Assembly: GCA_973895155.1 (NCBI GenBank)
Contig: OZ316895.1
Location: forward strand, 12,407,929-12,471,928
Source: Marsupella aquatica
Taxonomy: Eukaryota > Plantae > Marchantiophyta
Length of the DNA: 64,000 bases
Reading direction: 5' to 3'
The notes below the pieces were generated by a model. That model was given only the letters and a program-made list of their open reading frames with translations, had not been told where the DNA came from and ran no database searches. Numbering within the stretch: position 1 is the stretch's first letter; each line of letters opens with the position of its first letter. A program made the position numbers and the translations under genes. Shown piece by piece: positions 1 through 64,000 of this stretch.

Positions 1-1327
1 CCAGAAAACAAGGCTGAAACTAGGGCCAGGTGCTGCCAACCTCCAAAAAACAAGGCTGAAACTAAGGCCAGGTGTGTTTTTGGGCATGAGTAAGCATAGG
101 GGGGGGGGGGGGGGGGGGCAAAGGTAAATTTGAGAGGTGTTGTAAAAGCTGTAGAAGTAACGGAAGATATGAGTTATGCAGTTAGCAAAAAAGCCCGGGT
201 AAAAAAGTGCGGTAACCAATTCCGTGTACGCACCGTGAACTCTCGGCTCAACTAAAAGCCCGCATCTTCTAAAGTTTGAGATGCCCTAATTGTACAATAA
301 GATCTTCTTTGCTTTGCTTCTGACAGTGCTCCGCTTGGGCCCCTTGTGGCCAAAAGTATGCTCGGATGGACCACTCCCATGAACCTTGCAACCCGGATAG
401 ACTAGGCCAGTGACTAAGCTATCTAGTAGGATTGACAATATGATGCACATGAGGAGGTCTCAAAACTCAAAATTTGATAGATTTTAACTACTAAGCTACA
501 GTTAGAAATTGGTCATATGCCATGACCATAAGTTACTCTAAAGGCTAGTGAGAAAAAAAAAACCCCATGAAAAGGCTATGGCTATTTGTTTATGGCCAAA
601 AGCCATCATCACCAACTATTAAGCTTTTGAGACTCCCCACTAATGCATTATACAATATGACTAGGGAGGCCACTGCCAGTGGCCATTATTAGACCTTGAT
701 ATAGATATAGGTAGGTATGAAAAGCAAAGTGGCCAAATGGAAGACCAAAATCTAAATAATTTGTGCAAAAAGTGGCTTAGCTAAACTTTCACTGAGGTGG
801 AATCTACTGAGTTTTTGCCGCTTTAAGAAATGTTGAGCTCATCCTACTGGTCGGCTTGTTTGAAAGCAATAGACGCACCTCTGGAAAATTTGTCATCCAA
901 ATCTAGAAATATTGGTACAAACAGTCATTTCATGGTTGAGACTACTTTAAAAGTTGAAAAAAATGAAATACATTTCAAGTGATGTTTTACGTAGGGTTAC
1001 GTAAACAACTGTGGTAAGAGAGGCACTCCCAGTCTACTCTGCATGCATGTCTGACCGACCCACCCACCCACCCACCCACCCAAATAAATAAATACACACA
1101 CACACTCTTTAGAACTCGCCAGCCTTTCAGACAGACAGCCGGACAATGTCAAGGCACTCAATATTGGTACAGTAGGTATCCGATTCACCCGTCCCTTGAA
1201 ATAGAGATATGCTCCTATCAAGATGAGCAGCTTCATATTATTTACAAGGTTTTTCATAGTTTGCCAAGGTGCCAATGCCATCTTGTAAGTAAAACACTTT
1301 ATCCAATTTTCCTATGAATTTCAGCCA

Positions 1328-1832
1328 TCAGATCTTCCCAGATTTAAGGATTGCCATTAGATTCTAGCTACTCTGGTCTGTGACTAGGTGAAAAAAAAAC
1401 TATTAGTCTAGCTACTCGGGTCTGTGACTAGGTGAAAAAAACTGGCTAATTGAAGTCAGAATTCCTACCTAATTTCTGCCAACAGTGGCTAAGCTTTTTC
1501 AAAGAGGTGGATTCTCCTGAATTGTTGGCACTGGAATGCTAGAGGAAGGTGCCAGCTTATTATTTAATTTTTGCCAGAGTGGCAAATGTACAGTGTGTGA
1601 AGGAGAAGATGCTCAAAGATTCTCAAAGGAAAAGATGCTCAAAGATTCTCTATTCAGTTATTTTCCTGACTGTCAGATTTCCCTGATTTAAGGCTGACTG
1701 TTAGATTCTGGCTAAAGGGAGGGGCCTGGGATTAGGTGAAACACTGGCATGAGAGAGCAAAATAGTAGCAATTTTTTGCCAAAAGTGGCAAAGTATTTTT
1801 GGGAAGGTCCAATTGGGCGAATTTTTGCCACC
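1328..1832. repeat. Two degenerate copies of a ~160-200 bp dispersed repeat (further related copy at ~15595-15746, partial at ~770-830)
   Basis: Shared motif order cagat(c/t)tccc..gattt..ttagattct(a/g)gcta..ggtctgtg..ggtgaaa..actggc..gaggtgga at 1328-1533, 1675-1832 and 15595-15746; local ~44-bp tandem duplication at ~1365-1440. Confidence 0.5.
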
Positions 1833-2577
1833 TAAAAAAAACACTGGAAGGTGCACCTCTCCCGATTGCATGGATGTGCCGAATCTTGTTGATGCATCAA
1901 GTGCAACTCTCCCAATTTCATGGGACTGTTGGATCTCGCTTAAACCACGCCTTCCCATACAAAAGGGCCCATTCTTGTCTGGCAATTGTTCATTACTGTT
2001 CGCTGGTGAACAGTGTATTCGTTTTAAAAGTGGAGCACAAATGAACACCTAGTGAACCTGAATGCATTTTATTATGAGGGGCACGGGTTACCATTAGGTA
2101 CCGATCAGTCATCAGACTGTACTCTTGAACTTATTTCGTGTCTTTTGATCTTTTCTTCTCCGCCTCTTTTCGAATTGTGGGTTGCAAAACTTTCTGCAGC
2201 AAGCGTACTTCATGAGTAAAGCTGTTGATAAGCTGTCTGTTTCCGAAAGCGTCCCACATGTGTGGAGAATATGAATGAGTTTGATTATGTACCGGGTACA
2301 AGTTTCTGGTGAGTGCTTCAGCGCCATCTTCCTTGACTACCACGATGTCCACCGTGCAGCGCCCATTTACTTCCACCACTCTCCATTCCATGACATGGCC
2401 GTGCTTTCCACCGCCGCCAGCCGGTCTCTTGAGGATCTGCTCTCTCAAGGGTCATTGAGAGAGTTCGAAGAGATGGACAAACACCACAAGATGTCATGTT
2501 GTTAGAATCCATTCCGTGGTATCAGTCAGCTAGCCGGATGAGGATTCTTGCATTTGTCGATCCGGAATACAAACGAC

Positions 2578-2618
2578 CAGAACAGAACAGAACAGAACAG
2601 AACAGAACAGAACAGAAC
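2578..2618. repeat. (AGAAC)n microsatellite
   Basis: About 8 tandem agaac units read directly. Confidence 0.95.
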
Positions 2619-3060
2619 ACAGGTCTGTGGAAGGAAAATTCAGAAAAGTTCGTTTACAACGATGTAAACACCACTTCTATAAAACTCCGTCGAAGCGTTC
2701 AAAATGCAGGCTCTTTTCATTCTGATTGAACGAAGATTAACGGAATTGCATTAATTGTTAATTGACCATACTGAGTTATTAATTCATGATCTTCCAGTGA
2801 AACACAAGCTATTAATTGATCGAGTCGTTTGAAGGCATTTGGACAGTAGGATAAGTGCTTTGTGTACTTAGGCAGCAGCTGTGAGAACATACATCTGCGA
2901 ACATACGCTGGCCCGATTCGTTAGCAATCTTCGTTCTTGAGTTACTTACTATGGATCCATACTTGGTGGTCAAAGACATGCTCGTAGTACCAAACTTGCA
3001 AGCACACCGTGATCAAAAGCAAGCTCACATGTCAATTACAATGCAGAATTATCCGTGCTC

Positions 3061-3197
3061 AGAGTCCATGGTTTGATGTCTTCGGATTCAAGCTGAACCT
3101 GGTTCATGTCGGTCGTCTGAAGAGCTTAAGAGTCCATGGTTTGATGCCTTCGAATTTAAAACTGAACCCAACTCATGTCGATCATCGGACAAAAGAG
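3061..3197. repeat. ~68-bp tandem duplication
   Basis: agagtccatggtttgatg... begins at 3061 and again at 3129. Confidence 0.85.
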
Positions 3198-6100
3198 ATC
3201 ATTAAGCTGAAAGTGCCGCAACTGAAAAGCTAATTCGATCTTCGGTTTGTTAGAGAGACAACAGAATAATTGTTTGCTAAGAATAACTTACTTACTTGAG
3301 ATCACGGGACAATGGCTACTCAATTGGTGATCAATGGGATACTTTGATAGATGACATATCTCAACAATATGAACACAGCATTTTCTCGAAGAGGACACAG
3401 TTAAATCACTCCACCAAATTTTCTTTATCGAGCTTGCAGAAAAGATTTAACTGAGTTCACCAGTAACTGCAGATTCGACAGTCGTACAAAACATATGGTA
3501 TAATTATATTCACATTCGTCATTTTTAGCTTTAGCATGTAATGACACTTAGAATTCCACCATAATCAATCATACTTCTCCGAGTCTCCCTCGTCCTCAGT
3601 GCTCATATATCAATCGTGCACGAATTGAATGATTGACTACCCCTGCATACCAGAGTCATATGATGCTGTATCTTGACAATTTTGAAGAGCGCAAGCGAGA
3701 CTCACAGCCCGCAACTATTGTTTATTTCACGTGAACAATCGTAAACAGGGATCAAGTACGGACATCATTAAGAGTCTTCAATCGAGTCTCCAATTATTTC
3801 TCTTTTTATAAGCAAATTCGTTCACTAGTGTCAGAGACAGACAAGCTACAGCAGCTTGCACATCGTGAACTCAACATACTATGCTGCTAATCGAAAACTT
3901 CAAACAGCTGTGAAAGCGCGCTCTCACAGCTGGCTGTTCCCATCGAACTCAATCGTCTCGAACATTCGATCACCAAACTCCCTCAACTGTCCATGCATGT
4001 GCTCGTACTAACCCGAACATAGACTGAGCGATATGAGCGTTGAATCGTTCGCTGTTCACGCAAATGGGGTTCTATGGAAATGGATCCCTTGAGAAAGGCA
4101 ACTGTTTATTCAAGCCAGAGAGTGCCATGATCATTGAGCTCACGATGTGGCTTGCTCGATGAGCGAAGGATGTCGGCTCGATAATCGATGCTTGCATGTT
4201 TTCCGTGCTTACAACAAGCACAATAAATCGGTCCTGAAAGCAATGGAATGAATGGATCGACCGTCGCGCACCCGATTTATTAATGTGGCCACATGATTTC
4301 CAAATTAATAGCCCTACGTTGTTGGCTCATTCAGAATAATGAGGCCATGAGGCCCCAAAAAAGTTTAACCTCCCTTGGCAACACGACCATAGTAAGGGCA
4401 AAAAGTTGAACCACGAGTTCCTTTATAAAGTAATCCTGTTAAGCGCTAGTACTCAATTTACATAGAGAAGAACCCTTTGTATGAAATAGGATAAAGTAGT
4501 TTTGTGAATATCTGGGTATGAGGTTTATGAAATAGCACATAGTATTTTCGTGAATTTTTCAGTATGAGGTGTATGAAAGAGCAAATACTATTTTGGTGCA
4601 TTCGTTACTATCACTGTCAGCTCATTAGTTCACTTTAGGGGTGGATCTTCAGCTCAAAACATACATCTCATCTATGTTCCACTAAAAGGGCATCTTAAAA
4701 TGCATTATACCTTCACCTGTGATTGAGGAGGGATAAATTCTGGCCTGCTGGGCCCCTTCCCCCCCCCCCCCCCCCCTCTTTGGGGTTCATGCGGTAAAAA
4801 AACAGATAGATAGTGAGACACGGTGGAGGGTCCTATGATGGGAAGAGTGGGAAAGCCTGGAGGGGAGGTCTAATCTTCACCCAGGCACGGCCCCAGGCAC
4901 GGCCATTTTAGAGTGGCACTTATGGTTAAAGCTAGGAGGAGGGGAAAATTATCTTGTGATACAAACTCCCATTCCATCGAGGGTTGCCCAACTGAAAATT
5001 GTAAAAACTGGCTTAGGTGACAATGATCCAAGGAACAGGAGTCAGTTACAGATGTCATCAACTGTCTGTCACACATGGAACGGTTGAGTATCACTCTTAT
5101 CCCTTCAGAGCAATTACTGGTCTTTAGTAACTTTGAATTAGGTGAAGTAAAGCCTACACATCATTTAGTTTGATGCACGCTGTCTATAGTAGTGCTGAAC
5201 TAGGTGAAATAGTAGGTTTACACATTATTCTAGTATGGAATCTCAAAACTTACAATTTAACCCACACTTTTCATATTGGACTTGTTTGTGAGTCAAAGTA
5301 ACCCAACATTACTTCTTAGAAGAAGGAAACTCAAGCCCGAGTGACAGGGCTGCAGCAACCGTGCCCTGGGTACTCAGGTAAGGCAAAACCTTATTTAGAA
5401 AAAGACTCAAAGAGCATTAGGACTGGGATCATTTTTATTCTTGGAAAACTGCATTGATGCGCTGTGGTTGAATATGAAAAGTGGCAAAAAGGATCCTTAA
5501 AACACTAAGATTGCATCAAATTTTGCATGGATAGAAATACAAAAGAAAGACCCTCAAAATTTATTAATAATGACAATTGAAAAGTATCCTAAAATCCTTT
5601 TCTAGACTGACAATCAAAAGGCTCCCTGGGAGGGGCAAGGGGATACCTCAATCTTAAGGCCAACTTTATGCTTGTGCAGATCTGCCCCAGTGTTTTTTAC
5701 TGGCTAGCCGAATCCTGCCCTGGGATGAGATAGCGCTACCTTAATTGACAGAAGGAAGTTTTGGAAAAAAAATTGAAAATTTTGCCGCATGCTGAGGTGA
5801 TAAAAGTGTGTAGTCAGGAGCACTCTTGAGGGTTGACTGTATAGGGTAGGCAGCCCTTCCCAGCCACTGTTGGTCTGGCTAGCCAGTAACCTGCCACATA
5901 AATGTACTTGATCAGATTCTCACATGCCTGTGTACCAGGTAGCTAAGTAGCTGCTTGGCAAAAATGAGTGTACTGGGACCCATGAAGGGGTTCAATTCCC
6001 CTGCAAAGAATTACTTTACAATTACATTGCTAAGTGTGATTCACTATCCAATCCCTATGCACAGATCTGACTGCTTGCCAAAAACATACCTTGGGTGGGT

Positions 6101-7135
6101 GAGAGATCACCACACCTCCTGAGGTATGGAACCATGAGGTCGTCACCTCTTCATAGGCAAGCCAATGGGCAGTCGCACAAGGGCTACTTGCCCAGAACCC
6201 CCCCCCCCCCCCGCCCTAACGGCCACAAAAAAAACCAAAAAAAAAATTCTGCCCCAATCATCATTTTTTTTCTTAAAGAATGAACCTTCTTCAAGCAAGC
6301 TGTGCAATTGCCTGCAAGGCACGAAACCCCGGAATCACAAGTCAACCTGACTTAACTACTCAGCAAGCCAGGGATTGAGGTGTTTAATAAAAGTCTTTTT
6401 AGGCTCGAGTTTTCCCTTTTTGTCTCCTTAAAAACTCCCATCTAACAACTTACTGCTCATACTTTTTCTTGAAGAGACACCAATCTAACAACCTGCTGTT
6501 CATATTCAGTACTCACAAGGACGATCACATTTTTAAAAATGGAGAAAAAGCATTTGCAGCAAAATAATGTTGGTAGATTGATTGGGGAAAATTAATGTTT
6601 GACCTCGTGGAGAAAGTGAAACGTTCAATCTGGTACATGTGTCTCTTGCATTCTAACAATTATTTGACTGGTACTTGTAGGAGGCCAGCTTAAATTCTGC
6701 CAGGAAGGCATGTTATAAGCATGTAAAAATGTATGGAGACCCTTCCTATTCCCATAATCTGTTGTCTGGAAGTAACTTTTTTTTTGGATTGAAATTATGC
6801 ATTAAAATGCATGTTTGGGCAGGGGTTCTACCTGAACCTTGCTCCAAGAAAGCTCACAAAACCTTCCCGGCTACCGTCAGATTTTTTCACTTCTGGTCAC
6901 AAGCTAGTAACCCCAGACCAGACCTGCATTATCTTACACTTTTGGACGGCTCCAAGGCTCTTACCAAAATTATGTTACAAGGTTCCATGATGAGAAAAGG
7001 AGAGAACACCTCCTATAGTTTCCTGAGAGTGGGTTTGGCAGTTAGAATTGTGAGCAACAGATTGTAGTTACTGGCCGAGAGAGGCCAAGCAAGGGGAGAT
7101 GGTGATTTGTGTGTGAGTTGTGAGAGAAGAATGTA

Positions 7136-9154
7136 ATGGGGGCATACAGGACTCGTCGACCATTTGTGTGGCAAGACGAAATGGCGGAGGTCAGGAATTT
7201 GTTTCGGAAAGTGGCGCAAGTGAGGGATAGTGGATTCACCGGCTTCTCTCTATGGAAGGATGAGCCCACGGCCGAGACGTTGAGCAGGAATCGCTTGAGA
7301 AGGCGGCGATGCCAGTATGCATTGGAATTGACGCATTTGAATTACGGCGAGTCTCCGTACGAGGCTCTCAACCATCTGCACAACATTCGGGGGATGTGTT
7401 CACGAATTCAACGCCAAGATCATTTTGTGGAACGCAAGAAGAAGGACTATGACTCAAACCTGCAACCAGCTTTGCTTCGCAGGCCTGTGACTGCTTCTTA
7501 TAACTCTTGGGTCTCAGCCAAAGAAGGGAGTGAGAAAGGAGCTCTTCGATCGGCGCGGCCTTGTTCAGCACCGGCTCTGGTGGACACGCCATTACATTAT
7601 ACGCCGTCCAAACCCACCATGCTCTACAATGCCACACATCGGCGTCCCCGCTACAAAGACATTACCAAGCGCTCATCAATGTTGAACCCTAATGGTAGCA
7701 GCCACACTCCTAGACCAGGAAAAATAGCCCTCAAAGCCGTGGCAAATAACCAAAATTGGGAATCATCAATAGTGACTTCCACTGGGTATTCTTCACCTCT
7801 AAAAACATCATCATCCTCCAGTGCTTCGATAATGAGAACAAATCTAAAGGGAGCCCCACTTGTTGCATCGTTGAGCTGCAATAAGCTCAATGCAGATTCA
7901 TCTTCAAAAGTGGACAAACTCGTTGCTAGGAGGAAGGAATATGAGGAGCCTGTTTACGCAGATGAGGAGGTGGAGATTGCATCTGATGTGGAAAATGCTA
8001 CGGCAGCATCTGCATTGTACTCTGAGGTGGAATTGACTGATGCCTCCTTGTTCTCATCCAGCAGGCCCCAATCCCAGGCTGTGAGTGCAGTGGAAAGACC
8101 ACCATCCAGAATGATGAGCAAAAGACCTTCTCCAGATGTAACCAAAACAGGAATTGCTGACAAGTATGGTGGTAACTTGGCTCAAAGTAAGTATGTCCTT
8201 GCTCCATCTAGAGAGTCTGCTGGACACGAGGCTACAGGGTTCGAGTCCATCTTTGCTTCATCTCCTTCTCCAGCTACACAAATGAATGATGTGTTGCCTG
8301 CTAGACCTCCATCACGGAAAAGTGGTGAAGGTGGGAGGCTATTGGAAGAACAGAGGTGCAACAAGTCCAATCCTACTCCCGGTGCAGCACCAACAAAGAT
8401 GAAACCTGCATTATCGCCTTCAAATGGAACGGCTGGACTATGGGCCCTGAGGCAGGACCAGCCAAGGCCCACTTCGGCCGGTGCCGGTGCCATGAGAGCA
8501 GCAAATGCGCCTTCAGAGCAAGGACATCATAGTCGTCCTGCAACTTCTCCTACTCAAGTCACAGTTCAAAACTTTCCCAGGCAAGAAAGGATCAGCAGAT
8601 TTGGTAGCAGCCCATCGGCAAACAAGATTGCTGGGAAGAAGGAGCAACTCCAAGTTCGTGCCGTGCAAAGAGCATTCGATCAGGAGCTGCAACAAGTGGT
8701 CTTTTCCGACTATGGAAGTGATGAAACACAATACCACACATCCACCAGGTCAGAGCAGCGGGAGCTGAAGCCACCAGTTGGATCACCTGCTCAGCTTCAT
8801 CAGCAACCTCAGGAGTCTGATGCTTTCAATTCTGAACATGACAGCTCTGAGCAGACATTTAGTGCGAGAGCCAGAGCCAATGACGAACCCACTACAGCAG
8901 CCACTGGTGGTGACGAGAGTCATGTTATGATCAGACACTCCACAGACCCCTATAAAGATTTCAAATATTCCATGTTGAGCATGATTGACGAAGAAGACCT
9001 TTATGACAAGCAATGGGAATTGGAAGAACTTTTCCAGTATTACATGGATCTCAACCCTGCTGTACATCACGAGGTTCTCCAATTGGTCATCTCTGATATA
9101 CGAAAAAATATGGGAACTTACAAGGCTAGAAGATGTTATGTAGAGTCTTCCTAA
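7136..9154 (+). CDS. OFP: OVATE family protein (transcriptional repressor OFP), 672 aa, single exon
   Basis: C-terminal OVATE domain STDPYKDFKYSMLSMI...ELEELFQYYMDLNPAVHHEV; N-terminus MGAYRTR...LFRK loosely resembles the OFP1-type N-terminal motif; long S/P-rich disordered middle. Confidence 0.9.
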   Translation: MGAYRTRRPFVWQDEMAEVRNLFRKVAQVRDSGFTGFSLWKDEPTAETLSRNRLRRRRCQYALELTHLNYGESPYEALNHLHNIRGMCSRIQRQDHFVERKKKDYDSNLQPALLRRPVTASYNSWVSAKEGSEKGALRSARPCSAPALVDTPLHYTPSKPTMLYNATHRRPRYKDITKRSSMLNPNGSSHTPRPGKIALKAVANNQNWESSIVTSTGYSSPLKTSSSSSASIMRTNLKGAPLVASLSCNKLNADSSSKVDKLVARRKEYEEPVYADEEVEIASDVENATAASALYSEVELTDASLFSSSRPQSQAVSAVERPPSRMMSKRPSPDVTKTGIADKYGGNLAQSKYVLAPSRESAGHEATGFESIFASSPSPATQMNDVLPARPPSRKSGEGGRLLEEQRCNKSNPTPGAAPTKMKPALSPSNGTAGLWALRQDQPRPTSAGAGAMRAANAPSEQGHHSRPATSPTQVTVQNFPRQERISRFGSSPSANKIAGKKEQLQVRAVQRAFDQELQQVVFSDYGSDETQYHTSTRSEQRELKPPVGSPAQLHQQPQESDAFNSEHDSSEQTFSARARANDEPTTAATGGDESHVMIRHSTDPYKDFKYSMLSMIDEEDLYDKQWELEELFQYYMDLNPAVHHEVLQLVISDIRKNMGTYKARRCYVESS

Positions 9155-9399
9155 ATACTTTTGAAGACCTTTATTGGTGTTCCAAAAACAGCTCATTAGT
9201 GAGTAAAATTGCAAGGTACAGAATCTCACTCAAAATCCTCCAACTTATGCCATCCCATTCTTGCAGCTGCACTCACATTCACTTTCCTTAACAAGCTGAA
9301 GTTTTAGTCTGCCATCCCATTGTTGCAACTCCACTCACATGAACCTTCCTTAACAAGCTGGAAATTAGTTCTGGAGATGTCATCTTAAAGTTCTAAAGT

Positions 9400-10700
9400 A
9401 AGCTTACCTCGAGAAAACTCAAGTGTGAAAATCCTCTCTTGCCTACCAGAACTATAAAATTACCACTCCAGTGATTCTGAAAGGTCTTCCTGGGATTCAC
9501 TTGCTTACGGTATGTCACGTCGATGGCTTTCAATGGCTCAATTCTAAGTCTAACCTTTCCTTCTTGCCAACCTGTTTTGAAGGCCACATGGACTAGACCC
9601 TTTGGAAGAGTTACAAGCAAGTGGCATTTCCTAAGGGAAGACTCACACACTTGAAAAGATTATACTCTACGTTGCCCTTGCCATAAGGATGGGAATGTGC
9701 TCCTGCAAAAAGAGAGAGAGAGAGGGATTCCCACCAGAGCAAGGCTTGATGACATTAAAACCAGATCTAGCATTTTTCTATATGTAATTGTGTCTCGGTA
9801 CGTTACCTGCTGTGACCACCTATGCTCTATCGCATCCCAAATGGTTGACCTATCTGACTCTTTGCCAAGTGGTTGCTTTTGACAAAACAAACTGCAATTA
9901 CATCACATAGGAGTGATCCAATAGGCACAAATGTGTTCGGGTTCTACTTCACAAAGTGAGTCTAGCATTCCGATAATGAAGTTTGGAATTTACAATTTCC
10001 TTCTAGAAAGATAGAAATCAAGTCGTCAACTCTAACCCATCTCCTAAATGCATCTATCAATTTCATTACAATGTGAAATTTCACCTTAGTGCTCAAGTTT
10101 TGATAAGGGCTCACTTGTCCATATTTTGGGGAGATTGTGGTAGCCCATCTCATCCCAAGACTTGTGGCCAGGAACAAGGAAGCCTTTGTCAATCATTGCA
10201 TGTCGCATCGCACAACCTTCGTCCAGGACAGGATAGAATGGCTTCTGCATACATTGGAGATTGCCCACTTTCACACCTTCCACCAACCAATTGATACAGA
10301 TGGCGTGATTTTGTAGCGTCATGCTATGCAAGAACATGATGCCAGCCAAGCTTAGGTTGATGCTCTAGTTGGCAGTCCATCATAAAGCTTGGTTGAAGGT
10401 TTTTGACTCAACGGCGCACACCATATGCAGTTTGATTTCCTGATTGGTGTCACAACTCAATTGCCAATCCAAAATGTTAGAGCTTTACCGAGCATGTGAA
10501 AAAATATGACCTCAAATCTTGATCTGGTGGAAACAGATTTTTTACTGAAATTTCATATTGATGTAATAAATTTGACTTCACGTATTTCTTGGTAAAGTTC
10601 ATCCCATTATTGTAGGATCGCATGATTCCTATTCCATCATTGCAGTCCTCTAAGGATTGAAGCAACCCAAACAGTGAGTGAGGCCCTAAATTGAACCTTG
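9400..10700 (-). pseudogene. Possible heavily decayed PPR-repeat gene fragment
   Basis: Minus-strand peptides KLIDAFRRWVRVDDLISIFLE, AMIDKGFLVPGHKSW and SKTFNQAL resemble PPR consensus segments; many stops and frameshifts. Confidence 0.3.
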
Positions 10701-11094
10701 CTTAGTAGCTACCTCCGGAATGACTGCCAATGATAGGGTTTGCAAATTCATCCCTGGCTTTAAGTGTCCACCAGTTTTATCACCGACACTCTGTGTCTGC
10801 AAGCCATATTTGATAATCTAGTCCAATCAGACTATCAAGTTCTACTGTTATCAGGAGATATTTTGTGAGACCACCCAGCTCATTGTCTGTGGCATGATTC
10901 AAGTGAGATTTTCAAAATGGTTTGAGCACAAGTCAATTATGAGGGTTCATCACAAAATTGCACCATCAAACATGATTGTGTTAAGTACTAGGGATTGTTA
11001 GGAACATCAATCCATGCCAACAGTAGTAGAATGGCCTTATCCTTTCTGTTGGCGAGGGATAGGGATTGCAAGCATCCTTGAGGACAAAAATAAG

Positions 11095-11365
11095 AAGTTC
11101 AGTTTACTAAGGTTGAGGGAAGAGAAACCAATTAATAGCAACAAACCTTTCTTGTCTTTTGGAAAGAGCAGGTGAAGCTTTAGCATGAATGTGGCTTTAA
11201 ATTGAGTTTACTGATTGTGGAAACTCAAGTTCAGTGTACTAAGTTTGAGGGAAGAGAAACAAATTAACAGCAACACACCTTTCTCGTCTTTGGGAAAGAG
11301 TAGGTGAAGCTTTAGAGTGAATGTGGCCCTAAATTGAGTTTACTGATATATTGTGGAAACTCAAG
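11095..11365. repeat. ~132-bp tandem duplication
   Basis: aagttcagt(t/g)tactaag...gtggaaactc repeated at 11095 and 11227. Confidence 0.9.
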
Positions 11366-12032
11366 CAGGTGATGTTTCAATTTGCCTACAAATGTTATAC
11401 CATGACAGGTGAACTAATATATATCTGCATGGTTAATGCTGGAATTTGACTAGCATTTTGGACGTGTCTGTTTCAGCTAGCTTAACCTACATTTGGTAAG
11501 AAAGACTCCGCCTTAAATAGACACCTAATTATGATCCCCTTAGTGCCAGACCACAAACCAAAACACATTCATTTGAGCTCTTAGTTTGAGACTCACAAAT
11601 ACTGTCTTTAGTTTGCAATCCAAATACCTTGGATTTGTTTTCGTTCGCGAAGTACAAAGGTCATTAGTATGTGAATGGCATTGGATAAATGCAAAAAAAA
11701 AATCAGATATGTACACGGGTAGTAGGTGTGAGCAACATTGGACAAAGGCAAATTTCTAGAGATGTGAGTATAGTCAATGTCTAGCCCAACAAGCTTTGCC
11801 CAGGGTGTGAAGCTGTGGGTCAAGCAAGTTAAGCCGCCACACACAAAGATATATGATTCACATCACTGAAAAATATACACAAATCCTAAACCAGGAGAGA
11901 ATAAACAAGCTGAGAAGGGCACAACGTATTCTGTCAGATTCTTCTTGCGGACAGTTTTATATCTATACTCATGATAAATGATTATGACTTACCTTGAACT
12001 GATCAATGCCCTTCTGCAACTTGGCTTTGTTG

Positions 12033-12888
12033 CTGAGAATTACTACATTGCCATGTTTTTTTGTGAAAGTACATATTTTGCGGTCTTTGTTTCTTTAAAC
12101 CACACCTGCCCAAATAAAAACCCCATTCCCTGCTTCCCACTATTCATTCTTCTCCAATGGTGAATAGTATACTCACCATAAGAGGTGGAGCACTCACCAC
12201 AAAAGGTGTAGCTCAAGTCCATTCCTAGTGAAACTGAACACGTGCACTTATAATGAAAGCTACGGGCAACCCATAGGTATTTATAGGTGCAGTGTGGTTA
12301 AGATTAACCCTTTTTGTTTGTCAGTACCACCTTGGGTTAAACCAAAATAATCCAATGACTCCCATCACTCAAGGTTTCCAAACCGGACAGACTACAATAT
12401 TCTCAGCTGTACCTAACCACCCTTGACCTAAATTCTCCTTCATTTGAATGGTGGGGTGCATTGCATGGGCGTCCCCCCTCATGTTTAATTAGGGTTTGTG
12501 ATTGAATTTGCAAACAGGATTTATCAGATAATTCTCAATGTCTAAAGATCCACCATAGCTCTTTAGAAAGAGAATTCAATAAGCTTTTTCACAAGTCAAT
12601 TTTTGCTGGATTCTGATTTGATTTGAGAGAGTTGTCCTTCCCCAAATCCATTTAATTAAAAAAAACCAAAAACAAAAAAAACAAAACAAAAAAACTAGGG
12701 TATTGTGTTTCCTGCGTTGTAGTTCATATTTTTCACAGTCAGTTTGTGAATTGATAGTATTTCTCAAAAAGAATACTCAATGTCTAAAAGCTCCCTATAG
12801 AAAAAAGTGGCAATCTGGTATAATTAAATTATAAAAAGAGGGTAAAGTATGTATTTCAACAAAAAACTGACATGGCAATGTAGTAGTT
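12033..12888. mobile_element. Non-autonomous TIR insertion (MITE-like) splitting a UBLCP1 exon
   Basis: Inverted ends aattactacattgccatg (12038-12055) / catggcaatgtagtagtt (12871-12888) with extended imperfect similarity; 14-bp direct repeat acttggctttgttg at 12019-12032 and 12889-12902. Confidence 0.7.
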
Positions 12889-15800
12889 ACTTGGCTTTGT
12901 TGACATCCGCATCTGTAATATCCACCGTCTTCTTCCCCAATTCAAGCTCGAAGTTATCAAGAATCTCTGGGGAATCCTCGTACTGGATACACAAGACTCG
13001 TCTTCTGCAGTGCTGAGAATCCTCAGGGTCAGGATTCTGCAACAGCCCAAAATACAAAACTACTTTTCAACGGCTGTTAAACCCTAAACCCGGGTTGGCT
13101 GGACTGAACTGCATGCTACCAGGATGCTACTCAGGCAAGAAAATCCTGTAAGTGTTGTCAAAATCACCATTGTCCTGCACTTGGTCGATGGAACCCTAGA
13201 CTCTTTTGCAACAACACAAAGGATTGCACATACTTGAAAACACTCTCATAGTCCTAAAGATCAGAACAATTTCTCAGAGGGTAAAAAAGGAAATGTGACT
13301 AGATAGATGGTGGACCCTATCAGAAAAGGCAAGCAGGCATTTTGGAATTATACAATTATATATATAGTTACAAGTCTCCAAGATTGCAATGCCAATCGTA
13401 CACTGATTCCCTCCTTTTTTGTCCACATTGGACAATAAGCTCTCTCTTTATTGGGGTTTTGGTTCATGTCTACGCTTTGGTGTTTCTGTTCTTTGACACT
13501 TTCCTATATAATTTCTCTCTCTCACATCAATCTTCCCTGTCTCTCTCTATTTACTTATATGGATCTCCTCTCGCGCCAGGCACTCCATCAAGTTTTATAA
13601 CCACTTACAATAAAGCTAATACCATGATAGAAATGAATTAGGTTTGTAATAGGCTATTAAAATAATTTGGTTTCTGTTGATAATAATCAGTTTTGTGTGA
13701 AGAGTAGTCAATTAACGTAGTAGTAGTGTTAGTGCAAAGTGATGAACCATTTTGGGAGACCATAGGAAACTTAATTTCAAACTCAACAGCGCAAAGAAAT
13801 CTACTGTAGGGGGTGAAATGCTTTGGAAAACCTGTTTTCTATTGAAATATGTAGGAAACACATGTTTAGGGACCCATGACAAATCATTTGCCAAAGTCCT
13901 GGCATCTCATTGTGCCAAGTCATAAATTTTTTGGTTTTCTTTTTCTTCCCATTCACTCAATCCCAAAACCATTTGATTTGGCAAATTTTAAACTTAGTAC
14001 GTGGATTCAATGGGCGCTAAGGTATATACTGTGGAGTTGAGATCTTGTTTCTTCTCTTTCCCTCAATCCAAAGCATTTGATTTGGTACGTTATTAACTTA
14101 TTAAGTGGATTCAAAGTGCACTGAGGTATGTAATGTACAGTTGAGTGGCATGATGGGACAGCAGTGATGAAGAGGCGACAACCTCCTACCATAGTGCTGG
14201 GAGACACTGCACCAGAACGAAAACAAGATGCAAGTTTTCATCTTAAATATACATGTCTTATTTATGCACCATTTCTTCTGTGAGATACAACATTTTTTGG
14301 TCATCTAGCATGCTGAATGTTTTCTTTTTTTACTGATAACCAGTTTTCTGGGTCGGGCCTGTTACCCCTGTTTTATTGGGATTTACTTTTCACATGAGTA
14401 AAATATCCCCTTCAAGAAAAAAATAACTTTCTTTCACTATGTCAATACCTAGAGTCCCATAAGATGCAAAAAATCTGACTAAAAGCTACCCTTTCTACGC
14501 CCTGTGTACTGTAAAGTGAAACCTCTAGACCATGCCTGTAATTGTGACCATCACTAGAAATGAGAGTGTGGACAAAAAACCATGGAGTCAGAAAAGTAAT
14601 GAACAGAATATAAACATGGAGGCAAGAGAAGCAACTTTTAGCATAGAATCTTTTTCTGCCGGGTTTGTTTTCTCCTCATCTCTATTTACTTGTTTGGAAC
14701 GGTAATAGGCTAGTATAAATGACTATTACAGTGTTTAATTTGTTTTTAAGTGTACGATTTGTGAACAAAACATTCTGGTACTAAACTGTGCTTGATTGAC
14801 TAATTGACTAGCAAATTTGTTCCGCCAAGGTACAGTACTGTACTAGGCTGGCAGGCTGCCAAGCTTGCCTGGCCGGGTCGCCAGGTACACGGTCATCGTG
14901 AACATCATCAGATACACTGTCTTGTCTCAACTACCTCTCTGTCGCCTCTTGGGTACGGTTTCATAGAGGGAGGGGAAGACAGGAAACACAACTTGAGGTC
15001 TTGGTGGGGCCACTATGGGCGGCGCAGATTGCCTCACTCTCGGATGGATCCCGGACCGTCGATCCTTTAGGACAAACTATTTGCCCCAGTACAGATGTAC
15101 TACCCTACCGGTAGGGTAAAGTGGAACCGGCAAGTGTCCACTACCGGTCCAAGTGGACAAGGCCCAGCTTGTTTTTCCAAGTTTTTCTTTTTCAATTTTT
15201 ATATATCATCAGTGGAGAATGAAGACCGGATAGTTCTCTATGTTTCTCAAAATGCTTGTATGAATTTTTCAACTCAGATGGATGCCATTTAACTCACAAT
15301 CTTACAGGAGTATTCCTAATTAGTGATTTCTGTCTACGGTCCATGGGAGCATAGTTTTCCTCAATTTACACACTATTTTCTTATATGGTTACTCTGGTTA
15401 AGCTGGTAAACTTGTCATCCTTGTATGAAATAGTGACATATTTATAAATACAAAAAATATGACAATATTATCAACTCAAATACCTCTAGGGATAAAGTAA
15501 TTAAATGTTGTTGTTTTTTTAATTTGTGTGTGCCCAATTTATTCCTCTCAAGAAGGTGCTATAAATTTTCCTTCTCTGATTATTTTCTGACCGTTAGATC
15601 TCCCTAGATTTCAAAATATCCTTAGATCTTGGCTAATGTGGTCTGTGGCTAAGTGGAAAACTGGCTAATGGGAAGTAAACCTAGCTAATATTTCCCCAAT
15701 TGAAGAACCTTTTTGGAGAGGTGGAATATAGCAAACTTTTGCCCCTAATTAGGCTGACAAGCGGGCTGACAATGAGCAAGCCTACACTAAATCTGGAAAT

Positions 15801-16814
15801 CACTTGATCCTTTAGGGGTCTCACATATTGGTCAAGGAGATATTTATCTGGCCCAACTATTTTGCTTGTGGCTTGGCCTGCGGATGAGAAAGCTAACTGT
15901 AGAGATGTTTAAGAAAACAAAAATTTTAATACACAGGCACACAATTGCCATAAAAGCCAGGGCAATTGCAACAGGGCAGGGGACTCAAAATGTTCAGATG
16001 CAGGGCATTCAATTGTGAGGGTCTCATGCCTGCACATCCATTTTGAAATGGTGGATACATTGCTCCAAGTAGGAATAAGAAGTTGACAAACAATATAGAA
16101 ATCCGAGCAAAAGGGGGGAGGGTAGCACAAACATGCAAAACAAGCACATAGGGGATTTATGGAGTTAACTCATGTGTATGCCCTGGTTTATGGAATGGGT
16201 CGCAGGTCTGGTGTATCTCAAGGTGACTTCATTCCTCCATGCCCTCTGTTTGCCTTTGCTCCGTTGCAAGATCTTACACCACCTGCAAACCTTCCTTTCC
16301 AGTCACTACAGGTCTGCACATCCAAGGATGCCAACAATCTAAGACACTTGTAGGTGGTGCCCAGCCCCAGGGGGGAAGCGGACAAGGAATGACTGCGTCT
16401 TGACTCTAAACTAGTTAAAAGTTTGTGACAATTTTACAATATCATTTTTGGACAAGGTAGAAAAACAAAGTCATGAATCATTATCAGTCAAAGCTCGGGA
16501 ACTCACTCAAAACCTTTGAACCCATAACGTCCAAAAATGAATAGGTTTTTAAAATAAAATTTGAAGAAAAGTTAATAGTTTATTTGGAGGTCCATTAGGG
16601 AATATCCTGGCTCTTCATAAACATAAAAGTTTTTGGTATACTCCGATCCACCCAACACACCCCTCTTGGCTCAGCTATCTGCCCAAGATGTTTTGAGCTT
16701 GCGGCACCTGCTCGGGATGAGAAATTAATTATACAAATTGAATAGTTTTGATTTAAAATATTTGAGAAAGAAATAAAGAAAAAGTAAACCTAAAGAATTT
16801 TGTCTACTAAAGTG

Positions 16815-17215
16815 GATTTACTCGACATCTTTTATCTACTTGACATCTTTCTTTCCTTGAGATTTGATCTCACTTCTCATCTCGCTTTGACAACTTTCCC
16901 TCACCTCAACATCTTATTGTTTTTCATCTTGTCATCTTTTTCTCACCTTGACATCTTTTCTCTACTCGACTCTCTCTCACCTCGACATCTTATCTTTTCT
17001 CATCTCACCAGCTTTTTCTCACCTTGGCATCTTTATCCCACCACAACATCTTTTTCTCATCTTGTCGACTTTTCTCTCCTCGATGTTTTTTGGTCATCTT
17101 TACATCTTTTCTCATCACGTCGTCTTTTCTCTCCTCAATATCTTTTTCTCACCTTGACATATGTTTCCCTTTATATCTTTTTTTTCCCATCGACATCTTT
17201 ACTCACCTCAACATT
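16815..17215. repeat. Degenerate pyrimidine-rich tandem array (~18-bp unit tctcacctcgacatcttt)
   Basis: Recurrent cacct(c/t)gacatcttt variants; the overlapping F/L/S-rich ORFs are repeat artefacts. Confidence 0.75.
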
Positions 17216-18420
17216 GATATATCACAGTGCCCAAGGGCAAAAATGCCTAACCGGGAGACAAGGTCCCAAAGGGAAAGCAACCCAATAAAGGGGAGGAAAA
17301 GAAGGGAAAGGGCCCAAAGGAAAAACAAGCCAAGGGGCCCCAAAACCCACAAGCCGACAAAAGAGAAACCTATAAAGGAGCCATGAAGGCTAACACCCTA
17401 TTGAGCCCTACTGAGCGGAGAACTGAAAAGCCTGGTAGAGCTCTGAAGTAAACCGCAAAGGAGGGTCCCAAAGCGGAACCTGACGGGAGGCCCTAATTCC
17501 AACTGCCTTAGTCCTACAAAGAAGGGTGAAAGCCTGGGCCCGCTTAAGAGCCACAGACACCCACTGCCGAAAAAATGCGATGAGGACAAAAACAGGGGGA
17601 AAGGCCTCCTCTCAATACAATAAACAACACAGGCCCGCAGGAACTGGTTGAAGGTAGGGTGGAGAGCACCAAAAACCTCAAGGGCAAAGGGGTAAAAAGG
17701 ATCCCCTGGGTAGCAAACTGCATAGGCCTCCTCCTTGAGCCGGGCCGCCTTGGCAACTGCATGGCCAGGGACATGGGCGGAAACCGCAACATGGCTACCC
17801 CTGGTAGGATGGCAATAATCACATCCCCAAGAAGATGAACCCCAGCCCTAGAAAAGACCAGATCTGCCCCCCGCCGGTCAGGAAGACCATCTCGAGGGGG
17901 GAGGACATGTCGTTGCTCCATGGCGACAGGGTAACCAGAGTCCTGGCAATGACAGCCACCACGTCCCGAATGTCATCATGAGTGGCAGTCCTCTCGCTCC
18001 CATGGCCACACCTGAGAATATGAACTCCCAACAAATCCAACGGCACCCCACAAACACACGTGGGTTGGCCAAGAAGGCAAGGGTGAGGAAGTCCCAACCT
18101 AAGGCACAATGAAGTGGTAAAAAGGAAAGAGCTCATAAGAAAGGGGGCCCACAAATGACTAGTAGACAGACACGCTCCAGAACCAGTTCCCGCACAAGAA
18201 AGGAGGCGAGCCCGAACTGAGTCAGAAGGTGCATCCGAGAGCATATTGGAAAGGGTGTGATGGTGCATGTGTCGAAAATCACCTGTTGGACACAGTCTGG
18301 ACTATTTAGAACCACCTCCATGAAGTTTGGAACAATGGCCTGCACAACCTCGGGCAAAAGTGAACGGGCCTGGCAAAGGCAAACTTAGAATGGAAGGACA
18401 CCCTCCTCAACCCCCATGAC
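17216..18420 (-). mobile_element. 5'-truncated non-LTR retrotransposon with restriction-like endonuclease (CRE-like), degenerate
   Basis: RARLLSCAG.GSGA, LRLGLPHP, CCHC finger CVCG...GVHILRC.HG.ERTATHDDIRD, RLE motif GADLV...GDVII; frameshifts. Confidence 0.8.
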
Positions 18421-19794
18421 ATCTTTTGTGTAAGGCATAGGGATCAGGCTAGTGATGTATAAACAGCATCCAATTTACAAAATAAAATTCTTGACCCGAC
18501 AAACCAAACAAGAGTAAAGGAACGGTCAAATGTTATGGCAGGACTCATAGGGTTTTAGGGCCAACTCGCATGTGGAGAGTCCTTCACAGTGCGGCCCTTA
18601 CCTCTTGCGCGACTTCAGGGAAAAGTGTGATCTGCTATACCAACTCTATCCTACCCTCTCCTACCTGTTCTATGCACGATCAAACCCGTGTCCCTGCTGT
18701 GTCTTTATGCGTAGACTGTATACAGGGAAGTTTGCAGGGAATGGAGGCTGCGCCGCTCAACACTTCACCCTGTAAACTGCGCTGCTCAACACTTCATCCT
18801 TCAAAGCGCTGCTTGCTAGACGACAACTTAGCCGAATGTAATACAAAGAAAACATGCGCGTTCCTTCACTGAAGCTGGAGTTTTCGCGTTCCTTCACTGA
18901 AGCTGGAGTTTTCTTTGAATGATCAATTTTGTGAAAAAATGGTGAAGGATCGATTCCGTGAAGAATTGCTCTCGATTGAAGGCTGACTACGTACATTGGC
19001 TTCACTCTGCAAGTCCCGTCTGACAAATCGATCGTGTGGGCTGTTGGATTGATTCCTCTTTGGCATAGAAAGAACGTCGGTTGCTGGATCAATTGTTAGT
19101 ACGCATAGAAAATTACGTCTCTGGCCAGAGAAGCTGTGGGAGGACAATCTCAGTAGTTGCAGCAAAGTCAGCTAATTGTCTGCAACGTTTCTACACTATC
19201 TAGCATGCGAGTTGTCTAGTCACCTTGAACGCCCGCCACTTCCAAGGTATACACCTTTTTTTGTCACTAATCCAGGAGACGTTAACACAGACTCGAGTTC
19301 TATGGATTTCTTATTACAATATACTATTCAGTGTAATCGAGAAACAATTCAGGGTCACTCTTTCCCAGAAGTCGACACTATGCAGGGAATCAGAGCCATT
19401 TCATGGTTTGCCGTAACCAAAGTATAATGAAAAGTAATGTTGCGTGACTACATGTACTCAACTGTATTCCTTGTAGTTGAGTGCACTACTTGTAGTGAAT
19501 GACTTTTATAAATGGCATGGCAATATACTTGACAATATCAAAAACCCTGTACATATTAGTTTGTACGATGATGTATTCAAACATCATCTCACTCATCATA
19601 TGTCCCCCTTTGAAAACTCATTTGCATTTCACCAAAGAGCAATCATTTGCTTTTTTTTGGGCTGTTAATTGTAGGTTGTTGCTTTCATTTAGTTAGTTTG
19701 GAGGTTTTTTTATTAGTTCTCAAATGTTCACTCTATTCCTGTTTGTTTCTTTCTTCCATTCCGCAGGCCTTTCAATTGTGACAATTGAAAAGAA

Positions 19795-21186
19795 ATGGTT
19801 CTTTCAAATGAGGAATTTGAAATTATTTTGGCAACTATCCTTGCGTTCCAACAGGTGGTGTTGCAGCAAATGCGGTTTGCAGCTCTGGTTGGTAACTATT
19901 GTTTGGAATCGGGTTTACTTGACAATAGACTCCTTGCAAACTTCTTTCTACTATTTCAAACCATCCAACATGTATTTTAGAGAGACCATCACATTCTATC
20001 TGTAAATTATATTGAGCCGAGGTCAAGAGAATGGAGCGGTTGGTACCTTATGCATGTCATCGAAGACGATCCCGTTCGCTTCAAGCATTTGTTTCGGGTG
20101 TCACCTACAACATTTATGTACATTTGCGACCTGGTTCGAGAAGATTTGACTACACAGCCCCCGCCTGGTCTTCGCAATTTGACCAACAGGACATTGTCTG
20201 TTGAGCGACAAGTTGCCATCGCATTGCGTAGATTTGCCACTGGTTGTTTGTTGTTGACACTTTTAGAGATGTTTGGAGTTTCAGTTCCATGCATTTCTGA
20301 TGTGATTTGGCGATTTGTTAAGGCATTAATTGTGCGCGGCAGAGGAACACATTTGAGTTGGCCACAAGGGGAGGCCATGGCAAAGGTGAAGGAGGGCTTC
20401 CGCCAATTGCAAGGACTTCCAAATTGCTGTGGTGCAATTGATGCCACTCATTTTCAAGTGGAGTTACCTCTTGGAACAAACTCAACTGATTATCGTGACT
20501 ACAAACATGGCCAAAGCATTTCCATGCAAGCAATTTGTGATAGCCAGCTTCGCTTTTTGGATGTTTTTTCGGGATGGCCTGGCAGCATTCAAGACTCTCG
20601 ACTGTTGAGAGTCTCAACTTTTTACAATGATGTTTTGATACAACGCACTAAACTTTCTGGTCCAATGTACAGGGCTCCGACAGGATTTTCTACAGGGGAG
20701 TATATTATTGGTGATTCCGGTTACCCTGCTTATCCTTGGCTGCTAAACCCATTTCCTGCCGCTAGAGAGCATAGTCGAAAGAGGGAGTTCAACTACATGC
20801 TTAGCTCAAGTAGGATGTGCGTGGAGCGTGCTTTTGGCCAATTGAAAAACAGCTGGAGATTTATTTCCCGCAAAATGTTTCGACCGCATCCTTGCCGACT
20901 ACCACATTACATTACATGCGCATGTCTTCTGCACAATATCCGTATTGATCGTGGAGATGTGTATGATCCAGCATGGGCTATAGATGCAGATCCTCCTTAC
21001 GAACCTGGAGGTCCCCCTGCTGGACCTCAGAATTGTAATAATGGGCGTAGATGTCGTATTGCAATGATGAATCATTTGCTGCCTGAGAGAGAGTGGGAGC
21101 AGGAAGTGAAAGACGACGTGCTGCCCATAGACATAATAGACAGTGATGACTCTTTCATGTTTTCAAAAATGCTAAGGCAAATTTGA
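19795..21186 (+). CDS. Harbinger (HARBI1-like, DDE_Tnp_4) transposase; in-frame TAG at 19978-19980 upstream of an intact 378-aa ORF from 20050
   Basis: FKHLFRVSPTTF, HTH region, catalytic GAIDATH / GDSGYP / RMCVERAFG and CACLLHN motifs all intact. Confidence 0.92.
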
Positions 21187-21317
21187 AATAAAATATAAAA
21201 CCAAATTGTGCATGAAAAATGACACCATTGTTTATTCACCATTGCAAGTTTATATTTGAAGTACTACTCTTGACAAGAATGGAAGTAGTTTCTTCTCTAA
21301 ACTAAGTATGTGCTTCT

Positions 21318-23265
21318 CTAATGTGAAGGCCGTGAAGGATTTGTTAGCTTCTCCACAAGAATGGCAGTCATCCGTTCCATCTGGTCAGCTGTCGTGGTTG
21401 CTGCTGTGGTGATTGCTGTTGCCAAAACAGCTGCTTGCCGCTCTCGGTTTGCACTATCAAGCTTGGCCACAGAAACCATCTCAGAACAACTACCAGCCAT
21501 GGTTTTCAGATGTGCTTGTTTGTCTTTCCCAGACTTGGCAGCTCCTCGCTTCACACTTCTATTGCTAGGGCCAGAGAAGTCTTGAGGGGATGAAGGTCCT
21601 CGCACTCCACCTGTATTCTCTGTATTTTGTTGTGTCCTCTCATGTGTTCCAGGTTCTGAGAAGTGTGTCTGGCTTGATGGTGCAGACCTATCTTCCTCAA
21701 CCCCGACATCATCATCACCTGTATAATACAAGATCTTTTGTAATTAGTAAAGCAAAGAAGATGAGAATTTATGTGACCAAAAACCTTTTGCCTAGCAATC
21801 CACCATAGTACAATGTAAATGAATAAAATAAATCACCACATAGGGAAGAGAAGGTTGCTCACTGCCAGATGACAAGTTGAATGGGTCCTGGTGAGAATTT
21901 CGGTTCATCTGAGAGGTGTCAGATAAAAACTTCGTGGGTGGTGTGATGCGCGGAACATTTGCATACCATCCCAACAACTCTGCATACAGATCAACAGAAA
22001 AATTAGTGGGAAATTGATGTTCACGTCGCTCCTCTCCACTCATGTCAAAGTAAGAAATCTGCCCGGTCTTCTGCTTCTTCTCATAATCATAAATCTTTTT
22101 GAACTTGTTGTCAATGAGCTGCCACTTCTTCTTGCAAGATGTTGGGTCTCGGATAGGTTGGGTAAATCCTTCATCCTCCATAAATTTTGCCACTGCCTTC
22201 CATTTCAACTTGGTACTAGTCATCTTCTGTTGTGTAGAGCCATCCATGACAACATTGAGATGTTCATTTTGCTTGGCAGCAATCAAACATTTCATCTCCT
22301 CATCAGTCCAATCTGGCAACTTATTCTTCACTCGAGGTTCTGGTACACCGTTAGGACCCGTAGCAATGTTGAGGTCCAAGTCAATTAATGGAGCATGTTC
22401 TCGTGAAGGTGGACCTCGGCTTCTAACGTTGCTCTGATTACGGCTCGTCATCTGAACATCACACAGCAGTATGCAAGAGACATTATAATCAATTTCAAAA
22501 ACAAAAATTCAAAACAGCCTCTTAGTGTGAGAATAACACACTCAATTCAGACAAAAATAAGACACATATCTCATTTCAAATGGATACTTAAAGTACATCT
22601 CAGCCTTATTCAAGTCAACAAATGGACAAACCTTAGTAATTTTTTGAGCCACTATAATTATTTTTACCAAAAAGTAAAAACAATTGTCAAGGCTCTAAGC
22701 CAAGAGAATCACTATCTACACATCTTTTTTTTCTAGGCCTCACCAGAACCACATCAGGGCCATGCATTGATGGCCCTGTACTATTAGACACATAAGGTGT
22801 AGTAGAGACCAAAGATTCTACTATGTCAATAGCCATTTTGCCTTTGACTATGTTTTTCTGCCCTACATCTATGCTCTGTCCAACAATCTTAGAAAGATTG
22901 GGAGAGATTGGAACCAAAGGTTCACGTGTTGCTGGCACAATATGTTTTTCACCTGGACTTTCCACAGAAATCATTTTCTGCGAGTGACCTCTTCTTTGCA
23001 ATATCTTCAGAGCCTCAAGCTGCATGTTTTCCAACGTGTTATTGTCTCCATGAATCTTACGAATTTCAGCTTTCAAACTGAGATTCTCCTCTTTCAGTCG
23101 TTCAGTCTCTCTACATAAGGCACTGGAATTAGACATCTCAGCTTGCAATGCTGGCCACAGCTCTTTGCTAAACTTAGACTCGAGGTGTGTGAAGTACTCT
23201 TTTGCATCCTTCAACTGCCCCAAATAATTTTTTGCAAAATCCTTCAAATCACGTTTGCTTGCCAT
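21318..23265 (-). CDS. Harbinger Myb/SANT (trihelix-like) DNA-binding protein with N-terminal coiled coil; predicted exons 23265-22744, 22451-21863, 21718-21318
   Basis: WTDEEMKCLI...KWKAVA...CKKKW...YFDMSGEERRE..FP..F; phase-compatible splice sites CTG|gtgagg ... cag|ATG and A|gtgagc ... cag|GT. Confidence 0.8.
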
Positions 23266-24823
23266 GGTGTTATCCTTGCTCTGAAAGGAATGTAAAAGCT
23301 CAATGAATCACATTTTGGAAGTATGCATCCTAGGCCGAATGACAATTTACACCAACCTCAAGAGAACTGAAGAGTACAATGAATAAGATACAAGTAACTA
23401 ACTCTTGTATACTTACAGGCTCGGTTAGTGTAGAATACAAAGCCTAAATTTCAAAATTGTGAAAGGCGTGGGGTCCCTGGTTGCCGTTCCCACTGCAACG
23501 CAAAAATAAAAAATTGAACTTGAAAATTAGATCCAGTAAAATGCGTGTATACTGTAGATATATCCCTGTCCAATGATGCTGGCGAAAAATATCAAAAATT
23601 GAAAATTAAGTCTGGTCAAATGAGTGTCCACTGTGGATGTATCCCTGTGGGATGATGCTAGCGTAGAGAACAAGGATCCAAGTGGCACAGTGGCTTTCCA
23701 GAACTCCGCCTACAACAGAAAACGCTTCATGGGATGGTGGGTCAGATGTCCTCGAGCACATGGACGTGGGCACTTTTACATGGCCAAAAGTAAACAAGTG
23801 CCAAACATTGGGATAGGATCTGAAAGTGACGAGACCAAATAAAGGGAAGCGAAAAAGAGGAAAAAGTTCACTATTCCAAAGTTGACAAAGACTATTGACA
23901 GGGATATATGTACAGTATATCCTGTCATTCCAATGAAAAACGAATGCACACATAAGGTAAAGTCTTTTGTACTAACTTACACAGGCTATAATGACATGCA
24001 AAAGTACAAGTTAAACACCTACGTATGTACCTACAGGTTCCAATGAAATATGAATGCATACATAAGGTAAAGTCTTTTGTACTAGCTTACACAGGCTATA
24101 ATGACATGCACAAGTACAAGCTAAACACCTACAGTACGTATCTACCTACAGGCTCAGTTAGAATAGAAACAAGAGAAAGAATCTTCCAACAAATAACGGA
24201 GAGAACAAACTAAAAAGCAGCAGAGTGCAGATATAAAGCAACGATCTCCTATGTGACCACATACAAGAATTGCAGTGCCGCCAAATGTGGGTAGCCCACG
24301 GGAAACCTAGATAGCCTACATCAGACGAAAGAAGGAATATTGAGAAGCGATCGTGGCAGTACGTAGTGTATAAGCTCAGGCAGGACTTGAAGTGGGCTAG
24401 TCAAATTGAAGTTAAATAGATTGAAGCTATGATGGTTCAGCTGAACAGCGCTCTACCAAAATAATCCAAAATTTGTGAGACACAACATGATTGGAGATCG
24501 AGCACAAACATACCTCAACTTGGTACGTGACTTGGTTGAATTGAACACTCTCAATTGTTGCTCTATGCTCGGTTGAGCACAGACGTATCTTGGATCCCCT
24601 TGACTTGCTTGCGTTGGACACTATTGATTGCTCAACGCTCATTCTCTGCTTGCCCAAAAACTGTCGATTGTTGCTCAATGCTCGGTTGAGCACAGACGTA
24701 CTTCAATTCCCTTTCACCGGCTTCAGTTGGACACTGCCGATTGCTCAGTGCTCGTGCTCTGGCTGCCCAAATGAAAGGTGTGTTCTTCAAATGTACGTCG
24801 ATTGCTTTCCTATTTAACAAAGT

Positions 24824-24903
24824 GGCCATATGCAGGGCGTGTTGAGTACTCACAGCGGCCATATGCAGGGCGTGTTGAGTACTCACAGCGGCCATATGCA
24901 GGG
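24824..24903. repeat. 33-bp tandem repeat (2.4 copies) in Harbinger subterminal region; 28-bp duplication at ~18857-18912 near the other end
   Basis: ggccatatgcagggcgtgttgagtactcacagc repeated; cgcgttccttcactgaagctggagtttt x2. Confidence 0.85.
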
Positions 24904-25477
24904 CCGAGGCCGTTTGCAGGGGGGATACCAGGAATAAGGAGCAGGTGCATCGTGGGTTCACAGTAAATCCATCGAAGCCGTTGCGCAGCACATGTGTCAT
25001 GTTTGAGGTTTGTTTTATTAGCAAAGTATGGGTCAGGACCTGCTAGGGCCGGAATGTTTCCGGACCTTGCCCTTTGGTGCCCACCAGACCTGCAGTCAGA
25101 CCTGCCGCAGGAGGGGCTCACGGGATTTCACAATCATCAAGTATCATGACGACATGTTGCAATCTAAGGGCCGCACTCTGAAGGACTATCCACATGCGAG
25201 TTGGCCCTTAGGGTTTCACGTTTGTCTTACTTGAGTCATACTCAGCGTTTCCCCAACATCCTTTACACTCACTTACAGGGTTACACCTATCCCGTAGTAA
25301 ACCCTATCTCCGACGCAGCTTTCGCTTCCGGGGAATCCCTCACAGAGCGCAGCTCTGAGGGTTTATAGTAGGAACTCTTGAGCTACCCGACAGAGAAATC
25401 GAAACAGTCTTGAGTTTGTGGCGAGCAGAGGAGATTGGAGAATTGCTATCCGGGGAAGCACTGCGTCTGCTATCGAA

Positions 25478-26567
25478 ATGGGCAAGTCAATCAGGTCGAA
25501 GAGGAAGAAAAGGTTGCGGACGATCAAGCGCGAAATTGTAATTCCACACTATGATGTTAAGGAGCAAGCGAAAATGGTCGTTCAGGAGGCCGCTCTCGCC
25601 GCTCCGAAGATCGAGCTACCGACTAGGCGGCAAGGTGCGTCGTGTTAATTTCTCCTCTCCGCAAGGGTCTCATGCCTTTGTGCCCTTTCGTTGTCTCACT
25701 GTCTGTATGATGCGGTTTTAAAGTTATTAGATCTTAGCAGAGTTGGACTGTTTTGTCGTCCTTCCGCAATCTCCTGATTTCATTCTAGGGTTTCTGTCCG
25801 TATAGATGTTTTGTTACTGCTGTCTGTCTTTGCCCTTAAGTTGGCCTTGCGAATCGAGGTTTTGCGTTCGTGGAGGCCGAGCACATTGCAACCCCGGGCT
25901 GCTCTGATCTAACGATGATGAGATGGCCCTATGCTTGTGCAATATCTAGTCCTACCTGTGTTACATGCCTCGGCTATCACCCCTGCCTGGTATGCGTCAA
26001 GAGTGTAGGTAAATGCCGTCATTACGCCATAAATTTGTGGGCACTGAAGTCATTGTCTGGACTCAGAACAAGTTGTGAAGTGGTGGATAGTTCGAGTACT
26101 TGTTTGGATGTGCTGCCTGTGGCCTGCTGTCTAGAGTGTGTTGTCTGAGGTGGGTGGTTTTGTTCTAGAGGTGTCAAACCATGCTCTCTAATAGCATCCG
26201 GGTTAAATTTGAAGACTGTCAAGGGCACGAGCTCTTCGGGGTGAACGATAATTAATTTCACAAACAGATTAGGGATTTGTTCTCCCGGTGTCTCTTAAGT
26301 TAGAATGTGGCACGAAGTAGTCAGCGACTATTCGCACTGCTTACTAATCTCAGCGTTGGTGTGGCTGCGTTCTCTCCTTCAGAATCAGAAGATAATTCTC
26401 ATCGGGGAAGGGCTGGAGCGACAGCTGTGATGCCCATGACCATCGAGAATGAGGAGTCCAAGAGTTTGACGGACTCCAAGCTCAAGCCGACTCGAGTCAT
26501 TGGAAAGAGGGGCAAGAGCAGAAAGCGGGATCTTTCCAGTAAGCGGAAGAAGAGTGTTAAGTTCTGA
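25478..26567 (+). CDS. LLPH: LLP homolog / learning-associated protein 18-like, 113 aa; exons 25478-25634 and 26383-26567
   Basis: Signature N-terminus MGKSIRSKRKKRLRTIKRE; G|gtgcgt donor and ttcag|AA acceptor are in phase; basic C-terminus; telo-box motifs upstream. Confidence 0.85.
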
Positions 26568-27559
26568 ACGGTTTGACAGCAGAGAGCCTACATGACAGCA
26601 GCCAGTATTAGAAGGAAGTAGCAGCCAAATGACTCGCTTCGTTAACGACGGTCTTCCCGGCAACAAGTCAGAAGTTCTTATTGATCATGAGGTACCGAGC
26701 CGAGGGATGTAATCTCACCCGAGAGCTGAGGAACGTTGCAGGGCTCCTTTCATTGTTTCTCTTTTTTCGGAGGGCGATCTTTTGGATTATGGACTAAGTT
26801 GTTGGGAAAACAATGTACAGTGCCTTCATGGCTGTTGCGAGAATGGCGAAGATGGTTTGGGTACCTGAAAATATTGGGAACCTCAACCCGACGCTAATTG
26901 TATCATATTCCCAGTTTTGACCGCATGTAGTGTTAGACATCTCTATTAGTGACGGGAAGCGGAGGTATTGGACCCACACTTGACTAGTATTCCCACTTCC
27001 CATACGACCAAGTAATTGAAAGAACAGGAGTGTTGCATCTTGATGCAGAACTAGGAAGGAGTGGGCCCTAAATTCAGGCCACCTTTGAAGTAGTCATTAG
27101 GTTACTCCAGTATATTGTAGTGGAGGTTTGTGAGGAGAAGAGTCGATATTATGCGCATCGAGTGCATCAAGGTCTTTTAATGTTTCTCGTCTACCACAAT
27201 TGCAATTGTATTCGACCTCAAATGTTCTTCAGCTGCTCGCAGGACGTCAATGACCTCCTATCTAATGTCTCCTGTCTTTGAAATGTTACTGCATCATGTA
27301 TGTCTGTGAGTACCGACTACATTGTGAGATGTTGAAACACGAAATGCGAGAGTTCCATACCATACGACTTGATGGGCGGCCTCCTTGCCTAGTATTGATG
27401 TTAGCCGATCTGGAAATTGTCAAACGCATAAGACGAATCACAATTTTCCTACAAAGAAGAGGATGTGGTGGAAGCCTACTGTCACAGTGGATGCCAATAC
27501 TCCCAACCCACCACCAACGTTTCCACCTTCGACGTGAGACATTTGGCCACCCACTGGGC

Positions 27560-27935
27560 CCCTCCCCTTTTTACTCACAGAATGAAACTGTGCCAACTCC
27601 CACACCAAACTTTATTCCTCTCTTTGGCAGCCATGAGAGCGTTTTACTGACAGAATGAAACTCTGCTAACTCCCACACCAAACTATATTCTGTCTTTGGC
27701 AGCCATGAGAGCGTCTCAAACATGCTTGTTTTTTCTGTTGGTTAACGAGTGCTGACAATTCTTGGAGGGCACCTATGGATATGTGTGAAGTATTTGGGTG
27801 CTGACTAGTTTGTTGGCTAACTGAGTTGCTTGTTTTTTCTGTTGGTTAATGAGTGCTGACAATTCTTGAAGGGCACCTATGGATATGTGTGAAGTATTTG
27901 GGTGCTGACTGGTTTGTTGGCTGACTGAGTTGTTG
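27560..27935. repeat. Two adjacent tandem duplications (~75 bp and ~103 bp units)
   Basis: acagaatgaaact...ggcagccatgagagcgt x2; gcttgttttttctgttggttaa...ctgact(a/g)gtttgttggct x2. Confidence 0.8.
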
Positions 27936-28061
27936 ACGGTCTCGTTTTGTGTGAACCCTAGGTAGATTTTTGGTCCGTAACCCAACCTGCAACATTTCGG
28001 TCACTGGAAGCCATTAGGAAAGAGCTGGAGCCATTAGGAAAGAGCTGGTTTGAGACACCTT
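27708..28061. mobile_element. Possible Tourist-like MITE related to the adjacent Harbinger element
   Basis: Ends agagcgtctcaaac (27708) / gtttgagacacctt (28061) resemble the AGGGCGTCTCAAA TIR of the neighbouring element. Confidence 0.45.
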
Positions 28062-30089
28062 ATTAGGGCGTCTCAAATATGAGATTTTGCGGGCGCGGTC
28101 AGCAGCCGTAACATGTAAGTTACGGCTTAAGAGTGAGAAAGTTATGGACTGCCATTTTTGGCAGTCGATAACTTTGTTATGAACGGCGACGGTAACCCGG
28201 CACCGTAGAGCACAGGTCCGTAACGGCTTGACGGTCCCGTCTGAAGAACAGGGTCGGGCTGAACTGGGAATCTGCAGGGATGGGAGAGCATTTGCTGGGA
28301 GACTCGCGGATTGCAGAGTGACGAGCATTGCACAAGGACGACAAGCATTGCAGACGACGATGAGGGCGACGAGGCGACGACGAGCATTGCACAAGAGGAC
28401 ATCACACCTTTGTGCGTGGACAAGACGAGGCTGAACGTGCTAGGAGACAACAAGGGGACGACAACTTTGCAGCTGATTGTCGCAAACCTCCACTCAGGCA
28501 GGAACCAGAGCAGCTTGGTCCCATTTCCGCAGTGTGTTGCCGCATAGGAATCCACTTGAATTAAGGGCAAGGTCTTGGGTCTGTCTCAACTCCCTCGTCA
28601 AGAGCTAACCCCTAATTTCTGCCAGGTGTGTTGTTTTTCCAGGAGCCATGGATGACTGGACGTCACTTGCATTTGTGGAGGAGAACAGGATTGCTGGAAA
28701 TTCTCACTTTTTCGCCAGCACTCGTTTTCCCAGGAAATTTTGTTGCCAGGAATCCCTTCCCTAGGAAATTTACATATTCTTCATGCCGTGCATGTTTGAA
28801 GTCCGTAGAGTTTGGTCAAAAATGTCACCATACTGTGCCTGCACAAATATCATTTTGGTTTCAACTAATTTTGTATGATGCATTCCATGGTGGGGTGTGT
28901 CCTGTGCGTGCCCAGATGTGGGACACAGCTTCTACCTTTCTAGGTGTCGTATGCTATCAAAAGCAAATATTATCGAATATATGCTAAAAACTCGGTGTTC
29001 GTTCCCGTGGAAGAACAAGAATGGGATGAAAAGATGTTTTAAAGTGTTTTGAGTGGTTTAAAGATGGTACTCAACATCTATAAGAAAAATAGAATCTTAA
29101 ACAAAACACAATGAATTAATAAAATAAGAATAAAGTGACATTTGTTGGATAACAGAATCTTAGAGCTTTTAGAGGAATAGTTTAACAATATTTAACTCCG
29201 TCACCATGTCTTAAGAAAGAGCTATGACATTATTTGAGACGTTGATAAATCAAATATAACCTTGCTATAACTGCTCTCTAGGTTTCTACCATAAATCTAT
29301 GTTTAAGAAGTGTCTATGTTCACAAAACCCAAGATAAGTTTCGGATTGTGTGTATAGAAGTGTGTCATTAAAATACCGGCAACATGTTTTCTTCTTCAGC
29401 GATGCGCAATTCCAAAGGAAAACTAATGCACATTCAGTATACCACAATGATACTTCAAATCTGTGAATTAAGAATGTCGCTACTTCTTAATCATATAGAT
29501 TTCTATTCCTTGATTTCATGCAATACTTATCTTCCAAAGATAAGTCCTTCATGTAAATATAGAAATGGACAACAAATGTTGTAGTTTGGATTAGGCACCG
29601 ACCAATGGATCTTCTAATATATTCTACAAACTATATTTTTATGGGTTTTATTTCTTACGGCAATTGCAACATGCGTTACCATACGAAGGAGGGGTAGACT
29701 CCTAGCACAAGTAATCAAATTCCAAGATATGCAAATCTTCCTTGAAAAATTGCATTACACGTACAAGGAACAAAACTCCAAGATGAGGAGATGCAAATAA
29801 CTATCCACACTGTCTCAAAATGAGACTGGTATCACAATAAGTACATGAGATCGTCCACGGGCTAAGGAGAATGAAGAGATATGCCTCTTCATTTCCTAAG
29901 TCTAAACTAAGTAAAATAAAAGTCAACTTTGACTAAGGGATAGTCAAATAGTCAAAGCTAAGTAAAAGTCTACAAAATAAAATATTAATCTCATACTATA
30001 ATAGGAGGAGGGTCGACTACAAGTAGAGGGAGGCGAGCTACATAACCAAGGGCTATCTTCCCTTTGGTCCTCTGTTCCTTCAAATACTG

Positions 30090-31856
30090 TCAACGGAAAA
30101 GGTCCTCACGGTAACGAATCAAACGGGGCTCACTGGTCTTCCGGATGGGATGTCCATCCGGTCCGATCCAAACAAAGTAATCTGATGGCCATGGAATGTC
30201 TGGAGCTGGAAGAGGAAAATGTGCTATGACCTTTCTACAATGATAAACCCAACTCCAAAGGTCAGGAGTCTCAATCGTGGGTAATCTCAGCTTGTCTATA
30301 GGTAGCCATAGAATACCAGGAGAAATCGGAACCATGTCGTAGGTGTGTGGAAAAGGGAAAGACTCACGACCAAACATAAGTGGAGGTAAAGGAGGTGCAA
30401 GGGGAGTGCGTGCGTCGATGAGTGACGTAATCATCCTATCAAACTGGGCGGGAAAGACAAAAAGAGGCTCAATGTCGGCAACAGAAGAGACAATAGGAGG
30501 CTGAGACATCAAAGGAGTAGGAGCTATAAATGGTACACTGGGAGGCTCTATAGTCTCAGGCTCAGGCTCAGTCTCGGGAATAGGCTCATGAATAGGTTCA
30601 TCTCCTTCAATGGTAGGAGAGGGAAATGAATCATCAAGGGGTGATAGGGTGGTATCCTCAATAGAGGAAAATGGATCTGGAGGGGGTATTGGTGAAGGGG
30701 GTAAAGGCTCAGGGGTAGGAGATGGAGGGTGCTCAGGTGAAAATGTAGGAGGGATAGGGGAATTGAGAATAGGGGAAAGAATGGGATCAGGTAGAGGGAG
30801 TGTAGGTGAGGATGGAGGAGGGAGTGAAGGATCAGCAATAGGTAGCTCCGGCTCATCCACATCCATAGGGTGATCAGGCTATGGTGAAGGTGCAAGGGGT
30901 GAAACATGAGGGGGTGGGACGGTATGAGACTCGGAAAGCAAAGCACGAATACAGTCAAGTAACTGTAGAGGGGTACAACTCAAGAGTCTAGTGGCCTCAT
31001 CTACCAAATGCTGGTTGAAACCAGCCACACTAGCTAGTCGCTCAGCATCACCAACAAAAACAGTCCATGACGGGTAAGAAGTGGAAGCAACAAAAGAGGG
31101 TGAAGTCATCCCTGGTAAATCTGGTGCTGTCGTCTGCTCCACTGGAGGGGGTCTCGGAGATGTCATCGGTGGTGGAGTCAACTCTCTCGCTAACTCTGGC
31201 TGAAGTAGCTCAAAGTGTCTTGCTCTCCTCCTCCAATCACTCAGCTCCACTGGTAACAAGCAGCCTCTCGAAAAGTAAATGTGCGCCAAGTAGGGTGTCA
31301 GATAGGTATCACCGGTAGTAGACAAGACAACCACCTACTTGGCGATCACCTCCGAAAGAGCTAAGGCCCAGTTGATCCTCCTCTTGCCAGTCCATGATAT
31401 GATGATAGAGCTGGTCAAGTAAACCATAGCCCTGGTGGGTTTGGTCGGATGAAAGATAGGTACAAGGAATCGGAGTAGATGAGCTAACTCCCGATTCCTG
31501 CACTGATCAATCTTCCAACCATACCTCCGGTCCCTGATACCTCTAAAGTAGGGAACAGTCAAGTCCTCTCCAACAGAGATAAGTCTCTCTCCCTCCTTGC
31601 TCAACTGGTACACCTCAAAAACAACGGCGGTGGTACACACATCAGTTGAACCTCTAGTAGAACTCCAAAAAGTGCCAGCTCGGGGTGGACGAAGAAAATC
31701 GGCAATGATGGACCCATGCACCATATCCCAAGGAAGAAAAAGTAAGGAACTCAAGCCCATCTCTACCAGGTTACTAAGGAGTCTAAAGTAAGCCTTAGGA
31801 CCTGGGGGTAAGGTCACCCTGATGGCCTTACTAATTGGTAAGCTTCTGGTGGCCAT
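30090..31856 (-). pseudogene. Retrotransposon accessory ORF (~590 codons, two in-frame TAG stops) with Pro-rich C-terminal half
   Basis: Three listed ORFs share one frame; motifs GLSSLLFLPW, YGWKIDQC, LRFLVPIFHPTKPTR, INWA, YLTPYLAHIY resemble accessory proteins of bryophyte gypsy elements. Confidence 0.7.
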
Positions 31857-32214
31857 AGCTCAGAAAATCTGAGAAGGCTCTAGAGCTCTCCTCCTAAAAA
31901 CGGTTAAGCATTGAGGCTCAAGAATGAAATCTCAGGGATCTAAGGTAGCTGCGCTACTGTGGGAGAAGGAATGAACTGAAAAGAGATAGAAATGAAGGAG
32001 CTCTGATCAAGCGGGAGAAGGAATGAACTGAAAAGAGATAGAAATGGAGGAGCTCTGATCAAGCGAAGCTCTCGAAATTGCAATTTCTTCATTTCCAAGA
32101 AATCAGAGAGCATCGATGACCCAATACTTCTTAACATCTCATTAATGGCAGTTCAGAATCGGGGTGAACATTCTCTAGGCAGCTGCGCTGCTATAGCAAT
32201 TGAAACGAGCTCAA

Positions 32215-35200
32215 AGTGGTTGGCGGGATTGGCCGCAAATCATAAGCTCTTGCCGGTCAAGGTCTTGCCGCCAGGTACTACCCCAGGAGGAGTTCAAATC
32301 AACCACATCGAACTCGGATGGCAAGTGGATGCTGAGGCAGAATTTGGACCATCTGATGATGAGACTGAGGCCCTATCAACATTTTCAGAAGAGGATATGG
32401 ATCGTGATTGCTACCGGGTCTCTACTCGATCAACCAGAAGGAAGGAAAGGTGGGATGGGCTGGCCAAAAATAAAGGGAAGGTTCAGGAAGAAAAGATCGA
32501 CTCTTCGTCAACATCAACAGAAGGAGAAGGAAGGGCACCATCAACACAGGTAAGCCATGAGCCCACCAGTGAGCCCAATCCTTCACAGGACAGTGACTTC
32601 AATCGAGACCACCCTAAGTTGTTCTACCCATCTATCACGGCTAGTGTTAAGGAACAACTGCGAGAATTAGAAACCCTGGAGAATACTGAAGCCATAGCCA
32701 AGGATATGAAACGAGCAAAAGCATTGTTTGCTTCGGAAGATCCAACGGCTGTGGGGACTAGCATGAAAAAATAGGCCGAATCCAAGATGGAGATAGCACT
32801 GGAGAAGCCGATAGTTCCCTATGACCTGGCTAAAGATGTACTAGTAAGAATCTAGAGTCTCGGCAACAGTAGGTCAACTATTGAAAAATAGCCCATACTT
32901 CCGGAAGCAGTTAAGAAAGGCGATCCTCGGCAAGCCAAGATTACCCAAGGTAGCGACCAGATCCGACGTACTAATGATAGAAGAAGATCAAGGAGCCCCA
33001 GCATTACCATTAATGATTCAAGGAGAAATATTACTACGGGTACCCATCGATGGAGGATTAGGGGTATGTATTATGATTGATTCAACAGCAAAGGGGTGGG
33101 GTCTAATACCGGAAATGACTGGAAGAGTGTTGAACATGGCCAATGGGTATCAGGTCATTCCCACGGGAGTGTTAACCGGCATCAAGACAGAGATAGGAGG
33201 TATCTTCTTTAGCATTAACTATGTAGTAATGAAGCCGGTAAATCCTACGTCATTCCGGCTATTGATTGGTAGGCCGTGGCTATACCTAGCCAAGGTAATA
33301 GAGGATTGGGGTAAGAAGGAGTTCACTTTTGAGACCCCCTCTATCACGGTATTTGGGATACCAAGGATGACCGCAGAAGAAACATCAGGGAGGTAGACGG
33401 GTACGACAGTGGACTGGAATCAGCCGATGAGGTACGATGGTTAGAATGTCTCGCTGACCAAACCGAAGAAAGTGTCTTTGGACCAGAGGTATCCCCCAGC
33501 GGACTATGGCAAGAACCTATGGAGAGTGACTTGGAGGATTGTGAAGACGAAGCCGAGGACTGCTTTGCCACAGAGTCCACCTTTTTAGCTGCAATTCCGG
33601 AGGAAGCACAAGAAGTAAGCCAGTTGGATGAAACGGCTAAGAGGGGAGCTATACCCGTGATGGTGGATTTTCCTCAGGCGTTGTGGCAGAGCCGACAGGA
33701 TCCACAACGCCGTCTATCATCGGCAAGCAATTAAATACCAAGGGATCGGCATAGAAGCCGATTACGAGGGCAGAACAAATTGAGGCCCTATTAGAAGCCG
33801 AGAGAGCACAGCGGCCTGACCCTCAGGAGGAAGAGATGCACAGACACAATCCAGAGCCGAGGCAGGAAGGGAAGCCGACTACCAATTCAAAACCGAATAG
33901 ACCGGCAAGGGGACAATTTGTGGGCACCAAGGGAGAAACCGACTCGGCTAGTACAGCCGAGATTCCAGTTTATGGAGGTATGAGACTGGAAAGGCTGGAA
34001 GCCGAGCTGGACCTGAATTTGAAGAAGCAGATTAATATGATCCAAGCACGGCAATACCGGAAGCTCGACTTAGGAGAAGGAAGGGTACTAAACTTAGGGA
34101 GGGACCTAGCATCTGAGCTTGAAAAAGAGATCAGTGACTTACTGATTGAATTTCAGGATGTGTTCGCATGGAGTCACCAAGATCTAAAGGGAGTAGACCC
34201 AACATTAGGGGAACATCGAATTGATCTCATGTTAGGAGCCAAATCATTCAGACAACCAATTCGAAGGATGAATCCTAAGTATTCCCTGATGGTCAAAACA
34301 GAAATCAACAAATTAGTGGAAGCCGGATTCATCACTCCAGTCCTGCATTCAGACTGGGTGTCTCCAATTGTGATAGTTCCCAAGAAAGCTAGACCCAATG
34401 GTAAACCCAAGATCCGGGTTTGTCAGGATTACAGGAAGCTAAATGAAGCGACGTTAAAAGACCATTTTCCTTTACCCTTTACTGATATGGTACTAGACAT
34501 GGTAGCCAGTCATGAACTATATTCATTCATGGATGGGTACTCTGGTTATAACCAAATCAGGATTAGGCAGGAGGACCAAATCAAGACGGCCTTCATCACG
34601 GAATGGGGGATCTATGTCTTCAATCGTATGCCGTTTGGACTTTGTAACGCACCAGCTATGTTTCAACGATTGATGGTGAACATTTTCCATGATTACTTGA
34701 GAAAGTTCATGGAAATCTTCATTGATGACTTTGCAGTATTCGGGAAAGCATTGAAACATGCTAAATACCTAAGGAAGACCTTCATGAGATGCAGAGAGGT
34801 AGGTCTCAAGTTACATCCAGATAAATGTTTCTTTGGGGTAACAGAAGGTGTGCTACTAGGTCACAAGGTATCAAAGAAGGGCATCGAGATTGACAAAGGT
34901 AAGCTAGCAGTATGGCTTTACATCATGCAACCTAAGAACATAAAGGATGTAAGATCCTTCTTGGGTTGCATTGGGTATTATCGCCGGTTTATTAAAGATT
35001 TTGCCAAACTAGCTTTACCATTAACCAACATGCTCAAGGTAGGCGCAGACTTTGAACCCACACCAGAAAGAGTAACAGCGGTGGTGGAATTAAAGCAAAA
35101 GTTAGTGGAAGCCCCAGTCATGATAGCACCAGACTGGAACAAGGAATTTCATGTCTTTGTAGATGTCTCAGGCTTCTGTATCGGCTCAGTACTAAGTCAA

Positions 35201-36891
35201 TTGGATGAGAAAGGGAGGGACCATCCCATATACTTTACAAGCCGTCAGCTTGCCGATGCCGAACGGAACTACTCCACCACAGAAAGAGAAGCATTAGGAG
35301 TCATTTATTCATGTAAAAAGTTTAGGCATTATTTGCTAGGGTACAAGGTAATCTTTCATACCGATCATGAAAGTTTGAAGTACCTAGTAAATAAGTCGGA
35401 CCTTACAGGCAGGGTAGCAAGATGGATTTTGCTATTACAGGAGTTTGACTACGAGCTAAAGATCAAACCGGGGAAGCTACACGCCAATGCCGACTTCTTT
35501 TCAAGGATCACAGGTGAACCTGCCACGGATTGCATCGATGATCAATTCCCGGACGAGAAGCTATTCGTTGTGGAAATAGCTGATACATGGTACCCGGAGA
35601 TTTTGCAATTTCTCAGCACGTCCAGATTACAGCCAGGGCTAACCCGAGAACAAGCCGCAGTCTTTCTGCGGAAGGTCAGACAGTATCAGTACATTAAGGG
35701 TGTACTACACAGGTATGGAATCAGCGGCAGTATTCAAAGGTGTTTAGAAAAGGGAGAGGTAAAACGAGTCTTACGGGCTATGCATGGAGAAGAGGCCGGA
35801 GGACATTTTTCTCCAGTAACCACGTCTAAAAAGATATTAAATGCCGGTTACTGGTGGCCCACCTTGCACAAGGATGTCTATCAGTTCATCAAACAATGTG
35901 ATCCTTGTCAGCGAGCAGGAGGACCAAGGGCGTCTACAAGACATCCACTGCACCCTATTCTACCTCTGGCACCATTTGAGAAGTGGGGTATTGATTACAT
36001 TGGACCGCTGAAACCATTAACCCATCCTCGGAGAAACATAATCCTGGCCACGGATTATGCCACTAAGTGGGTGGAGGCCAGACCGACAACGAAGGATGAT
36101 GCAATTACTACAACTCGATTTCTGTATGAGCAGATCTTCACCAGGTATGGAGCACCCCTAGAATTAGTTAGTGCTAGAGGAACCCATTTTATGAATGATA
36201 TAATTAGTTGTTTAAATGAGCAGTATTTAGTTAGACATAGGCCTACTACTCCTTACCACCCAAAGGCAAATGGATTGACAGAACGAGCCAATGGGATTAT
36301 AGGAAAGATATTAAACAAGACAGTAGCTCAGAACAAACTCGATTGGGATGATAATTGTTTGCTGTTGTTTTTGCTTACAATTTAGCCTATAAATCCACCA
36401 CCGGACATACACCCTTTTTCTTAACCTTTGGACAAGAAGCTCTGGTACCCATGCAACTTGAGATACCGACATTTCAAGTTACAATTGAGGAAAGAGTCTC
36501 AGAGGAGGAAAGCCTGAAAGAGCGAGAATATAGATTAGAAGCTTTAGAGGAGGCAAGAATGATTTCAGCCGAGAGAGTAGAATATAGACAGAATATCATG
36601 AAGCAGCAGTATGATAAAAAGTTGAAAGTAGTTAGTATTCACACAGGAGATCTTGTATTACTTTATGACAGTAGGTATAGTAGGTTTCCAGGGAAGCTTT
36701 ACACTCGCTGGTTAGGACCTTTCAGGGTATCAAAGAAGTTCCCCAATGGCTCTGTGCAATTGGCCAACATTACTGGAGAGGTGTACCCAGTTCGTATTCA
36801 CTACGACCCCCTCAAGAAATACTATATGGACGAAGATGAAGTTGTTCGCGAGGACGCTTCACAATTAAGTGGGGAGCTATGTGATGCCTAG
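32215..36891 (+). pseudogene. pol: gypsy pol: protease, reverse transcriptase, RNase H, integrase; disrupted by stops and frameshifts
   Basis: PR IDGGLGVCIM; RT DYRKLN, MDGYSGYNQI, MPFGLCNAP, FIDD; RH DVSGF, EREALG, TDH; INT HHCC, WGIDYIG, SARG (catalytic D changed to A), ERAN, WLGPF; frameshift near 36355. Confidence 0.95.
36867..36876 (+). other. Polypurine tract
   Basis: aagtggggag followed by 3 nt and then TGTGATGC, at the very end of pol. Confidence 0.75.
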
Positions 36892-39800
36892 CCAGGAATC
36901 ACTGGGCTAGTTTTAGGGGAAAAGGGAAGTGTACCCTAGAAACACCTTAGTATAGTTACATAAATAAGGAAAATATAAACAATTAAGGGTGACTATGGAA
37001 CCCAAGCCGAGGCCGGAAGTAAGGACGCCAGGGGAGAGAACACAATTAGGGTTAGGGCATGCTAAGTGCCGGCGGCTAGGGGTAACCAACGGGAGGGAGA
37101 ACCAGAGGAGGAGAGGGGTAAGGACCGCTCGCGAGGAATAGTGGCTCATTTGCAAACACAAACTGGGCAGGCGACTATGGGCGGCCAACTATTGTCAACT
37201 GCTTAGGCAAGCGCTCAGGGTGGGAACAAATATTGACTATCAACTTGAGAAGGGTATGAGCAACGTCAATCAAGCGGCACATTTTTGGGGATGCCTGTTC
37301 GAACGGGCAATTGAGTACATTGGGACTTACGAGGACGAAGAATCGGAGAGAGTAGCTCAAGAACGGCAGAAGCTTGCCCGATTGTGGGAGCTGCAGAAAG
37401 CTGCCTTCTTAGGAGGAGAACTCATCAAGGCTGAATTCCTGTGGACGCCTACTGGCAACGAGCTAGACAACCTGTTGTTTTGCGAAGACAGAGTCATCGG
37501 CATCCGTGAAGCCATCAAACGCTACAACGACATACACTGGGAGTTGAAGGGTAGCACGGAGGGGTGGACAAAGGCAACCGTGCTAGGAGAGACATCCACG
37601 GCAGCCGAGATGAAGAGGAAGGGCAACAACAACGAAGAGGCCACCCCGGCAAAAAGAACAAGGTCGGCGGCACCAAAGAAGCCAGCAGAAAAGGAGAGCA
37701 AGAGGCAGAGAGAAGCCGAGGAGGAGGAGGTCGACCCCATCAACGCCATTCCAACAAGAGATGACACCTGGAAAGGCTGGGCGGCGATTCTCCCCGAGGA
37801 AGTGCAATTATACTTTGCACGGGAGGAGGATGCATGCTTTACGGCTATGCAGACTCGGAAATACCAGGGCTTCATGGCCGGATCCAGCTTGGAAGCCTTC
37901 GTAAGGTTACCGTGGCTGAAGCCGGAGGTGCCGGATTCAGACTTACTAGAATTCGTGGGATCATGGGAGTCCGAGACCAATTCCACAAGGGTGTATGGGA
38001 AGGATTTCTATCTCCGCAACCTCCACCAACCCGCATATAGGAGAGATGATCAATTTCTTGCGGGTGACCATGCATTGCAACTGGCCAAGACCAGAGATCG
38101 GCAAGGCACAGGTCTATCTGGCAGAGAGGCCAGACCCAAGCCGGGACTACAATGGTTACCTCCTCACTCAACTAAAGAAGATCTTGAAGGAGGAACAGCT
38201 GGTGATCAGCAAGGGAAGCGTGTCCCGGCTTGGCTATCACGTACCACTATTATGCCGGTATACCCGAAGTAAGACCTTTGCCCCGGTACTTCCCCTACAG
38301 GCAAGGGCACCAGAGGAGGTTCCGGAATAGAGGCCGGCAACGGAGAAACCCAACCCGCCCGACAGTCCTACAATCGAGCAGGTGTTTAGGCCAAGGACGG
38401 AGGACTTGCCGATGCAGCAACCAGGCATGCAAAATCTGCTGAAATTGCTGGAGAAGGAAAAGAGAACGGCAACGGCAACGGCACCAATGCAGGACACTGC
38501 TCCAGAGGTAGGCTTAAGCCGGCTTACAAGGGAAAACCCCTTTACTGGGGTCAAGGAGAGAAGGAGGCCGGAACACGAGCCGGGAGTCCGGATGTATGTA
38601 GGAGCCTCAAGTCCCGAAGCCGAGGAGAAGCAGGCCGTAGCTCCCGGCCACGACAAGGAGAACAAGAGATCAACACGGAAGCCGGAGGAGGAACCAAGAC
38701 CGGTGAGAGGTGAAGCCGTGTTCACGACAAAACTAGGAGAACAGCGGGAGAAGTCGGTAGTCCAAGCCGAGGAGGAGGCGGTAGAGGACTACAGCAATGA
38801 TGACTCCGGCTACGGGTCGGATCATCATGTTCCAAGAGTAAGGACCTGTGGCCGGTTCATCCCCACGCTCCCAAGAGTAGTTCGAGAAGACCCGAGCCAG
38901 CAGAGCAGCCCCGAGTCTCCCCCACCAGATGTCGCTCCCCCGAGCTTTGACGACATAAAACAGACGGCGCAGGAATTTCAGGAGTGAATCAGGGAGGAAG
39001 AGGAGGCAACCTTGGCTAGGGAAAAGGATTTACCAGGAGGAGAATGGCCATAAGACATCAGGCGGCTTGCAGAAAAACAAAGCATCCCTCCAGCCACAAT
39101 AGAAGAGATCCGCAAGGCGGCTTGGGAACAAAGGCCGCGGTGGATGATGCCGATGACTTCTACTTCCTCCACCTATGCTAAAAATAGAGCCATGGAGTAC
39201 GGGGAAATGTGTGGAGAGCTGGCGCTCAGCATCTTTGGGGAGGAGTTGGAGCAAGGACCCTTTTTTCAGAGGGAGATGTTGGAGAAGCGCCAATTAGAAG
39301 AAGCGGTGGCTTTGGAAAGAAGCAAGAAGGATGAGGTCATCCGTCGGCTTAGGGCAAGGGAAGCCGAAATCAAAGACTTGAGGGCGGCCAAGAAAGCCCA
39401 AGATGAGCTGCGGATTAAGCGGCATGAGCTAAATATCATGCAGGGCCAATTGGATATCGCACAGTCTGATAATCGGATTATTGAGAATAAACTAACTCGA
39501 ACCCAAGGAGAGTTGGCCGATGCGATCAAGGAGCGGGAGAAGTGTAAGCGAGAGCTGAGGGATGCAGAGGAGGCCCACATAACAGCCAACAACCGGGCCA
39601 TGGCGGAGACCCAGAGAAGGGAAAGGGCATTGAAGGGGGAGCTTGAGGTTATCCGTGGAGCCCTTGAGCAGAAGGAGGCGGAGTTAGGGAAATCCTATCA
39701 AGGGATTATTGCGCTGCAGCAGGAGCTTGCGTCCCCGACGGCCAGCTTCAAAGCCGACCTGCGTGAGAAGAACAATATGCTCGATCAGACTTACGCCAAG

Positions 39801-41491
39801 ATGAACCAGATGGAGTCTGTCATCATTGCAGAGCTCGACAAGGAGTTAAGAGCGACCCGGGAGGAGAGAGCTGCGTTTAAAGAGGAATTGGAGGAAGCCC
39901 AGAAGGAGTTGGAGGAGGCGCGCAAGGACCTGGACGAAGTGCAGGAAGAGTTGGAGGAAAACACGCGGAAGCTAGAGAACTTACAACGACGAGCCGACAA
40001 CCAAACGGAGCCGCTGAAGAAACAAGCCGCAGTATTTAAGTGCTTGGCTTCATCAGGGCCAACTGAAATTGAGGCCACTAAGTTACCAGGAGTGGTACTG
40101 GCCGAAGGACAAGCCGCGCCATTTGCACCAGTGCCGGAAGTAAGTGGGAAGGGGAAGGGGCCAGCTGCCAAACCAGAAAAGAAGAAGAAGCGGAAACCTT
40201 TAGGGTCAAGGACTAATACGGCTCCATAGGCCGTGGGCACCAAGGAGGTAAACCCAGCACCGACCTCAGGCAGGGTTACGGCAGAGGATCCAACTACCCT
40301 AGAAGAAAGGGATGACAAAGCCGAGGCTAGGATACTCGGTAATGAAACTGAGGTACCCAATCCGCCACTTGAGTGTGTAGGGGAGGCCATAGCCGAGGCT
40401 GATGTTGAAGCCGATGCCGATGCCGGGGGTGGACCCAGTCAGGCCGATGGAGAGTTGACTCAGTCAAGGGCAGGTAATCTGTCAGAGAACGAACCTACGG
40501 CAGTGGCTGAGGAGGAAGCATTGGGGGCGTCCACTAAGGAACAGACACCGCTGCCATGACGGTGGTGGAGGGCCGCTCCTTTCAAGGAGGGCGGACATGG
40601 AGGGAGAAGGCGTGAGTGGGCAGGGCGGGCTCAGATCTCTAAGTTTAGGATTAGGATCAGGACCAAGAGGCGGCCCTGACACTTAGCTTAGTGGGATGGC
40701 GGTTCCATTGGTAAGAGCAACACTTGTACTCCTGCCTCGCTGTACATAGGTAGATTCAGTTAGGTAGATTCAGTTAGGTAAATTCAGTTAGGTAGATTAG
40801 GCTTATGCTGCAAAGAATTAGGCGGATCCACTACCAGGATAAGTACCTGGGCAGCGGGGAGCTCAGGGCCTCTTCTTTAGCAAGTTTTTAGTTGCACCAG
40901 CCGGGCTGGGATCAAGTAGTAAGAGAAGCTCTCGGTTAGTCATACAGTGACCCTTGTGTATATTCATGTTTCCTCATGCCTAAGAGCTGAATAGAGTTGG
41001 CCTCACGGCTTAGTTCGCAGAGCTTGTGTATGAGATGTACTGTTTGTATGGCAAGTGCATGGTATGACTCAGTCAGAAGGAGTCATTTTGCTATTTGTGT
41101 GTCGCATTAACTTGTGTGAAGAGTGCCCACATCAACTAATAGATGAAGGAAAGTAAGCAAGGGAGTGAGAGTTGGATGTGTCGAGCTGAGAGAGGTCTTA
41201 GCGGCTTAACCAAGCCTATTGGGGATCATTCCGGTGGCGGAATCCAAATATACCTAACAAGAAGGAGGGGAAGACAAGGGAAGGCCTAGATTAGGCCGGC
41301 TACGTATCTCATGACCCGATGAAGGATCTGTCCAGTATATGTGTGTAAAATGTTAATAGTAGTAGTAGAAGGAGGTTAGCAGCGTCCCATGCCACTAAGC
41401 CACGAAAACGGCCTCACCAAGCGCAAAACCTGCGGGAATCGGCTTGTGAAGGGGGGTTTCTGGGGTTTAGGGAGCCATGGAACGCACCACA
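36880..41491 (+). repeat. Putative 3' LTR of copy A (~4.6 kb; ~4.75 kb with the internal deletion restored)
   Basis: TG...CA termini with 7/8 inverted repeat TGTGATGC / GCACCACA; directly follows the PPT; same 3' terminus cgcaccaca in the second copy at 45343. Confidence 0.72.
36995..40559 (+). pseudogene. Large accessory ORF (~1,200 codons reconstructed) inside the putative LTR: helical N-terminus, LPW...EF globular domain, long coiled coil, KPEKKKKRK basic patch, acidic tail
   Basis: ATG at 36995 is in frame with 37220; a ~130-bp deletion at ~38012 shifts the frame; most remaining stops are sense codons in copy B; many synonymous differences between copies. Confidence 0.75.
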
Positions 41492-44400
41492 AGGTCGACC
41501 CCGTCAATGCCATTCCAACAAGAGATGACACCTGGAAAGGCTGGGCGGTGACCCTCCCCGAGGAAGTGCAATTACACTTTGCGCGGGAAGAGGATGCATG
41601 CTTACGGCTATGCAGACTCATAAATACCAGGGCTTCATGGCCGGATCCGGCTTGGAAGCATGCGTAAAGTTACCATGGCTGAAGCCGGAGGTATCGGATT
41701 CAGACTTACTAGAATTCGTGGGATCATGGGAGCCCGAGACCAATTCCACAAGGGTGTATGGGAAGGATTTCTATCTCACTCCCTGGGTGATTTCCGAAGT
41801 GTTTGGCTTGCCGATGGGCAATAAGACCAAAGTAGATACCAGGAAGACCTTGCCAGACAAGGAGTTCCGGTTGTTTCAATGGCCATCAACAAAGAATGGC
41901 TTCTTCCGAAACACCTGCACCAACCCGCACATAGGAGAAATGGTCGATTTCTTGCGGGTGACCATGCATTGTAACTTGCCGAGGGCAGCGATCGGCAAGG
42001 CACAGGTCTATCTGGGGGAGAGGCCAGACCCAAGCCGAGACTACAACGGGTACCTCCTCACCCAACTAAAGAAGATCTTGAAGGAGGAACAACTGGTGAT
42101 CGGCATGTGAAGCGTGTCCCGGCTTGGTTATCACATGCCGTTGTTGTGCCGGTATGCCCAAAGCCAGATATTCGCCCCGGTACTGCCCCTGCAGGCAAGA
42201 GCACCAGAGGAGGTTTCGGAACCAAGGCCGGCAACAGAGAAACCAATCCAGCCCGACAGTCCTACAATCGAGCAGGTATTTAGGCCGAGGAAGGAGGACT
42301 TGCCGATGCAGCAACCAGGCATGCAGAATCTGCTGAAATTACTGGAGAAGGAAAAGAGAACAGCAGCGGCAACGGGGCCAATACAGAATACTGCTTCCGA
42401 AGTCGGCCTTAGCCAACTTACCAGGGAAAACCCCTTTACCAGGGCCAAGGAGAGAAGGAGGCCGGAACACGAGCCGAGAGTCCGAATGTATGTAGGAGCT
42501 TCAAGTCCCGAAGCCGAGGAGAAGCAACCCGAGGCCCCTGGTCACGACAGGGAGAAGATGAGATCAACGTGGAAGCCGGAGGAACCAGGACCCGTGATCT
42601 GTGGGGTTGTGTTCACGGCAGGACCAGGACAGCAGCTGGGGGAGCCGGTAGTCCAAGCCGAGGAGGAGGCGGTAGAAGGCTACGACAATGATGACTCCGA
42701 CTACGGGTCGGACCATCATGTTCCAGGAATAAGGACCTGTGGCAGGTTCATCCCCACTCTTCCAAGAGTAGTTCGAGGGGACCCGACCCAGCAGAGCAGC
42801 CCCGAATCTCCCCCACCAGATGTCGCTCCCCCGAGTTTTGACGGCATAAAATAGACGGCACAGGAGTTTCAAGAATGACGCAGGGAGGAAGAGGAGGCAG
42901 CCTTGGCAAGGGAGAAGGATTTACCAGGAGGAGAATGGCCAGAGGACATCTGGCGGCTTGCAGAAAAATGAAGCAGCCCGCCAGCCATGATAGAAGAAAT
43001 TTGCAAGGCTGCCTGGGAACAAAGGCCGCGGTGGATGATGCCGATGACTTTTGCTCACTCCGCCTATGCTAAAGAACGAGCCATGGAGTACGGGAAGATG
43101 TGTGGGGAACTTCCACTCGACATCTTTGGGGAGGAGTTGGAGCAGGGACCTTTTTTGCAGACAGAAATGTTGGAGAAGCACCGATTAGAAGAAGCGGTGG
43201 CTTTGGAAAGAAGCAAGAAGGACGAGGTCATCCGTCGGCTTAGGGCAAAGGAAGCCGAGGTAGAAGACCTGAAGGCGTCCAAGAAAGCCCAAGATGAGCT
43301 ATGGATTAAGCGGCATGAGCTCAACATCATGCAAGGGCAATTGGATACCGCGCAGTCTGATAATCAGATTATCAAGGATAAACTTACTCGGACCCAATGT
43401 GATCTGGCCGATTTGATCAAGGAGAAGGAGAAGTGGAAGCGAGAGCTGAGAGACGCATAGGAGGCCCACATAGCAGCCAACAATCGGGCCATGGCGGAAA
43501 CTCAGAGAAGGGAAAGGGCGTTGAAGGGGGAACTCGAGGATATCCACGGAGCCCTTGAGCAGAAGGAGGCCGCGTTAGGGAAATCCTATCAGGCGATTAT
43601 CATGCTGCGGCAGGAGCTCGCATCCATGACGGCCAGCTTCAAGGCCGACCTCCGCGAGAAAGACGACCAGCTCGACCAGACTTATGCCAAGATGAATAAA
43701 ATGGAGTCTGAGGTCGTTACGGAGCTTGACAAGGAGCTGAGAGCAACCCAGGAGGAGAGGGCGACCTTAAAGAAGGAATTGGAGGAAGCCCAGAAGGAGC
43801 GGGAGGAGGCGTGCAAGGACCTGGATGAATTGCAGGAGGAGTTGGAGGAAAGCACGCAGAAGATGGAAAACTTACAGCGGCGAGCCGACAACCAAACGGA
43901 GCGGTTGAAGAAACAGGCCGCAGTATTTAAGTGCTTGGCTTCCTCAGGACCAACTCCAATTGGGGAAACCAAGTTACCTGGTGTAGTACTGGTCGAAGGA
44001 CAAGCCAAGACACTCGCACCGGTGCCGGAGGTAAGTGGCAAGGGGAAGGGGCCAGCTGCCAAACCAAAGAAGAAGAAGAAGCGGAAATCTTCTGGGTCAG
44101 GGAGTAATACGGCTCCTCAAGCCATCGTGACCAAGGAGATAAACCCAACACCAACCTCAGGCAGGGTCACGGTAGAGGATCCAACTGCCCTAGAAGGCGA
44201 GGATGATGAAGCCGGGGCCAGGATACTTGGTGATGAAGCCGGGGTACCGGATCCATCACTAGAACATGTCGGGGAGGCCGTGGCCGATGCTGAGGCCGAA
44301 GCCGAGGATGGACCCAGTCAGGCCGATGGAGAGTTGACTCGGTCAAGAGCAGGTAATCTGTCAGAGGACGGACCTACGGTAGTGGCTGCGGAGGAAGTGT

Positions 44401-45343
44401 TGGGGGCGTCCATTGAGGACCAGACACCGCTGCCATGATGGTGGTGGAGGGCCGCTCCTTTCAAGGAGGGCGGACGTGGAGGGAGGAGGCGTGAGTGGGC
44501 AGGGCGAGCTCAGATCTCCAAGTTTAGAATTAGGATCAGGACCAAAGGGCAGCCCTGACACTTAGCTTAGTGGGATTGTGAATCCACTGGTAAGAGCAAC
44601 ACTTGTGCTCCTGCCTTGCTGTACATAGGTAGATTATAGTTAGGTAGATTAGGCTTACGCTGCAAGGAATTAGGCGGATCCACTACCAGGACAAGTACCT
44701 GGGCAGCGGGGAGTTCAGGGCCTTCTTCCTTAGCAAGTTTTTAGTGCATCAGCAGGGCTGGGATCAAGTAGTTAAAGAAGCTCTCAGTTAGTTATATTGT
44801 GATCCTTGTGTATATTCATGTTTCCTCATACCTAAGAAATGAATAGAGTTGGCCTCACGACTTAGTTCGCAGATCTTGTATATGAGAAGTACTGTTTGTA
44901 TGGCAAGTGCATGGTATAACTCAGTCAGAAGGAGTCATTTTGCTATTTGTGTGTCGCATTAACTTGTTTGAAGATTGCCCACATCAACAAAGAAGGGAGT
45001 AAGCAAGGTAGTAGAGTTGGATGTGTCGAGCTGAGAGAGGTCTTAGCGGCTTACCCAAGCCAATTGGGGATCATTCCGGCGGCGGAATCCAAACATACCT
45101 AAAGGAAAACCGAGAGAGGAGGACAAGGGAAGGCCGAGAATAGGTCGGCTACGTATCTCATGACCCGATGAAGGATCTGTCCAATATATGTGAGTAAAAT
45201 GTTAATAGCAATAGTAGTAGAAGGAAGTTAGCAGCGTCCCATGCCGCTAAGCCGCGAAATCGGCCTCGCCAAGAGCGAAACCTGCGGGAATCTGCTTGAG
45301 CAGAGGGGTTTCTTGGGTTTAGGGAGCCATGAGACGCACCACA
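41492..45343 (+). mobile_element. Right-hand part of the LTR of a diverged family member (copy B), with accessory ORF remnant to 44438
   Basis: Colinear with copy A from 37728 to 41491; ends cgcaccaca at 45343. Confidence 0.9.
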
Positions 45344-47016
45344 GAAACTCACCTAAGGGTTTTTCCGTGTACAAATGACCCATGCATTGAATGTGAGTAC
45401 AGTATGATTATTTGGATGCCATACAATGATCTGTTCATTGTGTTTGCCTAAAATGGACTTCAGAACAATAAATTTACAACTGACTTCGAACCATTCGAAC
45501 CATTCTTTATCCTGACATGACATTTCCGAACTCAAAAGGTCTCCAGGAAAAAAAGAGCAGCCCGGTATCGCTTTACTCAAAATTGCTCAAATTATAGGGA
45601 GCTTACAAAATTGACACATAGTGTCATAGTTCCAATAGATTATGCTCTCCTACTATTGAGAGTAGTCAACTACTGATCGAGGATCGACTACTAAGGATCG
45701 AGTACTGAGTATGAACGTCTCAGTCTTGACTATTGAGGATCGACTACTGAGGTTTGGCTACCATCGAGCTACCATATTTGCCCTTACAAACTTGCTACGT
45801 ACTGGCCCGAGCTCCACTATTGACTACTTTAGGGTGAGGGATACTTCCATCTATACTCATTGTATAGCATCCCATCCCCAGAGCTACCATCGCTATCATG
45901 TTGACCTTCCCGAGCTTCCTTCTCTCGCTCCAGTTCCATGTCCCGAGCACGAGTTGCTCTCTTCCTCTTACAAACCCATTTTTGTCGGGATGTGAACTTG
46001 AGGGGTTGTGGTGCGGGTGAGCTTGTAATCTCCTTGGCATCATCAATCTTGATACCAATGTTTGATCCATGTTTGGGGGACTCTGTAGAGTCAGACGAAA
46101 TTTTGATCACCTCCTTCCCACCATTGCGGACTACATGTACCTGCTTAGGAATGCTGGCAACACCAGCTTTTGTGCGAGCTTCAGCACCCTGTGTACTTTT
46201 CGAAGGCATTGCTCCTACACAACTCGAACACAATCCTGCACAATTGGAGCAAGCAGGATGTCAATGCGGACCATGAACGCAACATTGCATTGATAAGGAC
46301 CACAAGTAAACCTTCACCGTGGAAGTTAGCACAAGCAACGCATTGTCTGGAAAAGCAAAACCTGGCTAGAAACGTCGATAGAATCCCGTTGGAAGCAAAG
46401 CAATGAGAGCACCGTAGTTCACGGTCCCACTTCAAAATTTTGAGCTCCCCTGTCAAATGAAGTGTGTGGCCGAGAGTGGAGGTAACATAAGCGCCACCTC
46501 CTTGCATCCAATCCTCATGATGAGCCGAGCATTAATGAAACCTGTCTCATGGGAACAAAGTACCACGTAAAGGGCTCACTCATGTGAGCTCAAAGTGTCA
46601 CATGAAAAAATGCGCTACACAGAAACTGAGGTCAATTGTCTGTACTCCTCCATGATTACAATGACGTGACTTGCCGTTGATGGATATTGACATATACCAG
46701 TGAGCAATAAATCAAATGAGGTGAGTAAGCCAAAAAATTCCAAAGACGCTTAATGTGCATTCAAATATTTTCCAAAGCATGCCTTTGACTCATTCAGAAC
46801 TGACTAATGGAAGCTTAAACCATTGAATTCACACCATGAAACCACTCAATCATACCCATTCAAAACAGCTGAATTTTTATTGGTGAAATTTTCAGCAAGG
46901 TACTGAACGTACTTTATACAAAAATTGCCCAAGTACCGAAGGAGAAAAGTAATACTCTATTAATAATATGAATACTACTCATGAACATTAGAAGTTTCAC
47001 CATGTCTACTACTAGC

Positions 47017-48751
47017 TCATTGGGCCGGAGGCTGATCAACATCATCAATGACCTTCATCAAGCCTAGAATCTGCTCTTCCGATTTATCTGAGCGAAACAG
47101 CTGTAGTAACAATTGAGTCTTACGTTCAGCTCTGATCACTGACATTTGATGTTCTCTCTCCACCACAGCTCTTTTCACTAATTCTGCGTCAACTCGAAGG
47201 CCATGTCTCCTAGCAAAACGCTCCCTCCGTTCTGCTTCTACAGCTGCTTCCATCCGAGCTTCTCGCCTATCTCTCAATTCTGCCTCCTTCCACTTTCTTT
47301 TGGACTCAACCATTGATCTCATGTAATTAGCTTTTTGATACAACTTCTCAGAATAGACAGCAGCCATGTTTGTCTTAGATGAAGAGACTGAGATTGGAGG
47401 AGCTCTGTTTCTAGGTGGGGGGTTTTGCCTATGCCGTCCCCCAGCACGAGATGGGATTTGGGCCGGGGTGGGTGCAGGAGGTGGGGGGGGCAGAGTGTGA
47501 AGGAGCAGCATTGGCAGGACTTGGGCAAGCATCAGGTGCAAGAAAATTGCGTGAAGTAGCAGCAGGATGTCCATCATGGACAGATGGAGCAGGAATACTA
47601 TGAGGAGGCAGTTATGGGCCATCAGCTGTAGTCCATGCAAAGCTATCTGTTGTGGCTTGACTAAGGTCATCCTCATAGTTTTCATTCACAAGATCAGTGT
47701 AGGTTGGATATTCATTCCAGTTCAGCTCGGTTGCCTCCACCTCTCCATCGCTCTCTGCAAACCATAATTAGAAATTGGTTTAAACAAAAGAACTACAAAA
47801 TATGTCCACTCAGAAGCAATGTACATACGAACAACAGCTCATACCACTTAGAGTTTCCGTTGCAGTGTATTGAGCCTGAATTTCTTCATCGAGGTTCACT
47901 GGGTGGCCATCTGGTACTGCCTCGGTTGGTTGCACAGAAACATCAATACAATCAGGGCCCATTCCAAAAGATCCAATTGCAGCAGGTGCTACGTTTGGTC
48001 GATCACCATACAAGGCATGCATCCTCTCAAAATGGGGGCACGCCTTGTTCAACTTGTCCTCAATGGACATTCCTGCAGCAATCTCAGCTTCGTTGAGCCC
48101 TCCCCCACTGTCTGTCTTCAATGCAAGCGCCTCTTTGAATCGCTTAACATATCTCTTGTATCTCTTCCGAAGATTATCCCCTGTAGTAATCGCCATAGGA
48201 AACCCTTGTGCTTGCAGAACTACAAGCATCTGCTTGAAAGTAGTCTTCTTGGTTGGGCATTTCCCGTTGATCCTGGTACGATTAGTGCTTCCATGGAGCT
48301 GCGCAAAATTGTCAGGATTTTCCAGCCAATCAAGGATCTTGCTATAATCTTCAACCCTCAATCAAACCTTGTCTCCAGGGAGCAGATACGTGCTCCTTGC
48401 TGGAGCTGGGGTAGATTGAACTGGACGCGGAGGATTGAAGGGCCTTTGATTTGCTCGCACATTTGCCATCTCGCGATTGACAGGAACAACAACTATCGAT
48501 GGTGGAATTTCGATTGAAACAGGAATTTCAGTAGCTTCCTGCACAGAGCACCTAGCGTCCTCTCTAGCACCCTCAGACAAAGCGTTGACAATGGGCCCAG
48601 AAATGATCGATGGGGAAACTTTGATTGAGACCAAAATTTCAGCAGCTTGCTGCACAGAGCGCCCAACTCCCTGAGACAAAGTTGCAAGAATTGGCCCGGA
48701 AAGAATCCCTCCTAGAGCAATCGGCCCGATCTGTGGCGGACACTCCCCCAT
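47017..48751 (-). pseudogene. Harbinger-associated Myb/SANT-like protein of the second element (stop at 48362-48364, intron ~47844-47755, later stop and frameshift)
   Basis: ILDWLENPDNF, RYKRYVKRFKEA, SGGGLNEAEI, IEDKLNKACPHFERMHALYGDRPNV; C-terminal coiled coil. Confidence 0.8.
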
Positions 48752-49950
48752 TTTTCTCGAAACCAATGACGGTGTGTTGAAGAATTGGGGGGAACGAAGA
48801 TTCAAAAAACTTCCCAGCCGAGCTTGAAATCGCAAAACTACACTACATTTTGGAACTTCAGTCGTAGTTTCTCATATAATTTGGGACCCGGGAGACGATA
48901 AAGCGGTAGTCACACTTGGCGGAAGATTCGGGCCAAACGACGAATATTGAGCAGGGTGTTACGTCCATTTGGACGGCCCGTTATGACTTCCCGCACAGTT
49001 ACCGTCGGTCGTAAAATTTACCCCCCAAGCCATAAACGCACTTTAGACACATTCGGTAATGACTATTACGGAATACAGTACCTGGCTGCCCATGTGGGGT
49101 AGGATAACTCTCATATTTGAGACGCCCTATTGAGAGCCCAAGCATTCCTTTGGGTGAACTGTTGTCCGGCTTGAGCCCTCTCTAGCTTCAAAATATTATC
49201 TCCTATCTCATTTTTCAATAACTTAAACTTATAGACCTGGTAAAACCAGGTCAAGACTCTAGGAAAAGGGGCTCTATCATGCTAAGCTTGTAGTCCCTTC
49301 TAAGTCTTACATCCAAACATTAAGCCTTATTTCAGATTATCACATGTACTAATTTCACCATGACACTCTCTTTCCTTTGTCACCCTTTTTCCCGTTGAGT
49401 AGACTGATAGAGGGAGGGAACTATTGATTATGTAGCTACAATTAGTCTAATCATAATTAGGTGTTTGATTAAGGTTAAATGTGATACTATTATTCAATGC
49501 AGGGCCTAGTTATTGAGTAAAACTTAGGTTCATTGTTAGGCAGCCAAGTGAGAGGTAAAGAGAGCCAAGTATATGGAAACTTGATATGACCGACGGACTC
49601 AGAGTTCAATAAGGCTCTCTTGCGTGTTCCCATGGATGTAGCCTTTGTTGAGATGAACAACATATTGTGTCAATTACTCTTGTGTCCGTGGGACACAATC
49701 ATGTAGAAAGAATTGAGTATGACCCAATTGTTCATCAGGCCTGGTGCATCAGGAGGTTCAACAGGGTAGGACTAGTTCAGTGATATCCTAACAAGTCTGA
49801 CATTTAGGGCCACATTGTGAAGAGCCAGTCCTCACAACAATAGTTGAGGACTTTATAGGGCCTGGCTTTTCCCAATCTGACCTTTGATTCTCACATAAAA
49901 CAAAACAATCTTTACACATGTAGTCCTTCCTGTGCTCATGTGTGCACAGT

Positions 49951-50505
49951 TTGAGACAACACTTTTGACCCGCATTTATGGGCCGGTAAGGGCAGCTTTT
50001 TAGGATCCTTGCACATGCAAGACAGCCCTTAGAGAATGAGATCCGGCCAAGACCACCATTGAGACAACACTTTTGACCCGCATTTATGGGCCGGTAAGGG
50101 CAACTTGTTTTAGGACCTTGCACATGCAAGACAGCCCTTAGAGAATGAGATCTGGCCAAGACCACCATTGATGCCCTTACTGAGTTCACCAAGACCACCA
50201 TTGACACCCTTACTGAGAGCACCAAGACCACCATTGACGCCCTTACTGAGTTCACCAAGACCGCCATTGACACCCTTACTGAGAGCACCAAGACCACCAT
50301 TGACTCCCTTACTGAGTTCACCCAGACCACCATTGACACCCTTACTGAGAGCACCAAGACCACCATTGACACCCTTACTGAGAGCACCAAGACCACCATT
50401 GACACCCTTACTGAGAGCACCAAGACCACCATTGACACCCTTACTGAGAGCACCAACACCCACCATTGACACCCTTACAGAGATGACCACCGTTGACACC
50501 CTTAC
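49951..50505. repeat. ~110-bp duplication followed by a 33-bp minisatellite (~10 copies)
   Basis: ttgagacaacacttttgacccgc... x2; ccaagaccaccattgacacccttactgag(agca/ttca) units 50156-50505. Confidence 0.95.
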
Positions 50506-51022
50506 CGAGATCCATAACCAGAGTCAGTCAGGCGAAGAGTGACCGAACTCCAGAGAGAGATTGTTCCACCATCGCTCAGAGGTCCTCGACCTCGACGGCA
50601 ACAATGGGCGTAGAGCACTCCTGATTCTCTATTGCTAAAAAGCAGAGCAGACTCTGAGGCGCGAAATTGCAACTAACGTGCCAGCTACAGAAGCCATCCC
50701 CGGAATTGTGACTAACGTGCCAGCTCCAGAAGCCATCCAGGAAAAAAATCCTTTGATCAGCTCCAGCGATCGATTACTTGTCCATCGCATCGAGTGACAT
50801 TGCATTTCCGCTTCCCTCCGTGCCACACCTGTAGCCCCTCAGCTGCAATCCCTTCGCATGTTCCGTTCCGGGGGGACATACTTGCACCAATTCAGTTCAT
50901 TCGATGCGGTGCGGTGCTGATTTGGTTGGAGGCATTCTTGGAAAGCGTCCACTTCCATATCAGCTGCGTTGATTACAAATCTGGTCTTCGGTGAAAATTC
51001 AGGAGATTCATTGCTCGGCGTA

Positions 51023-54000
51023 ATGGCCCGGAACAAGCAGAAGAAGAAGAATAATGATCCCCCTGCAGCAGCAGCCAACAGGCCCGCTGCGGATAATCGG
51101 GCGGTGCGGAGGAAAGGCACACCAGGTTCTTCTGGTAGGGTTGCGGGAGGCGAGGGCTTAGAGGCCCGAGATGAAGCAGCCGTGCGGCGAAGAGGACGGG
51201 AACGGAAACCATCGTCTCAAGCATTGAACGTCAAGTATCAGAAGCGATATGATTACCTCTTGACATCTGAAACGGTATCTGGCTATGAAGTTCGTCTTAG
51301 CGACTCGGCTTCGCCCAGCACATCCACTCGTAGGGTATCTTTTACATCTTAGGGAGCATTGCAAGTCAATTAATGTCTTCGAATTTAGGAGGAGGATTTG
51401 GCTTTTCCGGGGTACAAATGAATTGGCCGTCATGCGTGCCCGTTTCAGGATCCCATTCTTGTCACATAGTTTCCAAGTGCCGCTGCTGGGATTGTTTAAA
51501 CCAATTCTCGGGTCACTAAAGTGCTGAAGAGCTTGTAGCCAGATGTTTTCTGAAAACTTAGGTTTAATTTCTAGACTAACAAAACTGCGGGTCGTTTTAG
51601 TTGTGATCTCTCCATCCTAAAGTGGTGGCAGTGACCTGGCTTTGTCAATCAAGTCAATATTGCCAGACTTTGCAAATGCTCTTCTTACATTTTGAAATAA
51701 GACCTTTTTTGGATGCCTGCAAGTTTGGAACAGTCAGTAGGTATGCTGAATCAAGGATGGAAGGAGTGTGAGGACGAGTTTCTGCTTATGTGGTTCAGTT
51801 TTGATCTTTTAAAACTTGCTTGAGAAAATGGTCATCGGTATAGTAGCGTCCTTCAAGAGGTCTCGAAATGACAGAGCCGGCACTCGCGACATAAGGCAAT
51901 TTTATTTCTTTGTTTGTATGAACCATTTTAGTTCTCTCGTTGGGGATTCTCAGTTTATTCTTAGACTTTGCGCAGTGTTACCAGCATAATCTGTGTGTTG
52001 TGCATAATTTGTGATATTATGTAAAGGAAAACTTTTAACTCAGCTATCTCCACTTGCAGGGAACACACATGATTTCCCGTCAGGAGTGGCACAAGGAAGC
52101 CAGAGATCGAAACATGTATCCAATTCTGCTAGTGAAAGATCCTGGACGAAAGCAGGTTTTAGGTTGCATGCTTACAAAACTGTGAGTTTTTCCTACGAGG
52201 GAACGGAAGCTGGGAGGGAATCTGATCATGCTCCAGTGGTAAGTTCCCAGACTGTAAATATTAGACAACAAGAAATGTGACGGGACTAGATTGTTGGTGC
52301 CTGTACTTGGTCCGGAAACAAGAAATTGCCCCAAATTACCTGTTCTAATTAGAATCGAGGTGTGCTGTAATGTTATCAGAAGATTTGATGGAAACGTTAG
52401 CGAGGACAGATGAATCTTAAATACTTGGATGATCTGTCTGTTCTTTAGGTCGTGGTCAAGTCATATTGATTTTGTCTCCAATCTTTTCAGGTTCTTTCTT
52501 CAAGTATGGATGAAACTACCCAAGTAGTACTTCCTGCATCTGATGGACGAGCAGAGGTGGTATTAGATCGCCGAGGTAGCCTGCCTAATATCAAGGCTTC
52601 CTGGTCTATCCAGGAAGCTTCTGAAGTAATGCTTCCTGCATTGGATGGACCAGCAGAGTTGTTGCCAGATCGCCGAGGTAGCCAGCCTGACTCCGTGACG
52701 TCGTGGCCTATGCATGATGGTGTAAGCACCAGGGGGCTTGGATATGTAGACGAAGAGTGTCAGGCTTTCGACATGAAAGATGCTGTCGAGGAGCAAGTAG
52801 GAGAAAACGACGTTCAAATCGTCGGTGAGGACATGTCAGTGGAGGAACGTGGTCGATTTGCAAATGAGGAAAGCACGACTGAAGCACTGCCTGGGAATGC
52901 GATTGAGGAGATGCCAGTGGAGGAGCGGGCTGAAAATGTTTTTCAGACACCTCAGCAGGTGGGAGACCCAGATAGCTGTCTGGAAGAAATGAATGCGACA
53001 GTACCTGATCTTGCTGCTGATGTTGTGTGGAAAAAACCTAATTGGAAATCTCGTGGTAATGATGGATATCTGAGTATCGGAGGTGTGAAGATTTTCACAA
53101 CTGACATGCGTGGTCCACAAGATCAAGGGAGAAGGACTGTGCGAGAGGGATTTTCAGGCGATGAAGATGAAGATGAAGATGACGATGACGATGAAGATGA
53201 AGATGAAGAAGATGGTCTAGAGGATTGGCTCACAGAGTTCCGTAGTAGGAAGAAGAGCAGGCAGCCTGGAAAGGCCAAAATGCAGCAAGGCTTTAATCCT
53301 TCTCGTGCAATACTAGGAGGTCTTGATTCATCCGAAGGAGATGAAAGTAGTCCACATAGTGATTCGGATATTGATGATGAATTGTTGGAGGACTACCTAG
53401 CCAATTGTGAAGGTCTTGTTGTTGATTTGGATGATCCTGTGTGGGTACAAAGGAATCAAAATTCTTTACGGCAGGTGCCAATCGAAGACATGTCGTTGCA
53501 ATATATGGAAAGTGGAAGTAGTGAAACGTCGTCTTTGGAGGACATGGACAAAGAAGAAGATGATTGTTCTGATTCTGATTTCAGCGACATTGACAGATCA
53601 GAAACTTGCTACAAGGTGACAGCTGGGGATTTTGGACGAAGAGTGACCTTAATGAGACCCAAAGACAAGTCCAAAGATTTCGCAGATAAATTTTCCTTTG
53701 GATACAATTCCGATGGTAATTGCAATGATGATGGGTACCAAAAAGAAGAACTTACTAGTTTAGAGGATGAGGCTCGATTGCGGGACTTGAAGTTGGATAG
53801 CGAAGCGCGCATGCGTGTGTTGGAATTAGATGAGATACCAAGTGGAATACTTTCTACTTCAGCGAATTGTCTCGAGGATGTCGCTGATGTGGCATCTCCA
53901 TCCACCCAAACATGGCCTGTGAGTAGAGGAGGCAGAAAGGCGAAGAAGGTCAAGGGTGTGCCAGGTAGGTTTCACTACATGAAAGTTTCGAACCGTTCAT

Positions 54001-56481
54001 ACAGCAATTTGTTTGTACGAGTCCCTTTTTTGGTGTGAGGGAAGTTCTCTCTTTCTTGCCTAATAATTAGTCAAATCTGATCTTTGAAAACGAAATTCGT
54101 CCCTGACGTATGATGTCGGTAAAGAATTCATGCTAAAGACCTCTAATAGCGGTGCCTCCTCCGGTCGAGAGGAAATGACGGTCACAAATGTTTTGTTAAG
54201 CTAGCGTTGACGTTATCTGACTACTAGCAGAGCAAGTCCCCTACTTTTATGATGTGCCTTGAAGTCAGTCGCTTTTACTTTGTCTGTGAGATCCTCTGTC
54301 TAATCAAGCTAGAAACATTTTGTTTTCGACGAGTAAAGCTGCGGAGATGTTGAGTTGTGAAGGGTTTCAATGAGAAGTGACCACTTTTCGCACTCCTCTT
54401 CGATAAGTTTTACTTTCTGTTTCTTCAGGTCAGAAGAAGTCGGAACGTAAGGAGACCATAGCAGCAAAGCGTCGAGAACGAGCCTTACGTCATGGTTTTG
54501 ACCTCTGCGCTGTGAATAAGGTTTGTTTCTAAGAGCTAATGGATCTGCTGCACTTGCGCCTGATAAAAGTCATCTTCGTTACGTCGGAAGAAAAATGGGC
54601 GTAGGAAAACTTCATAATTTTGGCGATACTTGGCTCTTGACCTCAGGCGCTGTGAAAATCCCCATACCCCCGCCTCTCTGCCTCTCTGCCTCTCTGCCTC
54701 TCTGCCTCTCTCTCGTCTCGTTTCTCCTTTCCAGTCCTCTTGCTGCATGTTGCTGTGAGGGGATTTTGCTCATAAACTGAAAATTGAATTGAAAGACAAC
54801 TTCAATCGCATGCTGATTTTGATTCTACCATCAGGCTTACGTTCGTTTGGTAAAATGTGAATTTGCGGTTGAGAAAGGTTTTGCTCGTGTCTTTAGAGCA
54901 TCGTTTGCATAAGTGAATGATCATAATCTGTTCGACAGGGAGCGAGCTATATTTGGAATCCCCGTCATGCGCTCATCGATTGGTTGGATTTTTGAACAGG
55001 TGTTAGAAGATATGGTGAGGAAGAAGGAGGATATTATAGCATTTGAGCCAATGAAACAGCAAGATCGAGCACAGGTTCACCTCTTCTTTTTTGTAGAAAA
55101 CACCGTAATGGAAGGATTGTAGTTGGCTATGCAGTGGACAGTTTTCATATGGTTGTTGGAGGGATCACCGATATGGGCCCAGGAGTAAGAAATGATACAA
55201 ATGGAACTGGTGGATCATGTTGAGGATTTGCAATTTTCGGTTATGGAATATAGAAAATGCAGAGTTATGATGGCAATATAACCTTGGTCTTTTCTAACTT
55301 CTTGCCTATTTTCTTTTATTGAATGTTTGTGGTAGGTGCATAGGATTGCTAGCATCTATGGGCTCAAAAGTGGAAGCCAAGGTTCCGCTAAGAAAAGGTA
55401 TTATCTTGATCATATGTTGCGAACTAGGTCGTGGAGAACTCTGCCTTAGCAATAATATTATTTATTGATAGCACATGTTGTAATGTTGTCGTTATGTCAC
55501 CCTGCTCTACTTGCGGTTTAACAGCTTGTTTGACATTAGTGATATTTTGTGTCCATCTCTACCTGTCTTCTCATGGTTTACGTTTCTGCGCTTTCACGTT
55601 GACAGCAGACTCAAAAATTCATGATTATGTGCAGATTTGTCGTTGTTTGTATTACAAGAAATACCAGGATGCCTTCCGGTGATGCCAAAGTGCGGTTGCT
55701 CAAGGTGAAGAGCAGAACTAATCTTTAGCAAGTATTTGCTTGCTTCCTTTTCAGATATCTCGGTCTAGGATTTTCTCTCTGTTTGACTTGTGGACATAAT
55801 GACAGTTGAAGTGCAGAAACTCAATTTTCAAGCTCTGACTTGTAGTAATGTGTGTTGCAGTTGCTAGGGCAACCGGTAAGGAACCCCACCAGGCGAGACT
55901 CGATACAAAGTGCTATGACTGGAGAGGAACGCCGCATGTTTGCCAAAACTAAGCGAGCTGCCCTACAAGCACTAAATGGCCTTCCCGCCCCGAGCAATGG
56001 GATTAGGAGGCAGAAATCCGATAAGTTCTCTCATCGCAACACTCCGGGCTCTGTTAAAGGTCATTCTCCATACACTCCAAGGGATAACCGAAAATCCTCA
56101 ACGTCAAGCAAACGAAATAGTGGCAAACAAAGTACGAGTAACAGGGCTGGCGCTTATACAAAGAAGGGAGGAGTGTCCTTCACGTCAATAGGATTGATGG
56201 GTGAAGGCAGTAACCTACCGACCCAATCCCCTACGACTATGCAGAATAATATGCATATCGCGCTTGAGACTGTTAGTTCAGTGAGGGTAGCTGCACATAC
56301 CACAGGGACCAGTGGTGATTTTGCCATTTTTGAGGCGCACACAAAAGGTTTTGGTTCAAGGATGATGGCCAAAATGGGTTACAGGGAAGGTCTGGGGTTG
56401 GGGCGTGATAAACAAGGGATTGCTGAGCCAATAGAGGCGATCAAAAGGCCTAGATCACTCGGCTTGGGTGCCCATAAATGA
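51023..56481 (+). CDS. R3H and G-patch domain protein (D111/G-patch, SQS1-like); predicted exons 51023-51274, 52060-52155, 52491-53964, 54429-54520, 55000-55074, 55336-55397, 55635-55704, 55861-56481
   Basis: All GT-AG junctions are phase-consistent; [12 protein letters not shown]3H ([20 protein letters not shown]), G-patch [25 protein letters not shown]...RPRSLGLG. Confidence 0.9.
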
Positions 56482-59400
56482 ATTTAGATCACGAGCCACG
56501 CGTGTTAAGACAGTGAACTAATAAACGAAGAGCAATTGAAGTACGTGGGGCTCTGTGGCCTTCCAAGGATGCGTTATTTCTTGGGCATGGCTCAGTTTCG
56601 GGTTACCATCAAAACTCGCAGGTGAAGTCGCTGAACGTGCTCCTCCAGTGTTTTGGAGCATGTATTCTTCAAGGAAAAGCTGGCGAGGCAACGCCGTGAA
56701 GCAATGAGTCAATGTGCAGAGCATTGGGGTATAACCAAATGCTATTACGAAGAATTGTTCTTAAGCTTTGAAGAGCAGTGCCGGTGAGAGGTAGCTTCGT
56801 TTCAAGTCCAATTGCCGCAGTTGGTGTTGATGTGCTGGGTGTTTGTTTTGTCTTCTGGTGCCTTCTAATGTATGCAGGTGCTTGGTCAGAAGCTAGCGTG
56901 CCCATTCTAAACTTCTTGTGGATCCGGGAGGGTTTAGCGCGAAATAATAGGACCATTTGCGTAGCCTTTTCTCAGCAAGCAAGAAGAGCTCATTGAAGTG
57001 TGCATACTTTGATGACATGCAAATATTTTCACAGGAAGCTTTGGTTGCACCGGCATTATGTGTAGGCATGGGACTCAATGGATTGAAGGATCTGAAGCTC
57101 TTCTTCTCAGACTATTTCAACCTCAAGTCTTTCATGGTTTGAATTATCATTCATATATGTTGATCCGGTTATCTGGACCCGCGTAATGCAATGGACGTCC
57201 TTGACAATTGCCAAAGGAAAAACTAGTTTGTGTGAAAGTTGTGACCAGTTGAGGTTTCCATGACATGTAAGTAGTTCACAAACCTGGAGCCAGGAGAAAA
57301 TGCATCATCAGATCTTTTACGACAGTGTCTCGCCAATGTGTAAAATTCATACAGACTTCAGGCCCACAAAAGAGCCAGAGAAGATCCTATGCTCAGGGAA
57401 ACCTTCATTTTAATTTCGAGTCAAGGTTTGTTGTCATCATAAGGTGGCACAAAAGTAAGACTTGTAAGCCACTTATTATGCAGGGAAGTTGGATCGTAAA
57501 GGCTATCTCTCCAAATTCTATTTCTGAAATCATGGTCATCGTTTTATGTGGACATTTGCAGAAGTGACAGGCTCCAGTATCCACCACCGTCTCCTCTGTC
57601 CAGTATTTTTTCGTATTTGTTTGGTATTGCTAGACCGAAATTCACATGCTCCATAGTGAACTGTAATTAGTGAATTTTATAAATTTCTAGGTGAGTAGTA
57701 ACACATACCACTCTGTCCACTAGTGCTTGGCACTACCAAATCACAGTTGCCAATCCAATATTGCCAACATCGAAAGAGAATTATGTGCGTTCTAGCACTT
57801 TATGCATAGATTCAGCATTGCTGGTAAGCCTAGCAGATGCTGATGAGACGCATGGAGGTCAGAGTTCAGCTCTTTGGGTTTACTGGCAATGTTGAATCTA
57901 ATTCCGAGTGAAGTGAGGTCTCTAGAAAGATGGTCTGGTGAAGTGAAATGTCTCATGCTAGAACCTAGGTGACATGGGAACTGTCCAGTCCAGATGGCAT
58001 GGGAGACAGCCAGGTAACAGGGAAAATTGCCAGATGAAACAAAAATGTCCAAATGTGAAAAGGATACATGTTTTACATCAAATGTATGCAACGTGGTCCA
58101 AATGCACGGCAGGGATTGGAGGGCAGTCCAGGCTTGAGTCCAGGCACTGCTGGGGTTGCAACCTGGTATGGCATGACAAAGGGCAGGCTGAGGGTGGGAA
58201 GCGGCATGCCCAGGGTTTGGCTGGAGATCCAGGTGTGGCTTGTGCTACCGACCTGAGTTCCTGTGGCAATACACTCGGTAAGGGTGGGGCACAGCACACA
58301 CAAGGAGTGTGGCATAACTGAGCTGGGACTGCACACATAACAAGTGTGGCACAACAAAGCAAGGTTTAACAGACTAGCGACGGGAGGGAGGAGAAGGGGT
58401 GTTGACAAAGGTAGCATGTGGTTTTAGAGAAGGTAAGAAAAACAAGAAAGAACCAACACTCAACACTGTTTCCTACATATTCAAGATTCCATATGTTGAC
58501 CAAAAGGCTTATGAGGGGTAGCATGTGAGGAGGTCTTAGCCCTGATCTTAGCTTATTCGTTGTGTCAGATTACATACACTGTTCACAGCATTAGTGTTAC
58601 TCACAATAATTCTGGAGAAACAATATTGCTGGCTATACTCTTGAATTACTGTCACCTAAGTACAAAAGTTTCATGTATTTTAAACACTTGGGTTTTGCCC
58701 CAGGTTCTGCAAGAAAATTGGCCGTCCTTGACTTTCCATTTCCTGCTGTGCCCCTCATCCTCCTTATTGCTGTAGGGCACCCCAAGCCACATCTGCATTC
58801 CATTCCTGCCTTGCCTCATTATGCACCTGACCCTTCCTCATCATTGCGTGTTCCCCCTGCTCTGTCACCTTTCCCCACCTGTAAGATGCCTACACCTAAA
58901 CATTGCAACACACACACAGGCATTGAGCTAATCTAAACACTACTGTAGGCAATCCTGCCACTTTCTCCTTGCGGCAGGTTTACAAAAACCACACTAGACA
59001 GGATCAAACGGTGGTTGTTCAATGATGCGGTGCTCTTTCGGCACCATTATCCATTATCTGCCTGAAACACTATGAATCCTTTGTGCACCTCACCGCCTGC
59101 CTGCTGCAACACTTGGTGGCCTTGCATGAACCTCGCTCAAGCTTTAAAAAACATTAAAAACAAGTAAAAGACAGGGAGTGACAAAGGGGTACATTTATTT
59201 GTGCCCAGAACCCTCCCCAACAACAACATTTTGGCAGCACACAGGAATGCATAATTGGAACTTCACTTTCTCAACAATAAGAGTAATCAAAATTACAACA
59301 CTGTTGCAACAACAACCACCTAGCCAAAATGGTGACACTCTGGCAACCACAACATGACGGCACCAGCCATTCTTTTCTTGTTTTTAAACATTAGCAAAGG

Positions 59401-60489
59401 TGGCTACTAAAATACCCTTCAGACAAGCACAAGTCTGGTTATGGAGTATTTTATTACAATTCTACAGCACTTTTGACTATTGTACATTATTTCCTGACTA
59501 ACACTCCCCTATAGTGCATTAGGTGGTGGACAATGAAACCAAAATTTCTAAATTTCAGCCTGGGTATCATTACCCTGCTTGTTGTATAGGTAAGTGATTG
59601 GCTAATTGTTTGCCCACAAAACAAATGGCTGGACTGCACATACAAACTGTCAAACAACAACACTTTTACAGCAACCACACGGCCGCAATCCAATTGAAAC
59701 TACAGTTGACATCCACAACCACAACATGGCTGCAATGACAACCCAGCCACAACCACACAGTCGCAATGATAACTGGGCGCACGCATAGGCATTGGAACAA
59801 AAGTTCACCTTGCCTTCACAACACTTCCTTTCTCGACTATTTTCTTGTCCAACTTCAGACACACCCTTGCATCAATGATACATAAGATGTCTTAACAACT
59901 TCCTTGACTCCGCAATATTTCCATGATTCATTTACACTTCTTTGTCTACCTGTACATTTTCTCCTACACAAAGACACTGGGCTTGTCCACTATAAAGAGC
60001 TACCTGCACTTTCAGTGCTTTTGAGTTAAACATCTCCTGGCACACAAAATCATTACTGCGCACATGTCAAAAGAGTGCCATAAGTGAGGTACACCCAAGG
60101 AGAGAAAATGTTTTTTGGCTGGGACAAAAATCTTACAGGCCATCTATATGCGTAACTCCAAAGGATAATATATCCAATAATTCACAAAAATAAGACCTTG
60201 CTTATGGCAGAGCTTTGACACACCTTATTGGTGTAAAGAGCTACATCAATTTCCATCATTGAATAAAACAGCTGCTGCTGGTTTTTGACTTGTTACATGT
60301 GGGCAGGGGAATCTAACCTTTTGAGGAGAATATATGTTGGATTATATCAATGTAAATACGTCAGAAATTTGCGCAAAAGTAGTGCCGTAGGATGGTTTCG
60401 TAAATGCAGTTCCTCTCGTTGCCTCTGATTTCAGTTGGCGAGGGTTTATGGTTCAGGGTTTGACATCACTCAAAGATTGAGGTGCCTGA

Positions 60490-61705
60490 TATGGAATTGA
60501 CGTTCTCGAGCTGTGCACACCGAAGCCTGCTCTGCTCATGGTCATGCCCAATGTCATCGATCTTAACAATTGGTAGAAGAGCATTCGGGCGGAGGATGTC
60601 ACTCTCAAGCATGCAAAGTGGAGGAATTCTGACCTTAACGCAGTCCAGGAGCCGGAATGGGTTTAGACTTTGGCAGCATGCATTGATGAATTTCTATTCG
60701 AAGCAGGTTGAGGTCTCTCAGCGTGCTGCTAAAATCGGTCGGGCTCAAGTGGGTTCTGAGAAGATGAGTCCCTTCGAATTCCCTAGTAGTCAAGGTGGAG
60801 GTTCTGTCCAAAGCTATGTGGAATTTGTGCAGAAACGAAGGCAGGGAACGCTGTCCCTGCAAGTGACAACTACTGCACCCCCATCTTCTGGAGATTCTGG
60901 AATGGAGAGTGATTCTCGTGACTTGGAGGTGATTCGGCCTGACCTACTGCAGGGCTCACAGGAGTGGTTAGATCTCAGGAAGAATCGCATTACTGCGAGT
61001 TCGTTTGGGAATTCTCTAGGGTTCTGGGGAGCCCGCCGAGTTGAGCTATGGGAGGACAAGATTGGCATCGGAGAGCCGTTTGCCGGCAATGCAGCAACGA
61101 TTTGGGGGTCGAGTGCAGAGGCAAATGCCATAGAGAAGTACAAGGAGATCACTGGCAATGGCGTGGATCACGTTGCTTTCAAGGTTTACCACGCTGGAGA
61201 TGATTATCTGTCATGGTTGGGAGCGTCTCCTGATGGCCTCATCACGTATAACAATGTTGAGGGAGTGCAAGATACTGATGAGGGACTGGGGATTCTCGAG
61301 GTGAAGTGCCCACATAACAAAGGGAAACCGGAGCTTGGGACTCCGTGGCAATGTGTCCCCCATTATTACATGCCACAAGCTCAGGGTCTCCTAGAAATTT
61401 TTGATAGGAAATTTATGGATTTTTACGTATGGACGCCGAATGGCAGTTCCGTCTTTAGAATTGAGCGTAATACTGAGTATTGGGGTCTTATGTTTCGGAT
61501 AATGTCAGAGTTTTGGTGGGGACATGTAGTCCCTGCCAAATGCGCTTTGGAGAAAGGGACCAGCATAGCAGATGTTCAAGCAGCATTTAGGCCAGTTGAG
61601 GATCTGGCCGCGACAGAAAGGATTGTTAGCATGAGTAGACGCCTTGCACAAAATTCTAGGTTGATTTGGAGGGAGAGTGGGGACCAGATTCAACGATTTT
61701 TATGA
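60490..61705 (+). CDS. YqaJ-like viral recombinase / lambda-exonuclease-fold nuclease, single exon, start codon uncertain (60490, 60551 or later)
   Basis: QGSQEWLDLRKNRITASSF, WG...E, LGASPDGL, LEVKCP, YYMPQAQG motifs; S/R-rich transit-peptide-like N-terminus. Confidence 0.9.
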
Positions 61706-62736
61706 GAACAAACAAACGCAGTTCTTTAATTGATTAATTCATCCTCTTCTCATCGCTTGGAGTCGTTTAGTACGTGATTCTACTTTGGAAAGCAGTAGAA
61801 AAAACATCAGGTTTGTAGCCCAAAGACAATCCATTTCACATTGCCAGCAAGAAACATTTCTGCAGCACAATTCTCTGAAAACTGGCAATACGAAGAACTC
61901 GAGTTTGATTCCGAAATCTAGGCACGGGAATGCTCTGTTTGCAATTGTATGTACAGGAGCCCAACTGGCAAATTGACTGGGTGAGTGCACAAACCAACAT
62001 AGTCTTGAGAGGATTCGATTGCTCTACGAATGAAGGCTGGCACTTCAAAACGTTTAGTGGATTTGGGAAGGCATCAGTTCAAACTATCCTTAGTTTTCTG
62101 AGTGTGATCTTTTCTAGCTTTGAACGCCTCAACGATACCAGTTGTTTATGTAAACGCTCGAGTTGTGCGGCGTGTTTGGCCGCCATCAGAGCTCACGTTT
62201 ATATGTCGGGGGACATACATATACATTTCATTGGGACTCACTGTATCAAGAGGGTTGCGCAGATGGCCAAATCCTCACGTCTCGTACTCAAACCTCATAC
62301 ACTTTTCATGGAAAGAAGATTCTCAGTTTTCGGCTCAAAAAGAGGAATGGAGATAACATGGGGACCGAACCTCAAAGTGGAGGTTAATATTTGGTGAGAG
62401 GGAACATATTATAGTCCTGAAAGAAAAAATGAACAAAAAACAAGTACAATAGTCCTATTTCTCGCAAAAATATTGCTTTCTAGGAGATCCAGCTCCCATG
62501 ACTCACATTTGTTCCGTTGTGGCTTTCTTGGAGACAAGGTCTGTTGCAACACCTAAAAGCGCCATCGTATGGCGGCTTTGATTGAATATTACCCCTGGTA
62601 ACTATGCTGCGGTCAGGAAACGTACAAATGGCGATGGGTCCCATATCTTGAAGAAACATACGCAGGCATTGCTCCTTTTGGGAGAACCATCTAGTGCACA
62701 AAACAACATACTGGCACAGAATCTGCCCAGAGCCTC

Positions 62737-64000
62737 CTAAGATTCCATCGGATTGTTTGGCTGTGTCTGTTTGCTCAAAAGACCCCGAATTTTCACGTCG
62801 TACAAAACCTCCTCCACTTTCTTCAAATCATATTTCAGACCTGTTGAAACCCAGCATTCACAAACATGAAAATCTCAAGAACGGTGTGATGATCCATCAT
62901 CAGAAGTTAACGTGACCATCTGTTTACAAAGAATTGTGAATTACAAAGACTCTGCTCCAAACTCCAAACTCCAAACTCCAAATGTAGGTGCAACTACTCA
63001 CCGTCAAATCGCTTTCTCAAAGTGTCGTTGCGGAGATTCAGAATTCGAAATGCAGAATACAATTCCCTCAAGAATGAGGAGACCTCAATCGGGCAATCGT
63101 GGTCTCCAACTGTCACCCTATTGACACAATACCTGGGCTGCCATGCAACCAAGAATAAATGACTCGAGCCACATTTTCCGTTAGCAACACAATTCCATCG
63201 TCCTCACCTTAGGGTTACACTATTTCTCTCGTCTGGCAAATGCCAGCCAGTACTTTCTGCTCCTTGCCATAATTGGAGATATCTGGACGTTAAATAGACT
63301 TCATATAGTACTACAGGGACGAATGATTCGTCGTCCAAATATATGATCTCATAGACTAAAAAGCAAGTAACAATCAATGCGTACGAATTCTCTCCTTCAA
63401 ACAATTAAGCGCCGATGAAATGAAGATACCAGCTCATTGGAGACATTGCAGAGACCTGCACACAGGGACAACGTAGAAGTCGTAGTGGTTGATCTGTCAG
63501 GTGTGGAAAAATGTTGATAGCAATGACAGATGTAAGCATTACATAGGTATTACGAGGAATGATCTCAGAAAAGACTATTCATCTAGACTTAAGAAACCCC
63601 ACGTACCGATAAGGTAGTCCTCTATGTCGATGCCGAAGTCTTCCGATTTCACTGCATGCCAGCATTGAGATTTAACGGTAGTGACAATCCAAAATGACAG
63701 ACTGTCAATTCTCAATCTAGGGAACAGATTGGATATAAATCAGGGTGCAGCATTCCAAACAGGACGTGGTCTACAGACAAAATAACATTACTCACGTGAG
63801 AGCCATTGTACAGGATAATATCGGTATAAACCATCGGAAACGAAAAACCCAAACGCAGCTTTAACACAAATACAGAAGGTCGGGGTCGTAGCTAAGTCAC
63901 CACAAATTTACAAGACCGAAAAGAAAGAAGCATAGAAGCTGAGAGACAGTATTGAAAGTACTTGAACTTACAGCCTAGCAGGATCTCTGCCTCGGAATGG
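62737..64000 (-). CDS. TSN: Translin, 3' part; exons 64000-63972 (partial), 63651-63607, 63455-63430, 63137-63002, 62840-62737
   Basis: Spliced translation HSEAEILLGLKSEDFGIDIEDYLIGLCNVSNELPRYCVNRVTVGDHDCP...FRILNLRNDTLRKRFDGLKYDLKKVEEVLYDVKIRGL. Confidence 0.93.

Follow-up and report, generated by a model that had tools for sequence, protein, structure and literature searches.

An accessory gene under purifying selection, very probably carried inside the LTR of a Ty3/gypsy retrotransposon of the liverwort Marsupella aquatica

Element A and its terminal unit

The window, a 64,000-nucleotide stretch of Marsupella aquatica DNA (contig OZ316895.1, positions 12,407,929 to 12,471,928), harbors a retrotransposon, element A, together with a second and truncated copy of its terminal unit (Table 1). 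Judged by its sequence, element A is a decayed non-chromovirus Ty3/gypsy retrotransposon: its domains run in the order protease, reverse transcriptase (RT), RNase H and integrase, and its polypurine tract (PPT) adjoins a TG...CA long terminal repeat (LTR) with a terminal inverted repeat, both as in Ty3/gypsy elements. Its pol carries one frameshift near 36355-36385. Contigs from three runs begin to align at 32217, at the junction of the gag remnant, with other DNA upstream; the 5′ part of the element is absent from the 64-kb window, in which no 5′ LTR, primer-binding site (PBS) or target-site duplication of element A was found.

Placement among the chromoviruses, CRM included, was rejected because the integrase ends in an SH3-like region with a stop at 36891, with neither a chromodomain nor a CR motif at its C-terminus and no chromo Pfam match. 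The Tat clade was discarded as well: its additional RNase H is missing from pol, where a single RNase H stretch was seen without an aRH-specific profile. About 100 residues separate this stretch from the integrase zinc finger, and none follow the integrase. Phygy and Selgy are described as short elements whose internal part is filled by the polyprotein, without extra open reading frames (ORFs) (PMC6317226); element A, though its pol does reach the PPT, has an extra ORF of ~1,230 codons and a 4.6-kb LTR, and was not assigned to them.

Table 1. Features of element A and of copy B (positions in the window; + denotes the forward strand)
Feature	Position	Strand	Remarks
gag-region 3′ remnant, element A	32007..32774	+	5′ part gone; junction near 32217
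Protease region, decayed	32848..33396	+	tblastn against protease regions of relatives
pol: RT, RNase H, integrase with SH3-like end	33755..36891	+	
Pre-LTR motif GTTCGCG...CAC...GGGG, including the PPT	36844..36879	+	directly at integrase end; found in the window and in 6/80 loci
TG...CA unit (~4.6-4.7 kb), copy A; interpreted as the 3′ LTR of element A	36880..41491	+	
AT-rich stretch with TATA-like words, just 5′ of the ATG	36961..36997	+	candidate promoter or splice acceptor, from sequence
Accessory ORF	36995..40559	+	~1,230 codons counting the extra 131 nt of copy B
Core globular domain	37730..38318	+	interrupted in A, continuous in B (41604-42170); dN/dS 0.16-0.37
Predicted coiled coil, E/K/R/L/A-rich, almost without proline	39300..40020	+	dN/dS 0.18
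Basic NLS-like patch KPEKKKKRKP (KPKKKKKRKS in B)	40166..40200	+	putative NLS
Non-coding LTR tail	40560..41491	+	A-B divergence 7.8%; dS in the ORF 0.34
Second, PPT-like hairpin CCGCTCCTT-TC-AAGGAGGGCGG	~40570-40599	+	followed by TG at 40598; copy B has the identical sequence (44449)
Copy B: 5′-truncated LTR, same GCACCACA end	41492..45343	+	matches A from 37728

As the original prediction had it, pol passes through the PPT (AAGTGGGGAG, 36867-36876) and stops just inside the unit that opens with TGTGATGCC at 36880, the integrase stop codon (36889-36891) lying 12 nt inside the LTR. The proposed inverted-terminus partner was found in both copies: GCACCACA is the terminus of copy A (41491) and also that of copy B (45343). 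Copy A measures 4,612 bp as present, and beyond their common end base the two copies abut unrelated DNA; contigs in runs X1 and X2 depart at 41491 to other places. At the opposite end, the TG at 36880 is the only one of the 236 TG sites between 36850 and 41300 to match the inverted terminus at 7/8, and the pre-LTR motif occurs a single time in the window. At least three contig pieces, among the best 32 of 2,234 listed, begin exactly at 36880. Record 22 of run X3 and record 29 of run X4 start there with 38 and 296 unaligned bases upstream, at depths of 24 and 30, and record 23 of run X3 is a unitig of depth 664 ending at the same base. Contigs that do contain the PPT motif extend their alignment to 36843 (three runs); from this alignment extent, the flanks at 36880 are considered to lack the motif and to be non-pol. 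Runs X3 and X4 represent two studies with two organism labels, and the best contig sources for the window DNA may include the window's own sample. No loose end at 36880 was present among the best 24 of the 174 loose-end rows listed. Since contigs of two studies start exactly at 36880 with non-pol flanks, this position is taken as a real element end; the 3′ LTR very likely spans 36880-41491.

Copy B is 86% identical to copy A and is without the first ~850 bp of the unit. No PBS was found behind its end, and element A was likely inserted into it. Summed contig depth, which is not a copy number and was weighed for neither layout, exceeds that of pol ~2-4x over the ORF and rises another 1.2-2.7x over the tail.

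The accessory ORF and its predicted product

The original prediction reconstructed a single long ORF behind the PPT. Its ATG at 36995 and its TGA at 40557-40559 are indeed present and its length holds, but neither copy has an open frame of 1,200 codons. Copy A has five in-frame stops (37139, 38328, 38985, 39051, 40227) and a frameshifting 131-nt loss near 38013, and copy B is broken by five stops and, near 41601, by a frameshift of 1 nt. One in-frame TGA is common to both (38985 in A, 42876 in B), so that two ORFs or read-through are possible; given the ~8-11 CGA/TGA sites per copy, this TGA may have arisen by chance or may be an ancestral stop. Between it and the next Met, 7/15 changed codons are silent. 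Upstream of the ORF, many contigs from all four runs align at 36961-36997, the adjoining 36917-36960 being variable.

The accessory ORF is under purifying selection. Over 933 codons, copies A and B differ at 102, 87 and 184 sites of the first, second and third codon positions, and their dN/dS is 0.27 (95% bootstrap 0.21-0.34). The two shifted frames give 0.82 and 1.18, which rules out a chance ORF. Selection on the protein, which had been suggested from third-position differences with dN/dS across copies as the proposed check, is thereby upheld. Several other identities were rejected. The ORF is no gag, as it has no gag domain and relatives have a separate gag, nor is it an Ogre-like ORF following a short LTR in tandem elements, since no PBS lies between 36880 and the ATG. 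A membrane Env-like protein was also dismissed, for want of a hydrophobic or transmembrane segment: the highest 19-residue hydropathy in three protein pieces is 0.57-1.13.

Of the architecture first proposed for the protein (a globular domain, a long coiled coil, an NLS-like patch and an acidic tail), the basic patch, the helical stretch rich in E/K/R/L and the acidic tail were all recovered. Coiled-coil Pfam matches are weak and below cut-off. The core domain also occurs in the accessory ORFs of related elements, where it is internal in some, and the protein is therefore not an orphan; the profile match between the window subfamily and the domain of the relatives has a probability of 96.4 (E 1e-9). 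Of 14 phmmer matches, five were set aside: four short ones to helicase-associated-repeat proteins and one that was a repeat artefact. When longer proteins were searched with word seeds from the B domain, 0/347 candidates were retained, and none of the 601 pattern matches in a contig scan with P0121 was a relative.

No Pfam family, Athila ORF-1, Transposase_32 and PMD included, scores above its curated cut-off on the window pieces, the relatives or the homologues. A profile match to a Transposase_32 domain reached no better than E 0.059, and A3 could not be aligned with the one in P0067. For two homologues, structure rows of the Atlas lead to clusters of ATHILA, Transposase_32 and PMD with TM 0.46-0.66, from low-confidence models and all below the naming bar. 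Of the fold searches initially envisaged, the profile search tied the domain to its relatives; AlphaFold returned poor models (pLDDT 39 for the N-terminal 210 residues, 44 for the core domain). With the pLDDT-44 core model, Foldseek and VIA-align found nothing clear, the VANC fold included, and profile searches of PDB sequences gave nothing under E 0.09. From the leads above, the core domain likely belongs to the Athila-ORF1/Transposase_32/PMD kind; we predict that the product is nuclear and oligomeric and of the Athila-ORF1/PMD kind.

Position of the gene with respect to the LTR

LTRs are normally non-coding. In element A, the accessory ORF very probably lies inside one, as originally proposed: the non-pol flanks at 36880, the terminal inverted repeat and the same layout in a relative, L003, all support this position. 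L003 runs from the LTR end GCTCCCACA through PBS, gag, pol and PPT motif to the start TGTGGGAGC and a homologous ORF. Its PPT-adjacent start and PBS-adjacent end match as a perfect 9-bp inverted repeat, and its LTR end is not repeated within 1,370 bp past the start. In L001, L003, L006, L007 and L008 the motif directly follows the integrase and precedes the ORF. In L004 the same PPT motif comes after the ORF, which is internal between pol and PPT in the Athila-type manner not seen in the window, and the LTR is ~1 kb. All six loci share one integrase clade with the window (100/98). In this tree, built without REXdb references, the window falls in a clade with Riccia rows, apart from four angiosperm rows, and the deep forks are weak. 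A PBS motif of the tRNA-Asp type is present in L003, L004 and L017, and the PBS of the relatives, a few bases past the LTR, is presumably of this tRNA-Asp kind (cf. PMC1142308).

The layout that had been named in advance as fatal to an LTR-borne gene is that of an ordinary internal ORF behind pol. The true LTR would then be the ~0.9-kb tail from TG 40598, primed from the hairpin, and 36844-36879 would be an extra upstream PPT of the Athila type, such as those reported in Athila4 and Calypso (PMC2829016). One feature of the window fits it: directly past the stop, both copies have the PPT-like hairpin (~40570-40597) and then the TG. The low divergence of the tail beside that of the ORF is also as expected of a separate short LTR, and L004 is organized in just this way. 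Against it, non-pol flanks and a unitig end fall exactly at 36880, the TG at 40598 matches the inverted terminus at only 4/8 as opposed to 7/8, and the motif at 36844, unique in the window, is the one found at the true LTR start of L004 and L003. We consider this layout very improbable in element A, and the hairpin after the ORF is likely a relic or a secondary PPT. It is also improbable that the ORF, although inside the LTR, lies past the transcription start in R or U5, as the first gene on the genomic RNA, with gag-pol expressed via splicing or a second promoter. TATA-like words 15-45 nt before the ATG, ~80-100 bp inside the LTR, would agree with such an arrangement, as would the TATA-like word and pyrimidine-rich stretch seen by eye before the ORF in L001 and L003, ~450 bp inside the LTR. 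It would however require minus-strand strong-stop DNA of more than 4 kb, the conserved tail of 0.9 kb is about as long as the entire L004 LTR, and accessory genes with their own promoters are reported (Grande, PMC7264820). We favor instead a tail that is likely the promoter, R and U5 of an ancestral short LTR, which would place the ORF in U3, the gene possibly being expressed from a transcript of its own or from a spliced one.

With both layouts present within one clade, a PPT shift is a likely way for an internal accessory gene to have been moved into the LTR: plus-strand priming would have passed to a PPT upstream of the gene, which would thereby have entered the repeat. We give this route slightly better than even chances, the integrase tree providing no direction for the shift. 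Such a shift would need a weakened downstream PPT, because the natural PPT is reported to outcompete upstream-primed plus strands (PMC2829016). As reverse transcription would copy all sequence past the PPT to both element ends, each insertion would have two gene copies, and LTR-LTR recombination would keep the gene in solo LTRs; contigs do not separate 5′ LTRs from solo LTRs.

Possible role and known systems

Taken as a whole, our reading is of a selected gene borne by the LTR, which entered it by a PPT shift and whose nuclear product acts on the element's chromatin against silencing; we regard it as fairly probable. Taken alone, a nuclear chromatin or anti-silencing role of the protein has somewhat less than an even chance. 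The product would likely act on the element's own chromatin. MAIN (PMD) and VANC are described as structurally homologous, oligomerization via coiled coils is predicted for the VANC and Athila domains (PMC13547354), and the Grande accessory protein is reported as nuclear (PMC7264820). Alternatively, the LTR gene could be real and its protein serve the particle or integration, as a pre-integration complex scaffold or in nuclear import or target-site tethering, possibly as two proteins split at the common TGA. The basic NLS-like patches and that TGA would suit such a role, and the 3′ LTR of CRM elements is described as encoding a targeting domain of their integrases (PMC3059260). In L021, moreover, a related domain and coiled coil are fused in frame to the integrase in a 1,570-codon ORF, but the tie of L021 to the family is weak (iE 0.009). 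In the window, the integrase frame ends 12 nt inside the LTR and the ORF starts at an ATG of its own, and the structural leads point to chromatin regulators (PMC13547354, PMC5418596); we consider this role unlikely.

A broader picture, for which we see less than one chance in two by a wide measure, is that of a bryophyte Ty3/gypsy lineage in which a primer-site switch put a large chromatin-acting gene in the LTR, so that solo LTRs stay self-contained anti-silencing genes acting in trans. If this were true, the host's main deletion route for LTR elements would leave the counter-defence behind; should solo LTRs express the protein, recombination would remove copies but not disarm the family. Annotation tools and extra-ORF surveys treat LTRs as non-coding, so that a family with a gene over three quarters of its LTR would be mis-annotated and could have its solo LTRs pass as host genes. 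The occurrence of both layouts in one clade makes two matters testable: kilobase jumps in LTR length via PPT shift, and the role of Athila-ORF1/PMD-type accessory proteins in plant retrotransposons.

MMTV sag and HIV nef are retroviral accessory genes in or overlapping U3. They resemble the window gene in lying inside or overlapping an LTR, but belong to retroviruses, are much shorter, and no sequence relation is expected. The Athila/OTA elements share a non-chromovirus pol, a sense extra ORF after pol encoding a globular domain, a coiled coil and an NLS-like patch, LTRs of up to ~5 kb, a second PPT-like motif and the tRNA-Asp-type PBS of the relatives. The domains reported for their extra ORFs are Athila ORF-1 (PF03078), Transposase_32 (PF20167), PMD (PF10536) and TRP28 (PF04195), and these ORFs are described as internal, either ahead of gag or after pol and short of the 3′ LTR (PMC6317226, PMC7264820, PMC11963269), whereas the window ORF lies behind the PPT and no Pfam family scores on its protein. 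VANC of the VANDAL elements, likewise an accessory protein with a coiled coil borne by a transposable element, may share a fold class with the window protein and with the PMD proteins MAIN/MAIL1 through the PMD/Athila leads (PMC13547354, PMC5418596), but it is carried by MuDR DNA transposons, and the poor model of the window protein gave no match to it in sequence or structure. CRM group A elements also have coding sequence behind the PPT in the 3′ LTR and a TGATG-type LTR start; they are chromoviruses whose LTR is described as encoding only the polyprotein tail with its CR motif (PMC3059260), while the window has a separate ~1,230-codon ORF with its own ATG, which takes up three quarters of the LTR.

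Position of the accessory gene relative to the LTR

Element A, a decayed Ty3/gypsy retrotransposon outside the chromoviruses, ends in a unit (copy A) read as its 3′ LTR, and very likely this 4.6-4.7-kb LTR contains a selected accessory gene, the LTR ORF. This arrangement, the core of the original prediction, is supported by contig flanks at 36880 and by the layout of a related metagenome locus, L003. The sequence features on which it was first proposed are indeed there: a PPT and TGTGATGCC stand at 36880, pol runs just into the LTR (the integrase stop lies 12 nt past its start), and the terminus GCACCACA closes both copy A at 41491 and copy B, a 5′-truncated second copy, at 45343. Among 236 TG sites, solely 36880 matches the inverted end at 7/8.

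Contigs from four public runs (X1-X4, two studies) were aligned to 36730-37030, and 3 of the 32 pieces listed, out of 2,234, start exactly at 36880. Two low-depth contigs (X3 and X4) begin to match there and extend upstream by 38 and 296 bases that do not align; one unitig of depth 664 terminates precisely at this position, as expected where many different flanks join one terminus. In three runs, contigs whose pol end diverges nevertheless match across the PPT motif (GTTCGCG...CAC...GGGG) to 36843, so the flanks at 36880 would, by alignment extent, be devoid of it. Other subfamilies diverge from copy A just past TGTGA, with loose ends behind 36884 in three runs; none of the 24 loose ends listed, out of 174, falls at 36880. 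At the far end, X1 and X2 contigs depart at 41491 to other positions, and the contig matches listed include no PBS junction there.

Copy B matches copy A from 37728 to the end (86-93% identity) and begins abruptly behind the CA of copy A, which fits element A having inserted into a pre-existing LTR from the same family; the other half of copy B and the TSD partner are absent within the 64-kb window. Contigs also lead from the LTR end (41491, 41480) into the unit's interior (38856, 38899, 40626), joins that resemble the copy A-copy B junction, and LTRs of this family may be frequent targets for new insertions of it.

Neither a chromodomain nor a second RNase H was found in pol. The named organisms that match pol best are Calypogeia fissa, at 64-65% over parts, and Riccia sorocarpa, at 53-55%; a C. 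fissa protein is also among the homologues of the LTR protein. On these matches the window is DNA of a plant, probably a liverwort. The 5′ part of element A is replaced by a minus-strand ORF running from 31859 to 30090, which comes from another family within this accessory-protein group (nearest L002 and L004, 33-42% identity). This ORF has 589 codons with two internal stops and abuts the truncated gag near 32217. A 52-bp duplication (31961-32065) lies upstream of it, and a possible PPT and LTR start were noted by eye near 28930-28945, minus strand.

Related loci and the order of PPT and ORF

Metagenome contigs were scanned with the integrase core, and the best 80 of 537 loci were taken. By tblastn, six of them (L001-L004, L006, L008) match the window's minus-strand ORF in sense just downstream of integrase, and a profile from five of the six adds L007; profile alignment of this family with the LTR-ORF subfamily (11 rows) gave a probability of 96.4 and E 1e-9. 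The PPT motif with its following TG is present at a single place in the window and in 6/80 loci. L004, a circular 10.7-kb contig, has the ordinary layout, its motif lying behind a 742-codon ORF and opening a ~1-kb LTR that ends ahead of TGGCGCCGCTGCCGGGGA. In L001, L003, L006, L007 and L008, as in the window, the motif directly follows integrase and precedes the ORF. L003 begins with the LTR end GCTCCCACA and a PBS, followed by gag, pol and the motif. After the motif comes TGTGGGAGC, which inverts that end exactly over 9 bp; the LTR end is not repeated in the remaining 1,370 bp carrying 285 ORF codons. Judged on its sequence, L003 settles the ORF-in-LTR reading for its own family. In an integrase tree (35 rows), the L003 and L004 groups share a single clade (100/98) with the window and two Riccia rows; the fork among these is open, and both layouts coexist within the clade. 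A third layout is seen in L021 (1-4710), where one 1,570-codon ORF joins integrase in frame with a related-looking domain and coiled coil, a PPT and ~0.55-kb LTR lying behind it.

Directly behind the LTR ORF stop stands a PPT-like hairpin (copy A 40570, with TG at 40598; copy B likewise), and a similar one follows integrase in L004 and L005; motif and hairpin therefore stand in opposite order around the ORF in the window and L004. The tail behind the hairpin, which differs by 7.8% between copies, might still be the actual LTR, an alternative that leaves the flanks at 36880 unexplained. If the LTR starts at 36880, as we prefer, the tail would be a short ancestral LTR together with the PPT that once served it, retained as promoter, R and U5, and a PPT shift is a plausible origin of the gene in the LTR. 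Extra PPTs are described for Athila4 and Calypso in PMC2829016. The copy A tail also holds 3.7 copies of a 14-bp unit (40747-40798), shorter in copy B.

Retroviral accessory genes such as MMTV sag and HIV nef lie inside or overlap the LTR. Plant extra ORFs belong to the internal region according to PMC7264820, PMC6317226, PMC11963269, PMC3485330, PMC12885004, PMC1142308 and PMC2829016, and CRM group A encodes solely its integrase tail in the LTR (PMC3059260). The window element resembles the known extra-ORF elements and differs from them in the very likely position of its accessory gene within the LTR. Exact-phrase searches of open-access text found no paper on a plant LTR carrying a stand-alone gene, and REXdb tables or Steinbauerova et al. 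2011 may contain cases.

Selection on the LTR ORF and its predicted product

The long ORF originally predicted holds as a frame under selection, but it is broken in both copies: copy A has five stops and has lost 131 nt, which shifts the frame, copy B has five stops and a 1-nt frameshift, and both are dead. The 933 aligned codons give a dS of 0.34 and a dN of 0.093, and the resulting dN/dS of 0.27 (bootstrap 0.21-0.34), against 0.82 and 1.18 in two shifted frames, agrees with the anticipated selection on the protein and indicates that the frame was translated and selected while the A and B lineages diverged. By region, the core domain gives ratios of 0.16-0.37, the coiled coil 0.18 and the acidic tail 0.56. 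One in-frame TGA is common to both copies; along the 53 codons from this TGA to the following Met, 7 of 15 changed codons are silent, which favours, without proving, a continuous frame. Among the positions listed, the stop at 40227 carries another base in almost every contig across the four runs.

The protein begins with ~200 residues for which no relatives were detected. Next come the core domain (~190 residues), a linker rich in proline and acidic residues, and a predicted coiled coil of ~240 residues, and a lysine-rich patch followed by an acidic tail completes the chain. It matches no Pfam family, and no membrane segment was found in it. A phmmer search of 1.84 billion representatives gave 14 matches, of which 9 were retained. 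Atlas look-ups with two homologues led to ATHILA ORF-1, Transposase_32, PMD and DUF1985 clusters, all below the naming bar, and the search input A4 aligned best at the start of the Transposase_32 domain of protein P0067 (E 0.059). A gypsy-related PMD is present in MAIN and MAIL1, which act in silencing (PMC5418596), and structural homology between MAIN and the anti-silencing protein VANC, with coiled-coil pentamers predicted for VANC and Athila domains, is reported (PMC13547354). From these leads and this literature we tentatively predict a nuclear, chromatin-acting protein, its likely role being anti-silencing.

Neighbouring features

By its sequence organization, 18557-25208, bounded by 44-nt inverted repeats (18557-18600 and 25165-25208), is classed as a PIF/Harbinger-type DNA transposon.

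Features of the window
Feature	Position	Strand	Remarks
Host-like gene, OVATE domain	7124-9154	+	
DDE_Tnp_4 ORF	19981-21186	+	between 44-nt inverted repeats
Myb/SANT ORF	21792-22508	-	between 44-nt inverted repeats
gag remnant, element A	from ~32217	+	
Decayed protease, element A	32848-33396	+	
pol, element A	33755-36891	+	RT, RNase H, integrase zinc finger, core, SH3-like end
PPT motif	36844-36879		
Copy A	36880-41491		
LTR ORF	36995-40559		~1,230 codons with the 131 nt lost from copy A counted
Tail	40560-41491		non-coding, behind LTR ORF
Copy B	41492-45343		
Tandem arrays	49951-50511		109-bp and 33-bp units, the latter ~10 copies
Host-like gene, G-patch domain	55849-56481	+	
Host-like gene, YqaJ-like nuclease domain	60464-61705	+
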